Below are positions 1 through 64,000 of a stretch of DNA of 64,000 nt, piece by piece (the first letter of the stretch is position 1; each line of letters opens with the position of its first letter). Under the pieces are notes generated by a model. It searched no databases, was not told the DNA's origin, and worked only from the letters and a program-made list of their open reading frames with translations. Both the position numbers and the translations under genes were made by a program. This DNA is from a virus. Where the stretch lies: positions 1-64,000 of the IMG/VR virus record IMGVR_UViG_3300035674_000001. The stretch is one strand, 5' to 3'.

Positions 1-526
1 ATTCTAATGAAATAGAATCGACTTGATTAGCATCTGGTTGACTAGCTAGCTGTTGATTTTCTCCTTCTCTGCCTGTTACTCTTTCTGTTGTTTCGCTTGC
101 GTCTTTGCCTCTGGCTTCTTGAAAGCTAGCTAGTTTTTCTTTTGCTTCATCGACCATTAGCTGGTTTCTAGCTTTTTGAGCCTCAGACACATCTTGAGCA
201 TCTTGCTCTTTGTCTCTTTTCTCAATTAATAACTCAAGCTGAATGTTTAGCCTAGCTTCGTAGATTTGTAGCAAGACTTCACTGATTTCATCTTCACTGA
301 TACACCAATAGTAAGTTCCTGTTATTGGATTGTATGAGATAATGCTCCCTCCAACTGAAGGGATAATAGCTGTTTTTACTGCTTCTGCGCATTCATTAAG
401 CATTTTGACGCTAACATCTCTGCCATAGTTGGCAATTACGGCTGTTACTTTATCAAAGTAAAAGTCTGATGCTGGTTTTACTTCAAACGGCTGATTAAGA
501 ATAGTGACAAACTGAGTGGATGGCAT
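1..526 (-). CDS. hypothetical protein, N-terminal part only (runs off left edge); possibly start of a tape-measure-like gene
   Basis: Hand translation: ATG at 526-524, frame open to nt 1 (MPSTQFVTILNQPFEVKPASDFYF...IYEARLNIQLELLIEKRDKEQDAQDVSEAQKARNQLMVDEAKEKLASFQEARGK...). It is absent from the ORF track only because no stop lies in the window. The charged helical sequence and its position after the tube-like gene plus one ORF suggest the function; this is context only. Confidence 0.55.
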   Translation of the reverse strand, partial: MPSTQFVTILNQPFEVKPASDFYFDKVTAVIANYGRDVSVKMLNECAEAVKTAIIPSVGGSIISYNPITGTYYWCISEDEISEVLLQIYEARLNIQLELLIEKRDKEQDAQDVSEAQKARNQLMVDEAKEKLASFQEARGKDASETTERVTGREGENQQLASQPDANQVDSISLE

Positions 527-577
527 ATAACCAACTTGCTAATTGTATTTAAGCGTTTTACTTATGATACAGCTAAA

Positions 578-1537
578 CTAGATATCTCCAGGCTGTATTT
601 CTCTAAATCCTTGACCTAACTCACCATCATCTGTTAAGCCGAAGTCTTCATCGTCTACCAAAGAGAAGAAATCACCAGAAGGTAAACCTAACGCTGCTTG
701 AGTAGCTTTGTTTTGAGCGTCAACAGCTATCTCTTTTTGCAACCCCTGCTTAATGATTTCATTATTGTCTTGGCTAGCGCTTTGATCATCAAAATCAAGT
801 AACTTGATGGGAGTGTTGTTATTGAACTGACCAAATTCTCTAGCTAATTTCTCATCGCTCTGCATTAACTCCTGAAATGCCTGTTTAACCTCTTTGGCTT
901 CCCGCTCTTCAGGAGTTGCTAAAGCCTCGGAGATTGTTTCGTTGCGGCTCAACATTGCTTCAGACAATTCGTTCCAGGGAAGAATGCGAGTTGCTTGGAT
1001 GGTATGGTCTAGATTTTTAGAGCTTAGCCATACACTAGCAAACATGTCATTCCAGTTTGCTTGCTTACTTTTCTTTCCCGGTTTACTAGGCAAGTGTTTC
1101 AATGTAGGACTTGTTGAACGAGGGAAGTTCAACTGCATTAGAATGCCGTCTACAAGTTCGCGTTTAACTTGAACTTCTCCTGATTCGTTAGCTTGCTTAT
1201 ATGAAAACTCGAAAGGAAAAAGTAAGCATATCAACATGTTCAAATCGACTTGTGAGCTAGATATACCACACAAACTAATTGCGTACTGAGATAAGTGTTT
1301 GAATAAACTTGACTTGTGGTAAACTTCATGCGGTGTAATATCTGGCTGCTGCAATGAAAATGAGTTTGCTTCTCGCCAGAGAATATCCATGATGGCTGAT
1401 AGTTGCTTGGCGTCATCTAGTGAGCAACCACGTACCATCAAGGGATTGCCTTGTAAGTCTTCTAAGCAAATACCTAGAGGTTTGAAGACAATGTACTGAA
1501 GTCCTCCCTCTAGGTAGTTATGGTTATTGTTCTGCAA
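578..1537 (-). CDS. hypothetical virion-module protein
   Basis: 319-aa ORF (track start is TTG), co-oriented with and 61 nt downstream of 1598..2350. No recognisable motif. It sits where tail chaperone genes lie in siphovirus-type layouts (context only). Confidence 0.5.
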   Translation of the reverse strand: MQNNNHNYLEGGLQYIVFKPLGICLEDLQGNPLMVRGCSLDDAKQLSAIMDILWREANSFSLQQPDITPHEVYHKSSLFKHLSQYAISLCGISSSQVDLNMLICLLFPFEFSYKQANESGEVQVKRELVDGILMQLNFPRSTSPTLKHLPSKPGKKSKQANWNDMFASVWLSSKNLDHTIQATRILPWNELSEAMLSRNETISEALATPEEREAKEVKQAFQELMQSDEKLAREFGQFNNNTPIKLLDFDDQSASQDNNEIIKQGLQKEIAVDAQNKATQAALGLPSGDFFSLVDDEDFGLTDDGELGQGFREIQPGDI

Positions 1538-1597
1538 AACCTAATAGCAAGAATAGTATTGTTGATATTAAGTTTAGCTGATTGTAGACAGCAAGTA

Positions 1598-2350
1598 TTA
1601 TAGATCGTAGAAAATGACAGGCGATCTATAGGGTGGAGTAACCTGCAAGCGGAAAGTTAACTCGACGCTGGTTTTTTGACCACCGATAGACAAGTCCCAG
1701 TTACCCGTGCGAATCATACCTGGTACAAACACTTTCATTGGCTTGGGGAATCGGGGGCCACAGACAACACCCTTAAAGGCAACCTTACCCCAGTTAAGAT
1801 AGGTTGTCTCTAGTCCAATGCCTCGTGTTTCATCTATTAGCTTGTCATACATGATATTGACAGGCTGATTTGCTTGCGATGCATTAAACGCTACTGAGCC
1901 AGCAGCTACCGAATATTCTCCTGCTGTTGGTGCGCCTGGAACTTGCTTGAGCTGTCTAACTTGTTGTTTGCTATCTAAGATGGTGACACTAATGGCTTGG
2001 TTGGCTACTAGTCCCGGCACAGCAATTGCTAATCCTGCTGGAATAACACCATTCCACATTTCTGGCAGAACAACTGCTCGGCTGCTGGAAATCTGCTCAT
2101 CCATTAAATAAGATATGTCGTTACTATCGAAGCTCTCGATTGTCAGCGACATATTGTATTTGATTTGAGTAACTGCCGTATCGACAATTTGTAAGATATC
2201 GCAGTTCCCGTGTGGAAAAGCATTAGCATCTTCTTCGGTTTGTTCTCGACCGATCTTAAATGCTGCCGCTCTAGGTGAATACATGATCTTGCCAGCATCA
2301 GGGTTAGGAGAGATTGTTCTGATGCCGATGAGTCCGGCTCCGTTAAGCAT
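1598..2350 (-). CDS. virion structural protein, possibly major tail/tube protein
   Basis: 250-aa ORF with ATG start. Its beta-rich G/V/A/N/T composition is typical of tail tube proteins, and it lies in a minus-strand neck/tail block. Assignment rests on composition and context only. Confidence 0.35.
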   Translation of the reverse strand: MLNGAGLIGIRTISPNPDAGKIMYSPRAAAFKIGREQTEEDANAFPHGNCDILQIVDTAVTQIKYNMSLTIESFDSNDISYLMDEQISSSRAVVLPEMWNGVIPAGLAIAVPGLVANQAISVTILDSKQQVRQLKQVPGAPTAGEYSVAAGSVAFNASQANQPVNIMYDKLIDETRGIGLETTYLNWGKVAFKGVVCGPRFPKPMKVFVPGMIRTGNWDLSIGGQKTSVELTFRLQVTPPYRSPVIFYDL

Positions 2351-2470
2351 GTTGCAAGAATAAAAGGTTTCCTTTTACTGTAGAATCACGTTTAACGTTT
2401 AACTGCTATTATTAGCTTTTTGTCAAATTATCAAGTTATTACGATAGAGCAATTTGAATTAATACTTACC

Positions 2471-2499
2471 TTGACTTTTTCTAAAAGCAGGTTTAGATT
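2471..2499 (+). promoter_or_regulatory. sigma70-like promoter TTGACT-17-TAGATT (CTTGACTTT box) for the 2535..3283 cassette
   Basis: TTGACT at 2471-2476, 17-nt spacer, TAGATT at 2494-2499. It lies in the divergent spacer 2351-2534. A second box on the other strand (AAAGTCAAG, 2514-2522) faces 1598..2350. Confidence 0.45.
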
Positions 2500-2534
2500 A
2501 AAAGAGTCAAATAAAAGTCAAGTTGAGGTTAAAC

Positions 2535-2765
2535 ATGAATCTTTCTTCTGAAGTAGAAATGCAGACCTTGATAGAGCGCATTGAGTCCAGTGCTACTACA
2601 TCAGCAAAGCAAGAAGTTGCAGCAAAGATGAAAGAACTGCATGAGGCTTTTTTAAAGAAAGACAAAGCTGCAATAGCTAAAATATTGCTTGAGATTACAA
2701 CTTGCGAGTATGTTTCTTCTGATCCTCTTTTGAAGAAAATCATAGAGTCAATCCAGGTTTTCTAG
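2535..2765 (+). CDS. small acidic helical protein (unknown function)
   Basis: ATG 2535 is preceded by GAGG (2524-2527); the track start 2523 is TTG. 76 aa. The opposite-strand ORF 2507..2743 is judged a shadow. Confidence 0.55.
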   Translation: MNLSSEVEMQTLIERIESSATTSAKQEVAAKMKELHEAFLKKDKAAIAKILLEITTCEYVSSDPLLKKIIESIQVF

Positions 2766-2830
2766 AGCTAGGCTTGACTTTCATTGAGTTTTTCATTGTG
2801 TTGTTTAGTTAGTTGATTGGAGAGTACATC

Positions 2831-3028
2831 ATGAATTTAGGTAAATTGCTGCTTGGCGAAGTTTATGATGATATTACTGGAGGTGAAGAGCGACAAGAAT
2901 TGTTGAGTGAGCTTAAGCGCTTAGAGGGTGAACTAGAAAACTGGCAAAAAGCTGGTAATACTACTCAGATCACCAGAGTGTCAGGTAACATTAACCTAAT
3001 CAAGCAAAAGTTAGGAATGGAAGACTAG
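2831..3028 (+). CDS. small coiled-coil protein (unknown function)
   Basis: ATG 2831 has GGAGAG 7 nt upstream; the track start 2813 is TTG. Contains ERQELLSELKRLEGELENWQKAG. Confidence 0.6.
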   Translation: MNLGKLLLGEVYDDITGGEERQELLSELKRLEGELENWQKAGNTTQITRVSGNINLIKQKLGMED

Positions 3029-3031
3029 TTT

Positions 3032-3283
3032 GTGTGTAATCAACTAAATCAGCCGGATTACTCAGAACTAATCAAGTTATTTGAAAGGTGTGTTAAAGGA
3101 ATTGAAGAAGCTTTAACAGTACCTAATCTAGACGATGAGCTAAAAGCTTATCTTGAGAATGTAAAAGAACTGGCAACTGAACTGATTGACGCTTTGCTAG
3201 CAGATCCTAGCGTTCCTTCTGATTTTAAAGAAAAGCTGCAAAAGTCTAACGATGAAATAAAGAGGGAGCTAGATCAACAATAG
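3032..3283 (+). CDS. small acidic helical protein (unknown function)
   Basis: GTG start 4 nt after the previous stop. 83 aa, rich in D/E/K/L. Confidence 0.55.
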   Translation: MCNQLNQPDYSELIKLFERCVKGIEEALTVPNLDDELKAYLENVKELATELIDALLADPSVPSDFKEKLQKSNDEIKRELDQQ

Positions 3284-3313
3284 CGCAACTTGACTTTTGC
3301 TAGTTGTTTGTTT

Positions 3314-3350
3314 AATACTCCTCTTGCTACCAAAAAACAGGAGGAGTATT
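3314..3350. terminator. hairpin between convergent genes (putative bidirectional terminator)
   Basis: AATACTCCTC(TTG)...(CAG)GAGGAGTATT inverted repeat. The right arm overlaps the last codons and stop (3327-3329) of the minus-strand gene. T-rich sequence follows about 10 nt later on the plus strand. Confidence 0.5.
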
Positions 3351-3974
3351 ATTGTGTATGTCTTTTTCGTAGGGAACAACATATTCTCCAAAGAATATCC
3401 CAGTATACTGCTTGCTGCCACTACCTTGCGCTCCGGGTGTTTCATCTGAAGCAAAAGTATTACCACGAGGAGAGTTTTGTATTCCCATTAATGCGCTGTG
3501 CAGTTCGACATCTCTGTAAACACCTGTGATGCCAACTGGCTTAAGTAAATCTATTACGTTATCTATGTATTCTTCCCAGTCACATAATAAGCACTCAAGC
3601 TCTAGTGGTTGAGTGTCTGCAACTAGTATTCTTATTTGAACTGTAATTAACTTTTCGCGCCAGTTTAAATTGTTTAACTCTTTATCGAAATCTAATCCAT
3701 TAGTTTTAAGTATCCTTACTCCTCCTTTGGCACCCATATTAGGAGTAATTCGAGAATCATAGTATTTCCAATCAATAGCACCAAGCCTAATAGAATTAGC
3801 TTCGCTTGCTGTAATGTCAGTCCATGTTACCGGGGTATTTGTTTCTAAGTAGTTAATCAATCCACACAAAACCGCAGCAAGCCATGAGCGAGGGGGTTTG
3901 CCAGATTTACCATTGCCATTGCCGCTTGGCGTGCGTTGACGTGGTTGAATAGCAACCTGAGATGAAGTAATCAT
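3327..3974 (-). CDS. virion-module protein (unknown function)
   Basis: 215-aa ORF. Its ATG overlaps the stop of 3971..4510 (ATGA), suggesting translational coupling. Confidence 0.55.
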   Translation of the reverse strand: MITSSQVAIQPRQRTPSGNGNGKSGKPPRSWLAAVLCGLINYLETNTPVTWTDITASEANSIRLGAIDWKYYDSRITPNMGAKGGVRILKTNGLDFDKELNNLNWREKLITVQIRILVADTQPLELECLLCDWEEYIDNVIDLLKPVGITGVYRDVELHSALMGIQNSPRGNTFASDETPGAQGSGSKQYTGIFFGEYVVPYEKDIHNNTPPVFW

Positions 3975-4510
3975 TGTAATCTCAGCTCGTTAAGTTCTTT
4001 GATAATGTTTTGCTCCATTTCAGCAATGGGACTTGTGCTTTTAACGGTCAAGTCTTTATTTAATCCTAGTGGGTTATCATCATTGCGCCATCTGTTTGTG
4101 CCATGCAATCCAATGTGTCGCCTGATTGCATAGGTAGTACGTTTAAGCTCACCTTTTGTTACTTGCTTGTTTGCAAATAACTTGCTTTTAACCCAGCGCT
4201 CTAGTGGATCTTCGGGTGGCATCCCTCCGGCTGGTCTACCAAAGATTTTAGCGTAGGCATTGTCTGATTTGTTCTTGATACTAACAGCAACATCACTAGA
4301 GATTAATTGTCGTCTTGCTTGCTGAAGTACCCAATTTTCAGCTAGTGAATCCTGTGGATCGCTAACACCTCTTGGCGATAAAGCCTTCATCTTATCAATG
4401 GCTTCTTGAGCATTGCTGTTAAATATATTATTTATCTGGGTACGCATCCGCTTATCAAAATCGTACCAAGTAGTTTCTCTGTAGGTTAACTTGAGTTCAG
4501 TTTTTGTCAT
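3971..4510 (-). CDS. possible head-tail joining / tail-completion protein (HK97 gp10-like?)
   Basis: 179-aa ORF with ATG start. Size and the N-terminal pattern (...AQEAIDKMKALSPRGVSDPQDSLAENW...) are reminiscent of gp10-type neck proteins. Weak, by eye only. Confidence 0.3.
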   Translation of the reverse strand: MTKTELKLTYRETTWYDFDKRMRTQINNIFNSNAQEAIDKMKALSPRGVSDPQDSLAENWVLQQARRQLISSDVAVSIKNKSDNAYAKIFGRPAGGMPPEDPLERWVKSKLFANKQVTKGELKRTTYAIRRHIGLHGTNRWRNDDNPLGLNKDLTVKSTSPIAEMEQNIIKELNELRLQ

Positions 4511-4541
4511 ATCATTTAAGGGTGAGTTAAGTTACTTGAAG

Positions 4542-6083
4542 ATGAATTATTACTGCGGAAAGACTGGAAAAGTACCAGTATCGGGTGTTGATTTAATTAA
4601 GTCTACTGAAGGCTTTAGGCACTATGCTTATCCCGATCCTATAACAGGAAGAGAGCCAATAACAATTGGATGGGGTTTTACTAAACGGAGAGATGGTTCT
4701 AACTGGAGAATGGGAGATTATATTTCCAAGGAGGATGCCAATGAATTATTGATAGAGTTAATTGAGCGTGATTATTTACCATCATTACAAAAAATTCCAG
4801 TTTGGAATCAGCTCAACCCTAATCAACAAGGAGCATTGTTGTCATTTGCTTGGAACTTAGGAGCGGACTTTTATGGCAATTTTAATAACTTTGCTACTAT
4901 TACAAGATTGCTTGACGAAAAAGATTGGAGCAGAAATAGAGTAATTAGTACGTTTATTTTGTATCGAAACAAGGGAAGTGCTGTTGAAGAAGGTTTAAAA
5001 GCACGACGCATTGCTGAAGCTGAATTATTCTTGACTCCTTTTGTTGAACATCTAACTAACTTGCACAACTCACAGCAGCTTTCGTTAATTAGTGGTAGTG
5101 CAACTGCTAGGTTTGTTATACGAGTAACCGCCAAGCAAACATGGTTGAAATACAAGGTAGGTAGTGCTGACAGTTTGCCTGCAAGTGAAAAAGTATTGCT
5201 GTTAGAGGGTGATGAGATTGTTTGTACTACATACCAAGACGATGACAATCATATAAGAGTAATGATTGACTTGGAGGCAACTAGGCTACCTCCAAATACT
5301 GCGAGCCAAATTAACAAGCGGTTAGGCTGGTGGAGGCTGTTCAAAGAGCATGTTTTAGTTGAATCTTTATCACCCATATCACTCACAGGTTCAACATCTC
5401 TTCTGGCAGAACAAAGCAACATTAAGGTAACATCTTCAACTCGTTTATCTGGTTTATCTTTAGGTAATGGTTGGGTAAGTCAAATTGTTAAAGCTTGCTT
5501 AGAAAGAGGCGATTTACTTGACGTAGGTAAAGGCTTTTGCAATATCATCTATGTTGAAGGTGCTGACGAATATGGCAACTTAATTGCTAAAACACCAGAT
5601 GCTTGGTTTTCTCGAAGATTGATTGTAGAGATAATTGACGGAAAGCCTTTTATTAGATTGAATGCTCGTGCTAATACCTGTCCTGGTGTGTATTATGTTA
5701 AGAATCCACTAAACAGATTGGGTGGTGCTTATATTAAATTGATTCAACAGCGAGATGCTTGGGTGCTAGGAAGTCATGGAACAACGAAACGCCATCCAGC
5801 GCTTCAGCAAGTTGGAAAAATTATCATTACAAGAGACTTGAATAAAGATTTTAGTAGAATAGGAGATAAAGAATACGTAGGCAGTGAGTTTGCTATTAAT
5901 CATCATTGGGGATATGGGTTAGTTAAAGTTGGTAAAGCTAGTGCTGGGTGTCCAACTGCTCCAGATTGGAACGGACATATGAAGTTTATCAACTTACTTA
6001 AATCAGACAAGCGCATTTCAGGTTCACCCAACAGAAGATGGACTGCAACGTTTATTGATGCTAGTGAGGTCAAGAAAAAGTAG
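4542..6083 (+). CDS. endolysin: N-terminal GH24 (T4/lambda-type) lysozyme plus long C-terminal extension
   Basis: GH24 signature: LIKSTEGFRHYAYPDPITGREPITIGWGFT...NPNQQGALLSFAWNLG. ATG 4542 is preferred over the upstream TTG at 4491. About 350 further residues end in ...FAINHHWGYGLVKVGKASAGCPT. Confidence 0.8.
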   Translation: MNYYCGKTGKVPVSGVDLIKSTEGFRHYAYPDPITGREPITIGWGFTKRRDGSNWRMGDYISKEDANELLIELIERDYLPSLQKIPVWNQLNPNQQGALLSFAWNLGADFYGNFNNFATITRLLDEKDWSRNRVISTFILYRNKGSAVEEGLKARRIAEAELFLTPFVEHLTNLHNSQQLSLISGSATARFVIRVTAKQTWLKYKVGSADSLPASEKVLLLEGDEIVCTTYQDDDNHIRVMIDLEATRLPPNTASQINKRLGWWRLFKEHVLVESLSPISLTGSTSLLAEQSNIKVTSSTRLSGLSLGNGWVSQIVKACLERGDLLDVGKGFCNIIYVEGADEYGNLIAKTPDAWFSRRLIVEIIDGKPFIRLNARANTCPGVYYVKNPLNRLGGAYIKLIQQRDAWVLGSHGTTKRHPALQQVGKIIITRDLNKDFSRIGDKEYVGSEFAINHHWGYGLVKVGKASAGCPTAPDWNGHMKFINLLKSDKRISGSPNRRWTATFIDASEVKKK

Positions 6084-6652
6084 TGCTGTTATTAACAGTT
6101 ATAGACAAAGCTTTATTTTGTGCTGACATTGATCAAGATGGACAGATTGAGTATTCTGAATGTGTAGAAGTATCTGGTCAAATGCTTCTACACGATTACT
6201 GTGAAGCGTCGCCAGGGTGGTATCAGGTAAGTCTGTTTAGACCTATAGGTGATAAAAACTTGTGGCTTGTTCGCTCTTCTGAAGTGAGTATTAAAGAATT
6301 TATAGGTTCTACTGAAATGGAAAATAATCCCTTAGAATCAGCAATTGCTAACTGTAGGCAATTAATGGAATTTGCAATTAAATCTGGTTTTGATTTGCCT
6401 ATTCGTAGAAAGATTTTAGAATATGAAGAGTTTCTAACCCGACTTACTCAAGGTGTTGATCGGCAAGATCGGGAAGTTACTAGTTTTAATTCAATTACTA
6501 ATTTACCAAGCGCTACTGTAAATCCTATTGATTTAGGTAATTTACCGGGTGCTTTTGATCGCTGGAAACAAGAACATGAAGCAGCAGAGATTTTGGATAC
6601 TTTAAGCAAGAGAAAACAGTTTCAGTCTAGCGACAAAAATGATGAGGCGTGA
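6083..6652 (+). CDS. hypothetical protein in lysis cassette
   Basis: GTG start overlapping the endolysin stop (TAGTG). 189 aa, soluble. Confidence 0.5.
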   Translation: MLLLTVIDKALFCADIDQDGQIEYSECVEVSGQMLLHDYCEASPGWYQVSLFRPIGDKNLWLVRSSEVSIKEFIGSTEMENNPLESAIANCRQLMEFAIKSGFDLPIRRKILEYEEFLTRLTQGVDRQDREVTSFNSITNLPSATVNPIDLGNLPGAFDRWKQEHEAAEILDTLSKRKQFQSSDKNDEA

Positions 6653-7046
6653 GCGCAATAAACAACCTACTAGATTAATACGGCTTAACACGGCGAATGT
6701 TGCTGTTGTTGCTTTAATACTGCTTGAGATATTTGGTTTGATCCTTACGTTATTTGTAGGTTGGTGGGTTAGGCATGAACCTAACTTGCTAATCGATGTA
6801 TTTCAAACCTATATGTCTACTTTGCTGCTTACTGCTATTGGCGGCTTATTAGGCTGGCTTAGAGGTGAAGACTCATTACCTCAGATTAACGCTCAACGCA
6901 TATCAACTTTAGAGCAGAGTCAATCTGGAAATACTCCGGATATGGCGGTAACCCATACAATACAGAAGACTATTACTGTGGATAATGTTGATAGTAGTAT
7001 TAACAGTGATACCGCACCCGACATTGAATTGAATGATCCCGAATAA
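6639..7046 (+). CDS. two-TM membrane protein, holin candidate
   Basis: Two hydrophobic helices (VAVVALILLEIFGLILTLFVGWWV and MSTLLLTAIGGLLGWL) followed by a polar tail. It is adjacent to the endolysin. Function is inferred from context. Confidence 0.35.
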   Translation: MMRRERNKQPTRLIRLNTANVAVVALILLEIFGLILTLFVGWWVRHEPNLLIDVFQTYMSTLLLTAIGGLLGWLRGEDSLPQINAQRISTLEQSQSGNTPDMAVTHTIQKTITVDNVDSSINSDTAPDIELNDPE

Positions 7047-7051
7047 AAAAC

Positions 7052-7357
7052 ATGAGTGGAATTGCGGAAGATAACATTAAGTGTCTACTGCTTACAACTA
7101 AAAACATTAAAAGTGAGAGTAGTTTGAAAGAAGGACAAAGGTTGGGTATACAAACTATGATTCAAAAACAAGAATGCAAGCAAGAAGAAAAAGCTGGCAA
7201 CAAAATTCATTTTGTAGGTTATCCGTGCAAAGTTGATACTCGCTTGCCTTTTAAGAGCGTTATGCTTACAAGTAACACTGATCCAAATAGTGTTACTTGT
7301 AAAGCATGTATATCTGTTTGTACAAAAATAGCTACCGCATGGCAATGCAAAATTTAA
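7052..7357 (+). CDS. hypothetical Cys-containing small protein
   Basis: 101-aa ORF with ATG start. The antisense ORF 7085..7345 has implausible composition. Confidence 0.45.
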   Translation: MSGIAEDNIKCLLLTTKNIKSESSLKEGQRLGIQTMIQKQECKQEEKAGNKIHFVGYPCKVDTRLPFKSVMLTSNTDPNSVTCKACISVCTKIATAWQCKI

Positions 7358-7381
7358 TCTTAGCTATTGCAGCCATCCAGC

Positions 7382-7624
7382 ATGAAAAATAGAGAGAGTG
7401 AAGAAAGCAATGTCAAGATACCTACTGCTTACAACCAAAAAACACTAGAGGTGCTTTGGGGTATTTCAATAATATTAAAATACGATCCCTTTGTAAAAAT
7501 AAGAGTGGCTCAGAATATTATTTATTTTGGAGCCTATAACACAAAAGAGCTAATGTCTGAGAATGAACAAATTAGCATGGAATCGTGGGGATGGCAAAAG
7601 AAAGACAAAAAACTGGGTATATAG
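7382..7624 (+). CDS. hypothetical small protein
   Basis: ATG 7382 (the track start 7367 is TTG). 80 aa. Confidence 0.45.
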   Translation: MKNRESEESNVKIPTAYNQKTLEVLWGISIILKYDPFVKIRVAQNIIYFGAYNTKELMSENEQISMESWGWQKKDKKLGI

Positions 7625-7688
7625 GCTATAAAAACTAAAAAGCGGTCATTTCTTGCAGATCTTGTAAAACATTTGCATAATTAACACC

Positions 7689-7718
7689 TAACATACTTAA
7701 TTGACAAACTAAGTATGT
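7689..7718 (+). terminator. hairpin after the plus-strand lysis cassette
   Basis: AACATACTTA-10 nt-TAAGTATGTT, 65 nt after the stop at 7624. Confidence 0.5.
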
Positions 7719-7756
7719 TAAATATTTTGATAAAAGTCAAGCTGTTGATTTAAAGC

Positions 7757-7779
7757 ACTTAAGCAAGCAAGTTGCTTAA
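7757..7779 (-). terminator. hairpin after the minus-strand tail block
   Basis: CTTAAGCAA-GCAAG-TTGCTTAAG, immediately downstream (minus sense) of the stop at 7784. Confidence 0.5.
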
Positions 7780-7783
7780 GCCT

Positions 7784-8197
7784 TCAGTTGCCTAATATAA
7801 CAATCCACGAGAAGTCTTCCATTGGACTAGTTTGGATTTTCATGACTTCAAATGGATAAAAAGTTTCACCGTCATCAAAAGACAGCTCCCAGTCGCGTTG
7901 AGGATCAATAAGCTTGTTGTAATTCTCGTGTTGAATAATTCTTACCTTGTAAAGAGTGGTTTTATCTTGAAAGTTAGGAAATTCTCTGAGGCTGTCATCA
8001 ATAGAGAGTTGCTGAATCTTAGGATTGCTATATCTTAGTTGACCTTTTGAGTCAGTCATTTGTTGTCCATTGATATCAAGCACTGGCTGAATGATTAGCT
8101 CGCCATCTATATGAAGTTGATAGTGACGATTCCAGCCAATACCATCAACAAAGCTAATAATGCTTCGAGCTAGATTTCCGGGAACGATATGACTCAT
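7784..8197 (-). CDS. virion-module protein (unknown function)
   Basis: 137-aa ORF. ATGA overlap with 8194..8460. Last gene of the operon 12080-7784. Confidence 0.55.
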   Translation of the reverse strand: MSHIVPGNLARSIISFVDGIGWNRHYQLHIDGELIIQPVLDINGQQMTDSKGQLRYSNPKIQQLSIDDSLREFPNFQDKTTLYKVRIIQHENYNKLIDPQRDWELSFDDGETFYPFEVMKIQTSPMEDFSWIVILGN

Positions 8198-8460
8198 TTG
8201 TTTTTAGACTCTGTGTATACAGATCCTCCGCAGTTAGTCGCTGATGGTAGTGTTGCACCATACGGCACGCCTCCGGCATTACTTAAGTTAATAACTTGTC
8301 CACTGCCACCATTAGAAAAAACACTAAATTCTTTGCCTGTTGCTGGATCTCTTTTTCCTTGCATTGTAGGCTGACAACTTGTTTTCTTTTGGGTTAACTT
8401 CATGTAACTACCCAAATTCTGAAGCTGGGATATTTGATTAAGTTCTCTCGCTGTTGCCAT
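8194..8460 (-). CDS. small virion-module protein
   Basis: 88 aa, G/S/T-rich. Start and stop abut neighbouring genes. Confidence 0.5.
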   Translation of the reverse strand: MATARELNQISQLQNLGSYMKLTQKKTSCQPTMQGKRDPATGKEFSVFSNGGSGQVINLSNAGGVPYGATLPSATNCGGSVYTESKNK

Positions 8461-9170
8461 TAAAATGTATACCTGATTCTAACTTGATAGCTTCCGTCTA
8501 ATGTGTTGCGCCTGAATATTTGAGGTGTAACTAGATCTATAAAGCTATCTATACTTCCTGCTACATTTTTAGCTATAGCATTTCCATTTTTAATAAAAGC
8601 TAAATACCTTATGTTGTTTAGATCTGCATTCGTTGGATACCAGCTTACAATTCTAGGTACACTAGCAGTAAAGTTTTCGATTGCATTATAAGAGCTAGCG
8701 CCGAATGTTACTGGTTGTCTACTTGATCCTTGGTAGTTTGCTAGTTCATGTCGAATCCAAACCCCCATGTCTCCATCATCTTTACCAAGTGGTTGTTCTG
8801 TTACAACAACTCCTCCAGTGCCTTGAGTAGTAATATCTATAGCCGATCCTGCTGCCGATGGCGTAGTTTTAGTTAGACTCAAAGAAAACTGAGTGGTTGA
8901 TGGCGAAAATACAAAATAAATTGTATCTGCTGGATTACTATTGAATGGCTCTGGTAAAACTCCACCAGCGGCAGCAGATAGTCTAACCCGCATATTAGCA
9001 GGAAAATCATTAGCTATAACAAATGTATTAGCAGAAACGTTAACACTTGCTTGAGGTACTGTTATTTGACTTAGTGCTGCATCTATCAGAGCAACATTAA
9101 ATATGTTTGTTCCATAAAGCAAGTCTAGATTACGAGTTTGCGCATCAACGGGATAAAGTAAATCTGGCAT
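8460..9170 (-). CDS. tail fibre/tip-like structural protein
   Basis: 236 aa. Beta-rich, low-charge N/S/T/V/A composition. Lies in the tail operon. Context only. Confidence 0.4.
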   Translation of the reverse strand: MPDLLYPVDAQTRNLDLLYGTNIFNVALIDAALSQITVPQASVNVSANTFVIANDFPANMRVRLSAAAGGVLPEPFNSNPADTIYFVFSPSTTQFSLSLTKTTPSAAGSAIDITTQGTGGVVVTEQPLGKDDGDMGVWIRHELANYQGSSRQPVTFGASSYNAIENFTASVPRIVSWYPTNADLNNIRYLAFIKNGNAIAKNVAGSIDSFIDLVTPQIFRRNTLDGSYQVRIRYTF

Positions 9171-9232
9171 TGTTTTAATTAACTAGCTGAGCTGAAGTTT
9201 TTGTATTTTAACTTGTTGCAAGCTGATATGAA

Positions 9233-10030
9233 TTATCTATTCAAATTTACGGTACTGCCATTGCGTGTTTTAGTTTCTATTAATTGTAACGGGAAGAGAT
9301 TTGCCGTTGACTGATTTAGTACTTTAGATTGGGTTATTTCTCCCATTGCTCGGAATACTGCATCTGATCTGTTACGAGTATTGCTACTGATTATTTCTTT
9401 TAAGTTGGTTGATGTAATAGCAAAAGATTGATTCTGAACCTGAGTAGAAATAAGAGACTGAGAAGATGCTAGAACTGTGCCTGATGAAGCAGATAGCGTA
9501 TTTGTTTCATACAGCTTTAGCGAGTTTATTGCATTGCCAAATGAACTGCTTTTAGCAATAGTCGAAATAATTGGCGATGAACTAGGGACAGTATTCCAAT
9601 TATCGGCAACTCGAATAGTTCCAATTACATCTGTTACTAATTGCAGATCTACAGTGCCACTAACTCTAACTAGTGGCACTTGTACAATAATAGCTGCTTC
9701 ATGATTAATTTTAATTGTTCCGTTTATAGGTGTTAAATCTAAATCTTCAACATAAGTTAGTGATCTAATAACTCCTTCAATGCCTTGATAAAAAACAACA
9801 TCTTGGCTAACGGTACGTGTAATCTTTTCAGTGACAACAACAGTAAATGTTGTTTGTAATACTGGATATTTCAAGTTAGATGGAAAAGCCGTTAATGTTA
9901 CAATCCATTCTCCTGGTGTGCTGACTTTGCCAGTTATCAAGTTACTTTCAATTTTTAACTCTGGCGGTAAGTTTAAAGCGCTAAACATGTATTTGCATTT
10001 AGCGCCAATCACAAACAAGGGAATTGGCAT
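9233..10030 (-). CDS. tail-associated structural protein
   Basis: 265 aa, S/T/N/V-rich with repetitive beta-strand character. The start lies 5 nt after the stop of 10035..12080. Confidence 0.4.
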   Translation of the reverse strand: MPIPLFVIGAKCKYMFSALNLPPELKIESNLITGKVSTPGEWIVTLTAFPSNLKYPVLQTTFTVVVTEKITRTVSQDVVFYQGIEGVIRSLTYVEDLDLTPINGTIKINHEAAIIVQVPLVRVSGTVDLQLVTDVIGTIRVADNWNTVPSSSPIISTIAKSSSFGNAINSLKLYETNTLSASSGTVLASSQSLISTQVQNQSFAITSTNLKEIISSNTRNRSDAVFRAMGEITQSKVLNQSTANLFPLQLIETKTRNGSTVNLNR

Positions 10031-10034
10031 TAAT

Positions 10035-12080
10035 TTATACCTCTTGGTTTAGTATAAATTCAAAGCTTGGCATCGATGCAATTACTGGCTCAAGACCAGC
10101 CTCTCTGGTTTCTTGAGATTTTTCATCAGTAAGATCAGAATAATAGGTGATAGCCTGATAGTCGCGCATTTGTATTTCTTGCTGTAACCCGCCAGCATTA
10201 TTGCCAATGAACATCATTTCAATACCATCTTCACCCAGGCTAATACTCTCAGAGTCAATAACATAAATTCTCTTACCAATCCCCACTAGTCTAAATGGCA
10301 ATGGGTTGCTTGTATATTCGATTGGCAAAGGCAGAGCTATTTGCATAGATCTGTATCGTTGATGTTGTAGTACTCCCACAAAAGCTAGATAGGCTTGAAG
10401 TTCACCTCTACTTTGTAATGTACTAGCTGATACCGTATCTTCTCTTTTGTAGTTACCAGAAATAGCATCAGAGTTGAAATATATTTCTTCAGAAAAACTG
10501 GTATTGCAAGTTGGACATTCTGCTTGTTTAGTTGTAAAAGCAGGTGGGGTATCATTGTCTTTGCTATCAGACTGAGGAATCTTTAAATTTAACCCTGTAA
10601 CTTGCCAGTAAGCTACATCTTCAGTGAATCCTTTTTGTGTTGCTGACACAGAGTAATTCTCTCGCTGCCTAACTTCTTTCTTGTAAGAATATTCGCTACA
10701 GTTACAAGTATCACTACCTCGTGTTGTGTCTGTTCCAGAATTAACTCCAGGCTGATCCCACGTTTCAATAATTCGCTCTTTAGTTGCCAAAATATATCTT
10801 ATTCCAGGGAAAGCAACACGAGGATTGCCAGCACCTTTAAGTTTTTCTGCGTTTGTACCTAATGCAAATAATGCGGTTATTGTTTTGGCATGATATCTCA
10901 TCACTCCATCTGGTCTACCCGTAAATCCACTGGCAGGATTAAATTCTTTCCATTCTTCTTTTATTTTTTCAGCATTATTGAATAAAGTGAAATCACCAGC
11001 AAACTGTTCTGGTAGTGCAACACACAGCACTTTATCTGTTGCTATTACTTGTTCAATTAATCTACCTTGATCGTCATAATAATCTATCTTAGTCATAACC
11101 TGCGTTGTAACAACACTGCTTTCTCCTTTGTTTTTTTCGGGTGAGACAACTCCTTTGGCTTGCTTGATCTCGGTTTTTTGCGTAGTTTTGTTTAAGTCAT
11201 GTTGAGCCGGATATGTAGTTGTCCTGTTGTGCAAAACCCAGACCTTAGCACCGCTCTCGGCATCAATATAATCCCATTCTTCTTGTACAGTTGGCTTGCT
11301 GTCTTGTTTAGCGCATTTCTGATACTTCTCAACTGAGGCTGTACCAGTGAGCTTGCGCTTGGGTATATCGGCGCTAGATACTTTCTGGGGTTCGTAGTCA
11401 GTAACTTCGCCAGTCGCTAGCCTTAGAATCAAGTTGGTTTCTGATGGGTTGTCTGGATACTCAACGTCTATAATTTTGCCATCTGGCAATTCGCACAACC
11501 ATCGCTTGCGTTCACCATAATATGGTTGCAATTGACTAATGGCATTACCTTGAAAATTAGGAGGTACAGCTATGGCTGAGCCTAATCCGCCTGATACATC
11601 TAAGCTCATGCCTTGCTGATTAGCATAGCCGACAAATCGACTTGTTATTTCAGGAATAGAAGTGCTGGTACAGGGTCTAAACCCCAATGTTTTGTAATCT
11701 TTCTGTGGTAGAGAATAGCTCCAGTAACCAATGCTTCCTTCAAAAGAAAGCTCACCTTTTCCTTCTTTGCGGTTATAGAAATACTCTGTTAAATAACAAG
11801 TTGCAAATAGCCGATCATAAAAATAAAGCTTGACAATATTTCCTATTTTCCACGGATCAGGTTCATCATAGTTATTCAAGCTAGCAGGTTTGAATGTTTG
11901 GGTTAATGGTTCCCCTAAGGTTGCAGAACCAGACCACCCCATAGGTTGATTTGGCTCTGCACGAGGTCGCTTAATTGTTAGCGCCTCTGTAATACAATCA
12001 GTAAAATCATAAGCTTTGCCAGAGTCTATGCCATGAATAACAAACTTAAAGCCATAGACTACATTGAAGTTGATTGGCAT
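10035..12080 (-). CDS. large tail-tip/baseplate-hub-like virion protein
   Basis: 681-aa ORF with ATG start, first gene of the operon. Its size and position ahead of fibre-like genes suggest the role; no catalytic motif recognised. Confidence 0.4.
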   Translation of the reverse strand: MPINFNVVYGFKFVIHGIDSGKAYDFTDCITEALTIKRPRAEPNQPMGWSGSATLGEPLTQTFKPASLNNYDEPDPWKIGNIVKLYFYDRLFATCYLTEYFYNRKEGKGELSFEGSIGYWSYSLPQKDYKTLGFRPCTSTSIPEITSRFVGYANQQGMSLDVSGGLGSAIAVPPNFQGNAISQLQPYYGERKRWLCELPDGKIIDVEYPDNPSETNLILRLATGEVTDYEPQKVSSADIPKRKLTGTASVEKYQKCAKQDSKPTVQEEWDYIDAESGAKVWVLHNRTTTYPAQHDLNKTTQKTEIKQAKGVVSPEKNKGESSVVTTQVMTKIDYYDDQGRLIEQVIATDKVLCVALPEQFAGDFTLFNNAEKIKEEWKEFNPASGFTGRPDGVMRYHAKTITALFALGTNAEKLKGAGNPRVAFPGIRYILATKERIIETWDQPGVNSGTDTTRGSDTCNCSEYSYKKEVRQRENYSVSATQKGFTEDVAYWQVTGLNLKIPQSDSKDNDTPPAFTTKQAECPTCNTSFSEEIYFNSDAISGNYKREDTVSASTLQSRGELQAYLAFVGVLQHQRYRSMQIALPLPIEYTSNPLPFRLVGIGKRIYVIDSESISLGEDGIEMMFIGNNAGGLQQEIQMRDYQAITYYSDLTDEKSQETREAGLEPVIASMPSFEFILNQEV

Positions 12081-12112
12081 TAGCTGACTCTAGGGTAAGA
12101 CAATTAGCACCA

Positions 12113-12832
12113 TCATAGATCGATTGGCACCAATTGATAGACATCATTAACTTTTTGCAGTGCAATGACTTCCTTTTGTCTGATTCGCTCTCTGCTAACT
12201 TCATACTCTTCTCCTATTTCTCTAAGGCTTTTTTTAGGCTTGACAGCAAAGCGATGGCGAAGTATATACTCTTCATCTGAACTCAGCGCTACACATTTAA
12301 CTACATCATTAAACTCGCTTGATTCAAGTAACTTGATAAATGCTCTTACCAAGGGAGCTGATCTAGCATTAAATGCTCTGCCTCCCACAGAAAGCACCAA
12401 TGCTTCAGATAAAGGTAATTGCAACTCTTCAACCCGATAACGCAATGTAGCTGGATTTATCTTTGTAATAGATGCTATATCTTTTAGTTCTAGATCTTTT
12501 AATTCACCATCTACTCTAACCTTATACTTTTTTCCTTCCGTTCTACCTTTAGTAAGCTTATTTTTACCGCCATTAAGGCTGCTGGTGCTGGTTTGAGTTA
12601 TTTGCTTAAATATAGGCTTTCTCCAACCCGCTTCGGTAAAGTAGTCAATAAAAGCCTGGAATTTTGCTTGCTCTTTACTGCTCTCAACAGCCAATTGCTG
12701 AATGTGAGATAGATTGTCTCTAACCCATGTTTTAAATCCAGATTTATTTTTACTTGTATCAATACACAGTAAGGCATTTTTTTGTTTTAATGCTCCAATA
12801 GGGATTAAGTTATCATTGACTAGACTTTTCAT
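12113..12832 (-). CDS. DNA-binding protein with C-terminal sigma-70 region-4-like HTH
   Basis: The C-terminus (SSDEEYILRHRFAVKPKKSLREIGEEYEVSRERIRQKEVIALQKV) matches the region 4.2 pattern (...LxEIGxxxxVSRERIRQIExxAL.KL). A second HTH-like segment is LKDIASITKINPATLRYRVE. No region 2 recognised. Confidence 0.5.
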   Translation of the reverse strand: MKSLVNDNLIPIGALKQKNALLCIDTSKNKSGFKTWVRDNLSHIQQLAVESSKEQAKFQAFIDYFTEAGWRKPIFKQITQTSTSSLNGGKNKLTKGRTEGKKYKVRVDGELKDLELKDIASITKINPATLRYRVEELQLPLSEALVLSVGGRAFNARSAPLVRAFIKLLESSEFNDVVKCVALSSDEEYILRHRFAVKPKKSLREIGEEYEVSRERIRQKEVIALQKVNDVYQLVPIDL

Positions 12833-12840
12833 TGTTTAGT

Positions 12841-12891
12841 AACCCAAAAAACAATAAACTAGACTACAAGGTAATAGTCTAGTTTATTGTT
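12841..12891 (-). terminator. strong rho-independent terminator after the ERF gene
   Basis: 17-bp perfect stem (AACAATAAACTAGACTA / TAGTCTAGTTTATTGTT). On the minus strand it is followed by TTTTTTGGG. Confidence 0.85.
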
Positions 12892-12909
12892 CAACTTGTT
12901 TAATGTCAA
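12881..12909 (-). promoter_or_regulatory. sigma70-like promoter TTGACA-17-TAAACT nested in the terminator, serving 12113..12832
   Basis: On the minus strand: TTGACA (12909-12904), 17-nt spacer, TAAACT (12886-12881). The -10 lies inside the first arm of the hairpin. Confidence 0.5.
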
Positions 12910-12929
12910 GAGAGTATTGCTAACTGAAG

Positions 12930-13967
12930 CTAGAAGACATCGCTTGGCATTGTGCTTTCAGTATTTGTTTGCCAGTCTTGAAATATTTTCACAAAAGTAT
13001 CTAAATCGGGATCACTACCTGAAGCTTCTTTTACATAATCCCAAAACTCATTAGCGTTAAACTCTAATGAGTCATTGTATTTGTTAGTAAACCACAATCG
13101 AGCCAATTGCTCAATTTCATCCGAAAAATTGCCGGGGTCACTTTCAATCTTTTGCCTTGCTTCTGAGTTTTCGGCTGCATTGATATTGCACAGCGAGGCA
13201 ATCTTTAAATAACCTGAGTAAAGTGGGTTTATTTCTTGCTGCCTTTCCTTGTATTCTTGCATCGATGTAGCTGTTGCAGGCTTTTTGTTAACTTGATTGA
13301 CAGGTTGACTTTGAGTTAGCTTTTGAGGAGATTTAGCTCTGGTAGCAGTTTCACGGGGTTTTTGCTGGGTCGTTGATAATCCCGATTGAGAAGAGCTGTT
13401 ACTTTCGTGGCGTCGATTACTTGCTGCATTGCCGTCATCATCTTCATTAGCGGCTGTAATATTGAGTAATGTCATATACGCATTTCGGCGTGCATATGTG
13501 TTGGCGCTAGCAAGTTCTTGGGGTTCACTTTCAATAGGAACAGTTTCTTGACTAACAACGTAGTCAACCAGTATTTCTTTTTCTTCTCCATAGTCATTTA
13601 CTATTTTTTCTCTTCGCTTGTCCTTGATTTTATGTGTATGTGTAGTTGGCAATGGATAATATGATGAGATAAATTCTCCTGATTTATGGAATAACGTAGT
13701 AACTAAGTAGAGTTTATTGTTAATTACGTGAACCAACGGGATTACTACCAACCCTTCATCCAACAACGCTTCTTCAGTGGCTTTTAACACTTCATCAAGC
13801 GGCGCATACTCGCTTTTAAAGAACGGATTCTTTTTAGTTTTTTTGACTGGCTTAAACTGTTTCTTTGCCTTGATTAGTGCAGACAATAGTGAAGTCAAGG
13901 TTTCTGAGGTAACTATCTTGTATTCTGTGTTTACTGGGTTCATTGGTGCCATATGTTCGTTGTTCAT
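12930..13967 (-). CDS. erf: ERF-family single-strand annealing recombinase
   Basis: The N-terminal pattern ALIKAKKQFKPVKKTKKNPFFKSEYAPLDEVLKATEEALLDEGLVV matches the ERF core (K..N.FF.S.YA.L..V). The C-terminal half is low-complexity and acidic. Confidence 0.6.
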   Translation of the reverse strand: MNNEHMAPMNPVNTEYKIVTSETLTSLLSALIKAKKQFKPVKKTKKNPFFKSEYAPLDEVLKATEEALLDEGLVVIPLVHVINNKLYLVTTLFHKSGEFISSYYPLPTTHTHKIKDKRREKIVNDYGEEKEILVDYVVSQETVPIESEPQELASANTYARRNAYMTLLNITAANEDDDGNAASNRRHESNSSSQSGLSTTQQKPRETATRAKSPQKLTQSQPVNQVNKKPATATSMQEYKERQQEINPLYSGYLKIASLCNINAAENSEARQKIESDPGNFSDEIEQLARLWFTNKYNDSLEFNANEFWDYVKEASGSDPDLDTFVKIFQDWQTNTESTMPSDVF

Positions 13968-14000
13968 GATTTTACGCTTGGTTGAATTAATTACAACTTA

Positions 14001-14028
14001 ATTCTATGTCTGTTTTGATAAAAGTCAA
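14001..14028 (-). promoter_or_regulatory. sigma70-like promoter TTGACT-16-TAGAAT (CTTGACTTT box) for the ERF gene
   Basis: On the minus strand: TTGACT (14028-14023), 16-nt spacer, TAGAAT (14006-14001). ATG at 13967. Confidence 0.55.
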
Positions 14029-14056
14029 GTCACGAACAAGTTAGTAGCAAATAAAT

Positions 14057-14899
14057 ATGAGTGAAAGTATTTCGATACAATCAAGTAATCTTTCCTTCAG
14101 TTTTAACAATATACGCAAGATAGTTCAGGCTGATGTAGAGGCAGCCAAAAAAGAATGGATTCAGTCTGCGGGAAGGTTTGCAAGGTTGCTTTCTAGTTAC
14201 ATGCAAATTAATCAGGATGATTATTCTACTTACTTGACTGATGCCAATACTAGTCCTGAGTTTTACTTTGACCCAAAAAGTAACTCTTATCGTTATGTAG
14301 ATACAGGTGGGAAGGTAGCTAACTCTGTTGTTAAAGCGTTACTTGATAGCAGAATTAAGCTAGCAAGGCTAGAACTAGCGGGATATGAGAGTGCTTTGCT
14401 TAATAACAGGATTACTCTTGAGACATTTCAGGAGGCTACTGGAAGAGCCTTAAAGAGCTTGTACATCCAAAACTATGCTTTGGGTAATGGTGGATTTGAT
14501 AACATCTCTGGAGCCGATTTAGCCGCCATTGAGGGTGTTTTAACACAAGAGACAGACAGAATTAGGCGTGCCAGCGAAGCGATTAGACAGGGTCAATTAA
14601 CTATGCCTCAATTGTCAAGTGTCTTAGATAATACTGCTGGTGCTGGAAATACTATTTATCAACAAGGTAAAAAAGATATAGCCAGAGAGTCAGGGAGAAC
14701 TTTGGCTCAAAGGTTTCTGGGAAATACTATCAATGATCGGCACTGCCAAGATTGCATCGAGATAGTAGCTCAAGGTATTCAGCCTATTGAGCAAATACCT
14801 ATGCCGGGTGATAGATGTAGATGTGGCAGAAGATGTAAGTGTGAGATTGTGTTTTATATCTCACTGGAAGAGGCTGTTGCAAGCGGAATAAATAACTAG
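14057..14899 (+). CDS. Mu F / SPP1 gp7-like head-morphogenesis domain protein (tentative)
   Basis: The C-terminus (NDRHCQDCIEIVAQGIQPIEQIPMPGDRCRCGRRCKCEI) resembles the D.R.C..C...G....P..H..CRC ending of Mu F-like minor head proteins. Confidence 0.4.
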   Translation: MSESISIQSSNLSFSFNNIRKIVQADVEAAKKEWIQSAGRFARLLSSYMQINQDDYSTYLTDANTSPEFYFDPKSNSYRYVDTGGKVANSVVKALLDSRIKLARLELAGYESALLNNRITLETFQEATGRALKSLYIQNYALGNGGFDNISGADLAAIEGVLTQETDRIRRASEAIRQGQLTMPQLSSVLDNTAGAGNTIYQQGKKDIARESGRTLAQRFLGNTINDRHCQDCIEIVAQGIQPIEQIPMPGDRCRCGRRCKCEIVFYISLEEAVASGINN

Positions 14900-16308
14900 A
14901 AAGAATACTCTGTTTGCCTCAGCCTTGAAAACTGCGGATCAAAGAAAAACTTTACAGTACCTAGTTTGCCGCTTGCACGGATCTTTTTGACAATTACTTC
15001 TAGTATGCCTTTGTCTGGAGTGTCTTCATCATAAAGCTCATCTCGGTATAGGAACATTGCAACATCACTGTCTTGCATCAGGCTACCAGACCAAGAAACG
15101 TCACTTAAGTCTGGTCGCTTGTTTTTTCGTTGCTCAACATCGCGACGTACCTGAGATGCAACAATTACCGGGATATTAAACTCTTGTGCTATTTGTTTGA
15201 GTCTTCTACTAATATAAGTTAATTCACTGACTCTGTTAGCAGTAATCTTACCGAACTCTTCGCCAACATCTCTGCAACCCATTAACTGAAAGTAATCAAT
15301 AAACAAAGCACCTAGTTGACCATCTTGCTGTTGACTTCTAAATGTCTTCAACATTCCAGGAATTCTGTCTACATTGCCGGGTAACCAATCAATATAAAGT
15401 CGCTTGTGCGTTAAGTCACCCAAGGCACTACTTAGAAGCATCCAGTCATTATCATCAAGCTCTTCGCCACCGATAGTAATACGCTCACTAGTTACGCCTA
15501 CCTCTTTGTCATTTTTGCCGACTTTAATTCCAGCGGTAGTTCTTGATAGTAGTCGAGCCGCTATTTGCTTGCAGCTCATTTCTCCTGTAAGAAACATACA
15601 GGGTTGGTCATCAAGCACTGACAAATTATAAGCTAACTCACATAAGAAATGGGTTTTTCCTGTTCCGGTAAACCCTGGAATACTAATTAAGCCTCCACGA
15701 ATTAACCCATTAATTCGTTCGTCTAGATCAGTAAATCCGGTTGACGTTCCTTTTCCTTCGCCTGTAGTAGCGTCAACATAGACTTGTCCCGCCAACTCAT
15801 CTATATATCCACCTTCGGTTATTTGAGGTCGCTCATAATCTTGTCGAGTTTTAGAAACAAGTTTTTCTGCTAGCTCCAGGATTTCTTTAGCGCTTATATA
15901 GGGTAGCTTGCAACTGTCTATAATATTTAGCGCTGCATTTTCTAGTTCTCGTTTGATCCATTTGTCATGAACACTTTTGCACCATGACAAAATGTTTTCC
16001 TGGCTAAACGCAACGCCTGAATTGAGATAATCTGCGAGCTTTCTTCCATTTCGTTCAATGTTTTCTAGCAGTCCCACACCTTCAAGATGCATTCTTATCG
16101 TGATAAGATTAACTTGCTGCTTGTTCGTGTACAAGTAAATAAGCGCTTTGTAAATTTCCCGATTGCTTAATTTGGTGAAAGCATCAGGAGACAGAATCCA
16201 TTCCTGAATCTTCAGTAAGTTTTCTCCACTAACCAAAGAACAGGCAATAAGAGCATCTTCGTCATCTAACTCTTGGTTGAATTCTGCTACCGAAAGAAAA
16301 GATTGCAT
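14896..16308 (-). CDS. dnaB: replicative DNA helicase (DnaB family)
   Basis: 470 aa. Walker A: PGFTGTGKTHF. Walker B: ALFIDYFQLM. Also PVIVASQVRRDVEQRKNKRPDLSDVSWSGSLMQDSDVAMFLYRDELY. The N-terminal DnaB domain is present and there is no intein-sized insertion. Confidence 0.9.
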   Translation of the reverse strand: MQSFLSVAEFNQELDDEDALIACSLVSGENLLKIQEWILSPDAFTKLSNREIYKALIYLYTNKQQVNLITIRMHLEGVGLLENIERNGRKLADYLNSGVAFSQENILSWCKSVHDKWIKRELENAALNIIDSCKLPYISAKEILELAEKLVSKTRQDYERPQITEGGYIDELAGQVYVDATTGEGKGTSTGFTDLDERINGLIRGGLISIPGFTGTGKTHFLCELAYNLSVLDDQPCMFLTGEMSCKQIAARLLSRTTAGIKVGKNDKEVGVTSERITIGGEELDDNDWMLLSSALGDLTHKRLYIDWLPGNVDRIPGMLKTFRSQQQDGQLGALFIDYFQLMGCRDVGEEFGKITANRVSELTYISRRLKQIAQEFNIPVIVASQVRRDVEQRKNKRPDLSDVSWSGSLMQDSDVAMFLYRDELYDEDTPDKGILEVIVKKIRASGKLGTVKFFFDPQFSRLRQTEYSF

Positions 16309-16344
16309 GGCTTGGCAACTTGGTTGATTATTATAGTTAGCTAG

Positions 16345-17151
16345 TTAGTTGATTGAGCTAGACTTATCTTGATTTACTTCTAAAACCCAACCATCTTCTG
16401 TTTCGCACAATTGCACGGTGAAAGTCAAGTTGAATTCATTAAATCGCTTAATGTAAAGTTTAGCCTGGTCAATGGCTTTAAGAGAAATCATTTCTCTTAT
16501 TTTTGTGAGCTGAGATTCAGTATCTAGTACCGTCATTGTTGGTTTGCCATTAGGCAAGATAGCTAATTCTGCACAGGGATAAAACCCTTGTATCTTAATT
16601 GCCATAAGCTCAGGAATTTTTTGCCACATAGATGGCGGCATTTTATTCAAGCTACTAATAAATAAATTTAGTTTAGATCTAAGACCGGGTGCTTGAAGGG
16701 ATATGGCACGTCTAGCTATATCTTGATTATCACTCAAGTATCTAGCATGATTTACTGTTTTAGCGATTTCTTGTTCTACTTGTTTTCGGTGTTGCTCTTT
16801 ATCTTCAAGCTCTTTACATTTTAGATAAATCTCATGCGTCAGTTCCCAGTTTGACTGTTGTAAGATGCGAATAGCATGAATTCTGGGACTTTTAGGGTCA
16901 AGCTCTTTGCCAAACCATTTAATATAGAGCTTGATAAACCAGTCTTGAACTATTGGGTAGTTTTCACTGCCATTTTTTGTTCGCCACTGTCTAACCCAAG
17001 GCATTTCTTTTCTTGCCATAGACAGCCGAAGCTTTTCATCTGCCACCCTTGCAGAGCTAGTAGAATGAGCTAATTCTGCATAAATGTCTTCAGGAGAAAC
17101 AGTAGTGCTATCTAGTTTTGCTCTTAACTCAGATGTTTTTTCTTCTTGCAT
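16345..17151 (-). CDS. hypothetical replication-module protein
   Basis: ATG 17151 is preferred over the TTG at 17166. 268 aa. Lies directly upstream of dnaB; a helicase-loader role is only a positional guess. Confidence 0.45.
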   Translation of the reverse strand: MQEEKTSELRAKLDSTTVSPEDIYAELAHSTSSARVADEKLRLSMARKEMPWVRQWRTKNGSENYPIVQDWFIKLYIKWFGKELDPKSPRIHAIRILQQSNWELTHEIYLKCKELEDKEQHRKQVEQEIAKTVNHARYLSDNQDIARRAISLQAPGLRSKLNLFISSLNKMPPSMWQKIPELMAIKIQGFYPCAELAILPNGKPTMTVLDTESQLTKIREMISLKAIDQAKLYIKRFNEFNLTFTVQLCETEDGWVLEVNQDKSSSIN

Positions 17152-17223
17152 GATCAACTTTCCCAATAACCGCTAAAATTAGATCGCACATCAATACTAG
17201 CTGATAAGCAATAGAGAAGCAAA

Positions 17224-17829
17224 ATGACTGAGGTTGAAATGATTGATGCAGTAAATCAGTCTGTAGATTTATCTAATGGCAACACTCCTGGGTTGGCTGT
17301 TTTTAATGCACCGCTGCAAGAACTAGAACTGGAGACACAGCAAGAAAGCCAAGAAGACAGTGAATCTGGGTCGGATGATGGCACAAGCTCAAGGCTAAAG
17401 CTTGCAGATAAGCTGCGTGAAGCCAACGCAAGTCCATCTGTATTTCGGTCAGCATTTGCAAAATTGCGTACCAAGCTTGGGAAAGAAAAGGAACTTGAAG
17501 AATTGGTCATCAACGATCAAGCGTTCGAGAAGGCAGCATCTGAGATCTTGGAAATCTTGAAAGCCGATAAGTTGTCACTTTATCAAGAGATAGGAAAATT
17601 CTTCAAACTTACAGATTTGTCGCCTGACGAATTTGAATTGAAAGTCAAAGATTATTTTTCAGCGCTTAAGTCTGGAGAGATAACTCGACGGACAAGAGGT
17701 AAGCAAGTGCCTCAAGTTAGTGATGTCAGTTCCTTGAAAGCTCAAATCGCGCATTTAACTCCAGAAGATTTAGTTGCAATAGCCGATGAAATCAATGCTC
17801 GACGTGCAGAGCTTAACGGCGAAAGGTAG
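17224..17829 (+). CDS. hypothetical acidic protein
   Basis: 201-aa ORF with ATG start. The N-terminus is rich in E/D/S. Confidence 0.5.
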   Translation: MTEVEMIDAVNQSVDLSNGNTPGLAVFNAPLQELELETQQESQEDSESGSDDGTSSRLKLADKLREANASPSVFRSAFAKLRTKLGKEKELEELVINDQAFEKAASEILEILKADKLSLYQEIGKFFKLTDLSPDEFELKVKDYFSALKSGEITRRTRGKQVPQVSDVSSLKAQIAHLTPEDLVAIADEINARRAELNGER

Positions 17830-17855
17830 TCAGAAAATAGCCACAGGATTAATTC

Positions 17856-17894
17856 TTATCCCTTGTTTCTATTCTGGCAGTAGACAAGGGATAA
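17856..17894 (+). terminator. hairpin terminator after 17224..17829
   Basis: TTATCCCTTGT-17 nt-ACAAGGGATAA followed by TCTTT. Confidence 0.5.
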
Positions 17895-17926
17895 TCTTTA
17901 ACTAACTTAATTTCATCAGAAATACC

Positions 17927-19111
17927 ATGTTGCAAATTGAAAGTCAGGTTGTAGACAATAATCCATTAGCGCTAACAAGTTTGTTGACACAAGTTCCCCA
18001 AGACAGCATTACCACATCTATACAAAAAGAGCTTCAGGGTGTATCAGGATCAGCAATTGGTGAGCTTCAAGAACAGCTTAAAGCTGAATTAGGTGTTGAC
18101 GATGGCACCATAAGAAGACTGATGGCGTGGGAAGCTACGCTAGACAAAGACTTAGTTGTTTCTTTGATGCTAGGAACAACTAAAGCAGTCCTTGATTTTC
18201 AAATTGGTAAAATACTGACATTAATTGAAGAATCATTACCAGAAGGCTATTTTGACGTTTGGGTAAGTAAGAAAGTACCCAAAGACCGTTTGAAAGAATG
18301 GCAACAGCGGTTTGCACACTGGAAACAGATGCAGTTCGCTATAGCCTTGGGTGCAGGTTCAGAGAAAATTCCCCCAGAAGAATTTATACTAAAGTATCCA
18401 CAAGTATCTTCACAGGTTTGGATGTGGCTGGGTGGCAAGCGATGCTTGCCGGAGATCGCAGATGTTGCTTACGCTCTAATACGCAAAGGATTTGAGGTTC
18501 AAGAATTTCAGCTAAGAACGGCTCACCGTGCGCTACTTGATCAAGATGCAGGTTTGTCAAAAGAACAAAGATTGTCTTTAGCGGAAGACATCATCAAAAA
18601 CAACAATCGTTCTGAGCAAGAAAAGGGAATGGCTCCTTCTTCATCGCCAGAACTAGAAGTATTAGACGTTGACTACATTCAAGTTACGTCTGTATCTGAA
18701 ATTCCAAGCGAACTCAATGAGCATCAGATTCAAGTTCAGGAAAATCAGCTTGAAACCCAAAGCGATGGACTGGTTGAAGAAAACAGGCGATTACGCCATC
18801 TACTTCAGATAGAGAGAGAAGAGAATCAAAAGTTAAGACTAGAAATAACTAGCCTTAAATCGCAGCTTGAGTCTTTGAGGCAAAATGGGTCTGAATCTGC
18901 TGCGCTAGATTCTAAGCTAGTCGAATTACAAGAGTTGCCTTTGACTGAGATTAGGAGAAGAGCGCAGGAAGCTGGTAGCATTATTGACTTAATGGAAATT
19001 GCTGCTGCTTTTAATATTACTGTGACCAACAGGCGCGACAAGGCAAAAACACGGCAAGAAATCTTAGATGGCTTACCTGAAGTGTTTGATGAGCAATTTG
19101 CCGAGGCTTGA
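17927..19111 (+). CDS. hypothetical protein with C-terminal coiled coil
   Basis: 394 aa with ATG start. Contains ENRRLRHLLQIEREENQKLRLEITSLKSQLESLRQ. Confidence 0.55.
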   Translation: MLQIESQVVDNNPLALTSLLTQVPQDSITTSIQKELQGVSGSAIGELQEQLKAELGVDDGTIRRLMAWEATLDKDLVVSLMLGTTKAVLDFQIGKILTLIEESLPEGYFDVWVSKKVPKDRLKEWQQRFAHWKQMQFAIALGAGSEKIPPEEFILKYPQVSSQVWMWLGGKRCLPEIADVAYALIRKGFEVQEFQLRTAHRALLDQDAGLSKEQRLSLAEDIIKNNNRSEQEKGMAPSSSPELEVLDVDYIQVTSVSEIPSELNEHQIQVQENQLETQSDGLVEENRRLRHLLQIEREENQKLRLEITSLKSQLESLRQNGSESAALDSKLVELQELPLTEIRRRAQEAGSIIDLMEIAAAFNITVTNRRDKAKTRQEILDGLPEVFDEQFAEA

Positions 19112-19141
19112 TAACTAACTTGCAATTTGTGCAAGTTGAGC

Positions 19142-19183
19142 AGATTCCCTTTGAAAGTTTGAAGTCAAAGGGAATCTTTTTTG
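19142..19183 (+). terminator. rho-independent terminator
   Basis: AGATTCCCTTTGA-10 nt-TCAAAGGGAATCT followed by TTTTTTGG. Confidence 0.9.
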
Positions 19184-19229
19184 GTAAGATTAACAAACAA
19201 CAAAAACTTGACTTTCGTTAAATTGAATT

Positions 19230-19676
19230 ATGGACATTAAGATACAAGAGCTTACTTTTATCCTTCCGCCAACTTTAAATGAGCAAATTGATGCAGCTCG
19301 TGGAAGTAAGTGGCAGAGTGCGTCTCTTAAGAAGAAATGGACAAAATATGTGATGAATGAATGCAGTAAACAAAACTCTATTGCGTTTGAAGGTAGAGTG
19401 TGGGTTTATTTTACTTTTTCGGTTAAGACTTTTGCTTTTGATCCATGTGAGAACTTACCAGCTAGCTTGAAATACGTTTTAGATGGTATGGTATTGGCTG
19501 GAGTTCTTAAGAACGACAATCTAGGAATAATTCAGGACACTGTTCAATTTTGGTACGAAAAGACTAAGAGTCAGAATATGGTTAAGGCAACGATAAGCAA
19601 TCATCCTGGCATTTTGTTTGATAGGATGATTGCTTATCGAGAGAAACTATTAAAAGACTATCAAAGCTTCAGCTAG
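19230..19676 (+). CDS. RusA-like Holliday-junction resolvase (tentative)
   Basis: 148 aa. LPPTLNEQ...KKKW at the N-terminus, then FDPCENLPASLKYVLDGMVLAGVLKNDN, which resembles the D.DN...K..lDal..aGv..DD core of RusA. Confidence 0.5.
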   Translation: MDIKIQELTFILPPTLNEQIDAARGSKWQSASLKKKWTKYVMNECSKQNSIAFEGRVWVYFTFSVKTFAFDPCENLPASLKYVLDGMVLAGVLKNDNLGIIQDTVQFWYEKTKSQNMVKATISNHPGILFDRMIAYREKLLKDYQSFS

Positions 19677-19682
19677 TTAAAA

Positions 19683-21380
19683 TTAGGCGGGAAATACACG
19701 AATCCAGTCAAGATAGACTGGCGTCTCTCGACCTTCGGGATTCTCTACGCCAATTTCAAAGGTACCATTTTGGTATGTAACTGTAAACTGATACTCTCTC
19801 CACTCTGTGGAATCAATTACAGCTTGCTGTCTTGCGCCACCAAAGTCATTGACATAAACAATGTGGTTTGATGGCAGAGCTGAAGATCGTACACGTAAAC
19901 GAGCTATATACGTGTTACCAGCAACAGGAGCAGGAGTGGCATTAGCAGCTCGAATGAATATGCTAGAGTAGCCTCCATTGATTTCGTAAGCATAACCATT
20001 GCTAGCATCCGCTAACGGAATGACACGCCTGTTGTTACCACCACCAAACCAATTATCATTGGTGCGTAGCTCTAAGTCACTATTAGGGTAAGCAAGTGGA
20101 GTTCCACTACCACCAGTAGGAGTAGCTGCGGCTGGTGCAGGAGGTGGTGTTGCGACAGATCCTCCGGCAAACACACGAGCATCTTGCATTCTGTGGAGCA
20201 GAATTGTACCAGCGTCAGCACGAGGAGAAAATTCTAGATATCCTGTGCGTCCATCTGCTGAAATAATCAAACCGTTGGCGGGTTCAATTTGACGCACTCC
20301 ACCACCCGTATTGGCAACATACACAAACGAGTTGAGTATATCCAGGGTTAACCCTAATTGCTGGAACCAACGAGCTTTGGTTAGGTCAATGGTAACCAGC
20401 GTAGTCTCGGCATCTGACTGTGTTGCACCAGCGGCATCACCTGGGAATGGCACTGTCCAATCTAGTAGCTCTAAGGTGCGAATATCACCTTCTGCTGTAG
20501 TTAGCCTGCCTTCAGCGTCAGTTAATCGACCTTCAGCAGCCGCCATGCGCTGCCGTAGTTGAGCAACTTCACTGGTCAAGCCAGCGATTTGAGTTGTGTG
20601 TTGCTGAGTGAGATTTTCAAGCGCATCAAGACGTGTTATCAATGGTGCGACCGCAGCATTGATGCGATCGATCATGTCATTGGTGTATTGTGCGCTTATG
20701 TGTACACCATCAGGGTCAATCGTAACCGAACCATCATCATTCCTGATGTAGTAACTGTTGGTTGTTGCGTCATAGCCAATGCCAGCACCAGCATTGGTCA
20801 AAATGGGAATAGCCTCAGGTTGCCAATTAAGCACATCTCCTGGCGCAGGCGCAGTGTTATTTTCTAAGATGAACATTCTTTCAGCAAAGTCACCTTCTTG
20901 AATCCGAACCGAAGAAGATGGCTCAAGATTAGGAATAGTGCTGTCAGGAGCTATTACGGCTGCACCTGCTGCTTGTACCTCATAGATAAAACTATCTCCT
21001 GCACCTGTAGCCAATAACACTCGGCTACCTGGAACTAGCGCAAAGCCTTGAAATGTAGCACCTGCAACTAATTGCGCTGGAGTTACGGCAGCATCGCGGA
21101 TTGCAATATCGGCACTTGGCTTATACTGTAAGCCTCGAAACCGCCGATTCATTTCGTCCATTAGCTGGTTTCGTAAATCAACATCCTGACTGTCGATGTA
21201 CGAATAAAAGATATCGCCAGCAACTTCCAAATCAATGGGTCGCAGAATTCCCCGCATGTCATATGCTTTAGAGAGATTTGTTCCCTGCTTACCATTGAAG
21301 TTGGTATTGTAGTGAATCGGCTTAATTGCTCTTGTAGTATCAGCCGGAGTTCTTGCTGTAAATGGCGCTTGTCCTGGCAT
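19683..21380 (-). CDS. tail fibre / receptor-binding protein
   Basis: 565 aa. Central coiled coil with repeats (AAAEGRLTDAEGRLTTAEGDIRTLE). The C-terminal roughly 140 aa are jelly-roll/CBM-like (...YIARLRVRSSALPSNHIVYVNDFGG...YLDWIRVFPA). Last gene of the head-tail operon. Confidence 0.6.
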   Translation of the reverse strand: MPGQAPFTARTPADTTRAIKPIHYNTNFNGKQGTNLSKAYDMRGILRPIDLEVAGDIFYSYIDSQDVDLRNQLMDEMNRRFRGLQYKPSADIAIRDAAVTPAQLVAGATFQGFALVPGSRVLLATGAGDSFIYEVQAAGAAVIAPDSTIPNLEPSSSVRIQEGDFAERMFILENNTAPAPGDVLNWQPEAIPILTNAGAGIGYDATTNSYYIRNDDGSVTIDPDGVHISAQYTNDMIDRINAAVAPLITRLDALENLTQQHTTQIAGLTSEVAQLRQRMAAAEGRLTDAEGRLTTAEGDIRTLELLDWTVPFPGDAAGATQSDAETTLVTIDLTKARWFQQLGLTLDILNSFVYVANTGGGVRQIEPANGLIISADGRTGYLEFSPRADAGTILLHRMQDARVFAGGSVATPPPAPAAATPTGGSGTPLAYPNSDLELRTNDNWFGGGNNRRVIPLADASNGYAYEINGGYSSIFIRAANATPAPVAGNTYIARLRVRSSALPSNHIVYVNDFGGARQQAVIDSTEWREYQFTVTYQNGTFEIGVENPEGRETPVYLDWIRVFPA

Positions 21381-21472
21381 TCTTTTTTCCTTTTACTAAT
21401 CAGCAACAAACAACTTAATTAAAGGCAGCATAAAGTATCAAGTACGCGCCACTTGACTTTGCAATAATCAAC

Positions 21473-22543
21473 TTAGTTGATTATCAAGCTGCCGCTCTCT
21501 AACGGAAAAACCTGGGGAGGAAAAAGCTGCGACTTGAAAGACACTTGCAATTGTTTACCTTGCTCAGCTAGTGTTTTGGGATAATTTAATCTGGCTCTAG
21601 ACGATCCCTCGATGATTAAATCAACATAGAGCATTGCACCTGATGCATTGGCAATTGCTTCTACCTGAATCCACAAGTCGTTTGTGGGAATCATTACATC
21701 AGCAGATACTTGAGAACCTGAAACTCTGGGGTCTTCTGCGTGGGTGCCATCAATAAACCGCAAGATAGCATTAGGTGAAAATTGCGTTGCGTGGGGTGGG
21801 GTTGGTGGCACTGGAGCTGGATTTTCTGGTGGTAGTGGCAGTGATGGTGGTGGTTGCTCCGGTGGCTCTTCAGGGGGGAATTGAGGTTCTGGTTTTGGCA
21901 AAGTGGGTGGAGAAGGTTCAAGGGGTTCAGTTGGAGCTTCTGGTATTGGTGCTGGAGTTTCGCTTTTAGATTCAGTATTTTCTATTGGAACCTCATCTTC
22001 ATCAGTTAAGTCGCCAGATAAGTTAGTTGTACTAGATGCCATAGTTTGAGGAATTTGGTAATTTAGTGTGTTACCCTGCGTGTCTTGTTGAATGTCTTGA
22101 CTACTGTATTGAGTCAAAAAAAAACTATTTACTTCTAACAACCCAAAGAATCGGTCAGGTGGTGACATATGAATTATTATTTTTCCTTGCCTTTGACCTA
22201 CATCATGCCATCCCCATTCATAGACTAATTCAATAGGCACTTGTTGATAGTTCTCAAAGCTAACTCTAATTAGCTTGGGATCTATGAGCTGAATGCTTCC
22301 AAATGGATGCCAGAATTCAAATGTTTCTGTTTCCGGATTAGGTATAGATTGATGTATTTTGTGTACTGGATAAGAAAAATTCAGTACAAACTGCTCTTGG
22401 ATTGTTTGTTGTAAAAGAACAAGTCCTTCTATTTGTTTAGCTAGTTCGCCAGCAACTTGAGCCAACTGCTCTTGAGTAGACTGAGTGCTTCCTTGAGCAA
22501 TTTGCTGAATTTTATAGCTGGCTACATAGCTAGTTCCAGACAC
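21473..22543 (-). CDS. virion protein with proline-rich linker
   Basis: GTG start, 356 aa. Residues about 196-251 read TPAPIPEAPTEPLEPSPPTLPKPEPQFPPEEPPEQPPPSLPLPPENPAPVPPTPP. Confidence 0.5.
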   Translation of the reverse strand: MSGTSYVASYKIQQIAQGSTQSTQEQLAQVAGELAKQIEGLVLLQQTIQEQFVLNFSYPVHKIHQSIPNPETETFEFWHPFGSIQLIDPKLIRVSFENYQQVPIELVYEWGWHDVGQRQGKIIIHMSPPDRFFGLLEVNSFFLTQYSSQDIQQDTQGNTLNYQIPQTMASSTTNLSGDLTDEDEVPIENTESKSETPAPIPEAPTEPLEPSPPTLPKPEPQFPPEEPPEQPPPSLPLPPENPAPVPPTPPHATQFSPNAILRFIDGTHAEDPRVSGSQVSADVMIPTNDLWIQVEAIANASGAMLYVDLIIEGSSRARLNYPKTLAEQGKQLQVSFKSQLFPPQVFPLESGSLIIN

Positions 22544-22560
22544 ATTACTTTACCAAACTG

Positions 22561-23091
22561 TTAAACAAGCCTGAAAATATTTGATGGTACGAAATAACAC
22601 CACCAATTACAAAAGGAATACCTGTCATCAGCGGGTATCCATTGCCTGGAGCTTTTAGAATAACCAAACCACCATCCCCCTTTTTTGCTAGGCAAAATAC
22701 TAGAGTCACCTAACAACTGAGTCATGTTTCCAAACAATGGAAACGTAACCGTTGGTTTAGCATTTAATGCAGGCTCATTCTTTTGATCAAACCCAAGCAA
22801 ATAGATATCGTCTGTAAATATTTGCGATGCAGACGGGTTGGCTTGATCGGGATAAAACTCATGCCAAGAATACATGAGTGTAATAATAGAGTTATTTACT
22901 TCCGTTGGCGCCATTCCTGGTTGAGGCGAAATAGCAACTGACCATAATACTTTTTCGCCATAGTTTTGCAAGTCTAAATAATCATAGGGTGATGGTTTTA
23001 TGTCCCATCCGTTTAACGGTTGACTTGGTGTTGAACCTGGCAAGCTAGCTGGAGGTCGCCATATTCTATTTAACATCCCTTGTCCACTCAT
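22561..23091 (-). CDS. virion-module protein (unknown function)
   Basis: 176 aa. The ATG overlaps the upstream stop (TAATG). Confidence 0.5.
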   Translation of the reverse strand: MSGQGMLNRIWRPPASLPGSTPSQPLNGWDIKPSPYDYLDLQNYGEKVLWSVAISPQPGMAPTEVNNSIITLMYSWHEFYPDQANPSASQIFTDDIYLLGFDQKNEPALNAKPTVTFPLFGNMTQLLGDSSILPSKKGGWWFGYSKSSRQWIPADDRYSFCNWWCYFVPSNIFRLV

Positions 23092-23504
23092 TAGTCTTTA
23101 AATGAAATAAAATTACTAAATGTTTTATCATTAACTAAAATTCTGTAAAGTCCAGCTCCCCCTCCCGCAAAAACAGGGTTTGAGAAAGTATCTGCACTAA
23201 ATGGAATTTCTAAAATAGTAGAATTATCTGATACTTTGCTTGTTCCCGTAACAGTAGTTTTTGTTTCACCCTTAAACCAAACCCAGTTGATAGTCGTTCC
23301 TGACTTAGCTTGAACTCGCATCAAAAAAGAAGTTTTCTGGCTAATGCTGCCTTCGTATCTATCAGCTAGAGATTCATCTCTAGCTATTAACAAAGCAAAT
23401 ACATCAATTCCTACTTTATCTAATGGCTCTGGCAACCAGCCAAATCCAGTTAATAGAGCTTCTCCACCTGGCTGTTTTACTCGTTGTCCACCCAATGTAT
23501 ACAT
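23091..23504 (-). CDS. virion-module protein (unknown function)
   Basis: 137 aa, beta-rich. Lies between the connector genes and the fibre. Confidence 0.5.
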   Translation of the reverse strand: MYTLGGQRVKQPGGEALLTGFGWLPEPLDKVGIDVFALLIARDESLADRYEGSISQKTSFLMRVQAKSGTTINWVWFKGETKTTVTGTSKVSDNSTILEIPFSADTFSNPVFAGGGAGLYRILVNDKTFSNFISFKD

Positions 23505-23508
23505 GTTG

Positions 23509-24012
23509 CTATTCTCCAGAATATAACGGTGAGCCTATGACTAGGCTTCTAAGCTCTTTGTATTGTTGACAATAAAAGTTACTAGATTCTGGCGAAGTCG
23601 TTCCTGGACTAGTAACAGTTTTCATAATTTCGCTAATAGCAGTTTCACCCAGTGCTTCTTGCTTAGTAAACGTAATTGTCATTTCATCGTTAATTGCAAT
23701 TGAAGAAATTGGTAGGTTATGCCAATTTTCCAGGTTGTTTATCTTGGAAGTGTCTTGAGATGAAGCCTGTTGTTGCTTAAGTAATTGTGCAGCAGAATTT
23801 GCCATTGATGCTTTTGCTTCTTCTATGGCACCACAAGATAACTTACAAGCAATTAAGTAAAGCAACCCCGCTTTAGCTGTTTGACCCCAAGCATAATCAT
23901 CTATCTCGTATGACGCTAGTTCACATACCAAGTTAATAGCAGATTGCTCTAATTCGTCTTCTGTTCGGAATTGTTTAAAAACTTGTGCTATGTCTTGGTA
24001 TGTCAACAACAT
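23509..24012 (-). CDS. head-tail connector/adaptor candidate
   Basis: 167 aa. The helical N-terminus and position two genes after the major capsid gene suggest the role. Context only. Confidence 0.35.
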   Translation of the reverse strand: MLLTYQDIAQVFKQFRTEDELEQSAINLVCELASYEIDDYAWGQTAKAGLLYLIACKLSCGAIEEAKASMANSAAQLLKQQQASSQDTSKINNLENWHNLPISSIAINDEMTITFTKQEALGETAISEIMKTVTSPGTTSPESSNFYCQQYKELRSLVIGSPLYSGE

Positions 24013-24017
24013 AATAC

Positions 24018-24575
24018 TTATTCTCCTCTAGCTAAATCAACATTAAGATGAGCATTACCACCCGCTGTTTCAACGTCGTTAAACTTTGCTTGAGCTGCTT
24101 TTGTCATAGCCAATTGCTCAAGTTGAGAGCTGTTAAATAAGTTAACTGGGGTATGTGGATGTGCGGTAGGCTTCCACATATTTGTATTGCTGTTGATATT
24201 TGTAGTGTTGAGGTATTTTGCTGGCATTATAGGTTGTGGTTCATACAAACCACGCACTAAATCACCACCTACAATATCTTTGTCAAGTTGATGAAGTCTA
24301 TCCATATCTGGAGTAGGTATTTCATATAACAACCCCATCAGATACAATTCTTCAGCCAGCGGATGTTGTTTGATAACATCCCAGACATCAGTGTCTATTT
24401 GAGTAGTTCCTCCACCAATTAAACGTATCCAGCTTGTAGGTCTGTTGAGAATATTGCGCCTTCGTTCGTCTTCTGACAACCCTTCTGGTTCCTCGTGGGG
24501 AAGCTGATAGGGAATAGAGAGAGGTCGGTACTGATTGAGAAAAACTGTAATTATTTTAGACGGGTTTTTTGCCAT
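24018..24575 (-). CDS. head-completion protein candidate
   Basis: 185 aa. Lies immediately downstream of the major capsid gene. Confidence 0.35.
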   Translation of the reverse strand: MAKNPSKIITVFLNQYRPLSIPYQLPHEEPEGLSEDERRRNILNRPTSWIRLIGGGTTQIDTDVWDVIKQHPLAEELYLMGLLYEIPTPDMDRLHQLDKDIVGGDLVRGLYEPQPIMPAKYLNTTNINSNTNMWKPTAHPHTPVNLFNSSQLEQLAMTKAAQAKFNDVETAGGNAHLNVDLARGE

Positions 24576-24616
24576 TTATTATTTAAGTATTATTCAATCG
24601 ATTTTTAACCAACTTG

Positions 24617-25546
24617 CTAAATACCAACAAATATCCGAGCGGACATAGGGAAAGTTAACTCGACTCCACCCGTTGTTAACCGACAAGGTACACGCCAACC
24701 AAACCCAGCCTCTTGAGGCGCTTTAGCGTAAAAAGGAATTGGTACATGAAGTTTAATCTTGTCTTCACGTCTTTTGTAAACAATGGCTACGTCTTGACCA
24801 TTGAATGCGCCTTCAAGCCAGGGAACTTGCTGAATGTTCTGAATACCATCAGCACCTTGAGTTTTGAAGAAGGCTTCTTTGAGTGTAGTCTGAGGGTTTG
24901 TGGGTGATGTAAACGTCTGGCCTAAATAGAAATCCTGAATAGGGGGAATTAGTAGCGTATCAGCACTTTCCCTCATTTGAGATTCAATAGCAACAGCAGC
25001 GCTCATGTCTCGCAAGTCACGCAGAACTTGATAAGGCGTCTTATCTCGCCAACGAGTTGAGCCATTGACACCATCGTTTAGCAAGCTTGCAATTGGAATA
25101 TTTTCGTGATTGAGCAATCCTCTTAAGTTGTAAGCAGAGTCCCCCAAATACCCAACTTTCTCAAGCTTGACAAATGCTGCCTCTTTAGCGGCTAGACCTT
25201 TGGCGGCTGTCAAATCTACTCCAGCGAATTGAGCATGTTCTAAATCTTTATCGGAGTAACGGTAGCTATCTCCAATGTCATGCACAATGCCTGTCATGGG
25301 AAACGTGTAGAGATCTACTGTCGGTAGGTCGTCTGCTGGATTGGCGATGATTTTAGCTTCACCGACAAATGTTCGCAAATAATACAAGTAGCTGGACGCG
25401 CCTCTGGGAATTGCATTACCACCCGTAGCATATGGAATAATTAATCCGTTTGCCAGAGGAAATTCAGGTAAAGGGTAAGAGATTACATTTCTACGAACCG
25501 CTCTTAATTGCTCACTTACATAAACAGAGTAACTATTGTCCGGCAT
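24617..25546 (-). CDS. major capsid protein (DUF2184 / HK97-fold type)
   Basis: 309 aa. Follows the portal - DUF2213-like - small protein - capsid gene order. The sequence style (…DLYTFPMTGIVHDIGDSYRYSDKDL…VPWLEGAFNGQDVAIVYKR…) resembles DUF2184 capsid proteins as I recall them. Confidence 0.7.
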   Translation of the reverse strand: MPDNSYSVYVSEQLRAVRRNVISYPLPEFPLANGLIIPYATGGNAIPRGASSYLYYLRTFVGEAKIIANPADDLPTVDLYTFPMTGIVHDIGDSYRYSDKDLEHAQFAGVDLTAAKGLAAKEAAFVKLEKVGYLGDSAYNLRGLLNHENIPIASLLNDGVNGSTRWRDKTPYQVLRDLRDMSAAVAIESQMRESADTLLIPPIQDFYLGQTFTSPTNPQTTLKEAFFKTQGADGIQNIQQVPWLEGAFNGQDVAIVYKRREDKIKLHVPIPFYAKAPQEAGFGWRVPCRLTTGGVELTFPMSARIFVGI

Positions 25547-25573
25547 TTCTTTTCAAAAGAATTCAAAACAAAA

Positions 25574-26299
25574 CTATGGAAGCGAAATAGACAATTCAGC
25601 TAATCGACCAGGAATGATCCTACCTGTCCATCTAGCGCCAATTAGCCACTGAACCGATCCATCTCGATTATCAAGTCGGCATTGTCCCCGCTTCTCGATG
25701 CCATTAGCAGCATCAGTAACACGCACAAATACTGGAGCTGTTGGCGTAACTCCTCTCATGTCGCTGTCAATTTGTACAGCAATTCGTCCTTCTTTCAATA
25801 AAGGAACAGGATATTTTGCAGGGAACCCAACTTGCCAGGGGTCAATGATAATGCCAGCGTTTGGTGGTGGCTGAACAGCTCCGGGTTGCCATACTGGAGG
25901 AGGAGTTACAGGCGGATTTGGCGCACCTGGAGGTAGGGGAGTAGGAACCGCTGAAGTGCGAGGAGGGTTAATTCGCACTCCTCCTAGCGCTGGATCAATA
26001 TGTTCGTGTCGAGTGACTCCAGCAAATCGGGTGTTGGTAGGTGAAGGTAGCTCTATCCTGAATGCTGTGCCGTAATTATTGCTGTTAACTCCTAAGCCGC
26101 CAACTCCTGCATTAGCATCAACAACAACCAAGCCAAAGCCTAGCGCATCATCGCATGTAGCTGTATCTGTTGTGCCTTTCTCGAAATCAGAAACTTGACC
26201 AGCAATAAATGGACTACGTAAAGCGCCGTCGTAATAATTCCATCCTAGGGGATGGTTGTTTAACCGACCTTCGTTTTGATATGTGAATAGTCTAGGCAT
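25574..26299 (-). CDS. capsid-associated (decoration/cement-like) protein with Pro-rich insert
   Basis: 241 aa, between the scaffold and capsid genes. Residues about 110-150 read INPPRTSAVPTPLPPGAPNPPVTPPPVWQPGAVQPPP. Confidence 0.35.
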   Translation of the reverse strand: MPRLFTYQNEGRLNNHPLGWNYYDGALRSPFIAGQVSDFEKGTTDTATCDDALGFGLVVVDANAGVGGLGVNSNNYGTAFRIELPSPTNTRFAGVTRHEHIDPALGGVRINPPRTSAVPTPLPPGAPNPPVTPPPVWQPGAVQPPPNAGIIIDPWQVGFPAKYPVPLLKEGRIAVQIDSDMRGVTPTAPVFVRVTDAANGIEKRGQCRLDNRDGSVQWLIGARWTGRIIPGRLAELSISLP

Positions 26300-26316
26300 T
26301 GTTCAACTTGCTTGTA

Positions 26317-27870
26317 TTAATGATTTAATCGACTTGAACCCAGAGGAGCTTTAGCGTTTGCCTGAAATTGTTCAACTTGCTTTTTATAAAGCTCTTCGTC
26401 ATCATCTTCGATATAACCAACCTTGATAAACTTGTCTGTTGGTCGTGACACATTGAAGTTGTCTTGGGTTATTTGTCTTGCCGCTGAAGAGTTGTTGCTT
26501 GAAGAATTGCTAGAAGGTGCAGAATCTTTAGTTTCAGTAACCTGAGGCTGATTTTTATGGGATTGAACTACTTCGGGTTTCCAGCTAGCAACGGCTAATT
26601 GAAATGCATAATCAACCCCAGCATCAGGGGTTGATTCAGTTGGCTTAAGTTCATTGCCGTGTATCTTAGCGATAACCAGTTCTTGTATTTGCCTATCTGA
26701 TAAGCCAGCAAACTTGGTGTTTTCTCCTAATATTTTAGATGCGCTAACTTGCAGATTAACTCGCTTGTCTACAGCAAGTTGAAAAGCTACTGGATCGGGA
26801 TTTAGCGCTGCATCAAGCTTGACCTGTACGCCTGAAATTTGTTGCTTGAGAGAAGTGTTTTCTGTCTCAAGCTCGGTTATACGCTGCGCTTTTTGCTGTA
26901 ACTCTGATTCCCACTTACTCTTGTCAGCTTTTAGCTGCTTATTCTCTGATTCCAAAGAACTAATCAGACTTTCATCTTTCTGAAACTTGTTATTAACAGC
27001 TAGCGCAACAGTTTCGCTGGCTTCTAGCGGCACTCCATTAACAGTCAACTTAGTTGATTTTTCTTGATGTGTAGAGGTAGTCATAGTTGTTAGTGGAATA
27101 GTTGAATTATCTAAGTTAGTTGATTGAGAATCTTGCCTATAAAGTTGAATAGCAATGGGGTACTTAGAGTTTCCTACTTGAATAGCGCCATCATCATCAA
27201 TAGAATCAAAAGCATGGATCTTAGCAAAATTGCCTGCTCTCCCTTTTTTAACTAAACCTATTGAGTTTCCCCGAATATCTCGCTGCTGTCGATTGAATGG
27301 CTCGCCAAACCAGTCGCCTTGAACTTTATATACTTTGGCGATATAGGCAGCAGACAATTGCTTGTAATCTTTGTTAATTGCGTCAATTGCTTCTTTATCA
27401 ATCAACGTGATTCTAATTCTGCCAATACCCCGGTGATAGTCTACATCTTCATGAGTTAATCCTCTCGCTAATTTATCTTTTATCGCATTTTCAGGAAAAA
27501 CTAAACCAGGATGACCTATGGTAACAGGTTTGTTTCTAAACGAGTTCAGGCTCTTAATTACTTCATCTTCGGGTCTATTTTGAATACATACTGAGCCGTC
27601 CCGATCTAGATAAACCTGATTTCCTACACGGCAAAAGCTTCCCCAGAAGGTAGGAAACTTTTCTAGTTCACTGTACTCTGTTTTGCCATTGGGTAAAGGA
27701 AAAAGCTCTTTTGCCGAATCTTGACTCAAAGAATTCCCCAAAGTATCTATTAACCCTTGTCGTGAAACTTCTCCGGTGTACTCCAGATCAATGTCACAGT
27801 AATCAAGCAAGAATTTTGTTTGGTAGCTTTCTTCTGTCGTCACTAGCTTGGCTTTAACCTTCTTAAACAA
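26317..27870 (-). CDS. scaffolding / prohead-core protein (DUF2213-like N-terminus plus coiled coil)
   Basis: 517 aa with a TTG start. N-terminal region contains ...RNKPVTIGHPG...QQRDIRGNSIGLVKKGRAGNFAKIH. A central coiled coil follows (ESENKQLKADKSKWESELQQKAQRITELETENTSLKQQ). Confidence 0.55.
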   Translation of the reverse strand: MFKKVKAKLVTTEESYQTKFLLDYCDIDLEYTGEVSRQGLIDTLGNSLSQDSAKELFPLPNGKTEYSELEKFPTFWGSFCRVGNQVYLDRDGSVCIQNRPEDEVIKSLNSFRNKPVTIGHPGLVFPENAIKDKLARGLTHEDVDYHRGIGRIRITLIDKEAIDAINKDYKQLSAAYIAKVYKVQGDWFGEPFNRQQRDIRGNSIGLVKKGRAGNFAKIHAFDSIDDDGAIQVGNSKYPIAIQLYRQDSQSTNLDNSTIPLTTMTTSTHQEKSTKLTVNGVPLEASETVALAVNNKFQKDESLISSLESENKQLKADKSKWESELQQKAQRITELETENTSLKQQISGVQVKLDAALNPDPVAFQLAVDKRVNLQVSASKILGENTKFAGLSDRQIQELVIAKIHGNELKPTESTPDAGVDYAFQLAVASWKPEVVQSHKNQPQVTETKDSAPSSNSSSNNSSAARQITQDNFNVSRPTDKFIKVGYIEDDDEELYKKQVEQFQANAKAPLGSSRLNH

Positions 27871-27970
27871 ATAGGCTGAAAAAGTTTCTGGTGAAAAGAG
27901 TTAGCACAAGTACTTAAGACTATTTGATAAAAATATCTTAAAACTATTTGGTTTAATAAATAATAGATCC

Positions 27971-27988
27971 CTTTGTGATATTACAAAG
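27971..27988. promoter_or_regulatory. operator-like inverted repeat CTTTGT-N6-ACAAAG
   Basis: Lies in the divergent spacer between the late operon (start 27870) and the XRE gene (28035). A direct repeat ACTATTTG also occurs at 27919 and 27943. Confidence 0.35.
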
Positions 27989-28034
27989 AAAAGTATTTGT
28001 TTTACGAAAGTCAAGGCTATTAGGCTAGTAGCAG

Positions 28035-28388
28035 ATGTCATCAGATAATCAGAAAAAAAGCTCGAACTTTAGCTACTGGCAGCTAAGGCGTCAAGCAATC
28101 ATCGAGATTGGCAAAACAATTAAAGTTAAACGAGAAAACTGTGGCTTGACGCAAAAGCAGCTGGGTGAGATTGCTAACGTTAGCCAGAGCTTGCTATCTA
28201 ACTTGGAATCAGGAAAGATTTACAAAGAAATTAAGCTTTTTATGTTAGTTGACATTGCTAAAATAGTAGGAGCAGAAAAAGAGATTCATTGGTTTATAGA
28301 CAAATTACTAGGTATTCAAAGACCTTCGGCAGAAGACTCAGAACCTTCTAGTTACTCATGGCAGAAAAAGAATGACAACACGGTTTAA
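28035..28388 (+). CDS. XRE-family HTH transcriptional regulator
   Basis: LTQKQLGEIANVSQSLLSNLESGK is a classic Cro/CI-type HTH. Confidence 0.8.
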   Translation: MSSDNQKKSSNFSYWQLRRQAIIEIGKTIKVKRENCGLTQKQLGEIANVSQSLLSNLESGKIYKEIKLFMLVDIAKIVGAEKEIHWFIDKLLGIQRPSAEDSEPSSYSWQKKNDNTV

Positions 28389-29298
28389 TATTCAAAGGCA
28401 CAAAATCGGTGCTGTTAAGATACCAGTATCTCCTATTAAAGATGGAGATGTTACTGTTTTAAGGTTAAGCGCCGTTGATATTGATTTGCCAGATATAGGA
28501 TCTAAGGCAATTGAAGAGTTAAAACAGCAAGCTACAACAGCTAAAAAAATTAGCGCCAATCAATTGCAGTATGCACAAGAGCGCTTTAAGATTGAGCAAG
28601 TTATTAAAGAGACAACAAGAAATTTAGAGTTAATTGAAAATGAAACTCGTTACAGAAAAGGAAGAGTAAGGCGTAATTTATTATGGCTAGAAGAAAGATT
28701 AAGCAAATATCCTGAAGAATTTCAAAAAGATGATTTACCAGCACCAAAAAGCTTTTCAGAATTAATTGAAACACGAATCAACTATAAATACAGCTCTGTA
28801 GACGCAGAATTCCGAGCAGCTCGTGTAGAGCGTGATTTAGGAGTAGCTCTTGGAACGTTTTCTTACTATACGCTTAAGCCGTTATTTTTTGCCAATGTCT
28901 ATAAGTCTAAATCTGGAGCAAGTAGCAGCAAAGATAGCAGCGGTTTTAAAAAACTATATGGCACATACAAGAACGAACAAGCTTTTCAGCTTCAATTAAA
29001 AGCATTTCTTTTAGCTTGTGAATTGGCTGGGGTAAGTGCAATACCTAGTCAAGGATGGCGCAAGGATGCCAAGAAGTACAAACCAACTGAATTTTCTAAA
29101 ATAGAACCTTCGCATATACAGCTAGCAGTAAAGACTATTAAGGCAGAGCTAAATATTACTGGTGAAAAGAAGCCTAGAGTTAAAGAATTTACTATCAAAG
29201 AACAAGAATTAGATGCTCGATGCACTCAACTTGAAATGCAACTAGCAGAATGGAAAGAATTTGCTTTGATGCTGCTAACCAACCTAAATCACACTTGA
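28372..29298 (+). CDS. hypothetical protein
   Basis: 308 aa. The ATG overlaps the end of the XRE gene. The 3' end overlaps the portal 3' end by 10 nt. Confidence 0.5.
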   Translation: MTTRFNIQRHKIGAVKIPVSPIKDGDVTVLRLSAVDIDLPDIGSKAIEELKQQATTAKKISANQLQYAQERFKIEQVIKETTRNLELIENETRYRKGRVRRNLLWLEERLSKYPEEFQKDDLPAPKSFSELIETRINYKYSSVDAEFRAARVERDLGVALGTFSYYTLKPLFFANVYKSKSGASSSKDSSGFKKLYGTYKNEQAFQLQLKAFLLACELAGVSAIPSQGWRKDAKKYKPTEFSKIEPSHIQLAVKTIKAELNITGEKKPRVKEFTIKEQELDARCTQLEMQLAEWKEFALMLLTNLNHT

Positions 29299-31160
29299 TT
29301 TTGCGGTGATGATTTACCCGCACCTTGCTCTCCTTGTTGAGCAGAAGATTGCTGTTGAGACTGATATTCTCTAGTGCTTTGGTTCTGTGAATTAGATAAA
29401 GATAACGTTTCGTTGATACGATTTGCTACAACATTTTCATTTACTTCATTGGATAAAGATGCTGCGATGCGCTGATCTTGCAGCATTTTTGTTAGGTCAA
29501 TAGTACTAAAAATATCAACCCCGGTAGCCAAGGCATTGGCTACTCCAAACTGAGTTAAAACTCCTCTGTCTAATAAATACGCAATAGCACGAGACAATAT
29601 TTCTTTTGTCTTTGCTTGCTGTTCTGGCGATTCAACAAAAATTGGCTCTCGTGTAACTTGCCATTTAGTTGGTTCGTTACCGTTTAGCGGGTTAGACTTA
29701 CATGCGTGCAAAATAGGGATTAATTCATCTTCAATTTGTGGCAACATATCTGAGCCTTGGCGAGTGAAAACATAATCACTCCAATCTTGCCGAGACTGAT
29801 TTCCTCCACCAGTATTGTTAGAAACCAGCGCAGAATTTAGCGCATCGCTAGAAGTTCTATTAAGTAGCAAACTTAATGGCAAGTCGCACGAACCCGCTGC
29901 CATTTGCGCTAAATGCTCTAATACTTTTTCTATGTTGGCGTAATTCCTAGAAAGTATTTCATATTTCTCATGCTCTCCATCTAGCGCTAATATGCCTAAT
30001 GCATGGCGCAAAAAAGCGATAGTACGCACATGCTCTTTAACTTGTTCTTTTTTTCCCGCAGCTATTTTTTTGGCGAGATCATGAATAAATAATACAGTCT
30101 GGCTAAAACTTTGCAAGCTAGATGCAATACAGTTTGAGCCTTGAATGAAATTAGTAATAGGGATAAACGCTCTGTCCATTACAGAATATCCCCATCCATT
30201 ATTGATTCGTCGGAGCTTCTTGTTTACTCTTCTACCGTGAAATGCTATTACCCGACTGGCATGAATAATATTATTTCCAGTTCGGCTTGTATTGTCAGCA
30301 CTATTAAAATTAACTTGATAAGTTTCTACCTTGCCATAATCTTTACTTGATGCATCTTGGTTGTAAGAACTAGCAATTAAATCTTCACTGGATAAGACAT
30401 TATAACCGTCTATGTCCCAGAGGCTATCTAAATCAAGCGGCTTGTCTATACCTGTACTGCCATCGTTAGCAAATAGCACAATTCCTGCTCCGCCTTGTTC
30501 TCTAGATTCTTCAAGCGCTTCTTGAATAAATGGCTTGATAGCTTTAAGTTTTTTCTGCATCCAGAGTGTCATTTTTAAGCCAGATTCACCCTGGACTAGC
30601 ATTTCTTCAATGATGCTTTGTAGCTGAACTGAAACAGCATGAAGGTTTGATGTAGGTAGATCTGAAGCTTGACTATTAAAAGTTTGTTCTAGATTAACTG
30701 GATCGCTTAGGCTAAATTCAGATACCCTGCCTTCGACTGAATGAACAGCTTGATTAATTGAACGTTCGATTAATGGTCTGATTTTTTCTAGCCTTGCTTG
30801 AGTTTCCGCGGATAAAATATTAGAATTTGAAGTATTGCATGAATAAGTAATAAACTTACTGCACATTGCAGCAGGCAGTATTTCAACTAAGTTGCCAAAA
30901 ATAAAGCTGTTGTGTCGCCATAGTGTACGCTGCCAGGGTGTTAAATTAACAGGTGAGATTCGCAAAGAGCTAGGGTTAAGCAAGTCTTTCCCAGCTTCTC
31001 CTAGACCAGAATGAAGGTTTACTAGTGCGTTATCGTGTTGAACCTGTTCAATAAAATCAGTGAGTGCATCTTGATGAAACGAAAACTGCTCATCTAATTG
31101 ATCTTGTAGACTAATATCTTTAGGCTCAAATGGATTAGCAAAAGGATTAGATTTAGGCAT
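29289..31160 (-). CDS. portal protein (DUF1073 type)
   Basis: 623 aa. Its size, its pairing with DUF2213/DUF2184-type genes, the core ...NNGWGYSVMDRAFIPITNF... and the Q/S-rich C-terminal tail support the call. Confidence 0.75.
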   Translation of the reverse strand: MPKSNPFANPFEPKDISLQDQLDEQFSFHQDALTDFIEQVQHDNALVNLHSGLGEAGKDLLNPSSLRISPVNLTPWQRTLWRHNSFIFGNLVEILPAAMCSKFITYSCNTSNSNILSAETQARLEKIRPLIERSINQAVHSVEGRVSEFSLSDPVNLEQTFNSQASDLPTSNLHAVSVQLQSIIEEMLVQGESGLKMTLWMQKKLKAIKPFIQEALEESREQGGAGIVLFANDGSTGIDKPLDLDSLWDIDGYNVLSSEDLIASSYNQDASSKDYGKVETYQVNFNSADNTSRTGNNIIHASRVIAFHGRRVNKKLRRINNGWGYSVMDRAFIPITNFIQGSNCIASSLQSFSQTVLFIHDLAKKIAAGKKEQVKEHVRTIAFLRHALGILALDGEHEKYEILSRNYANIEKVLEHLAQMAAGSCDLPLSLLLNRTSSDALNSALVSNNTGGGNQSRQDWSDYVFTRQGSDMLPQIEDELIPILHACKSNPLNGNEPTKWQVTREPIFVESPEQQAKTKEILSRAIAYLLDRGVLTQFGVANALATGVDIFSTIDLTKMLQDQRIAASLSNEVNENVVANRINETLSLSNSQNQSTREYQSQQQSSAQQGEQGAGKSSPQNQV

Positions 31161-31171
31161 TTTAGTTGATT

Positions 31172-31528
31172 ATGGATAATCAATATAAAGGTAATGAAAG
31201 AGATTCAAGCACTCCTGATAGCCTAGGTGGTTCAGAAGAGTTTACTTGTGTTGAAACATGTCCTGTGCGAATAGCGCTAGAGCAAAACATAATTCGCCAC
31301 CAAGAAAATACCAAAGCGCAAAAACTTTATTATGCAGAAAAAGGCTTTAGTTATATTAACGCATTTATTTGTCTAGGATTCTATTTGCTCATTAGCTATG
31401 ATTACCATAAAACTAATGAAACCGTCCCAGTCTATATCACTGTGATTGTGTTTTTAAGCATAGCCGCAGCAATAGGAGTTAAGACAGACAAAGTGGCTGA
31501 AACGCTGGGAAAGCTGCTGTCTAAATAA
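31172..31528 (+). CDS. two-TM membrane protein (accessory)
   Basis: ATG 31172. Hydrophobic helices: FSYINAFICLGFYLLISY and VYITVIVFLSIAAAIGV. Confidence 0.5.
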   Translation: MDNQYKGNERDSSTPDSLGGSEEFTCVETCPVRIALEQNIIRHQENTKAQKLYYAEKGFSYINAFICLGFYLLISYDYHKTNETVPVYITVIVFLSIAAAIGVKTDKVAETLGKLLSK

Positions 31529-31545
31529 GTTACTTACTTGGTGGG

Positions 31546-32301
31546 TCAAGGTCGTGGGTCAAAGTCGCTTTTGCCAGCACCACACATAGAACAAAAGTTT
31601 CCTTCTAATCCACCTGAGCCACAGGCGCAGCAATGCCAATATTCGTTTAAGTGTTTTTGCGTTCTAGCGCTATAGATACTATTCAGCAAAGGCAGCGTAT
31701 TTAATATGATGGAAACTAACTGAGGTGAAATTCCAAATCTATCTTTGTTGATTTCAACACTACGATAAATATTGCCATCATTATGCCTTTTGCATGCAGC
31801 CAGCCAATCGCATATCATCTCAACAATATCAACAAGATTCATTCCGTTAATATTACTTTCTAGAGCTTGCTTGTGTGCTTCAATAATATCAATTGCGTAA
31901 CCAAAAACATATTCGTCTTTAGGATATGAAACTTGTATCTGTTTTAACCCAGCAAGTACATTTTCACATCTTTCAATTGCACTTGTATCTTTTGCACAGT
32001 CTTCAAAATACTCTGGGTGATGTCGGTTGTTTTTATAATGATGACCTAGTGCTAACTTTTTCATTTGCTCTAAGCATCTTTTATATTCATCACTTCCATA
32101 TGTTAAACCTGCTAATTCGTTTGTAAACTGTTCAAACATCTGCAATTCTGGCGATTCAAGCTTTGAGCGATCATGAGAAAACATTCGTCTTGAAATCTCA
32201 TGCTTTACTGTTTCTAGCAATTGCATAACCAACTCGATATGTTTGAGAGTTTCCCAGTTTGTAGCTTTTTGCTTTTCAGACAATGGCTCTGTGTTGTTCA
32301 T
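31546..32301 (-). CDS. DUF5662-like (HD-type) protein with C-terminal zinc ribbon
   Basis: The motifs SHDRSKLESPE ... YGSDEYKRCL ... GHHYKNNRHHPEYF match my recollection of the DUF5662 family. The C-terminus reads CCACGSGG...CSMCGAGK. ATG 32301 is preferred over the TTG at 32325. Confidence 0.5.
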   Translation of the reverse strand: MNNTEPLSEKQKATNWETLKHIELVMQLLETVKHEISRRMFSHDRSKLESPELQMFEQFTNELAGLTYGSDEYKRCLEQMKKLALGHHYKNNRHHPEYFEDCAKDTSAIERCENVLAGLKQIQVSYPKDEYVFGYAIDIIEAHKQALESNINGMNLVDIVEMICDWLAACKRHNDGNIYRSVEINKDRFGISPQLVSIILNTLPLLNSIYSARTQKHLNEYWHCCACGSGGLEGNFCSMCGAGKSDFDPRP

Positions 32302-32383
32302 TTGCAAGATAAATAGTTTTGTCAATAAAGATATTTTATACTAAATACATGGATGTGCTAAGTAGCTTATAAGATTAGCTGAC

Positions 32384-33103
32384 ATGAGCTTTATAGAAAA
32401 ATTTATTCACTGGCTTAAACGAGTTATCTCCGGAGAAAGCCAGCCAAATCAAGCTGCATCAGTGTTTGGTAAAGATACTACCTCTGCTGTGTCTTGGCGT
32501 GAGGGTGAAGGTATTTTTATTTGTGAAGGCGTATTACCAAACAATACTCAACTAGGTTGCTTTTATCGCCTAGAGTGTAAGGCTGTAAGAGCATCAAGAA
32601 CTCGCACATCTTATGAGGTTAGATGTGCTAACGAAAATGCGCTAAGTAAAACACCTACTCATAAATTCACATTGACATATCAAAAGCCAGTTATTTTAAA
32701 TGGTAGCGTTAGCCTAAGCGCACCCATCTTTGTGTTTAATATAGAAGTTAGTTGCTTTATTCCTGTAAAATCTGCCAGTCAAGGCGATAGCTGGACAGCA
32801 TCTCAAGACTGGATTGCTGTTATGAATATTGCTCCCGCCATTCGAGATGAGATTATTGCAATTTGCTGGGAAGGTAGCTCAGAAGAAAAGATAAGAATTA
32901 AAGGCACGGTTTTAAAAGAAGGTCAAAAATTTAGCGATTTAGCACCTGAAAAACGTAAGAGCAAGGCTGAACGAATAGAACAATACAATACTCGAAAGCT
33001 TTGGCTGACTCCCTATCCTAGTCTCATTGACAACCAAAGCGAAAAAAAGTGGAGAGAGTTTATCCTAGAGAAATTAGCGCAAATAGAAAACCCCTCTTTG
33101 TAA
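32384..33103 (+). CDS. hypothetical protein (accessory)
   Basis: 239 aa with ATG start and its own terminator. No motif recognised. Confidence 0.5.
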   Translation: MSFIEKFIHWLKRVISGESQPNQAASVFGKDTTSAVSWREGEGIFICEGVLPNNTQLGCFYRLECKAVRASRTRTSYEVRCANENALSKTPTHKFTLTYQKPVILNGSVSLSAPIFVFNIEVSCFIPVKSASQGDSWTASQDWIAVMNIAPAIRDEIIAICWEGSSEEKIRIKGTVLKEGQKFSDLAPEKRKSKAERIEQYNTRKLWLTPYPSLIDNQSEKKWREFILEKLAQIENPSL

Positions 33104-33111
33104 GAGGGGTT
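33089..33111. terminator. hairpin terminator overlapping stop of 32384..33103
   Basis: AACCCCTCTT-TGT-AAGAGGGGTT. It could also end the minus-strand unit 33333..34055. Confidence 0.6.
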
Positions 33112-33332
33112 GCTAGCTATTTGTTAGCTATATTGTTTAAACTAATCTTACTTGATTGGGTGCTTGATTAGTAATCAGTCAACTAATGCTTCCTCTTGAA
33201 AACACATACAAGTCAATTCCGTCCGGATCGGACTTTACCACTTTATTGGCAATTGCCTAAATGTTTTCCTGTCCTTCTTCCTATCGTGATTTCCCCATAG
33301 TTGTACTGGAACGCTTCATGCTGCCACTTTTA

Positions 33333-34055
33333 TCAAGAATAATTGTGTAGTCGCATTGGCTTCAAGACATAATTATTATGTCTTTTCTTGTGGCTATTAT
33401 TTTGACTGGTAGCTTTATCAAAAGCTTCCCTTTTTTGATTAAAGGCAAAAAACTCTTCTAGTAATCCTCTATCTCCTCCCAGCTCAGCCAAAGCAGACTC
33501 AACAGTATCAACAATGATTTTCTTGCTGTACTTTGGGTAAAGCGACTCAGATATATAAAGCTTGTCTTTATGAGCATTGTGACAAGGCACAAGGAAAAAT
33601 GTAGCATATAAATGCTGAGTGATAGGATTATACGCAATGCCTAACGGATTGAAATACTTGGCTCTTTGCGAAATAAAGTTAGTTGAATAAAAGCTATCGC
33701 TTTCTACTTGTTGCAAAGAAACATAGGTTTTAATGACAAGTTGATCTACAAGTATTTGAAGTACTGAATCAGGATGAGTATATGATTCAGGATTAGGGTC
33801 AATGATTCCTTGTTGCAATCTAAATAAATCTTTTTCACCCTCTTTGATGGCGTCATACATTTGCAACAAGTTTTCATAGCGATTTGTTTGCAAGCAAACT
33901 TTATCGCCGGGTTTTAGTTGATTTCCCCATTGAATATATCCATCCCATCCGCCAAGCGTAGCTGCTTGCACATGCGCTTTAGTTAGAGAGTTAGATCCAC
34001 CTAACACCAAGTCATAAGAAGTAGGCTTAGCTTCGTCTTTGTTGTTGTTAGTCAT
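33333..34055 (-). CDS. hypothetical protein (accessory)
   Basis: ATG 34055 (track TTG at 34061). 240 aa. No motif recognised. Confidence 0.5.
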   Translation of the reverse strand: MTNNNKDEAKPTSYDLVLGGSNSLTKAHVQAATLGGWDGYIQWGNQLKPGDKVCLQTNRYENLLQMYDAIKEGEKDLFRLQQGIIDPNPESYTHPDSVLQILVDQLVIKTYVSLQQVESDSFYSTNFISQRAKYFNPLGIAYNPITQHLYATFFLVPCHNAHKDKLYISESLYPKYSKKIIVDTVESALAELGGDRGLLEEFFAFNQKREAFDKATSQNNSHKKRHNNYVLKPMRLHNYS

Positions 34056-34111
34056 TTGCAACTTATATGTAAACTACTTGACTTTAGTTTAACTTGACTC
34101 TCTGCGCTAAA

Positions 34112-34147
34112 TCAAAGAAAAAGCCGCCTTGATGTGGAGTGGCGGCT
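34112..34147 (-). terminator. rho-independent terminator after the terminase gene
   Basis: On the minus strand: AGCCGCC-12 nt-GGCGGCT followed by TTTTTCTTTG. Confidence 0.85.
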
Positions 34148-34183
34148 CAGTAGATAGCTGCTTGTCAGATTCTATCCTACTCG

Positions 34184-36139
34184 CTAGCTTTTTATTGCAT
34201 CAAGCCTCTTAATCTCAGACAATGTAAACATCCAGCGAGTACTATCTTGGCTATCAGCATAAGATGCTGCGATGTGAAGCAAGATATCTCGAATTACTGG
34301 ATAATCATTTGGATCTACACGAATAGAATGACCCAGATGAATTGATTCGCTGATACTAGCCTTAAGGAACTCTAGTTTGTTAATTGGAACGCCGCCATGC
34401 AACTGAGCTAGCTGTATTAGATCAGTGTTGCCTACTAGTGCATCTAAATAATCAAATCCTAGCTCATCGGCAGTGAATAGCATCATACACATGTCAAAGA
34501 AATCGGGTGACTTTATCCCACGTCGCAGCATTTCTTTTTTGCTTTCAACTCGAATCTGACCCCTGTCTGTGTAGAAAAACTTCGGTGAGCTTAATTGACC
34601 TCTTAGTTCGGAATGGTAAGGCACTGCTATTAGCTCTTTTAGTGGATGCTGCTTACCTTTGGCAATAAACTCATATGTCTTCTCAAATCTTAGCCGTAGT
34701 CGCCAAGCGCACTCAGCTCTAAGATTCTTGAATATCTCTTTGCTTTCTCTGCCGCCGAACTCATCCCATATCTCGTTGGTGCATTCATAGTTTCCATTGA
34801 AGCCAGCATGTTCAAAGCGATAGTCTGCCGACTCTAGTACACCTGCGATACCAGCACCAACGCCAACATTGTCATAAATGAAGTTGGTTACACTAAATGC
34901 TTGGCAAAGCTCGATTGCTCTCCAAGCTGTCTCAGTTGTACCAGAATCACGCCAAGACTCAATGAGAATCAGGCAGATTCCCTCTCGAACACCAAACACG
35001 TTTTTGCTATTTCCTGAATAAGCTACGTCGAGCGCTCCAATACGAGAAGAACCAGTTACATCGAAAAAGGTCATTCTATTAACTAAGTTAGATCCAACTT
35101 TGGCGTGATAACTATCTTGGTATTCTTCGTGATTGTATTTATCAAGTCCAAGCAATTTACCTAATTGAATAGCAGCATCCACATGAATGGCTGGAATTAA
35201 TAAGTTTTCAGTACCGCCAGAATAATCAAGATTAATTTCTCTAGCAAAGACTACTGGATCAAGCGTCTCTCTATCTTTCTCGTAGTCTTTTTGAGAGTAA
35301 CTCAGATTGTCTTGATAAGTGAAAGTAAAAACAGAATACTTACCAGAGTTTCGTTTAGTAACAAAACTGTTACCTGTTGGATCTTTCGGAGGTGTACTGA
35401 CATAAATGACTGTGTTGGTGTTTTTGACTAATGCAGCATCAACTATATCAGCTCGTGCAATATAAGCGGCTTCATCAACGAAGTAGACTGTATTACGTCC
35501 ACCTCGACCCATTGAGTCGCCACCTTCGCCAGTGATCACGCTGTCATTAGCAGGATTCACAAGGCGCATAAACTTATTGTGCTTTGTCCACTTGAACCCA
35601 CTAGGTAGCATCCACCCCGGCAAGTGCCTTAGAATAATTCTCAGTTTCTCAAAGATGCAATCAGGGTCATCTGAGCGATCTACTAAATCTTCTACCCTAG
35701 AGCCAAATGCAGCCTTAAACCCCGGTTCAAACAACCAAGAATGAAGTGCATACGCACAGGACAAGTAAGTTAATCCTGCTCCTCTAGTTTTTTCAGCTAT
35801 CCCGGATTCTTTGTTAGCTCGACGTTCATCAATCCAGTTTAAATAATCTTTTTGGCGTGGATATAAAACTACAGGAATTAAAGCAGGTTTACTGGGTAAG
35901 TTTCTTGGCTCGTAGAAATAAACCCAGTTGTCGATCCAGTAAGCCTTGTTACGCCTGCACATCTCCATTTCGTAGGCTCTGAGGGTAGGCTTGTCGTTTA
36001 AGTTTTGCCATCGCTCACGTCGCCTAATGAGTAGGTCATTTAACAGGGAAACATTGTTAAAATTAGAACTAGATCGACTCTGATTAGTAGTATCTTGGGT
36101 ATTAGAATTAAATGGCTGATTGGAATATGGCAACGACAT
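34184..36139 (-). CDS. terL: terminase large subunit
   Basis: 651 aa. Walker A-like: EKTRGAGLTYLS. Walker B: NTVYFVDEAAYI. A C-terminal nuclease-type half is present, and the portal gene follows downstream on the same strand. Confidence 0.85.
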   Translation of the reverse strand: MSLPYSNQPFNSNTQDTTNQSRSSSNFNNVSLLNDLLIRRRERWQNLNDKPTLRAYEMEMCRRNKAYWIDNWVYFYEPRNLPSKPALIPVVLYPRQKDYLNWIDERRANKESGIAEKTRGAGLTYLSCAYALHSWLFEPGFKAAFGSRVEDLVDRSDDPDCIFEKLRIILRHLPGWMLPSGFKWTKHNKFMRLVNPANDSVITGEGGDSMGRGGRNTVYFVDEAAYIARADIVDAALVKNTNTVIYVSTPPKDPTGNSFVTKRNSGKYSVFTFTYQDNLSYSQKDYEKDRETLDPVVFAREINLDYSGGTENLLIPAIHVDAAIQLGKLLGLDKYNHEEYQDSYHAKVGSNLVNRMTFFDVTGSSRIGALDVAYSGNSKNVFGVREGICLILIESWRDSGTTETAWRAIELCQAFSVTNFIYDNVGVGAGIAGVLESADYRFEHAGFNGNYECTNEIWDEFGGRESKEIFKNLRAECAWRLRLRFEKTYEFIAKGKQHPLKELIAVPYHSELRGQLSSPKFFYTDRGQIRVESKKEMLRRGIKSPDFFDMCMMLFTADELGFDYLDALVGNTDLIQLAQLHGGVPINKLEFLKASISESIHLGHSIRVDPNDYPVIRDILLHIAASYADSQDSTRWMFTLSEIKRLDAIKS

Positions 36140-36480
36140 TTGTTCCCTTGGTTGAATTGGCTGATGGTTTAAAGTTTAGATATCCCGTATATGCAAAAGT
36201 AGAGCAGCATGAAAATCTGTTCATTGCCTACTGTCCCACTGTCGGATGTTCTCGACACGGGGGAGATTACGAGGATACTCTAAATGACTTGAAGCGGCAA
36301 ATCATTAAAGAATACCGTGATTTGCTGAGTAGGTATCCAGATCTCAATGATGAGCAAACAGACCTAGTAAAAATCATGTGTGCATTGCTGGGTGAAGAGA
36401 TGCCTATCAAAGAAAGTATACGAAAGTTGGTGCAAGAAGGCATCAAAGAACATCTTTCGGGTAACAAAAACGAACAATGA
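36127..36480 (+). CDS. HicB-like (UPF0150 fold) small protein
   Basis: YPVYAKVEQHENLFIAYCPTVGCSRHGGDYEDTLNDLKRQIIKEY fits the HicB antitoxin-fold pattern (Y...e.d..y.a..P.l.GC...G.t.eEal....eai). Either ATG (36112 or 36127) overlaps the terL start codon region on the opposite strand. Confidence 0.35.
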   Translation: MATTFVPLVELADGLKFRYPVYAKVEQHENLFIAYCPTVGCSRHGGDYEDTLNDLKRQIIKEYRDLLSRYPDLNDEQTDLVKIMCALLGEEMPIKESIRKLVQEGIKEHLSGNKNEQ

Positions 36481-37007
36481 CTCTTAGAGGATTTAAGAGA
36501 GTAGTAATTTCAGATCCGCTGGGAGAGATTACTACTCCTTTAGAAATCATCCCCGGCACAGACGGCTACATGAGATCATCTGTTAATGTAGCGAAAACAA
36601 AAGGTCGCACTTATCGAGGTACGACTATTATTCAACAAAGTCTATATTCAGATTATCTTAATTGGACGCTGGTAGAAAACTTAGCAGAAGAAGAGAAGAA
36701 ACGTCTGCTAGAAACCTATATTGAGATACAGCAATACAGACGCGAAAATCCCATCTTATATCCTCAGCCACATTTCTTGCTAGCAGATGAGTTTAGGCTA
36801 ATTGAGGTAAGAAAAAGTTTACTAAGTACAAGTAACAGGATCACTTTAATTAGTGGCACAAGCATAGCCAATCCTTATACTGATTTGCTACTTAGCGGCT
36901 ATGGAGTATTTCGAGTTGAATTGAGCCTAGAAGATAAGGCTGAATATATTAAAGAGATTACCAACTGCAAATACAAGTTAAGTTTTAGCTGCACCGAAAT
37001 CAAATAA
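36477..37007 (+). CDS. hypothetical protein
   Basis: 176 aa. ATGA overlap with the preceding gene. Confidence 0.5.
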   Translation: MTLRGFKRVVISDPLGEITTPLEIIPGTDGYMRSSVNVAKTKGRTYRGTTIIQQSLYSDYLNWTLVENLAEEEKKRLLETYIEIQQYRRENPILYPQPHFLLADEFRLIEVRKSLLSTSNRITLISGTSIANPYTDLLLSGYGVFRVELSLEDKAEYIKEITNCKYKLSFSCTEIK

Positions 37008-37012
37008 GTTAA

Positions 37013-37480
37013 TTAAAATCCAACAGCGTGAATTGCGCTAGCTTCTCCTGCTTCTCTCATTCGTATTAGCATTTCCGCGTATTGCTTAGGAGTTAGAATA
37101 ACCCATTTTCCTGTAAAATCGGGAGTCAATCTCATTACTCTAAAGCTTTCAATGTCTCGCCAGCTCTCATCTTGCTTGTTAACTGGGTTAGGCTTGTCAG
37201 AAAGCTTGTACAGGCACAATAAAGCGGGTATACCAGCCATCTGAGCAAGATTCTGAGTTACCTGGTAGCCTTTGAAAGACTGACCAATATCTTGTGCTGT
37301 TTCAATTAACGCTATGGGTATTTTGCTGTATTTGTTGTATTCAATCCACATGCAGACATCAATGTCAATCATAGACAACTCATAAGCTCGTTTGTCTGAT
37401 ACGAATCGCTTAATTGAGTTCATGCGATGCCAAGCAGAATAAGATAAATCTATTTCGGTAAATTTTCTATTTTGAGGCAT
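37013..37480 (-). CDS. hypothetical protein (possible PD-(D/E)xK-like nuclease fold)
   Basis: 155 aa. The segment MIDIDVCMWIEYNKYSKIPIALIETAQD loosely fits D...E.K. Weak. Confidence 0.25.
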   Translation of the reverse strand: MPQNRKFTEIDLSYSAWHRMNSIKRFVSDKRAYELSMIDIDVCMWIEYNKYSKIPIALIETAQDIGQSFKGYQVTQNLAQMAGIPALLCLYKLSDKPNPVNKQDESWRDIESFRVMRLTPDFTGKWVILTPKQYAEMLIRMREAGEASAIHAVGF

Positions 37481-37522
37481 GGCTAATCAAGTTAGTTGTA
37501 AAAAGAATTAATAGACACAGAG

Positions 37523-37551
37523 AAGCCTGCGCTGTATTTGAGTGCAGGCTT
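37523..37551 (-). terminator. weak hairpin after 37564..38025
   Basis: AAGCCTGC-13 nt-GCAGGCTT. Confidence 0.4.
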
Positions 37552-37563
37552 AACGCATTTGAT

Positions 37564-38025
37564 TTATGTAGCGGATTGAATTGACTCTAAATCATATTCA
37601 AAGAGGTATCCATCAAATTGATCAAACAATTTAACTTCAGCTAATGATTGTTTTCCACCTCCAACTCGAATTAAAGCACCAGTATTGATGTACTTAACAA
37701 ACTCTTCACTTTCGTCACCCCAAGAATTTCCTATCAAGACTATCTTGTGATTAACTGGATACCAAATATCTTGCATTGATAGCGCCGTTTTGCAAGCAAA
37801 CCCAGTTGTTAAATATTTACGTTGACTTACCAACTCATAGGCCAAGCCAGGTATGCCAAGATTTGTTAAACCTGAGACAACTTCAATTTGCTGACCAGGA
37901 AAGCTGATTTGTGCAAAAATAATTTCAATCTCAGCAAAAGCTTCTATTAAACACCAAGTAGCAATTTGCCTATCAAATAACTGCTGACTGTATCCTACAA
38001 CTCCAACCTTAAATGTATCTAGCAT
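37564..38025 (-). CDS. Rossmann-like SLOG/LOG/DprA-superfamily protein (tentative)
   Basis: 153 aa. KVGVVGYS...IEVVSGLTNLGIPGLAYELV...IVLIGNSWGDESEEFV...GALIRVGGGKQS resembles LOG/DprA-type nucleotide-binding folds. Confidence 0.3.
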   Translation of the reverse strand: MLDTFKVGVVGYSQQLFDRQIATWCLIEAFAEIEIIFAQISFPGQQIEVVSGLTNLGIPGLAYELVSQRKYLTTGFACKTALSMQDIWYPVNHKIVLIGNSWGDESEEFVKYINTGALIRVGGGKQSLAEVKLFDQFDGYLFEYDLESIQSAT

Positions 38026-38054
38026 TGAACTAACTCGATATGTTTACATATTCA

Positions 38055-38082
38055 AGCTTAAAACATTATCAACAAAAGTCAA
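38055..38082 (-). promoter_or_regulatory. sigma70-like promoter TTGACT-16-TAAGCT (CTTGACTTT box) for 37564..38025
   Basis: On the minus strand: TTGACT (38082-38077), 16-nt spacer, TAAGCT (38060-38055). It lies just after the terminator at 38097-38123. Confidence 0.45.
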
Positions 38083-38096
38083 GCTGAGTACAGAAA

Positions 38097-38123
38097 AAAA
38101 CCCGCTAAAGTTTAGCGGGTTTT
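38097..38123. terminator. bidirectional rho-independent terminator
   Basis: AAAAAAACCCGCTAAAGTTTAGCGGGTTTT: a GC stem flanked by an A-run and a T-run. Confidence 0.9.
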
Positions 38124-38156
38124 GCTATATATCATTTGGCGACTAAACTAGATTGG

Positions 38157-38735
38157 TTACTTAAAATCTAGTCTGCTTAACTTTAAGTAACCAATTTGGC
38201 ATGCGGCATAGTCAAAGTCAGCAAGTGCTTTAAAAGGAATCCATTCGTTTTCGCTAACTGACTCAAAATAAGTGCCGTCTCCTTGTGGGTTTGATGGTTG
38301 CAGATTTGATACATCCGCACAATACAAATAAACAACTTCATTGGTTTGAGTACCAACAATGTAACTGCCAAAGTGACTCAATTGAGCTAGTGAGAGATCA
38401 TATCCTGCCTCTTCCATTGCTTCTCGCTTAGCTGCCATTCTGGTAGCCTCGTGGTTATCTATGCTGCCAGTGATAGGACAAACAAAAAGCGCTTGGTTGT
38501 CAGTGTTGTCTACTGGTAAAGGTTGAAGCCTAATTAGAACCTCGTACTTCTTCTCTACAGAAGTGTCTTTAGCTTGACGCAAAAGAAAAACGGCTACAGA
38601 ATCTTTTCCCTTGCGCTCTAAAAAGAAAAACCCCAGTTTGGTTTGTTTAACGGTAACCCAAGGTGGATTAGACTGGTAAACAATTCGCTCATTAAACTGG
38701 TCAAATTCTTGATTAATTGAATTAGCATCAGTCAT
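38157..38735 (-). CDS. Nudix hydrolase
   Basis: Complete Nudix box GSIDNHEATRMAAKREAMEEAGY (G-x5-E-x7-REUxEExGU). ATG 38735 is preferred over the GTG at 38741. Confidence 0.85.
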   Translation of the reverse strand: MTDANSINQEFDQFNERIVYQSNPPWVTVKQTKLGFFFLERKGKDSVAVFLLRQAKDTSVEKKYEVLIRLQPLPVDNTDNQALFVCPITGSIDNHEATRMAAKREAMEEAGYDLSLAQLSHFGSYIVGTQTNEVVYLYCADVSNLQPSNPQGDGTYFESVSENEWIPFKALADFDYAACQIGYLKLSRLDFK

Positions 38736-38756
38736 TTGCACTTTCCTTGTTGTTGC

Positions 38757-39158
38757 TTAGTTATTAGATTTATTCGGCTGTGGATCAGTATCAAACACTA
38801 TTTCTTCTGCAACCTCAGCTAACTCTTCGTGAAGTACAGCAACCCAGATAAGGGGGTCGAGTTGCGCTGGAAATGTGCGATTGAATTTCTTGTCTTGTTC
38901 ACAGCGTTCTAGCAAAATCTGAGCCAAGATATATTTCTCTGCTTCTTTTTGAGACAGATTTGGGTTCTGCGCCATACGAAAATCTGTTAGTGCTGCCACT
39001 GCAACAGCAGCAAGTTGAATCAACTCTTTCTGATAGTTTTCAGCATTTGGTATTTGACGTTTGCCATAAAGCTCAAGGGTTGGCGTATCTAGAAGATATC
39101 TAAACCTGCTGCCTAGCTCTTTAAGTTGATTGGTAAGTAGCAATAAAACTCGTTCCAT
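38757..39158 (-). CDS. MazG-like all-alpha NTP pyrophosphohydrolase (tentative)
   Basis: 133 aa, helical. VAVLHEELAEVAEEI resembles the EExxE metal-binding helix of MazG-type enzymes. Confidence 0.45.
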   Translation of the reverse strand: MERVLLLLTNQLKELGSRFRYLLDTPTLELYGKRQIPNAENYQKELIQLAAVAVAALTDFRMAQNPNLSQKEAEKYILAQILLERCEQDKKFNRTFPAQLDPLIWVAVLHEELAEVAEEIVFDTDPQPNKSNN

Positions 39159-39198
39159 TGTCTTTACTGATTGTGGATTTGAATCTGCAATAATTTAA

Positions 39199-40179
39199 TC
39201 AATCGGTACAATTGCAAGGCGCATTTTCTTGATCAACAGAAAACACATCTTTAAAAATGCGTTGACCAAGACTGGCATTTTTCTTGAATGTGTGTTTTGT
39301 TTTAGCCTCTAAATCCATCCAATTAGGCAAGCGTTCAGGGTAGATTTTTGTTTGCTCTTTTAGCTCTTCATTGGTCTTGTAAAAGCAGTAGACACAATTA
39401 GAAATTGAGGGAAAAGCATAATCCCAGTTCCGTTTTTCCCAGTAGCAATAAACATCGCTAGAAGTAATCCTCTTTGAATACAGAGGAAATGAGCGAATAC
39501 GCCACTCGGTATTTTTCCATCGATGGCAACCTGCAAACTGACCAATCAAGTCGCAGCAAAAAGAAAACTCAAAACTATCGCAGGAATTAGAGTCTTTTTC
39601 TAATCCTAATGCTCGATAAACTCTTCGAGGTTCGTCGTATCTAAATCCTATTTGAACTTCGATAGACAAAGGGTTCGGAACAAAAGAAAAGTCATTTTCA
39701 GGAATTGCTTTACTTAGGTTTAAGTAAGCATCCCAAAACATTGGTTCATACTTAAGGTATTGAGTGCAGATTCGTGCTTCTGAAGACGGCAGCCTACCCT
39801 TCTTTTCTATTAGCTGCTCAAAAGTTAACTCAGATGCTACCCACCTAATAGGTTGTTGCAACTCTTGTTCAAGTTGTAAAACAACTTTAAGAGAATCATC
39901 AACCTCGTGCGAAGCTTCAAACCAAGGTATGCGCTTTTGGCACTCCCGAAACAATCCTTTGTCTTTTGGCTTTGCGTTAGGATCGCTTGTCAAAACAACA
40001 GCAAATTGGTAGAAATATGGACGCTTATCATTAGGGTTTTTGTTAAGCGCCATATAAGTTGAAGTTTTTCCACTTGAAACAGAAACAACAACTTTATCAG
40101 CAATACCCTCAATTTCAGCTAAGTGACGATCTGCTTGAATCGTTCTTCTATCGTATTCACTTAAGTCGAATAGTGTCAT
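39199..40179 (-). CDS. PAPS-reductase / PP-loop ATP-pyrophosphatase superfamily protein
   Basis: Degenerate PP-loop VVVSVSSGKTSTYM (canonical SGGKDS). ARICTQYLKYEP matches the C...K..P motif of PAPS reductase and DndC. C-terminal Cys cluster: CVYCFYK...CNC. Confidence 0.6.
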   Translation of the reverse strand: MTLFDLSEYDRRTIQADRHLAEIEGIADKVVVSVSSGKTSTYMALNKNPNDKRPYFYQFAVVLTSDPNAKPKDKGLFRECQKRIPWFEASHEVDDSLKVVLQLEQELQQPIRWVASELTFEQLIEKKGRLPSSEARICTQYLKYEPMFWDAYLNLSKAIPENDFSFVPNPLSIEVQIGFRYDEPRRVYRALGLEKDSNSCDSFEFSFCCDLIGQFAGCHRWKNTEWRIRSFPLYSKRITSSDVYCYWEKRNWDYAFPSISNCVYCFYKTNEELKEQTKIYPERLPNWMDLEAKTKHTFKKNASLGQRIFKDVFSVDQENAPCNCTD

Positions 40180-40202
40180 GATAGTTGTGCAATCTGAATG
40201 TT

Positions 40203-42503
40203 TCAGACTTGCTTCAGGTTGGCTTCACCCCAAGCAAACAAATCACCTTGCGCCGATTCTTTTTCAGCACGTCCCATGTTTTTCAGTGCCTCATTGAAAT
40301 AGCTTTCTTTGAGTTCAATGCCAAGGTACTTTCTTGATTGCTTGATTGCTTGGTATCCTGTAGAACCAATACCGTTAAATGGATCAAGCACTAAGTCGCC
40401 AGGATTAGACCATAGCTGGATTGAGCGTTCAATTACCTGGAGCTGAAGAGGTGCAATATGCCTTTCATCACTATCTTCTTTGGCAAACCGACCAGTCAAC
40501 GTGTCCGATGGGTTAATATCCATCCACACAGGCGAAGCATAGCGCTGCCAAACTTCAACACTATTTCGCTGCACGTCACCAACTAACTTGATATCGTCGC
40601 TGCCAGCATAGTAGGTTAATTCACCAGTAATTGGCTCAGGATTGTTTCCTGGTTTACGAAAAACAACAAGGGTATCGGGTATCCCTTGGCGACTCATTGC
40701 ACTATCTTTAACTACTTGTTTATGCAACAGTCCTAGCGCTTTAGTTCGCTGCATAGCTTGCACTGGATTTTTCCAGATGCAAACTTCACTGTGATAAATC
40801 CAGTCTTTTGACTGAAACATACGAATCACGTCACCCCGAAAGTCTCGTAACCCAATGTAGCCATCTCGCGACTTAAGGGTAGGTAGATTCATGAGATGAA
40901 CAGCGCATAATCGACCGGGTATCGTAATGCGATAAAGTTGCTCTACTAAATAATCAAAATGAGCTGCAAACTGCTCATCACCTGTACAGTTACCTATGTC
41001 ACGAACTGAGCTTGAGTACACGTACAGATTAGCAAAGGGGATTGATGTCACTGTTAGATGTATACAGTTATCTGGCAACTTAGTTGTTATTTCAACACAG
41101 TCCCCTAGATAAAGAGTCCAGTCCTGTCCTTGTTTAACAGTTGTTTTGTATTCCATTTCACTTCTTTCTAGTGACATTTGCTGAACTTGAGTTGCCTTTG
41201 CCATTTCGTTTACCATTTGCTTTGCCATCTCATCTGCCTCTGTTTGCTTTCTTTGTAAGTTACGAGCAATAGCGCTTTCTAGCTTGTCGTAAACCAGATA
41301 AACAGTAACGTCACACTTTTGACCAAATCTGTAGCATCGTCCTACTGTCTGATGGAAGCTTTCCCATGAATGATTCAGACCCACAAATGCCATGTTGTGA
41401 CAATTTTGCAGGTTTAAACCAAAGCCAAACATACTTGGCTTACTGATAAGTACTCGCTTCTTACCTGATGTAAAGTCAAGAACTGCCTGCTCTTTATGTT
41501 CGTCAGAATCACTGCCTTTTACTTCTACAGCATCAGGAATCAATTGAGTTAGCAGCTTAGACTCATCATTGAGATCGCACCAAACTAACCATTGCTCGTT
41601 GCTTGGATTAACTAACTTAGCCGTCTCTTCGCATCGTTGCTTGAGTGTTTGTTTTTTGACATGACGCTGCTCACTTAAAGAAGATGCTTCATAGAAGAAT
41701 AATGCGCCATCAGGTGGTTCAATTTGAGTTTCAATGGTATGGTGAATTATTTCCAGATTAGGCAACACATACGCCTTGTCGGTTTCGGTAAAACCTAGGT
41801 CACCAGGACGCCGAAACATCAATGACCAAGATGCTACCCACTCCCAGAATCGAGCTTGAGCATGTTTCTTGAGTCTCCACTGCGATGTTTTCCCGCCATC
41901 GTGGGTAAAAAACATCGCCAGCATTTCTTCGCGCGTTAACGCACCCACCCATTCAGAATGGTTGCCTAGCTCCATGTAGTCGTTTGGTGCAGGGGTAGCC
42001 GTACAGGCTAGCTTATAAGGAGTAGATGCAAAGCTTTCAAGTAGCTCACTAGTTGTTTTGCTCTCAAAGTGTTTGATGCAAGATGACTCATCAAGCACAA
42101 CTCCCGCAAACTGACTAGCATCAAACCTGGCTAGTTTTTCGTAGTTCGTGATAAAGATGTTGCCATTATGATCTGCAATATCTTCTGGGTTAGCAACATA
42201 CTTGACTGAGATGCCAAACTTTTCACCCTCACGAACAGTTTGCTGCGTTACTGCTAGGGGTGCGAGTATTAGTACTTTGCCTCCCGTGTATTTTGCAACG
42301 TGAAAACTCCATTCAAGTTGCATAAGCGTCTTACCTAGTCCTACACCAGCAAATAAACAATACTTGCCTTTGGCTAGTGCAGTTTTAACAGCAAACTGCT
42401 GGAAATCAAACAAGGATGGGTTTAATTTATGTTCTTCAACAGTAAAGCCAGATGGTTTGACTACAATGCGTTTTTGCTCAAGAAAGTCTTGATAATTGCT
42501 CAT
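40203..42503 (-). CDS. SNF2-family helicase fused to a C-terminal beta-class N6A/N4C DNA methyltransferase
   Basis: Helicase motifs: GVGLGKT (I), VVLDESSCIKH (II), ACTATPAPNDYMELG (III), FGFGLNLQ (V), QTVGRCYRFGQ (VI). Methylase motifs: TSIPFA (IV) then LVLDPFNGIGSTG (I). Start ATG 42503 (MSNYQDFLEQK) is preferred; alternatives are 42533 and 42560. Confidence 0.85.
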   Translation of the reverse strand: MSNYQDFLEQKRIVVKPSGFTVEEHKLNPSLFDFQQFAVKTALAKGKYCLFAGVGLGKTLMQLEWSFHVAKYTGGKVLILAPLAVTQQTVREGEKFGISVKYVANPEDIADHNGNIFITNYEKLARFDASQFAGVVLDESSCIKHFESKTTSELLESFASTPYKLACTATPAPNDYMELGNHSEWVGALTREEMLAMFFTHDGGKTSQWRLKKHAQARFWEWVASWSLMFRRPGDLGFTETDKAYVLPNLEIIHHTIETQIEPPDGALFFYEASSLSEQRHVKKQTLKQRCEETAKLVNPSNEQWLVWCDLNDESKLLTQLIPDAVEVKGSDSDEHKEQAVLDFTSGKKRVLISKPSMFGFGLNLQNCHNMAFVGLNHSWESFHQTVGRCYRFGQKCDVTVYLVYDKLESAIARNLQRKQTEADEMAKQMVNEMAKATQVQQMSLERSEMEYKTTVKQGQDWTLYLGDCVEITTKLPDNCIHLTVTSIPFANLYVYSSSVRDIGNCTGDEQFAAHFDYLVEQLYRITIPGRLCAVHLMNLPTLKSRDGYIGLRDFRGDVIRMFQSKDWIYHSEVCIWKNPVQAMQRTKALGLLHKQVVKDSAMSRQGIPDTLVVFRKPGNNPEPITGELTYYAGSDDIKLVGDVQRNSVEVWQRYASPVWMDINPSDTLTGRFAKEDSDERHIAPLQLQVIERSIQLWSNPGDLVLDPFNGIGSTGYQAIKQSRKYLGIELKESYFNEALKNMGRAEKESAQGDLFAWGEANLKQV

Positions 42504-42586
42504 GATGTTTGCTTGCTCATTTGACTTTTTCATCTTAGTGCGATGTAAACTATAAAGCAAGTTGTTTCGTAGGCGGCTTAATTAAA

Positions 42587-43045
42587 ATGAGTAAAGTCTT
42601 ATCAGCAGATTTAATTTCACAAATAAATCAACTAAAGGAGCAAATTAAGCTCTTTTGTGAAGTACAGCCAGGAAAGCAGTGGTATATCAAGAATGAATGG
42701 TTGGGAGACACTTCATTTGTTCATCTTTACCTGAGACGTTCTCTGAGAATGATTGGCAACGCTGATATTATCGACGTGATGCAAGGCTCATCCAATGCAA
42801 TAATCGAGGCGCTAGATATAGCCGCAATATCTGTTCACCCAGATTATCAGCGAAAAGGAATTGGAAGCCAAATAATTAACTATTGCCACGAAATCAATCC
42901 CAAGTCAATGACCTATATTGAGATGGTCAATAATCCTCATTTACAGCAATGGCTACAAAGAAACAATTGGGAAAAGTACACAATTGGAACTACAGGAGGC
43001 GAGCTTACAATAACCAGCTACTTTAAACTCAAGCAGAAGCAATAG
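42587..43045 (+). CDS. GNAT-family N-acetyltransferase
   Basis: Motif A: ISVHPDYQRKGIGSQIINYC. 152 aa. Confidence 0.7.
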   Translation: MSKVLSADLISQINQLKEQIKLFCEVQPGKQWYIKNEWLGDTSFVHLYLRRSLRMIGNADIIDVMQGSSNAIIEALDIAAISVHPDYQRKGIGSQIINYCHEINPKSMTYIEMVNNPHLQQWLQRNNWEKYTIGTTGGELTITSYFKLKQKQ

Positions 43046-43061
43046 GCAATAACCTGCAATC

Positions 43062-43100
43062 AATAACCCCTGCTAGTTAAGTTATTTAGCAGGGGTTATT
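43062..43100. terminator. bidirectional hairpin terminator
   Basis: AATAACCCCTGCTA-11 nt-TAGCAGGGGTTATT followed by GATGTTTT. It lies between convergent genes. Confidence 0.85.
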
Positions 43101-43129
43101 GATGTTTTAGCTTGTTACTTGCCAATCAG

Positions 43130-43549
43130 TCAAACAATCATCAATCTTCCATCAAAAACCAGTCTATACAGATTCCCATAATCCTGCTTGCTTTCACCTG
43201 CATAGCCACAAAGTTGAAACACATGCAGGCTGGCGTCTTCACACCTGATAGTTTTTGCTGGTTCATTGACAGAATGCATGACATGCAGAACTGGATAAAT
43301 ATTCAAGCCAAATCTACTTGAGCGAAGAGAACGAAACAATTCACACTTCTCGGCTTTCATCCATACCATTAACTCAACAAAATATCCAGCATTTATTAGT
43401 AGATTAGCAGAACCTAGTGCAACTAAATCAAATGATATTGCTATTGGTGGATTGTTGTTTGATTTAGACCATAAAAACAAATGTGCTGAAACCCCCTGCT
43501 CTAGATTAACTGGTTTAAGATTTAATCCTGCAAAATTTAACTGTCCCAT
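43130..43549 (-). CDS. hypothetical protein
   Basis: 139 aa with ATG start. Overlaps the shadow ORF 43112..43321. Confidence 0.5.
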   Translation of the reverse strand: MGQLNFAGLNLKPVNLEQGVSAHLFLWSKSNNNPPIAISFDLVALGSANLLINAGYFVELMVWMKAEKCELFRSLRSSRFGLNIYPVLHVMHSVNEPAKTIRCEDASLHVFQLCGYAGESKQDYGNLYRLVFDGRLMIV

Positions 43550-43555
43550 TGCAAA

Positions 43556-44044
43556 TTACTCACCTTTGCCTAAACTTGACTTTTTCATATTACTGGACAT
43601 TTTAGCCAAATGAAAGCTTTTAAGTGTTGTTTCTGGATTAGTTAATAGCGCATCACCTCTATGGTAAACAACGGCACCTCCAGTATTAGTACCAGACAAC
43701 TTAGTTAAAGCCTCAAAAAGCTTCTTGCTTTGTTTGTCAGTTAAGTAGAGAGTGGCGGGTTTGCAGCCATAGGGACATTTCATTTTCGGCGCAACATTGC
43801 CAAACAATCGACAAATTAAAGGACGATGTTCGTAAATGGTACATCTACCTTCAACTAAAGCAGAACATGAGCCTTTCGCTTCGTTATAACTGGGAACCTC
43901 TAACCCAGCATCTCTAATAGCATTTGCTTCAGCAGGATAAAGAGGAATAAGTGTACAGCCTGAAGAGCAGTAGCCTTTGCAATTCAATGCTGGTACTTGA
44001 TCGTAAACATCCTTTAGGGTTCTAAGCTTAGGCGGTTTAGTCAT
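43556..44044 (-). CDS. YkgJ-type (UPF0153) cysteine-cluster protein
   Basis: CKGYCSSGC...CSALVEGRCTIYEHRPLICRLFG matches the CxxCxxCC / C.iY..RP..CR.f pattern. Confidence 0.6.
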   Translation of the reverse strand: MTKPPKLRTLKDVYDQVPALNCKGYCSSGCTLIPLYPAEANAIRDAGLEVPSYNEAKGSCSALVEGRCTIYEHRPLICRLFGNVAPKMKCPYGCKPATLYLTDKQSKKLFEALTKLSGTNTGGAVVYHRGDALLTNPETTLKSFHLAKMSSNMKKSSLGKGE

Positions 44045-44191
44045 AGTCCAATAACATAATTGACTTTAGTTGTTAATCCAGTCTAGCTGTTTCTGGCGAG
44101 CTAGTTAGGTTTAGTTATGCTAACAAGAGGTGGCAACATTAAAGACAAGGCTTTTAACTTGACTTTTACGGCATTGAATGTCAGTCTAATA

Positions 44192-44683
44192 ATGAGTAGT
44201 CAACAAAAACAACAAATGGACTCAGACAAAGCATTAGCATATTTACAATCAGAATTCCCAAATCTTACATGGACAAGTGTGTTTGCTAAAGATAAACAAC
44301 GAGGCAGATTGATTGCTAAATTTGCCAACTACTGGGAATTTGAAGTTGATTGTTCTCCTATAGGTTGTATGGCAACTATTACTGCTGGTCACCAAATTAT
44401 ATGTCGATCACCCAACGAAGTAGGCATATCGCTAGAAGATGTGATAAAGGACATTAAAAGTAAGTGGTCAAAGATTGAAAGATCTATGTCTAAACCCATG
44501 CATAGCTTACATGACTCAACATCAGAATCAATGAAATTTACTCATGATGAGCTATTTGCTATACACGATTCATTGGAACAAACAGCATTACTGCTGGATG
44601 GTGATGATTTACCAGAGGGTGAAGATCATCCTCTGGTAAGCGCTTTGAAGAAAACAGCTACTTACTTAAATTTGCAAAACTAG
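44192..44683 (+). CDS. hypothetical protein
   Basis: ATG 44192 (MSSQQKQQ...) is preferred because the upstream ATG 44117 would place a CTTGACTTT box (44158-44166) inside coding sequence. The start is uncertain. Confidence 0.45.
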   Translation: MSSQQKQQMDSDKALAYLQSEFPNLTWTSVFAKDKQRGRLIAKFANYWEFEVDCSPIGCMATITAGHQIICRSPNEVGISLEDVIKDIKSKWSKIERSMSKPMHSLHDSTSESMKFTHDELFAIHDSLEQTALLLDGDDLPEGEDHPLVSALKKTATYLNLQN

Positions 44684-44698
44684 CAACAGGAGAGTTAT

Positions 44699-44929
44699 AT
44701 GTCAGACTGTCGTCTCAAAGGAAAACCTTTAGAAGTTGAAGAAATCGATAACATCAATCATCTCTGGTTTAATCATGGAGTAGAAAAAAGGATAATAGCT
44801 ATTCGCAAAAACATGAGTCGGACAACTGTAGCTAAGCACATCAAAGCAAGCAAAGAAGAATGGTTTGAATGGAGAAGCATTCACTTGCCACAGAAAACTA
44901 CCGGAGGTAAATTTAATGAGCAAAAATGA
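44699..44929 (+). CDS. small HTH-like DNA-binding protein
   Basis: 76 aa. RKNMSRTTVAKHIKASKEE is a helix-turn-helix-like segment. Confidence 0.4.
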   Translation: MSDCRLKGKPLEVEEIDNINHLWFNHGVEKRIIAIRKNMSRTTVAKHIKASKEEWFEWRSIHLPQKTTGGKFNEQK

Positions 44930-45239
44930 ATTGCTATTTGAGTTTGAGGAGTCGGGTCAGCAAGTCATCAAATCAACCCATGATTTGCCAGGGGATATAA
45001 TTCTAAGCGTTGGCAAGGTAGTAGCTTATTTACAAACCAACGAACTAGATCAAGCCGTCATTACGGCTAAAGGACAAGTAGGATTCTTTGAAGAGAACTT
45101 TTTGTCTTTAGGACTTCAAATAACTCAAGAAGCGCTTAGATTGCAAAGACTGTTGTTTCTCTGGAAAACACTAAGTTTGCTTCTCGTGAGTGCATGGATT
45201 GGATATTTTAGTTACATGCTAGCAGTAACATCTAAATAA
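44916..45239 (+). CDS. small protein with C-terminal TM helix
   Basis: ATG 44916 with GGAGGT 7 nt upstream. The C-terminus reads LLFLWKTLSLLLVSAWIGYFSYMLAV. Confidence 0.5.
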   Translation: MSKNELLFEFEESGQQVIKSTHDLPGDIILSVGKVVAYLQTNELDQAVITAKGQVGFFEENFLSLGLQITQEALRLQRLLFLWKTLSLLLVSAWIGYFSYMLAVTSK

Positions 45240-45264
45240 GTTATAGTTAACTAGCTAGTACAAC

Positions 45265-45298
45265 AAATCCCTGCTTATACGTTTTTAAGCAGGGATTT
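45265..45298 (+). terminator. rho-independent terminator
   Basis: AAATCCCTGCTTA-8 nt-TAAGCAGGGATTT followed by CCTTTATT. Confidence 0.85.
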
Positions 45299-45392
45299 CC
45301 TTTATTCATCTAATAGCATAACACTTGCATTGATTTAGCTAATTTTTTCACTTAAAATACTACAAGCAATCTTGACTTTCTTTTTAAGAGTT

Positions 45393-47426
45393 ATGCAGCA
45401 ATTAAATCTTGACTTATCAATTCCCAAACAACCTGAAAAAGAGATTGTCTTACACAAATTCCAGGTACGTGCTAAAAAAGAAACTTATCAGCGCATCAAA
45501 GAAGGCTACAAACGTATCTTGGTAATCGCTTTAATGCGTTTTGGAAAAACGTATTTAGCTGGTTGGATGATTCGTGATGCCAACCGCAAAAACAAAAGAT
45601 GTTTGGTGTTGCTTGACCGAGAATGCTTGGTAAGTCAAACCCCTGATGACTACAGAGATTTAGGCTTAGATCCGCTAGTTTACCAGGGTAAGCAAAACAA
45701 AGAGAGTATAGAGCTAAAGACTGCGCCAGTAGTCATTGCCAGTATTCAAACTATCGAAACAAGAATCAGGTTAGCCAAGAAAAAAGGTATTGAGATTACA
45801 GCCAGAGATTTGCTGGGTGACTTTGATGTAATTCATGTAGATGAAGCACATCTTGTAGCTTTCAGGGATGGCTACAAACATATTCAAGATACTTATTTAG
45901 CCAATGGTGCTATCTTCATTGGCTATACGGGTACCATCTGGCGGGTAAATAAGAAAGAGTACATGGGAATGCACTTTGATATTGCCGTCATTGGAGCGCA
46001 ACCGCCGGAGTTAGTTGCAGATGGTCGAGTTGCATGGGGTCGGTTTTTCTGTCCTGGCAGCTATTTTGACTATACAAAGCTAGATGAACGAGAAGGAGAC
46101 TACACTGATAGCTCAGTTGAGAAGCAAGCTGTTACTGAAGAGAACTTAGAAACAGCACTATATAACTTTAAGAAATACTTTGTTGATGCAAATACCAATG
46201 AGGTAAAGCGCATTTCACTAGGATTTTGCGTAACTGTCAAGCACGCTAAAGCTATTTGTGATTATTTTACTCAGGCTGGATATCCTTGTGAATTCTTGAC
46301 TGGCATGACAAAGCGAGAAGAACGACAAGCAATGTACCAGCGACTAAAAGACAAAAAGACTAAGGTGCTTTTCAGTGTAAGTGCTTTGGGTATTGGACTT
46401 AACTTACCATTCGTAGATGGCATCCTGTATCTAAGACCCACTAAGTCACAATCATTATTCTTTCAGTCAGTCTGTCGAGCTGCTACCGCATACCCAGGTA
46501 AAAAGTTCTGGATGTGTCTAGACTTTGGCGATAACTTCGGCACTCGATTTCCGCATCCACTAGCACTACAAGATTATGACATATCTAAACCTAAAAACCG
46601 CAAACACGTAGAAATGTATAAAATATGTCCTGTTGATCGAGGTGGGTGTGGTGAGCAAGTAAGTAAGTTTGCTCGTGTTTGTCCCGAATGTGGATATGAG
46701 TTTGTTGTAGACAAAGAAGAAGAGGAAGAAGAGCTAGATTTAGATCCAGGAGTAATAGAATTAGTAGAAATTCTTTCAGTAGAAGATCAGGCAAGAATCA
46801 AGTGGTTTAGAAAGTTAAGGCGCAATGCCTACCTAGAAGAAACTTCACCGCATGAGCCAACTAAGTTGTTTTATCAAAAATACGGCTTTGAGCCGCCTGA
46901 AGACTGGTATTACAAAGCTTGCTTAGGTAAACGAAAGAATCATTCTGCACAAGCCATAGCAAAGCTACGAAAGTATTTTGCTCATTGGCAAACTACCGAT
47001 TACTGGAGCTGGACTAGTAACCAGATGGTGCTAGAGTTTGGAACGTTACAAAAGCAGCGAGAAGAGCAAGAACGCGAAGAAAGAGAAGCAGAAGCTAAAA
47101 AGCAGCGAGAAGAGAAGAGACGCCAACAAAAAGAGCAGCAAGAGCAATGGCGCAAGCAATACGAAGACTATGTAAACTCTTGGCATAATCAATTTAGAAG
47201 CAGCACTAACCAAGTTCATTGGTGGATGACTCTTTTGGGTATAGATAGGCAAAATACATTACAAGAAGCCAAAAAAGCCTATATGCAACTAGCCAAGAAG
47301 TATCACCCTGACACTAAAGCTTATTCAACAGATATTGCCGACTGGACTGATGAGCAGATTACTGAAAAGATGCAAGAAATTAATAATGCATGGGAAATAG
47401 CAAAAGCTTGCTTGAGCAAAAAGTAA
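45393..47426 (+). CDS. SF2 DEAH helicase with zinc ribbon and C-terminal J-domain (DnaJ-like)
   Basis: Walker A: LMRFGKTYLAG. DEAH box: IHVDEAHLV. Also YTGT and LGIGLNLP...QSVCRA. Zinc ribbon: CPVDRGGCGEQ...CPECGYEF. An E/R/K/Q linker leads to the J-domain LLGIDRQNTLQEAKKAYMQLAKKYHPDT...MQEINNAWEIAK, which carries the HPD tripeptide. ATG 45393. Confidence 0.8.
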   Translation: MQQLNLDLSIPKQPEKEIVLHKFQVRAKKETYQRIKEGYKRILVIALMRFGKTYLAGWMIRDANRKNKRCLVLLDRECLVSQTPDDYRDLGLDPLVYQGKQNKESIELKTAPVVIASIQTIETRIRLAKKKGIEITARDLLGDFDVIHVDEAHLVAFRDGYKHIQDTYLANGAIFIGYTGTIWRVNKKEYMGMHFDIAVIGAQPPELVADGRVAWGRFFCPGSYFDYTKLDEREGDYTDSSVEKQAVTEENLETALYNFKKYFVDANTNEVKRISLGFCVTVKHAKAICDYFTQAGYPCEFLTGMTKREERQAMYQRLKDKKTKVLFSVSALGIGLNLPFVDGILYLRPTKSQSLFFQSVCRAATAYPGKKFWMCLDFGDNFGTRFPHPLALQDYDISKPKNRKHVEMYKICPVDRGGCGEQVSKFARVCPECGYEFVVDKEEEEEELDLDPGVIELVEILSVEDQARIKWFRKLRRNAYLEETSPHEPTKLFYQKYGFEPPEDWYYKACLGKRKNHSAQAIAKLRKYFAHWQTTDYWSWTSNQMVLEFGTLQKQREEQEREEREAEAKKQREEKRRQQKEQQEQWRKQYEDYVNSWHNQFRSSTNQVHWWMTLLGIDRQNTLQEAKKAYMQLAKKYHPDTKAYSTDIADWTDEQITEKMQEINNAWEIAKACLSKK

Positions 47427-47450
47427 ATTAGTTGATTTTTAGAACAGTAA

Positions 47451-47491
47451 AACAATACTCCTCTAGCTATTAAGACTAGAGGAGTATTGTT
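47451..47491. terminator. bidirectional rho-independent terminator
   Basis: AACAATACTCCTCTAG-9 nt-CTAGAGGAGTATTGTT, flanked by AAAA and TTTT. Confidence 0.9.
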
Positions 47492-47520
47492 TTATGATGT
47501 TGACTAAGCTAGTTTAACGT

Positions 47521-48312
47521 CTATCTAAGTAATTCAACTCGCTCAACAGGATCAGATTCAACCTTTGCCTGACCGATAACTAAGTTAGTTCCTTCAACTC
47601 GCTCCCACGAGAATCTTATCAACACCCACCAACCCCAGCTCATCTTGATGCGTGCCACTTGCTCAAAGCACTTGCTGCCAACATAAAGAAATTGCTCTCG
47701 CTTGTACAGTAAGTCATCAGGGTGCCAGTCGTCAGATGTATCTCGCATAATGGCGGTTCTCATGTCTTCAACACTCTTTTCATTAAAGCCAAACATCTGC
47801 ACACTAGCTTTATTTATCCCAAGCTGTATTGTTTTTAATTCACCATTATTTAATTCACCATTATTAGTGGTATATGGTAAAACCAATCCCATTGGTTCTT
47901 CACTTTCTCGCATTCGGTCAATCTGATATTCAAGTGTTTCGGTTCGGTCAAACTGACCACCCAGCCATACAAAAGGTTTACTTGGTTGATTGCCTTCGTT
48001 GTTTTCCATCATTGTTTTTGTCCTATTCTCACGAGTAGCTACACTTTGCTGCAAAACATTGGCATTGCTGGCGTCTTGAGATAGTTCATCAAATCGAACT
48101 AACAACTCAAATGTTTCGTATTTTCCCTCAACAACGGCGGACTCTAGGTTCATTCTCTTAGCAATTCCAGTTAAGCGCCTATTGCAACTGGCAATAAACT
48201 CCCATGCAGAATCTCTATCTTCTAGTGCAGGAAATGGAAAGTAAATTTTACTTCCTTCTATTTTGAACTGGGTTTGCATTAGGCAAAAATCTAATGAGTC
48301 TAATCCCTGCAT
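47521..48312 (-). CDS. hypothetical protein
   Basis: 263 aa. The ATG overlaps the upstream gene's end. Confidence 0.5.
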   Translation of the reverse strand: MQGLDSLDFCLMQTQFKIEGSKIYFPFPALEDRDSAWEFIASCNRRLTGIAKRMNLESAVVEGKYETFELLVRFDELSQDASNANVLQQSVATRENRTKTMMENNEGNQPSKPFVWLGGQFDRTETLEYQIDRMRESEEPMGLVLPYTTNNGELNNGELKTIQLGINKASVQMFGFNEKSVEDMRTAIMRDTSDDWHPDDLLYKREQFLYVGSKCFEQVARIKMSWGWWVLIRFSWERVEGTNLVIGQAKVESDPVERVELLR

Positions 48313-48803
48313 TTATTTGCCTCCTTGTTTGAATGAATTAATTGAACAACTGAGCTAATTTGCTCTATCGGTATATCAAGAGCTTTGGACACTTTTAATG
48401 CCTCTAAGCTATCTAGCGGATCACCATTAAACAACTTAGTTATCAATTCGGGATATTCAACAGCAGATTTACTTGACCGAATAACCCTAGGCTTGTTCTT
48501 CACTAACCCTATTGCGCTAGCTGCAATTTCCAGCAAGCTCTCTACCGAAAACCAATGTAGCTCTCTAAGTACATCAGCGAAAGTCAACGGCTTAAGTCGA
48601 GCCGTTGACTCAACAGAAGAGCTGGGTAAAATGCCTCGTGACCATCGCTCTATGAGTTCAGTGATAGAACATCGATTTTGAGTTGCAAGCGCTTCAAGAT
48701 TTGATTTACACGTCTGGGTGACTTTTAGGTTTAACCGGGTATTTTTTGGTTCACCCCACTCTTCTCCTTGTCCTAGTGCTGATATTTTGGTCTTTTTCCC
48801 CAT
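48300..48803 (-). CDS. ribbon-helix-helix-like DNA-binding protein (tentative)
   Basis: N-terminal RLNLKVTQTCKSNLEALATQNRCSITELIERW fits a beta-strand - helix - helix (CopG/Arc) pattern. It faces a spacer containing an inverted repeat. Confidence 0.35.
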   Translation of the reverse strand: MGKKTKISALGQGEEWGEPKNTRLNLKVTQTCKSNLEALATQNRCSITELIERWSRGILPSSSVESTARLKPLTFADVLRELHWFSVESLLEIAASAIGLVKNKPRVIRSSKSAVEYPELITKLFNGDPLDSLEALKVSKALDIPIEQISSVVQLIHSNKEANKCRD

Positions 48804-48853
48804 GTTAAATTCCTGGATTTAGCTTAAGTATAGCAGGTTAGTGAAGAATACCG

Positions 48854-48883
48854 TTGACAAGGCTTGCTTCACTCGTCTAATCT
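48854..48883 (+). promoter_or_regulatory. sigma70-like promoter TTGACA-18-TAATCT for 48919..49512
   Basis: TTGACA at 48854-48859 and TAATCT at 48878-48883. Confidence 0.5.
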
Positions 48884-48901
48884 AAGGAAGTAAGCAAGCC
48901 T
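48860..48901. promoter_or_regulatory. 10-bp inverted repeat AGGCTTGCTT...AAGCAAGCCT spanning the -10 and start site (operator candidate)
   Basis: Arms at 48860-48869 and 48892-48901 in the divergent spacer next to the RHH-like gene. Confidence 0.4.
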
Positions 48902-48918
48902 AAAATCCGGTATTCGAT

Positions 48919-49275
48919 ATGTTGCTACTTTTCGAGCTAGAGTGTCTTTTTGATTTATTTGCTGAAGATAAGTTTATTGCAACTTTAGATACATCAGGCA
49001 AACTCAGTATTTATTGGTCAAATCAAGAATGGGAGAAGCCTGTAGGAGAAAGATATTTTTGTGCATGGAAAGAAGTCTTTTTGTTTGTCATACCTGATTC
49101 AGTATTTGCTGTTGACGACATTCTAAAGTTTCGTTTTAAATCAAGCACCGCAGTAAGACTTTATGACAACCCGCTGGTATCACGCCTCAACATCTTGGAA
49201 CAACACTATCCCAGTCGTGTTGTGCGAAGAGGAACATGGGGAGAGGCAATAATTCTTCCATATCAAAACGTATAA
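48919..49275 (+). CDS. hypothetical protein
   Basis: 118 aa with ATG start. Confidence 0.5.
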   Translation: MLLLFELECLFDLFAEDKFIATLDTSGKLSIYWSNQEWEKPVGERYFCAWKEVFLFVIPDSVFAVDDILKFRFKSSTAVRLYDNPLVSRLNILEQHYPSRVVRRGTWGEAIILPYQNV

Positions 49276-49329
49276 GGCAAGATCGCTCATTTTTCATTGC
49301 TACTATCCAACATATACCAGCCGTCAGCC

Positions 49330-49512
49330 ATGACTCACTTCACCACGCCTATATCTTTACTCAGTCAATTAATCGCATTAATCCAAGCAAAATTAGTTGA
49401 AGCGTTCAAAACAGTAACTTTCCAAAAACAAAACAAGCTTTATTTTTATCCTGATCCACCTGAAGTTACTGTTGATTTTGCTGACTTTTTGTGTTCTGGT
49501 GATAATAACTAG
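49330..49512 (+). CDS. hypothetical small protein
   Basis: ATG 49330 (track TTG at 49297). 60 aa. Confidence 0.4.
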   Translation: MTHFTTPISLLSQLIALIQAKLVEAFKTVTFQKQNKLYFYPDPPEVTVDFADFLCSGDNN

Positions 49513-49556
49513 CAAATAAACGCCAGTAAAACAAGTTTTTACAATTTATAGTCTTT

Positions 49557-49587
49557 GCTCTGATTGCAATCTTTAGCAGATCAGAGC
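49557..49587 (+). terminator. hairpin terminator
   Basis: GCTCTGAT-15 nt-ATCAGAGC followed by TATTTCTGTTT. Confidence 0.55.
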
Positions 49588-49644
49588 TATTTCTGTTTAT
49601 TGCTTACTTAAGCAAGAAAAAGTCAAATTTATTCCTAAAATCTA

Positions 49645-49673
49645 TTGACAATATTTTTAAGGATTCGTAGTAT
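49645..49673 (+). promoter_or_regulatory. strong sigma70-type promoter TTGACA-17-TAGTAT heading the 49751-57192 operon
   Basis: TTGACA at 49645-49650, exact 17-nt spacer, TAGTAT at 49668-49673. An AAAGTCAAG box lies at the predicted transcript 5' end (49678-49686). Confidence 0.7.
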
Positions 49674-49750
49674 GAGGAAAGTCAAGCAAGTTTTCGGAAA
49701 GTTTAAGGAAAGCTTAAAGAAAACATTGAGTTAAAGGAGAGTGAAAAGAG

Positions 49751-50116
49751 ATGACATGCGGGGTACTTAGAAAAATTCCAGAAACAAATACTGAGTTCTT
49801 AGCTCGTAGGTATGGTGTGAGGACTCGAACGATTACCAACTGGAAGAAATATCTAGGTTTATCCTGCTCTAGAAAACTTTATCCTGCTGATGCCGAAATT
49901 GAAGAACTAGATCGACTGTATGTAATGTGCGGAGTGTGGAGAGGAAGATCTTCTCATTGGAGAGGATTAAGAATGAGCGTCAAAGAATATCAAGACCTAA
50001 TAGTTGATCAGGGATTATCTCTTGACTACTGGCTACAATCAACTCATGGGATTACCTATGAAGAGTACATAGCGGGTCTTGAATCTCTCAATAGGCGCTC
50101 TTTGTTTGGCAACTAA
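49751..50116 (+). CDS. HTH DNA-binding protein
   Basis: AAAGGAGAG RBS. The segment EFLARRYGVRTRTITNWKKYLG is HTH-like. Confidence 0.55.
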   Translation: MTCGVLRKIPETNTEFLARRYGVRTRTITNWKKYLGLSCSRKLYPADAEIEELDRLYVMCGVWRGRSSHWRGLRMSVKEYQDLIVDQGLSLDYWLQSTHGITYEEYIAGLESLNRRSLFGN

Positions 50117-50137
50117 CTTACTTTTTAGGACACAAAA

Positions 50138-50728
50138 ATGAGCAACGAAAGAAAATCAATTCGCGAATGGTCAAGAGAGATGGTTGCTGAAGGCTTTAGT
50201 CAAGCTACTCCAGCTTTCTTGATGCAGAAGCTTGGCAAAAACTCTGCGAGTGATGTTGTTAGCAAAGACGAACTCAGAGCAGCATTGGGTTCAGGCAATA
50301 ATACTTCTAGCTCACCTAGTACCCAACAAACTCGGCAAAACACTGGCAGTGTTGGGATGGCTCAGCAAGTTATCCAAGATTTTGACAGCTTTTTAGACAA
50401 AGATGCCAAAGTTACCGCCTTGCAGGGACAGCAGCAGTATACACGCTATATTGCAAAATACTTCTCCATGCCAGCAGAACAAGTTAAAGCGTTACTAGAA
50501 GAAGAAAATATTCCTGAACAAGGAGTAGGTTTTGAAGATTTTTTTTCGACAAATCGAGGCAGCGATCTCTCTCAGCTACTAGGTCAACCGAGCCATGCTC
50601 CACAACTAGCAGCAGGCTCAAGCCAGTCATCGAGCCAATTGTTGACGGAGAGCTTACCCGAACCATTGACACAGCAGCCAAGCGAGAGGTTGGGAAACTC
50701 AAGCGATACACCTCTTACAGAGAATTAA
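50138..50728 (+). CDS. Q/S-rich protein, zero-frame product of a candidate frameshift gene
   Basis: 196-aa ORF with ATG start. Contains GAT TTT TTT TCG at 50537-50548. Confidence 0.55.
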   Translation: MSNERKSIREWSREMVAEGFSQATPAFLMQKLGKNSASDVVSKDELRAALGSGNNTSSSPSTQQTRQNTGSVGMAQQVIQDFDSFLDKDAKVTALQGQQQYTRYIAKYFSMPAEQVKALLEEENIPEQGVGFEDFFSTNRGSDLSQLLGQPSHAPQLAAGSSQSSSQLLTESLPEPLTQQPSERLGNSSDTPLTEN

Positions 50729-50982
50729 TAGTCGAGCGTCAGGGTGAGACAGAAGGATTAGCAATTTCTGCCTCTTCGGCGGGACTTACCGCGGCTTGTA
50801 CCATTTTATCAAGCTACTTATCTGCAAGTCCCGCATTACCTAGCTCATCTGACTCAAATCAAGCAAGTCAGATTTCAGTAAGTGCTTCAGGGATATTCAT
50901 GGGTGCATTTGCAGGAGTGATCATATCTACCGCAGTCACCCATGCCTATTACAGGTTCATCAAAAACCGGAAAGCAAAATAG
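50536..50982 (+). other. 149-codon open -1 frame without a start codon, ending in a TM anchor (putative frameshift extension)
   Basis: Hand translation: ...PVIEPIVDGELTRTIDTAAKREVGKLKRYTSYRELIVERQGETEGLAISASSAGLTAAC...GIFMGAFAGVIISTAVTHAYYRFIKNRKAK*. It fills the otherwise gene-free gap 50729-50941. There is no ATG/GTG/TTG until codon 123. Confidence 0.4.
50539..50546 (+). promoter_or_regulatory. T8 slippery run (T_TTT_TTT in zero frame), candidate -1 frameshift site
   Basis: The run starts 3 nt after the last -1-frame stop (TGA 50533-50535). The -1 frame is then open for 149 codons. Confidence 0.4.
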
Positions 50983-51403
50983 TCAACTAAGTAGTCAACC
51001 TAATCAGGGTTTAGAAGAGGAACTGGATAAAATGATTCACGAAATTCACGACATTATCAGAAGTGCATGTGCTGGTCAACTTTGTTCAGTTCCTCTTGCT
51101 TTTCTTGTAGGAAGCATTCAAGGAACTGGATTAGCAGGAGTAGCGGCTATTATTGCCAATCCAGCTACGGTCAGTATCTTTGCTCTATCTGGTATAGCAA
51201 TGCATCAAATACACAAATTGTTTAAAGCACTAGACAGGTGGGAAGCTGAGAGACAAGAAGAAATAGCAGTCGAGGCAGTTATTAATCAACTTTGGGAATC
51301 TAGCAATTGCCAAGAGTTAGCTAATTCTAAGAAAAAGAAATCAACTACACGCACAGCAGACAAAAAAGTTGTTGACTTGAATCAATACAGGAATCGGAGG
51401 TAA
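50942..51403 (+). CDS. membrane protein (2 TM)
   Basis: CSVPLAFLVGSIQGTGLAGVAAIIANPATVSIFALSGIAM, with a basic C-terminus. An alternative start is ATG 51031. Confidence 0.5.
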   Translation: MPITGSSKTGKQNSQLSSQPNQGLEEELDKMIHEIHDIIRSACAGQLCSVPLAFLVGSIQGTGLAGVAAIIANPATVSIFALSGIAMHQIHKLFKALDRWEAERQEEIAVEAVINQLWESSNCQELANSKKKKSTTRTADKKVVDLNQYRNRR

Positions 51404-51408
51404 GCTTT

Positions 51409-52470
51409 ATGTCTGCTACACAGTTTAATGATGAAAGCCACGATAGGGACTACTCACCTTACCTTGACCCAACTCGACCTGTTCAACGCAAGAAGAAGCC
51501 AAGTGTTGACCCATATGACAGTGACTATGAGGGAGATGATCCGTTTCTTGGCGATCAACTCTTTGCTAACTTGCAAAAAAATGCTGAAGATAGAAGAAAA
51601 TCTGTTAAGAATTGGCGATTCTTCGGGACGATAGGACTTGTTGTAACTAGTTCAACAATAGTTGGTGGGTTTGCATTATTAGTTAAGCTTGATCAAGCGC
51701 CTCCAGAACAAGGTGTACAACTTTCAGATGAGCTAGCTAATGAACTACAAGCACAAGCAGATTGGCTTCAATTTGACCAGAGAGTAGACACAACAGCTCA
51801 AATTGCACCTTTAAAAGCTGAGCCAGGATACCGTCAAACATTGGCAATGAGCTTAGGCGCTAAGCTACGAACTCGCATTCAATCTCGATTAATTCGCAAT
51901 GATGATGAATGTAATGTAGTTGGTGGAGATGTTGCTAGCTGTGCTTACATCATTGAACGAAAAGATGTTGATAAGATTCGTGATTTAGGCTTGGCTGGCA
52001 AGATGCCATTTCTGGTGCATATTGAAAATGGCAAGGTTGACATTATTCGACAGCTTAGCCAAGAAGAAGTACTTGACTGGAGCAACTTTAACAAGCAGGC
52101 ATTAGATGCTGCTATCAGTCAAGTTAACATCAACAAACCCATTGATCCGTTCAAGATTGACCAAAAGCGAGATCAACTCATTGAGGCGCGGATTAATAGA
52201 TTGGAAGCAGAGCAAAAAACTGATGCAGCACAACGCATTAGGCAGGCAGCTATAGGATTGAGTCGCATTCAGTCTTTACCCACACAACAGCAAGAAGTTG
52301 AAGCGGCTGAACAAGAAGCAAGAGAGCAATTAGAGTTTCAGCAAAAACAACGTGAATATTTGCTTAGAAAAGAGCAAATGATGAAGCAACAAGAATTGAC
52401 TAAGCAAAAAGCAGAACTGAAGCAGAAACAAAACAAATTGAAGAATCAAGGTAAAGCCAACAGCAAGTAA
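51409..52470 (+). CDS. bitopic membrane protein with long Q/E/K coiled-coil tail
   Basis: One TM helix (FFGTIGLVVTSSTIVGGFALLV). The C-terminus reads ...EAAEQEAREQLEFQQKQREYLLRKEQMMKQQELTKQKAELKQKQNKLKNQ. Confidence 0.55.
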   Translation: MSATQFNDESHDRDYSPYLDPTRPVQRKKKPSVDPYDSDYEGDDPFLGDQLFANLQKNAEDRRKSVKNWRFFGTIGLVVTSSTIVGGFALLVKLDQAPPEQGVQLSDELANELQAQADWLQFDQRVDTTAQIAPLKAEPGYRQTLAMSLGAKLRTRIQSRLIRNDDECNVVGGDVASCAYIIERKDVDKIRDLGLAGKMPFLVHIENGKVDIIRQLSQEEVLDWSNFNKQALDAAISQVNINKPIDPFKIDQKRDQLIEARINRLEAEQKTDAAQRIRQAAIGLSRIQSLPTQQQEVEAAEQEAREQLEFQQKQREYLLRKEQMMKQQELTKQKAELKQKQNKLKNQGKANSK

Positions 52471-52475
52471 AGATT

Positions 52476-54065
52476 ATGAAAACCAACAAAATTAAGCTTT
52501 ATTTGTTAATAGGGGGAGAGTTAGCTACGGGTATTTTACTTTTATGCTCAGCTATTCAAACTTACCCGGTAAAATATGCACAACAAGTACAGCTAGACAG
52601 GTTTAAAGGAAGTATTAGCAATCCAGCTAATGTGCCTAGTAGTTTCGCTCCCTTTTTGGCTTTACTTGGTATTGTAGCAACGGGAGATAGTGTAAGGCGA
52701 TTCTGGGGAAGTTTTGATAGCGAACTGGGAATCAACTCTAGTTCTAGTCAATTTAGCAATCAAGTTGAACCTTCAACTCATCAGCCAGTAACACAGCAAG
52801 TATCATCGGTAACACCAGTAAAGCCAGAACAAGTCATTCCTCAAGTAACTTACAAGCCTAGATTAATTACTCCACAAACAAGTAGTGTTGACAATCAATC
52901 GTTAGCTCAACCAAGATCAACTCCGACTGCTGCTCAGGTTTCTGCGCTGCCACCATTGCCAGTATCAGCACCAGTTGTTGCTCCAGTAAGACCTAGAAGA
53001 CAAACCCAAAGAGTTAAGTCTGTAGCCACGCTTGACATAAATGCATTTGCAAAGAACAAGCTTTCGTGTGTATTTGCAGGCGCACCCAGGACAGGGAAAA
53101 GCACAACTCATCTAACATGGATGGCAAAAAAGATAGAAGCTGATCCTGAAGTGTCATTTAGGGTTGTCACACAAAAAAAGAATAGTTTTTTAGGTCTTAA
53201 CCAAATTCCAGAAGTAGTGCAGATTGCGTCACGCAATAATAGTTATGCACCAGTATTCTGGCAAACGTTATACGTTTGGAATGAACTGCAAGCTCGGCTC
53301 GAACTAGAAGAGGATGAGCGAGACTCTTTAAGTGAATGCTGGCTGGTGTTAGATGACTGGTATAGTATTGTTGCCAACCTAGAAATCTACAAGCCTTCTA
53401 CTAAAGTAGGACAAGCTTGGAATATTTGCAAAGGACAGTTTAGTGACATTATCACTTTGGGTGCTGAATACGGAGTAGGCATCAGTGCCAACACTCATAC
53501 GCTAAACCTTGCTCACTTTGGATTAGCAGAAGACTCAAATATTAGAAGCGTTTTGAGCATTTGTGTAATGGGTAGAATTCATACGTCTGAGGGAAGAAAA
53601 GAAGGGGGATTTGATGCAATTACTAATGCACTTAGAAACCCCTACTTAATAGATGACTCATACGCTCAGTATATTCGAGAAAGATTTCCTGAGCTTAAAG
53701 CCTACTCGCTTGAAACAGGCTTACCTATTGTACTTTCCACAATGGGTGAACCTGAATTAAGCGTAATGCCGGACTTGAGCTGGATTAAAAATTACAGAGT
53801 TGCCATTGATCCAGAAGCCACGGTTGAATATCTCGAAACTTTAATTCAGCAAGACAACCAAATTAGTAGTGAGGATAAAAACAGTGAAGACTATTGGCAA
53901 GAAAAACAGCATCAGAATGAAGTTATCGCTAGTACTGGCATCAACTCTGACTGGTTGCTACCTCATGCTAGCAACCAAGCTACTAAAGAACTTGACTTTC
54001 AAGAAGAAAATGATGAGACTTACGAATTTGAAGATGAGGAATTAGAAGATGAATCCAATGGATAA
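52476..54065 (+). CDS. membrane-anchored P-loop NTPase, FtsK/SpoIIIE/TraB-like architecture
   Basis: Two N-terminal TM helices and a P/S/Q/V-rich linker. Walker A: VFAGAPRTGKST. Walker B: CWLVLDDW. Later segments LGAEYGVGISANTH and SVLSICVMGR lie in the positions expected for FtsK-type motors. The C-terminus is acidic. Confidence 0.5.
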   Translation: MKTNKIKLYLLIGGELATGILLLCSAIQTYPVKYAQQVQLDRFKGSISNPANVPSSFAPFLALLGIVATGDSVRRFWGSFDSELGINSSSSQFSNQVEPSTHQPVTQQVSSVTPVKPEQVIPQVTYKPRLITPQTSSVDNQSLAQPRSTPTAAQVSALPPLPVSAPVVAPVRPRRQTQRVKSVATLDINAFAKNKLSCVFAGAPRTGKSTTHLTWMAKKIEADPEVSFRVVTQKKNSFLGLNQIPEVVQIASRNNSYAPVFWQTLYVWNELQARLELEEDERDSLSECWLVLDDWYSIVANLEIYKPSTKVGQAWNICKGQFSDIITLGAEYGVGISANTHTLNLAHFGLAEDSNIRSVLSICVMGRIHTSEGRKEGGFDAITNALRNPYLIDDSYAQYIRERFPELKAYSLETGLPIVLSTMGEPELSVMPDLSWIKNYRVAIDPEATVEYLETLIQQDNQISSEDKNSEDYWQEKQHQNEVIASTGINSDWLLPHASNQATKELDFQEENDETYEFEDEELEDESNG

Positions 54066-54630
54066 ATATGGTTTCGACGATGAAGAAGAGAATCCTGATC
54101 AAGAAGAATGGGAAGACGGTGTTGCTACACAAATTCAACCAAGTATTAACACTAGAGCTATCCCCAAGATAGCAACTTCAACATCACCAACAAAAGTACA
54201 AGGCAAACCTAGAGGAAGCAGTAAACCAATGGCTAGACAACAATCACAGCTTGGCAACTTCAACATTGACCACGAAATCCGTGTAATGGCTAAGGTTAAA
54301 GACCTCAGTGAAGAGCATGTTGCAACTCTAAGCGCTTTTTGGCAAAGCTACTTCGAGCGGCGTCCAGAAGAGATGCAGCGGTTGTATCACTTACGGGACG
54401 AAAATCCTGAAGAGTTTAGAGCAATTTTGTTTACTCTTCCTGGAAGTGCAAATCGTCACAAACTCGAAACAGGCTATTTCCTAATGGCTTGCGTAGGCTT
54501 TGGTTGCGTAGGACTTTTTCTAATTACTTGGGTTTTCGGTGCGTTCAACCCAGATAAAGGGTGGAACTTTGCTAAAAACAAAAACGCTATTCCTAATATT
54601 GTTGAAGCACTCTATGAAGGAGGTCGATAA
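54049..54630 (+). CDS. tail-anchored membrane protein
   Basis: Acidic N-terminus. C-terminal TM: GYFLMACVGFGCVGLFLITWVFGAF. Overlaps the upstream gene by 17 nt. Confidence 0.5.
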   Translation: MNPMDKYGFDDEEENPDQEEWEDGVATQIQPSINTRAIPKIATSTSPTKVQGKPRGSSKPMARQQSQLGNFNIDHEIRVMAKVKDLSEEHVATLSAFWQSYFERRPEEMQRLYHLRDENPEEFRAILFTLPGSANRHKLETGYFLMACVGFGCVGLFLITWVFGAFNPDKGWNFAKNKNAIPNIVEALYEGGR

Positions 54631-54883
54631 AATACCATTTGGTGCAATCAATCCTAAAGGCGAACCACATCATCGAAGACTTGCAGCACTTGAGATAGGT
54701 CGCCACTTGATACAGCGAAGCGACAAAGATTCAAGCTACTTAATGGTTGCAGATCTAACACCTAAAGAGCTTGCCATCCTTTACAACAATGTCGAACAAT
54801 TGGGTCTTGATCTAAACACTCACGCTTATGTTGAATCTGAGCGAATTGTTGAATACGATAACGAACTTGATGGAAATTTATGA
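54614..54883 (+). CDS. small soluble protein
   Basis: ATG 54614, overlapping the upstream stop, is preferred over the track start 54539. Confidence 0.45.
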   Translation: MKEVDKIPFGAINPKGEPHHRRLAALEIGRHLIQRSDKDSSYLMVADLTPKELAILYNNVEQLGLDLNTHAYVESERIVEYDNELDGNL

Positions 54884-54884
54884 C

Positions 54885-55085
54885 ATGACTCATTCACCAG
54901 AGCCAGAAAGCAAAACTAAAACAATAGCAAAGACTATCGCTGCATTTGCTGGAACTGTAGTAGGTACAGCAACAGCAGAAATGATGCTAAAACAACTTGC
55001 TAAAGCACCTACAGGAGTGCAAGTTGTAATTGTAGCTGCTGCAACAGCTCTTGTTGCCAAGAATCAACTTGATAATAATAGTTGA
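54885..55085 (+). CDS. small hydrophobic protein (2 TM, A/V/T-rich)
   Basis: TIAKTIAAFAGTVVGTATAEMM...VQVVIVAAATALVA. An alternative start is at 54870. Confidence 0.45.
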   Translation: MTHSPEPESKTKTIAKTIAAFAGTVVGTATAEMMLKQLAKAPTGVQVVIVAAATALVAKNQLDNNS

Positions 55086-55184
55086 CTTTTACATTGCATC
55101 GCCTTTTGGAAGTTTTGCTTAAACTCCTCAAAAGGCGAATGGAGTGTTCAGGTTAATTAACTAGCAACACAATTGAGGTTTTCA

Positions 55185-55451
55185 GTGAACTACAAAAACT
55201 ACAGATACAGAGTTAAGTTTTCTCTAACTAGCAAAATATTTCTGACTGTTGCTATCTGGTCTTTCATCTTAAATTTATTGTCACCAGGTTTTTTGAAATA
55301 CCTGCTAGTACAAAACGCCTGGAATTTAGTTACAAGCACAACTAGTGATGCTGTCAAGCTTAGTCAGAAGCAGATTAATCGAGCAAAGCAGCAGAGCAAA
55401 CGCCAATCAGGCTGCAAGACGGTTTACTGTCAACTTACAAAAGAGAACTAG
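55185..55451 (+). CDS. small single-TM protein
   Basis: GTG 55185 with GAGG 6 nt upstream. TM: IFLTVAIWSFILNLLSPGF. Confidence 0.45.
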   Translation: MNYKNYRYRVKFSLTSKIFLTVAIWSFILNLLSPGFLKYLLVQNAWNLVTSTTSDAVKLSQKQINRAKQQSKRQSGCKTVYCQLTKEN

Positions 55452-55453
55452 CG

Positions 55454-56374
55454 ATGCGCAAGATCAGGCTTAGCCTTGAATACGACTCAAGCAAAGATCC
55501 GGTAGTACCACCTACCGTGATTCAGCATCCCATACAGCAGCAATCCATACCTACCACAACTGAGCAACCTATTCAACCTAGTTATTCAGCACCGCATTAT
55601 TCACATCATCAGCCTACTCACATTCAGCAAACAACCCATTATCAGCATCCTGCACCTGTAACTACTTCACTTGCTCCTACTGTCCTTGAAGTACCTCTTG
55701 AGCAGCAACTACAGAGAGGAGCTGTAATTACCAGCATTGTAGTGTGTGGACTTGCCGGCTTGCAGCTTTATCCTCCGGCTTGGAATTATCTTGAATCTCA
55801 AAAAGCTGTTCAAGAAATTCAGCGAGTATTTAACAGGTTGCCAGGTGCTTCACAGCCAGGTTCAAGTAAAAAAACAAAACTAAGCCTCAATAAACTTGAC
55901 ATTGCTACTCCCAAGAGAGGAGAGAGAATTGGCAATTTTATAGTCACATCTGGGTGGGGACGCCGACCATCTCCTGTGCCAGGTGCCAGTAGCTATCACA
56001 GAGGCATAGATGTTGGCGTCACTATAGGCACAGCAAAAGGTAAGCCATTATATGCAATAGGCTTGCCAGGAGAAGTTCTAAAAGTAAGTTACTTGAGAGA
56101 CGCAACGGGTGGAGGAGGAAATTTTGTTAGTTTTACTTCTCCTGGATTGAACAAAACTTTTCGCTATCTTCACCTAGATTCTGGTAAGTCCGGTTTATTT
56201 AAACCAGGCGATCTGATAGGTTATATCGGAGACTCTGGCATAGGATCAGGAGCGCACCTGCACTTTCAGCAGCGTAACTCTAGCTTTCAAATTGAGCCGC
56301 CTTATCGCATCTATGTAGAAGCTAGTTTGGATCAAAGTCTAGCAAGAAACTTACTAAGCAGAGGGGAAAACTAA
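55454..56374 (+). CDS. membrane-anchored M23 (LytM-type) peptidoglycan endopeptidase
   Basis: M23 motifs YHRGIDVG (HxxxD) and GSGAHLHFQ (HxH). The N-terminus is Q/H/P/T-rich and includes a TM helix (AVITSIVVCGLAGLQLY). Confidence 0.85.
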   Translation: MRKIRLSLEYDSSKDPVVPPTVIQHPIQQQSIPTTTEQPIQPSYSAPHYSHHQPTHIQQTTHYQHPAPVTTSLAPTVLEVPLEQQLQRGAVITSIVVCGLAGLQLYPPAWNYLESQKAVQEIQRVFNRLPGASQPGSSKKTKLSLNKLDIATPKRGERIGNFIVTSGWGRRPSPVPGASSYHRGIDVGVTIGTAKGKPLYAIGLPGEVLKVSYLRDATGGGGNFVSFTSPGLNKTFRYLHLDSGKSGLFKPGDLIGYIGDSGIGSGAHLHFQQRNSSFQIEPPYRIYVEASLDQSLARNLLSRGEN

Positions 56375-56928
56375 TGCCAGTACATCCTCATGTTATTAGT
56401 GTGTCGGCTATAGGCTTGCTAGTACTGGGTGCAACTACAGCTAAACCCGTTGTAAATAACGTTAAGCAAGCCATAGAAAAACACCAAAATATCAATGCAA
56501 GCTCTGCTCAAGTTACAGCTTTAAGGCGTGCCATCATTGGTCAAGAATCTAATCATCAATATAACCTAGTAAACCCTCATTCAGGTGCATTAGGCTACGC
56601 TCAGCTAATGCCAGCCAATGTCAGACCTTGGACAAAAGAAGCACTAGGATACGCAATGGATTCTAGAGAATTTCTCTCTAACCAAAAAGCGCAAATAAAA
56701 ACAATTGACTTTAAATTAAATGAATATCTCAGACGTGAATTAGCACAGGGTCATAACGAAGAGCTAACTATACGTCGAGTTGCATCAGCTTGGTATTCAG
56801 GACAACCAAGATTATGGAACAATACTAGACCCCAGTACTATGGTGGCGCAAGATATCCAAGCATTGAAAATTACACTCGGTCTGTTTGGCGAAAATACTT
56901 GAAAGAAAAAGCCAAATTAAACAAGTAA
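56374..56928 (+). CDS. anchored lytic transglycosylase (SLT domain)
   Basis: N-terminal signal anchor. IIGQESNHQYNLVNPHSGALGYAQLMPANV matches the E-S...GLMQ pattern of SLT domains. The start overlaps the upstream stop. Confidence 0.8.
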   Translation: MPVHPHVISVSAIGLLVLGATTAKPVVNNVKQAIEKHQNINASSAQVTALRRAIIGQESNHQYNLVNPHSGALGYAQLMPANVRPWTKEALGYAMDSREFLSNQKAQIKTIDFKLNEYLRRELAQGHNEELTIRRVASAWYSGQPRLWNNTRPQYYGGARYPSIENYTRSVWRKYLKEKAKLNK

Positions 56929-56955
56929 GTTGAATAAATAACAAGAGGACATAAA

Positions 56956-57192
56956 ATGCATTTTCAATTAAATACCTTATTAATGGAACGACTAGAAACA
57001 CTTGCAACTATCGTTCATTTTATTCTGCTAATCTTTTATGCGACATCAGCTCATTCCAAGCAAAGCAGGCTAGAGCTAGCCAACACTGCCTTTATATCTT
57101 GTTACTTACTACCGCAAATTGGTTTTCAGTGGAGTTCGTTCTATCTGGTAGTAGCCATCTGGGATGTTTCCAAGAAAGATGAGATGCTTTAA
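56956..57192 (+). CDS. small membrane protein (2 TM)
   Basis: AGAGGA RBS. Hydrophobic segments: LATIVHFILLIFYATSA and WSSFYLVVAIW. Confidence 0.5.
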   Translation: MHFQLNTLLMERLETLATIVHFILLIFYATSAHSKQSRLELANTAFISCYLLPQIGFQWSSFYLVVAIWDVSKKDEML

Positions 57193-57233
57193 ACTAATTG
57201 ATAGATAACAACTTAGTTGAAGGATTGCTGGTG

Positions 57234-57761
57234 ATGCACGAACAAGATTTTACTACCAATGCCGACAGCACCGAAAAGCAGTTTCAGGAGACAATCAGTG
57301 AAAAGATATACACGATGAGTGTTCGACAAGGAGTGAAACTAGGAGCAATTGCTAAAAAGTTTAATATTAGCATTAGCCAAGTGCAAAAACACATAGAAAG
57401 TTATATTGACAGAGAACTAATACCAAAAGTCAAGCTTGGCACTGAACGGTGTAGAGCAATGCAGCTCTACGAGCTAGAACAGATGGGAATCTTTCTGGGA
57501 GCTTGCATTCAGAATCAAATGAAAAGAGCAGCAGACGATCCAGACAACATCAAGATTGATGGCAGAATCATGGAGCTGTATCACAAAAATATCTTGCAGC
57601 GAGCTAAATTACTTGGTACAGAAATTGTTCAGTCTGCTCCGCTGAACCCGTCAGACAATGACTTTCCGGTTACTATTAACGAGTCAGACATGCAGACTCT
57701 TGCGGAGTTATCTGACGATGAACTGCAAAAGAGGTATCTTGAAACTTTGGCTCAAGGTTGA
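57234..57761 (+). CDS. HTH protein; possible small terminase subunit or regulator
   Basis: HTH: VKLGAIAKKFNISISQVQKHI, followed by helical segments. No small-terminase candidate lies next to terL. Weak. Confidence 0.3.
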   Translation: MHEQDFTTNADSTEKQFQETISEKIYTMSVRQGVKLGAIAKKFNISISQVQKHIESYIDRELIPKVKLGTERCRAMQLYELEQMGIFLGACIQNQMKRAADDPDNIKIDGRIMELYHKNILQRAKLLGTEIVQSAPLNPSDNDFPVTINESDMQTLAELSDDELQKRYLETLAQG

Positions 57762-57805
57762 GATAATGAGAAGTGAGAAAGTCAAATTAGTTACAGGTAA
57801 AGAGC

Positions 57806-58075
57806 ATGGAGAAAAGCGAATCTAGCAGCAAAAAATTGTTTGACTTCTACTTTTCAGCAGATCAGTTTAATAACGCAAGGAAAGATGAAAGAAAGTATTT
57901 AATGATAAACAACCAGCCTTTTACTGAAGTAGTATCGACAGGAAAGCAACCGAAAAGTAATTTCAATGATCTGGTACTAATAGCAGAAGCGCATGAGTAT
58001 AACTCAAATGTCACTTCTGGTAGATTTACATCAAGACTTGAGCCTGAGCTGCATCTAGGTAGATTAAAGAAATAG
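57806..58075 (+). CDS. hypothetical small protein
   Basis: 89 aa with ATG start. An AAAGTCAAA box lies 19 nt upstream. Confidence 0.5.
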   Translation: MEKSESSSKKLFDFYFSADQFNNARKDERKYLMINNQPFTEVVSTGKQPKSNFNDLVLIAEAHEYNSNVTSGRFTSRLEPELHLGRLKK

Positions 58076-58086
58076 ATTCAGCAGCT

Positions 58087-58107
58087 AATTTGCTGAACAG
58101 ATAGAAT
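58087..58107. terminator. short hairpin between convergent genes
   Basis: TTCAGCA-7 nt-TGCTGAA. Confidence 0.4.
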
Positions 58108-58110
58108 TAA

Positions 58111-58437
58111 CTACTTCAGCTTTGCCGAAGTAGTTTTCTTTTTACTGTATTTTTCCTTTAGCTCTTTTTCAAATTCACCAGAAAATATCTTTTTTAAGTC
58201 CATACAAACAACAGCAGGAGATACACCTAAGTGTTTTGCTATTTTCAGATTACTTCCATATTTAGGATAACCATACACCATTGCTAGCTCTAGTACTTTT
58301 ATTCTGCGCTCAATTGCCTGGAGATGCATAATGCGATGGTGATGTCGGCGTCCACCAGCGCGTCGATAGGCTTCAGAGTTACTAACTCTAGCACTCCAGT
58401 CTGGATGACAAGCCGCTTTGCGTAATGGTCGAGCCAT
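58111..58437 (-). CDS. basic HTH DNA-binding protein
   Basis: R/H-rich N-terminus (RRAGGRRHHHR). HTH: NLKIAKHLGVSPAVVCMDLKKI. Confidence 0.5.
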   Translation of the reverse strand: MARPLRKAACHPDWSARVSNSEAYRRAGGRRHHHRIMHLQAIERRIKVLELAMVYGYPKYGSNLKIAKHLGVSPAVVCMDLKKIFSGEFEKELKEKYSKKKTTSAKLK

Positions 58438-58498
58438 AGGTACAACTAAGATAAAATACTAAAGGATTATTAACTAGCTTACTTGAACTTAAACAAAA

Positions 58499-60010
58499 AT
58501 GTCAGAAAAATTAGAAGTAAAATACATTCCTCTTAGTCAGGCTGTGCTACTGGAGATAAATCCCAAAAAGCATGATATGGGTGGCTTAATAGAATTAATT
58601 AAGTTACATGGCTTTAAAGATCCGCCAAAGTGGGAACCGCAACTCAATAACGGCAACGGTGGCATCGTAGAAGGCAATGGCAGAATAGAGGCTTTGTCTG
58701 TCATGTATGGCATGAAAGAAGACAAGCCTAGGGGTATCTTGGTCAATTCTGAAACAAACGAATGGCTAGTACCTGTACTGTTTGGGGTAAATTCTGAGAG
58801 TGAACAAGCAGCGCTGGCTTATTCTATTAGCCATAACGTATCTACGATGGCTGGCGGAGATTTTGAGCTGAGTGATTACTTAAAGCTTTATGACCAAGAA
58901 GAATTTATTGATTTAGCTATTAACTTAGCCGAACAAGATTTCTATGCCTTGCCATTTGATGGTGATGACATAGACAGCTTGAAAGCCATTCGTGAGTCTT
59001 GGTTTAAAGACAACCAGCAGGTTACAGAAGAAGATGACTCTGAAGATCTAGATGAGCTTGAGAGTGACATTAGCGAGCTAGACAACACTCTAAGCGAATC
59101 AGAAATAAAATCACGGGTAAACAAAGGCGAGTTGTGGCAGGTTCGCGCAGCAGATTCAACTCACTTGATTATGTGTGGTGATTGTCGGGACTTTGCTGAT
59201 GTATACAAGCTCATAGGTCAAAGAGAAGTGAATCTTGTTTTTACTTCTCCTCCGTATGCATCGCAAAGAAAGTACGATGAGTCATCTGGATTTAAGCCAA
59301 TTAAGCCTAATGAATACTTAACTTGGTTTAAATCTGTTCAATTGAATTTGCACAAGTTCTTAGCAAAAGATGGCAGTTACTTTCTTAATATCAAATCTCA
59401 CGTAGAAGAAGGGAAAAGAAACCTTTATGTAAATAAGCTGGTAATTGCTCATGCAGAGGATTGGCACTGGCACTTTATTGATGAGTTTTGTTGGACTAAA
59501 TCAGGAATGCCAGGTAGTTGGAAAAATAGGTTTAAGAACGGTTGGGAACCTGTTTTTCACTTTGCATTAACTGACGATATTAAGTTTAGACCCGATAACG
59601 TCTTGCGTAAGCCAGAAGGAGGAAAAGCGAAAGTAAAATTTGATGCTGTCAAAGATAACGTCAACTCTGATTATTGGTTTCATTCTAATGATTCCAAAGA
59701 ACTAGAAGGCGCGTTACCCAGCAACGTGATCAGTGTCAACTCAATGGCACTAGACAATAAAGTACTGGGTAACAAAAAGTTAGGACACGCTGCACCGTTC
59801 CCAGTTGCTTTACCTGATTTCTTTATCAGAGCATTTAGTGATGTTAATGACTGGGTATTCGAGCCATTTGCTGGTTCAGGTACGGTCGCTATTGCATCGC
59901 ATCGTAACCGACGAAACTCACTTAATATGGAAATCTCGCCAGGATACTGCAACTATATCCTAACGAGATTAGAAAAAGAAACAGGCTCTAAAGCTGAGTT
60001 AGTTAATTAG
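58499..60010 (+). CDS. ParB-like N-terminal domain fused to an N6A/N4C DNA methyltransferase
   Basis: ParB/nuclease-like N-terminus (IPLSQAVLLEINPKKHD...IVEGNGRIEAL). Methylase motif IV: VFTSPPYASQ. Motif I: VFEPFAGSGTVAIA. Confidence 0.85.
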   Translation: MSEKLEVKYIPLSQAVLLEINPKKHDMGGLIELIKLHGFKDPPKWEPQLNNGNGGIVEGNGRIEALSVMYGMKEDKPRGILVNSETNEWLVPVLFGVNSESEQAALAYSISHNVSTMAGGDFELSDYLKLYDQEEFIDLAINLAEQDFYALPFDGDDIDSLKAIRESWFKDNQQVTEEDDSEDLDELESDISELDNTLSESEIKSRVNKGELWQVRAADSTHLIMCGDCRDFADVYKLIGQREVNLVFTSPPYASQRKYDESSGFKPIKPNEYLTWFKSVQLNLHKFLAKDGSYFLNIKSHVEEGKRNLYVNKLVIAHAEDWHWHFIDEFCWTKSGMPGSWKNRFKNGWEPVFHFALTDDIKFRPDNVLRKPEGGKAKVKFDAVKDNVNSDYWFHSNDSKELEGALPSNVISVNSMALDNKVLGNKKLGHAAPFPVALPDFFIRAFSDVNDWVFEPFAGSGTVAIASHRNRRNSLNMEISPGYCNYILTRLEKETGSKAELVN

Positions 60011-60096
60011 CTAGCTAACAATCAACTTTTCATCGCTCTCGTCAATTACTTTAATTGAAAGTTGCTGAAAGTCAAGTTAGTAATTAACTTGCTTGG

Positions 60097-60651
60097 TTAA
60101 ATAAAAACTTGGTCTGAACAAATAATACTCCTGTCAGATAAGCGTGGTATTGCTACAGCGTGAGCAAATCCTCGGTCAAGCCAAACGATGCGTTGCTGAA
60201 TTGTTTTGCTTATTACTGGCTCGTTAAAATCAACCGAAATACCATTATGAGCGTATTGAGAAAGGCTCATCAAAGGATGAAGTTTTATGGGTAAAAACAC
60301 AGCCATGACTTGCTTGTCTGGAGAATCATACCAACCAACAAAGTAATCCCATTCTAGTAATAGCTCATTAACGTAAGTTAGTCTTCTTTTAAATACAGGT
60401 ATCCATTCAAGTGTAGAATTTTCCATAAATGTAAAGTCAAGACATATACTAATAACATCTCGCAGCTCTTGAGTAGTGTAGCCATGAGCTTCAATTAGCT
60501 GGTTCTGTTCTATATATCGCAGGATGTAGTATTCAGTGTGATTAGCTTGATTAAAGGGTACAGTATGAATCTTTGCGGCGTCTCTAGCAATATCAAGCAG
60601 CGTATTATACAATCGCTCGTTAATTTGTTCTTTAGTTTGTGCTGTTGTCAT
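60097..60651 (-). CDS. hypothetical protein, paralogue of 60849..61430
   Basis: Shared blocks with the paralogue: ELIEAHGYTTQELRDVISICLDFTF vs ELLIERYTAQAIRDAIAACIDLVF; VGWYDSPDKQVMAVFLP vs VGWYEDKSNQLFAVDLP; RIVWLDRGFA vs RYRWLELGFA. Confidence 0.55.
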   Translation of the reverse strand: MTTAQTKEQINERLYNTLLDIARDAAKIHTVPFNQANHTEYYILRYIEQNQLIEAHGYTTQELRDVISICLDFTFMENSTLEWIPVFKRRLTYVNELLLEWDYFVGWYDSPDKQVMAVFLPIKLHPLMSLSQYAHNGISVDFNEPVISKTIQQRIVWLDRGFAHAVAIPRLSDRSIICSDQVFI

Positions 60652-60845
60652 AAACTATAAGCTCTTTTTGTTATTCGGTTGCAAGTAAAGCAAACTTTGC
60701 AGCCAGGACAGTAGTTATTAAAGTTAGTTAAGTTTTCACCAAAGCCACAATGTTTGCACGGTTTACGAGGAAAAGCTGGAGCTGATCCGTTAGTAATTCC
60801 ATGACTACCATTGAGAGGACAGTAGGGACGTAGTTGTCTTTTCAT
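60648..60845 (-). CDS. small zinc-ribbon protein
   Basis: 65 aa. CKHCGF...CPGCKVCFTC. ATGA overlap with the downstream gene. Confidence 0.5.
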   Translation of the reverse strand: MKRQLRPYCPLNGSHGITNGSAPAFPRKPCKHCGFGENLTNFNNYCPGCKVCFTCNRITKRAYSL

Positions 60846-60848
60846 AAC

Positions 60849-61430
60849 TTACCACCCATTAATATAAGACTTGTTATAGTGATCACAGCACATAATAGTT
60901 CCTCTAATTTGCCACATTGATACAGGCGGAGCAAATCCTAACTCTAGCCACCTATAGCGGTCAATATCTACTATTTTGCCTTCTCCTTTAACTGTACCTG
61001 AATTAATATATAACATTGGCAAGTCAACAGCGAATAGTTGATTGCTCTTATCTTCGTACCAGCCTACACAATGCCTTTGGTAATATCTGTCAGATTTACC
61101 AAAGGCTGTTTTATAAGTATCTATATCATTAACATCAAGTCTTAGCTTGAAGTCAGCTAGCCATTGAGCTGGAAACAGTATAAATACCAAATCTATACAA
61201 GCTGCAATAGCATCTCGAATTGCTTGAGCTGTGTATCTCTCAATCAAAAGTTCAGTTTTAATAAAAACATTCAAATCATGCTCTAAGAGAATCATCGGGG
61301 TATGATGAGCATCTACTTTTATGTATTTAGCCGCTTTTTCAACTAACTTGATAATTGCATCATAGTAATGTGATTCTAATTCTGATAACAGGTCTTCGAC
61401 TTCTGTCTTAAGCTGATCTTCGGCTGTCAT
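60849..61430 (-). CDS. hypothetical protein, paralogue of 60097..60651
   Basis: 193 aa. See the shared blocks listed under 60097..60651. Confidence 0.55.
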   Translation of the reverse strand: MTAEDQLKTEVEDLLSELESHYYDAIIKLVEKAAKYIKVDAHHTPMILLEHDLNVFIKTELLIERYTAQAIRDAIAACIDLVFILFPAQWLADFKLRLDVNDIDTYKTAFGKSDRYYQRHCVGWYEDKSNQLFAVDLPMLYINSGTVKGEGKIVDIDRYRWLELGFAPPVSMWQIRGTIMCCDHYNKSYINGW

Positions 61431-61452
61431 TATTTATCCTGCTTTTACTAAG

Positions 61453-62033
61453 TTACTTATTTTTATTGATCCAGTTAGTGGCTAACTCAAAATCATCTAG
61501 GTTTGCTAAGTTATATACTTTCACTCCATACTTACTTGCAACTCGAGTTGCTTGACCAGTACCGCCAGTTTTTACACTGGTTTCATTTGCTGACTTAGTG
61601 CTATTGAGAGTCCAGCAGATTACAAATCCTGAATGAGCAGTAAGAGTCGAGCCTAGTATTTGGAAAACATTGCGAGTGTGAAGTCTGCGGCTATAGTCAT
61701 TTAGGTTTTGCCAATTAGGGTGTGCATCGCTAGCTATTTCTATCACTTGTGACAATAAACTTTCTTGGTAGTTGTATTCTCAGTATTCACCCTTGTTGGT
61801 CACTTGATACCAGTAGTCAGCTTTGAATATTTGCTTTGTGCCTTCTACTTGATTGCATCCCTGCTCAAATGACAAATCAGCTCCCTTGGCTCCACCGCTG
61901 CGCAGTACACAACCCCGCAGTGCTAGCTGCTTGCCTAATTGAAACATTACATCACATATTTGACTAGAGTTTCACGACTGCCAATACCTGCATAAAAGAT
62001 AATGGGTTTGGGGATAACTGGATTAATAGCCAT
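61453..62033 (-). pseudogene. disrupted DprA/SLOG-like Rossmann gene (one frameshift plus one in-frame TGA)
   Basis: Hand translation gives three pieces. MAINPVIPKPIIFYAGIGSRET then shifts frame near 61966. SQICDVMFQLGKQLALRGCVLRSGGAKGADLSFEQGC...NKGEY ends at TGA (61782-61780), in frame with the track ORF 61453..61755 (...HPNWQNL...FVICWTLNS...TGGTGQATRVA...VKVYNL). The track shows no long ORF here. Confidence 0.6.
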
Positions 62034-62063
62034 ACGGCAAGGTTTAAATATTACGCTACTGTT

Positions 62064-62091
62064 ATCTTATGAGTATTTTAGCAAAAGTCAA
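62064..62091 (-). promoter_or_regulatory. sigma70-like promoter TTGACT-16-TAAGAT (CTTGACTTT box) upstream of the decayed gene
   Basis: On the minus strand: TTGACT (62091-62086), 16-nt spacer, TAAGAT (62069-62064). Confidence 0.45.
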
Positions 62092-62114
62092 GCTTGCTAT
62101 AATCATGAGTCTTA

Positions 62115-62154
62115 GCAATAAAAATACTTGAGTGGTTACATTCACTCAAGTATT
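62115..62154 (-). terminator. rho-independent terminator on the minus strand with no gene upstream of it
   Basis: 12-bp stem AATACTTGAGTG / CACTCAAGTATT, followed on the minus strand by TTTTATTG. Confidence 0.65.
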
Positions 62155-62159
62155 AAATA

Positions 62160-62451
62160 CCTATTCGCCTCTATTAGATTAACTCAACTTCATCTAGTCC
62201 TAAAATTAGCTCTAGACCAGTTTCACCGTTTTGATCCGGCTCTCCCTCGCAAATAACGGAAGGAAAATGAAGAACAGCGAGAGAGAGTTAAGAGAGAATG
62301 AGTGGGAAGGTGAAAAATAGGCGAAATAGAGAAAGTCAGGTTAGTTGAAAAGCTGTAGTAAATGCGTTGTGGATAGGGGGTGGTAGAGTGAAACAAAAAG
62401 AGACAAACAGGGGTGTGATGAGACGAGATGGTGAACATGATGAAAGTCAAG
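62160..62451 (-). ncRNA. candidate pyrimidine-rich non-coding transcript
   Basis: Bounded by a CTTGACTTT box (minus orientation, 62451-62443) and the terminator at 62115-62154. The minus strand is strongly C/T-rich. The only ORF (62223..62450) starts on the TTG of the box and has an implausible S/T/F/L/H/P composition. Confidence 0.25.
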
Positions 62452-62606
62452 TTGGTTGAATAGTGTGGTTCTGTTGTTTGTAGCTTGTTTAGCCGTTACC
62501 ACATTCATGTACATTTTGCAAGTTTTCCCGTTCCCCCTACAAAAATCCTTCGGCGGAATCTTTATAGCATCTCCTTCAAAATTTCACAGAAAACCTCTAT
62601 CAAAAC

Positions 62607-62635
62607 TTGACTTTCACTGAGTAGTTCCCGATAAT
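62607..62635 (+). promoter_or_regulatory. sigma70-type promoter TTGACT-17-GATAAT (CTTGACTTT box) for the 62692 gene
   Basis: TTGACT at 62607-62612, exact 17-nt spacer, GATAAT at 62630-62635. ATG lies 57 nt downstream. Confidence 0.65.
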
Positions 62636-62691
62636 CAAGTAAGTTGGTAATTCAACTAAAACAAAACGTACACACAAAAGGTAGATCACGC

Positions 62692-64000
62692 ATGTCTAAC
62701 AACACTGGCACAGGTTCATCGACTACTGGCAACACCATCAACAATAGTGCAGCAACACTTGATGCTTGTATGGTGCATGACATTTGCAGCCGGATTATTA
62801 AGAACAACTACATTCCGACAGCACCACAAAAAGCACTAGTCAAGCTTTGGTCATATACCACTCTCAAGCTAGTTGACAAAAACGTCATTGATACTGGCAA
62901 TTACCCTTTGATGGTTAAGTGTCTAGAAGGTTGGTTACGCACACAAGGCAAGCCAGTATTAGACACCCCTAATGAGTACCAGCCTAAGACCACGGGTTCC
63001 ATCATTGAAGTAGCTGCTAGCGTACCAGCAGCTACAGCAACACCCATGAGCGACAAGCCTAAGCCAATCAAGAAGAGTGATGCTGTCAGCAAGCCTAGCG
63101 AAATAGCAACATTTGACCACACCAGAATTCATGCCATTATGAACCAAATGGTTGCAACCAAAAATCTAGTCAATAAGCAAAAGGCTGAGAAAAAAGGCAA
63201 AGCTTACACCAATCAGCGCAAGCCTGTTATCACCCTGTCATATAAAGACGCTGTAACGGGTAGCCTTGAAGAAGTTGTGTTGAAGCAAACGCTTGATGCT
63301 GGTACAGGCAAAGATCCCGGCTGCACCTACATCAACGTCAACGGCGAATGGCTGTATCGACTTGGCACCAAAGGCAATCTAGACAAGAACCATAACACAT
63401 CATCTAAGTATGATTGGCTCGATAAATTTCTTGCTGAGTTCGCGGCTAATCCCGCTGAGGTTGCGGCTAAATCCGGTCACATATCATCTAAGTGTTGTGT
63501 TTGCAACCTTAAACTGACTGATAAGCGCAGCATCATTGTAGGGTATGGCAAGACATGCGCTGCCAACATGGGGTGGTCATGGGGTGAGGGTGTTACACCT
63601 AACTTACTCAGTGAAGAGTCACTTAACCCAAGTGCTGAGTCTGGCAAGCCTGAGGTCGTAGCTCCCACCCTAACAGAGGTTGAGCAAGCACTATCAGAGT
63701 ACAACAGCGTCAAGCTGCTAGGTGCTAGTAGTGGCACTAAAAAGCTTAAGGTATACAGCAAGATTGCAGCCTTGGCTAAGCAACTGCTACCTGACATTGA
63801 ACTAGGCAAGACAGCTCATTATTACGCCGATGCGCTAATCGCATGGTGCAAGAACCAACAACCCGCCATCAAGCCTGAATCAGCCAATAAGGTTAAACAG
63901 CCTAGCGCTTCTGTTGTAGAACCGCCATCTGTAACACTGCCTAAGCCTGCTAACGTAGCACCCGATGCACCCGTGCTTGATACCATTAACCCTCAAGTTG
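62692..64000 (+). CDS. large hypothetical protein, N-terminal 436 codons (runs off right edge), with internal Cys motif resembling DUF6011
   Basis: Hand translation from ATG 62692 is open to nt 64000 (MSNNTGTGSSTTGNTINNSAATLDACMVHDICSRIIKNNYIPTAPQK...). It contains SSKCCVCNLKLTDKRSIIVGYGKTCAANMGW. It is not in the ORF track because no stop lies in the window. The minus-strand ORFs 62901..63122, 62959..63147 and 63477..63809 are shadows. Confidence 0.65.
   Translation, partial: MSNNTGTGSSTTGNTINNSAATLDACMVHDICSRIIKNNYIPTAPQKALVKLWSYTTLKLVDKNVIDTGNYPLMVKCLEGWLRTQGKPVLDTPNEYQPKTTGSIIEVAASVPAATATPMSDKPKPIKKSDAVSKPSEIATFDHTRIHAIMNQMVATKNLVNKQKAEKKGKAYTNQRKPVITLSYKDAVTGSLEEVVLKQTLDAGTGKDPGCTYINVNGEWLYRLGTKGNLDKNHNTSSKYDWLDKFLAEFAANPAEVAAKSGHISSKCCVCNLKLTDKRSIIVGYGKTCAANMGWSWGEGVTPNLLSEESLNPSAESGKPEVVAPTLTEVEQALSEYNSVKLLGASSGTKKLKVYSKIAALAKQLLPDIELGKTAHYYADALIAWCKNQQPAIKPESANKVKQPSASVVEPPSVTLPKPANVAPDAPVLDTINPQV

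Follow-up and report, generated by a model that had tools for sequence, protein, structure and literature searches.

What function would an operon of some ten membrane proteins, among them an ATPase and two wall-cutting enzymes, serve in a tailed phage? Such an array is carried on the plus strand of the stretch analysed here (the window, 64,000 nucleotides of a viral record). The initial annotation had likened it to minimal conjugative DNA-translocation systems, a likeness that is supported by the predicted FtsK/TcpA-like fold of the ATPase, synteny and plasmid relatives, and had suggested cell-to-cell genome spread, superinfection exclusion or an ejection complex as possible roles. Movement of DNA between cells appears to fit best among these three. 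The operon resembles a pared-down machine for passing DNA from cell to cell, of a type undescribed for phages, and the chances are about even that it is a mobile, plasmid-type, FtsK-type DNA-translocation module without VirB4 that was picked up by a tailed phage of a filamentous cyanobacterium.

The array (49751-57192) is tightly packed, with gaps of -17 to 87 nt between genes. All of the ORFs listed at first were recovered in the same order, and about ten of the products are predicted membrane proteins (ORF list and Kyte-Doolittle transmembrane (TM) scan). The proposed promoter is also present, in a divergent intergenic region of about 950 nt, and is the top sigma-70 match across 48.8-58.6 kb, a region in which promoter-like sites are not above chance (17 found, 19.7 expected).

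49645-49673, plus strand: sigma-70-like promoter TTGACA-17-TAGTAT, 10/12 matches
49678-49686, plus strand: one copy of the genome-wide 9-mer AAAGTCAAG, directly 3' of the -10 hexamer
57198-57761 and 57806-58075, plus strand: two more ORFs (187 and 89 aa), after gaps of 5 and 44 nt

The 9-mer, a putative regulatory motif, occurs 24 times in the window (1.19 expected) between 2.4 and 62.6 kb, with copies mostly intergenic and oriented to the downstream gene. Its window-wide occurrence, including the operon promoter, indicates that the operon belongs to the phage. No terminator-like site was found on the plus strand before 58.1 kb, and the transcription unit probably ends near that point (about 58075), taking in the two additional ORFs, neither of which has a family match.

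The central component is the membrane-anchored ATPase.

52476-54065, plus strand: FtsK/TcpA-like P-loop ATPase, 529 aa (AF2, Foldseek and family alignment)

Two TM helices (residues 3-29 and 58-83) are followed by a Pro/Gln-rich linker, a RecA-like core (185-465, pLDDT above 90 in the AF2 model) with Walker A (GAPRTGKST) and Walker B (LVLDD) motifs, and an acidic tail modelled as disordered, without a DNA-recognition domain like those of TraB or FtsK-gamma. The Walker A lysine (K208) and Walker B aspartate (D294) are invariant across 77 aligned relatives. The protein itself has no Pfam match; members of its family match FtsK, HerA, T2SSE and TrwB models weakly. The modelled fold is FtsK-like, as first supposed, the best PDB matches in Foldseek being EccC (1.3e-6), the FtsK motor (1e-5) and TcpA (1.3e-5), with EssC also found, while FtsK-like proteins and A32-type packaging ATPases were among the matches in BFVD.

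The fold alone does not separate a DNA pump from a protein-secretion ATPase, and the very best match is the EccC of type VII secretion. A type VII-like system, with the one-domain FtsK-like ATPase moving proteins such as the hydrolases or small effectors through the inner membrane for envelope remodelling or attack on neighbours, would agree with the position of EccC and EssC domains at the top of the Foldseek list, with a weak NCBIfam match to T7SS_EccC_b (4e-4) and with the richness of the operon in small proteins. However, EccC and EssC contain three or four ATPase domains in tandem and the present protein only one, no WXG100-like protein was recognised in the operon, and FtsK and TcpA match nearly as well in Foldseek. 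The family is also tied to plasmids, including a MOBP plasmid, and the hydrolases have their own signal or anchor, which makes a dedicated exporter unnecessary. Protein secretion is thus considered unlikely.

The two murein hydrolases noted in the initial annotation are borne out as predictions by Pfam matches and catalytic motifs.

55454-56374, plus strand: membrane-anchored M23 (LytM-type) endopeptidase (PF01551, 2.9e-8; 34.2 bits, cut-off 28.7)
56374-56928, plus strand: SLT-type lytic transglycosylase with an N-terminal signal or anchor (PF01464, 1.9e-4)

The M23 protein has a Q/H/P-rich N-terminus, a TM helix at about 89-109 and the catalytic HxxxD and HxH motifs, and its gene follows the ATPase in each of the seven type-A loci that extend far enough. 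The SLT score is borderline (21.4 bits against a cut-off of 21.3), with E-S, GxxQ and AWYSG motifs visible. In other loci this slot is taken by different glycosidase families (SLT, GH108 and another family), and such non-orthologous replacement argues for selection on the activity itself.

This replacement, which suggests that wall breaching is needed, also bears on superinfection exclusion or competition between elements, whereby incoming phage or plasmid DNA would be blocked or expelled at the envelope, or the wall altered against rivals. The host-type, early promoter, the membrane location of the members and their carriage by both plasmids and phages, as with many exclusion and defence genes, are compatible with such a role. 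Known systems, however, consist of one or two proteins, compared with some ten conserved genes here, two of them for active wall hydrolases, and no member has a PADLOC match, so that exclusion seems improbable.

The other genes of the array are as follows (L numbers denote other loci).

49751-50116, plus strand: g1, 121 aa, soluble, with an HTH-like segment RRYGVRTRTITNWKKYLGL; heads the module; homologues in L001 (50%) and L002 (37%)
50138-50728, plus strand: g2 short form, 196 aa, soluble; conserved in L001 and L002
50539-50546, plus strand: T8 slippery run with the T_TTT_TTT heptamer in phase, a candidate site of -1 ribosomal frameshifting or transcriptional slippage
50536-50982, plus strand: -1 frame extension of g2, 148 codons, opening just 5' of the T-run, with a TM helix at its end
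50942-51403, plus strand: g3, 153 aa, two TM helices; 50% identical homologue in L001
51409-52470, plus strand: g4, 353 aa, bitopic; directly 5' of the ATPase in L001, L002, L004, L005, L009 and L007
54049-54630, plus strand: g6, 193 aa, TM helix 141-167 near the C-terminus; homologues in L002 and L003
54539-54883, plus strand: g7, small soluble ORF (ORF only), likely starting at a later ATG (about 54614)
54828-55085, plus strand: g8, 85 aa, hydrophobic and A/V/T-rich (ORF only)
55173-55451, plus strand: g9, 92 aa, N-terminal TM helix, TTG start; homologues directly 5' of the M23 gene in L002, L004 and L009
56956-57192, plus strand: hydrophobic ORF, 78 aa (ORF only)

A frameshift gene with a TM-anchored long form had been proposed for g2, and its signal is well conserved. 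A run of seven to nine T residues occurs in the same codon phase in all five g2 homologues (window, L001, L002, L004 and L005), and in each the -1 frame ends in a TM helix and a basic tail, with the +1 frame shutting within 17-64 codons. The N-terminus of g2 joined to the -1 extension would yield a long form of some 280 aa, anchored in the membrane. Topology is likewise maintained at other positions: small 2-TM proteins fill the g3 position in L002, L004, L005 and L009, and g6-shaped proteins follow the ATPase in L004, L007, L009, L011, L016 and L017, the external tail of g6 being conserved (KNAIPxNIxExxYxGG). In g4, an N-in TM helix (72-94) is accompanied by an external domain that holds a pair of conserved Cys residues and by a long helix at the C-terminus (294-351 in the AF2 model); the model is poor (pLDDT 50), a quality at which a VirB8/TcpC-like fold is not assessable. 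The HTH protein of the initial annotation stands as a conserved ORF, its HTH likeness being by eye, and g1 has no Pfam, PHROG or NCBIfam match. Similarly, the small genes g7 and g8 and the 78-aa ORF are present as ORFs but have no homologues in other loci and are unconfirmed as genes.

The ATPase family comprises 171 representative clusters, and every named host is a filamentous cyanobacterium. By tblastn, it was found on 15 complete plasmids, all from filamentous cyanobacteria, with no match in 50,697 phage records. Several plasmid homologues are named 'type IV secretory system conjugative DNA transfer family protein' by NCBI, and one is located on a 29-kb plasmid that also bears a MOBP relaxase, MobC and CyRepA1. 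The same gene array, for which a search had been advised at the outset, is syntenic in about ten other loci, its nearest annotated relatives lying on cyanobacterial plasmids; the order bitopic protein, ATPase, tail-anchored protein, 1-TM protein, M23 and glycosidase recurs (L002, L007, L009, L011, L016 and L017 among them). Its neighbours in these loci are replication, partition and primase genes rather than virion genes. A further gene, upstream of the operon, is linked to the module in one more locus (L009), in which a homologue of identical domain content lies 5.5 kb before the module.

45372-47426, plus strand: helicase-DnaJ fusion protein (Pfam ResIII, Helicase_C and DnaJ)

The filamentous habit of every host named so far, the partition-type genes near some loci and the membrane-anchored, FtsK-like ATPase could also point to DNA segregation or clearance at the septum in the manner of SpoIIIE or SftA, with copies of the element kept on both sides of the closing septum and the hydrolases remodelling the septal wall. 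It is nevertheless very unlikely, given that the hosts possess their own FtsK, that the M23 enzyme, the transglycosylase and about six accessory membrane proteins would be superfluous for the task, and that the ATPase is without a gamma-like DNA-recognition domain.

An ejection, lysis or packaging role also appears unlikely. Of the terminase, endolysin and holin candidate that the initial annotation had placed apart from the operon, the terminase and endolysin were found elsewhere in the window, as were portal, protease and major capsid protein genes. The operon does lie outside the virion blocks; about 13 kb separates it from the head block, and it runs on the opposite strand amid replication genes. 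Virion-associated proteins, internal or at the tail tip, that cut the wall and form a DNA channel on infection were among the roles first suggested; M23 and SLT domains are known in tape-measure and internal virion proteins (PHROG matches), and TM helices are frequent in ejection proteins. However, in addition to this location and the host-type promoter, the module is found on virion-less plasmids and in other non-virion contexts, and a cytoplasmic P-loop ATPase domain would be useless in an extracellular particle, which makes an ejection role extremely improbable. The non-hydrolase members have no PHROG, PADLOC or phage-record match and, as already stated in the initial annotation, the cluster fits no described phage system.

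Some absences weigh against the preferred DNA-transfer reading: as first noted, no relaxase was found among the ORFs scanned, neither oriT nor clt-like repeats were found, and the ATPase has no DNA-recognition domain. In line with the initial annotation, no second P-loop ATPase of VirB4 size occurs in the 64 kb. An outer-membrane component is not evident, as judged from missing homology and the absence of a lipobox. The lack of an evident outer-membrane part, VirB4 and relaxase places the operon closer to the VirB4-less TraB/Spd systems of Streptomyces than to Gram-negative type IV secretion.

Several known systems share parts of this design. TcpA of Clostridium perfringens pCW3 (PDB 6o1w) has two N-terminal TM helices, a single FtsK-like domain and a similar size (Foldseek E 1.3e-5, target-normalised TM-score 0.43), and the Tcp locus also has bitopic and small membrane proteins and dedicated wall hydrolases beside the ATPase. 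In contrast, its TcpF/VirB4-type second ATPase, VirB6-like polytopic protein and relaxase were not seen here, the M23 and SLT hydrolases differ from the TcpG domain types, there is no sequence-level similarity, and the present host is a diderm cyanobacterium. PrgK of Enterococcus pCF10 and TraG of pIP501 are wall hydrolases that belong to Gram-positive type IV secretion systems and are anchored in the membrane. In these proteins, too, LytM/M23 and SLT activities follow an N-terminal anchor and serve a transfer channel, although the two activities are split over two proteins here, and the VirB4, VirB6 and VirB8 homologues of those systems were undetected.

TraB and Spd proteins mediate double-stranded DNA transfer and intramycelial spread in Streptomyces, as in pSVH1 (PMC4447253). 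They likewise pair a lone FtsK-like membrane translocase with a number of small membrane proteins and do without VirB4 and relaxase; their hosts are multicellular filaments, and the partners interact with peptidoglycan (PMC4447253). Unlike TraB, the present ATPase has no C-terminal winged-helix domain and clt-like repeats are wanting; the accessory proteins are unrelated to Spd in sequence, and true wall hydrolases and a tailed-phage location are peculiar to the module here. TdtA of ICETh1 in Thermus thermophilus, a donor-side DNA 'pushing' ATPase, is a membrane-associated, ring-forming FtsK/HerA-type protein; encoded by a mobile element, it has been proposed to drive DNA out of the cell with no type IV system involved (PMC5365140). 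Its partners, however, are a NurA-like nuclease and a restriction enzyme, and it needs the competence system of the recipient (PMC5365140); such nucleases were not found in the operon, and TdtA has no associated wall hydrolases.

The products would most likely assemble, in the inner membrane and the wall, into a translocation complex powered by ATP. The ATPase, held in the cytoplasmic membrane by its two N-terminal helices, would form a ring and pump a substrate, most probably the element's own DNA, through a channel built or gated by g4, g3, g6, g9 and the long form of g2. Local openings in the peptidoglycan would be cut by the two hydrolases, the anchored M23 enzyme and the lytic transglycosylase. 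A cytoplasmic role, in recognising the substrate or in regulation, would fall to g1, to the short g2 product and perhaps to g7. Such a complex would suit movement between adjoining cells of a filament, where only two membranes and the septal wall intervene. The pumping ring, the DNA substrate and the composition of the channel are the weakest steps of this proposal, which starts from the established gene content, predicted topology, ATPase fold, hydrolase motifs, synteny, plasmid distribution and frameshift signal.

Among isolated phages, a relative of the ATPase was found only in the Nodularia siphophage vB_NspS-kac65v161 (MK605243), whose gp140 (712 aa) is a remote homologue (Foldseek E 4.6e-15, 26% identity over 253 aa) that surfaced only through Foldseek and local blastp. 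Like the present ATPase gene, gp140 lies among small TM proteins, closing a same-strand operon (gp124-gp140) amid replication genes, but that operon lacks M23 and transglycosylase genes and its accessory proteins are unrelated. Besides the ATPase relative, the two phages have only a lysozyme in common. Every gene in gp124-gp140 is annotated as hypothetical.

The comparisons made in this study show the operon to encode a conserved mobile set of predicted inner-membrane or periplasm-facing proteins, together with a cytoplasmic FtsK-type motor and two active-looking wall hydrolases. Every gene that the initial annotation listed on the plus strand from 49.6 to 57.2 kb was recovered, with membrane segments as described there, and the promoter it had claimed, TTGACA-17-TAGTAT at 49645, is the best match in a region where promoter-like sites are not more numerous than expected by chance. 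The principal genes are:

49751-50116, plus strand, g1
50138-50728, plus strand, g2, the frameshift gene
50942-51403, plus strand, g3
51409-52470, plus strand, g4, a bitopic protein
52476-54065, plus strand, the ATPase (529 aa)
54049-54630, plus strand, g6
55173-55451, plus strand, g9
55454-56374, plus strand, the M23 protein
56374-56928, plus strand, the SLT protein

Both of the proposed murein hydrolases held up, and their catalytic motifs were seen in the translations. The M23 protein matched Pfam at 2.9e-8 (34.2 bits against a gathering cut-off of 28.7) and carries the zinc-ligand motifs HRGID (HxxxD) and HLH (HxH), while the SLT protein is borderline at 21.4 bits against a cut-off of 21.3, with the E-S motif of the catalytic glutamate in GQESNH. 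The ten remaining products matched nothing in Pfam, PHROGs, NCBIfam or PADLOC. A known defence system was rejected because none of the ten operon proteins scanned matched a PADLOC anti-phage model. No operon protein has more than about two transmembrane segments, and no WXG100 Pfam match was found in the operon. The ORFs at 54539-54883, 54828-55085 and 56956-57192 are conserved nowhere among the compared loci and are unconfirmed as genes. Since two further ORFs follow the last of these closely on the same strand, the transcription unit probably extends to about 58.1 kb.

The ATPase has the Walker A motif GAPRTGKST and the Walker B motif LVLDD, and its Walker A lysine (K208) and Walker B aspartate (D294) do not vary across 77 aligned relatives. 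The AlphaFold model places two N-terminal helices (3-29 and 58-83) before a disordered Pro/Gln-rich linker, followed by a core of about 280 aa (185-465) with pLDDT above 90 and an acidic, disordered, low-confidence C-terminus (466-529) lacking a folded domain. The FtsK-like character suggested initially was borne out by Foldseek, which placed the core with EccC, the FtsK motor, TcpA and EssC, ahead of the more general RecA, Rho and F1 folds in the PDB.

Foldseek matches of the ATPase model
PDB, EccC, 1.3e-6
PDB, EccCb1-D2, target TM-score 0.48
PDB, FtsK motor, 1e-5
PDB, TcpA of pCW3, 1.3e-5, target TM-score 0.43
PDB, EssC, among the best matches
BFVD, 712-aa protein of Nodularia phage vB_NspS-kac65v161, 4.6e-15
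BFVD, FtsK-like phage proteins and A32-type packaging ATPases, lower-ranked

Taken together, the transmembrane helices, the core fold and the Foldseek matches indicate a predicted FtsK/HerA-type ATPase of TcpA-like architecture. The window protein itself has no Pfam match, FtsK_SpoIIIE and HerA (DUF87) included, and its relatives match weakly (FtsK_SpoIIIE in 4 of 77, DUF87 in 6 of 77). Searches of PDB sequences with phmmer and profiles gave matches at the P-loop level only. Word-index protein searches, which reach too short a distance for this family, returned just the query, located on a 122-kb contig, and one protein of a Phormidium MAG at 54% identity, while an exhaustive profile search returned 171 representative clusters with matches spanning profile residues 200-460. 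Directly after the ATPase gene of one compared contig (L002, 6971-7327; also L003, 2625-2981) lies a 118-aa ORF that is a partial copy of the ATPase Walker B region, 31% identical to the window protein.

The gene array had been proposed to recur in other elements, and contigs bearing ATPase relatives were fetched for a synteny comparison. Among the closer relatives (29-57% identity) the gene order is fixed:

Position 1, small 2-TM protein
Position 2, bitopic protein
Position 3, ATPase
Position 4, protein of 110-210 aa anchored near its C-terminus
Position 5, protein of 80-107 aa with an N-terminal transmembrane segment
Position 6, anchored M23 protein
Position 7, glycosidase

All seven of the closer-relative loci that reach far enough downstream have an M23 gene. 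The glycosidase that follows it differs by locus, being SLT in the window, GH108 in L016 (14184-14876), a family of about 195 aa in L002 (8638-9225), L007 (13166-13747) and L009 (14912-15520), and yet another family in L011 and L017. The occurrence of unrelated glycosidases at one position suggests that selection maintains glycan cleavage itself. L009 and L011 additionally have a DUF2927 domain, either joined to the M23 protein or following it. Upstream, g1 and g2 are kept in L001 and L002, and an SF2 helicase with a C-terminal DnaJ domain precedes the module in both the window (45372-47426, plus strand) and the otherwise unrelated L009 (2570-4456), at 26% identity. The neighbours in other loci include replication initiators, DUF3560 primase-like and DUF3854 proteins and the DNA polymerase III beta subunit, as well as ParA/ParB, a partition-like protein, transposases and cyanobacterial genes such as XisI and Uma2. 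No virion genes were found among the neighbours in the compared loci.

The proposed frameshift in g2 was likewise found to be conserved. A T8 run at 50539-50546 gives an in-phase T_TTT_TTT heptamer; the -1 frame (50536-50982) opens three bases upstream of the run and continues for 148 codons to a transmembrane helix and basic tail, and the +1 frame shuts after 17 codons. All five available g2 homologues, at identities down to about 30%, have a T7-T9 run in the same codon phase and a -1 frame of 131-157 codons ending in a transmembrane helix (L001 1020-1439, L002 4158-4553, L004 8212-8685, L005 487-918). In L001 the transmembrane part has its own ATG. This pattern marks a predicted conserved programmed -1 frameshift or transcriptional slippage, by which g2 would yield a soluble and a membrane-anchored form. 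The classic cases of programmed frameshifts are the tail-chaperone and dnaX, and g2 would add a clean conserved example beyond these whatever the function of the module. A second slippery heptamer, GGGAAAC at 50692, is present in the window only among the five g2 loci.

By tblastn the ATPase was located on 15 complete plasmids, every one from filamentous cyanobacteria (Leptolyngbya, Nostoc, Oscillatoria, Aulosira, Tolypothrix, Calothrix and Microchaete). All family members with a named organism also belong to filamentous cyanobacteria (Phormidium, Allocoleopsis, Trichocoleus, Nostoc and FACHB-DQ100). Several of the plasmid homologues are labelled 'type IV secretory system conjugative DNA transfer family protein' by the NCBI pipeline. 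On the 29-kb plasmid of Tolypothrix PCC 7601 (NZ_CP064892), which also encodes a MOBP relaxase, MobC and the CyRepA1 replication protein, a distant homologue stands last in an operon for about ten small proteins. Against the phage collection, tblastn returned nothing for the window ATPase even at E = 10 and no match for the family member P0022; scans of viral-contig and genome-contig collections for the ATPase were also empty, and a metagenome scan gave one locus.

A remote homologue, gp140 (712 aa; 26% identity over 253 residues by local BLAST), was found in the Nodularia phage vB_NspS-kac65v161, an isolated siphophage of 147 kb (MK605243) that has only a lysozyme in common with the window. 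It closes a same-strand run of small, in part hydrophobic proteins, several with transmembrane helices, amid replication genes; this unannotated operon (gp124-gp140, 31831-39963) comprises about 16 small proteins and has neither an M23 nor a transglycosylase gene.

The window (G+C about 40%) has no close relative among 50,697 phage records, in which portal identity reaches at most 26%; megablast of the operon against phage and plasmid collections gave no match, and no relatives of the capsid protein were found in the viral contigs searched. Besides DnaB, an Erf-type recombinase, a sigma-factor-like protein and two large helicases, it encodes a head-and-packaging block and an endolysin:

4491-6083, endolysin, elsewhere in the window
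24617-25546, minus strand, major capsid protein, head-and-packaging block
26317-27870, minus strand, DUF2213-type protease, head-and-packaging block
29289-31160, minus strand, portal, head-and-packaging block
34184-36139, minus strand, large terminase, head-and-packaging block

A packaging role for the module was rejected because TerL is encoded elsewhere in the window, and lysis because the module occurs on plasmids and the endolysin is separate. An ejection complex, in which the module would serve genome entry, is unlikely, given that the operon lies outside the head block and the module also occurs on plasmids and in other non-virion contexts; an ejectosome was rejected on account of these non-virion contexts.

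The operon is tied to the phage by the 9-mer AAAGTCAAG, of which the window holds 24 copies against 1.19 expected, from 2470 to 62614 (for example at 14021, 21452, 28007, 34077, 43575, 49678 and 60068). The copies are mostly intergenic, face the downstream gene and are often followed by TT; one immediately follows the -10 hexamer of the operon promoter and others precede head and replication genes. The motif is probably a phage-specific promoter or operator element, with the sigma-like protein and g1 as candidate binders. Since it is common to the operon and the rest of the window, the operon is not a neighbouring plasmid segment, and an artefact joining a plasmid region to a prophage was rejected.

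The resemblance of the module to known translocation systems is partial in each case. As in the VirD4/TraG/TrwB coupling proteins, N-terminal transmembrane helices lie ahead of the nucleotide-binding core, but the all-alpha domain of VirD4/TrwB is absent. In Pfam the window ATPase matches neither T4SS-DNA_transf nor TrwB, with a single weak TrwB_AAD_bind match among 77 relatives, and no TrwB or VirD4 structure ranked in the first 50 by Foldseek. Such coupling proteins work with a relaxase and a VirB4-containing type IV system encoded on one element; in the 64 kb no further P-loop ORF of VirB4 size was found, nor a relaxase among the subset of window ORFs scanned, nor a polytopic VirB6-like protein or recognisable outer-membrane part in the window. 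The Tcp system of pCW3 shares a TcpA-like FtsK-domain coupling protein, a structural match only, but has TcpF (VirB4-like) and the polytopic TcpH (VirB6-like), both of which the module lacks. TcpC/VirB8 of that system is bitopic with an NTF2-like external domain; g4 is bitopic and adjoins the ATPase in conserved fashion, its AF2 model from a 7-sequence alignment reaching a pLDDT of only 50, and a g4 profile search of the PDB found nothing. A cysteine pair (CNxxxGxxxxC, residues about 167-178) in the external domain is kept in nearly all g4 homologues, which suggests a periplasmic disulfide.

Unlike Streptomyces TraB, which has a C-terminal winged-helix domain for repeated clt motifs, the window ATPase has neither this domain nor an FtsK-gamma-like C-terminal DNA-recognition domain, and a repeat search around the operon found no clustered 8-mers and no clt- or oriT-like array. 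Export of protein by a T7SS-like machine is a rival explanation for which EccC, the single best structural match, speaks; EccC and EssC, however, have three or more tandem FtsK-like ATPase domains and WXG100 substrates, whereas the window protein has one domain, and its NCBIfam EccCb match scored 18.8 bits against a cut-off of 346. As the defining features tested for each were not found, the module lies outside the Tcp, TraB/Spd, VirD4 and T7SS families, and it is filed as a putative transfer system of the FtsK-type, VirB4-less kind. A search of the literature found no description of it. As no VirB4, VirB6-like, relaxase or outer-membrane component was seen, the nearest working analogy is Streptomyces TraB/Spd transfer of double-stranded DNA, with its spread inside filaments (PMC4447253), or else the 'pushing' system of Thermus TdtA (PMC5365140), rather than classical type IV systems. 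Nostoc plasmids are known to carry MPF_C type IV systems (PMC8600333), from which the module, if it moves DNA, would also be distinct.

As far as sequence analysis goes, then, the fold, the synteny and the tie to plasmids support the envelope-spanning machine first envisaged. The module proteins would act together in a single complex and carry a macromolecule across membrane and wall. Anchored LytM and SLT hydrolases are used by Gram-positive transfer systems, and this parallel, the likeness of the ATPase to TcpA/FtsK and the association of the family with plasmids, one of them relaxase-bearing, make DNA the most likely substrate. Envelope-level exclusion and a septal DNA-segregation device are rival readings of the same gene set. 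Transfer between adjoining cells across the septum is a speculation that would fit the lack of an outer-membrane component and the solely filamentous hosts. Rather improbable as a whole is the fuller proposal that multicellular cyanobacteria have phages and plasmids equipped with a Streptomyces-like single-ATPase pump, septum-drilling and frameshift-tuned, for passing element DNA from cell to cell. Under that proposal the anchored M23 protein and transglycosylase would drill the septal wall with no need of an outer-membrane part, the conserved -1 frameshift would fix how much adaptor is soluble and how much membrane-anchored, and a tailed phage could spread inside a filament without making virions.

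Should the module prove to move DNA, it would represent a VirB4-less conjugation-like system of cyanobacteria and, in this window, a rare tailed phage with its own contact-dependent transfer route. Current predictions class about 88% of cyanobacterial plasmids as immobile (PMC8600333), and such a system could explain the spread of some of them. It also raises a testable idea for phage biology, namely that the septa and shared periplasm of a filament are put to use by mobile elements. If the function differs, the 171 ATPase clusters and their fixed partners would still constitute a new conserved protein family set.

Several other features of the window may be recorded:

10035-12080, minus strand, 681-aa ORF without a P-loop
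12113-12832, minus strand, 239-aa protein with a Sigma70 region 4 domain (Pfam 2.9e-9)
40203-42560, minus strand, DNA methyltransferase fusion
58499-60010, plus strand, DNA methyltransferase fusion

The 239-aa protein may be a phage-encoded sigma factor. The 681-aa ORF, which had no match in Pfam, PHROGs or PDB sequences, may, judging by its position, be a tail or receptor-binding protein. In one of the two methyltransferase fusions the partner is an SNF2/DEAD helicase; the N-terminal region of the other appears ParB-like by eye, Pfam giving N6_N4_Mtase only. Directly 3' of the helicase-DnaJ gene, a perfect 19-nt inverted repeat with a 9-nt loop (47448-47494) is probably a terminator that sets this gene apart from the divergent region.
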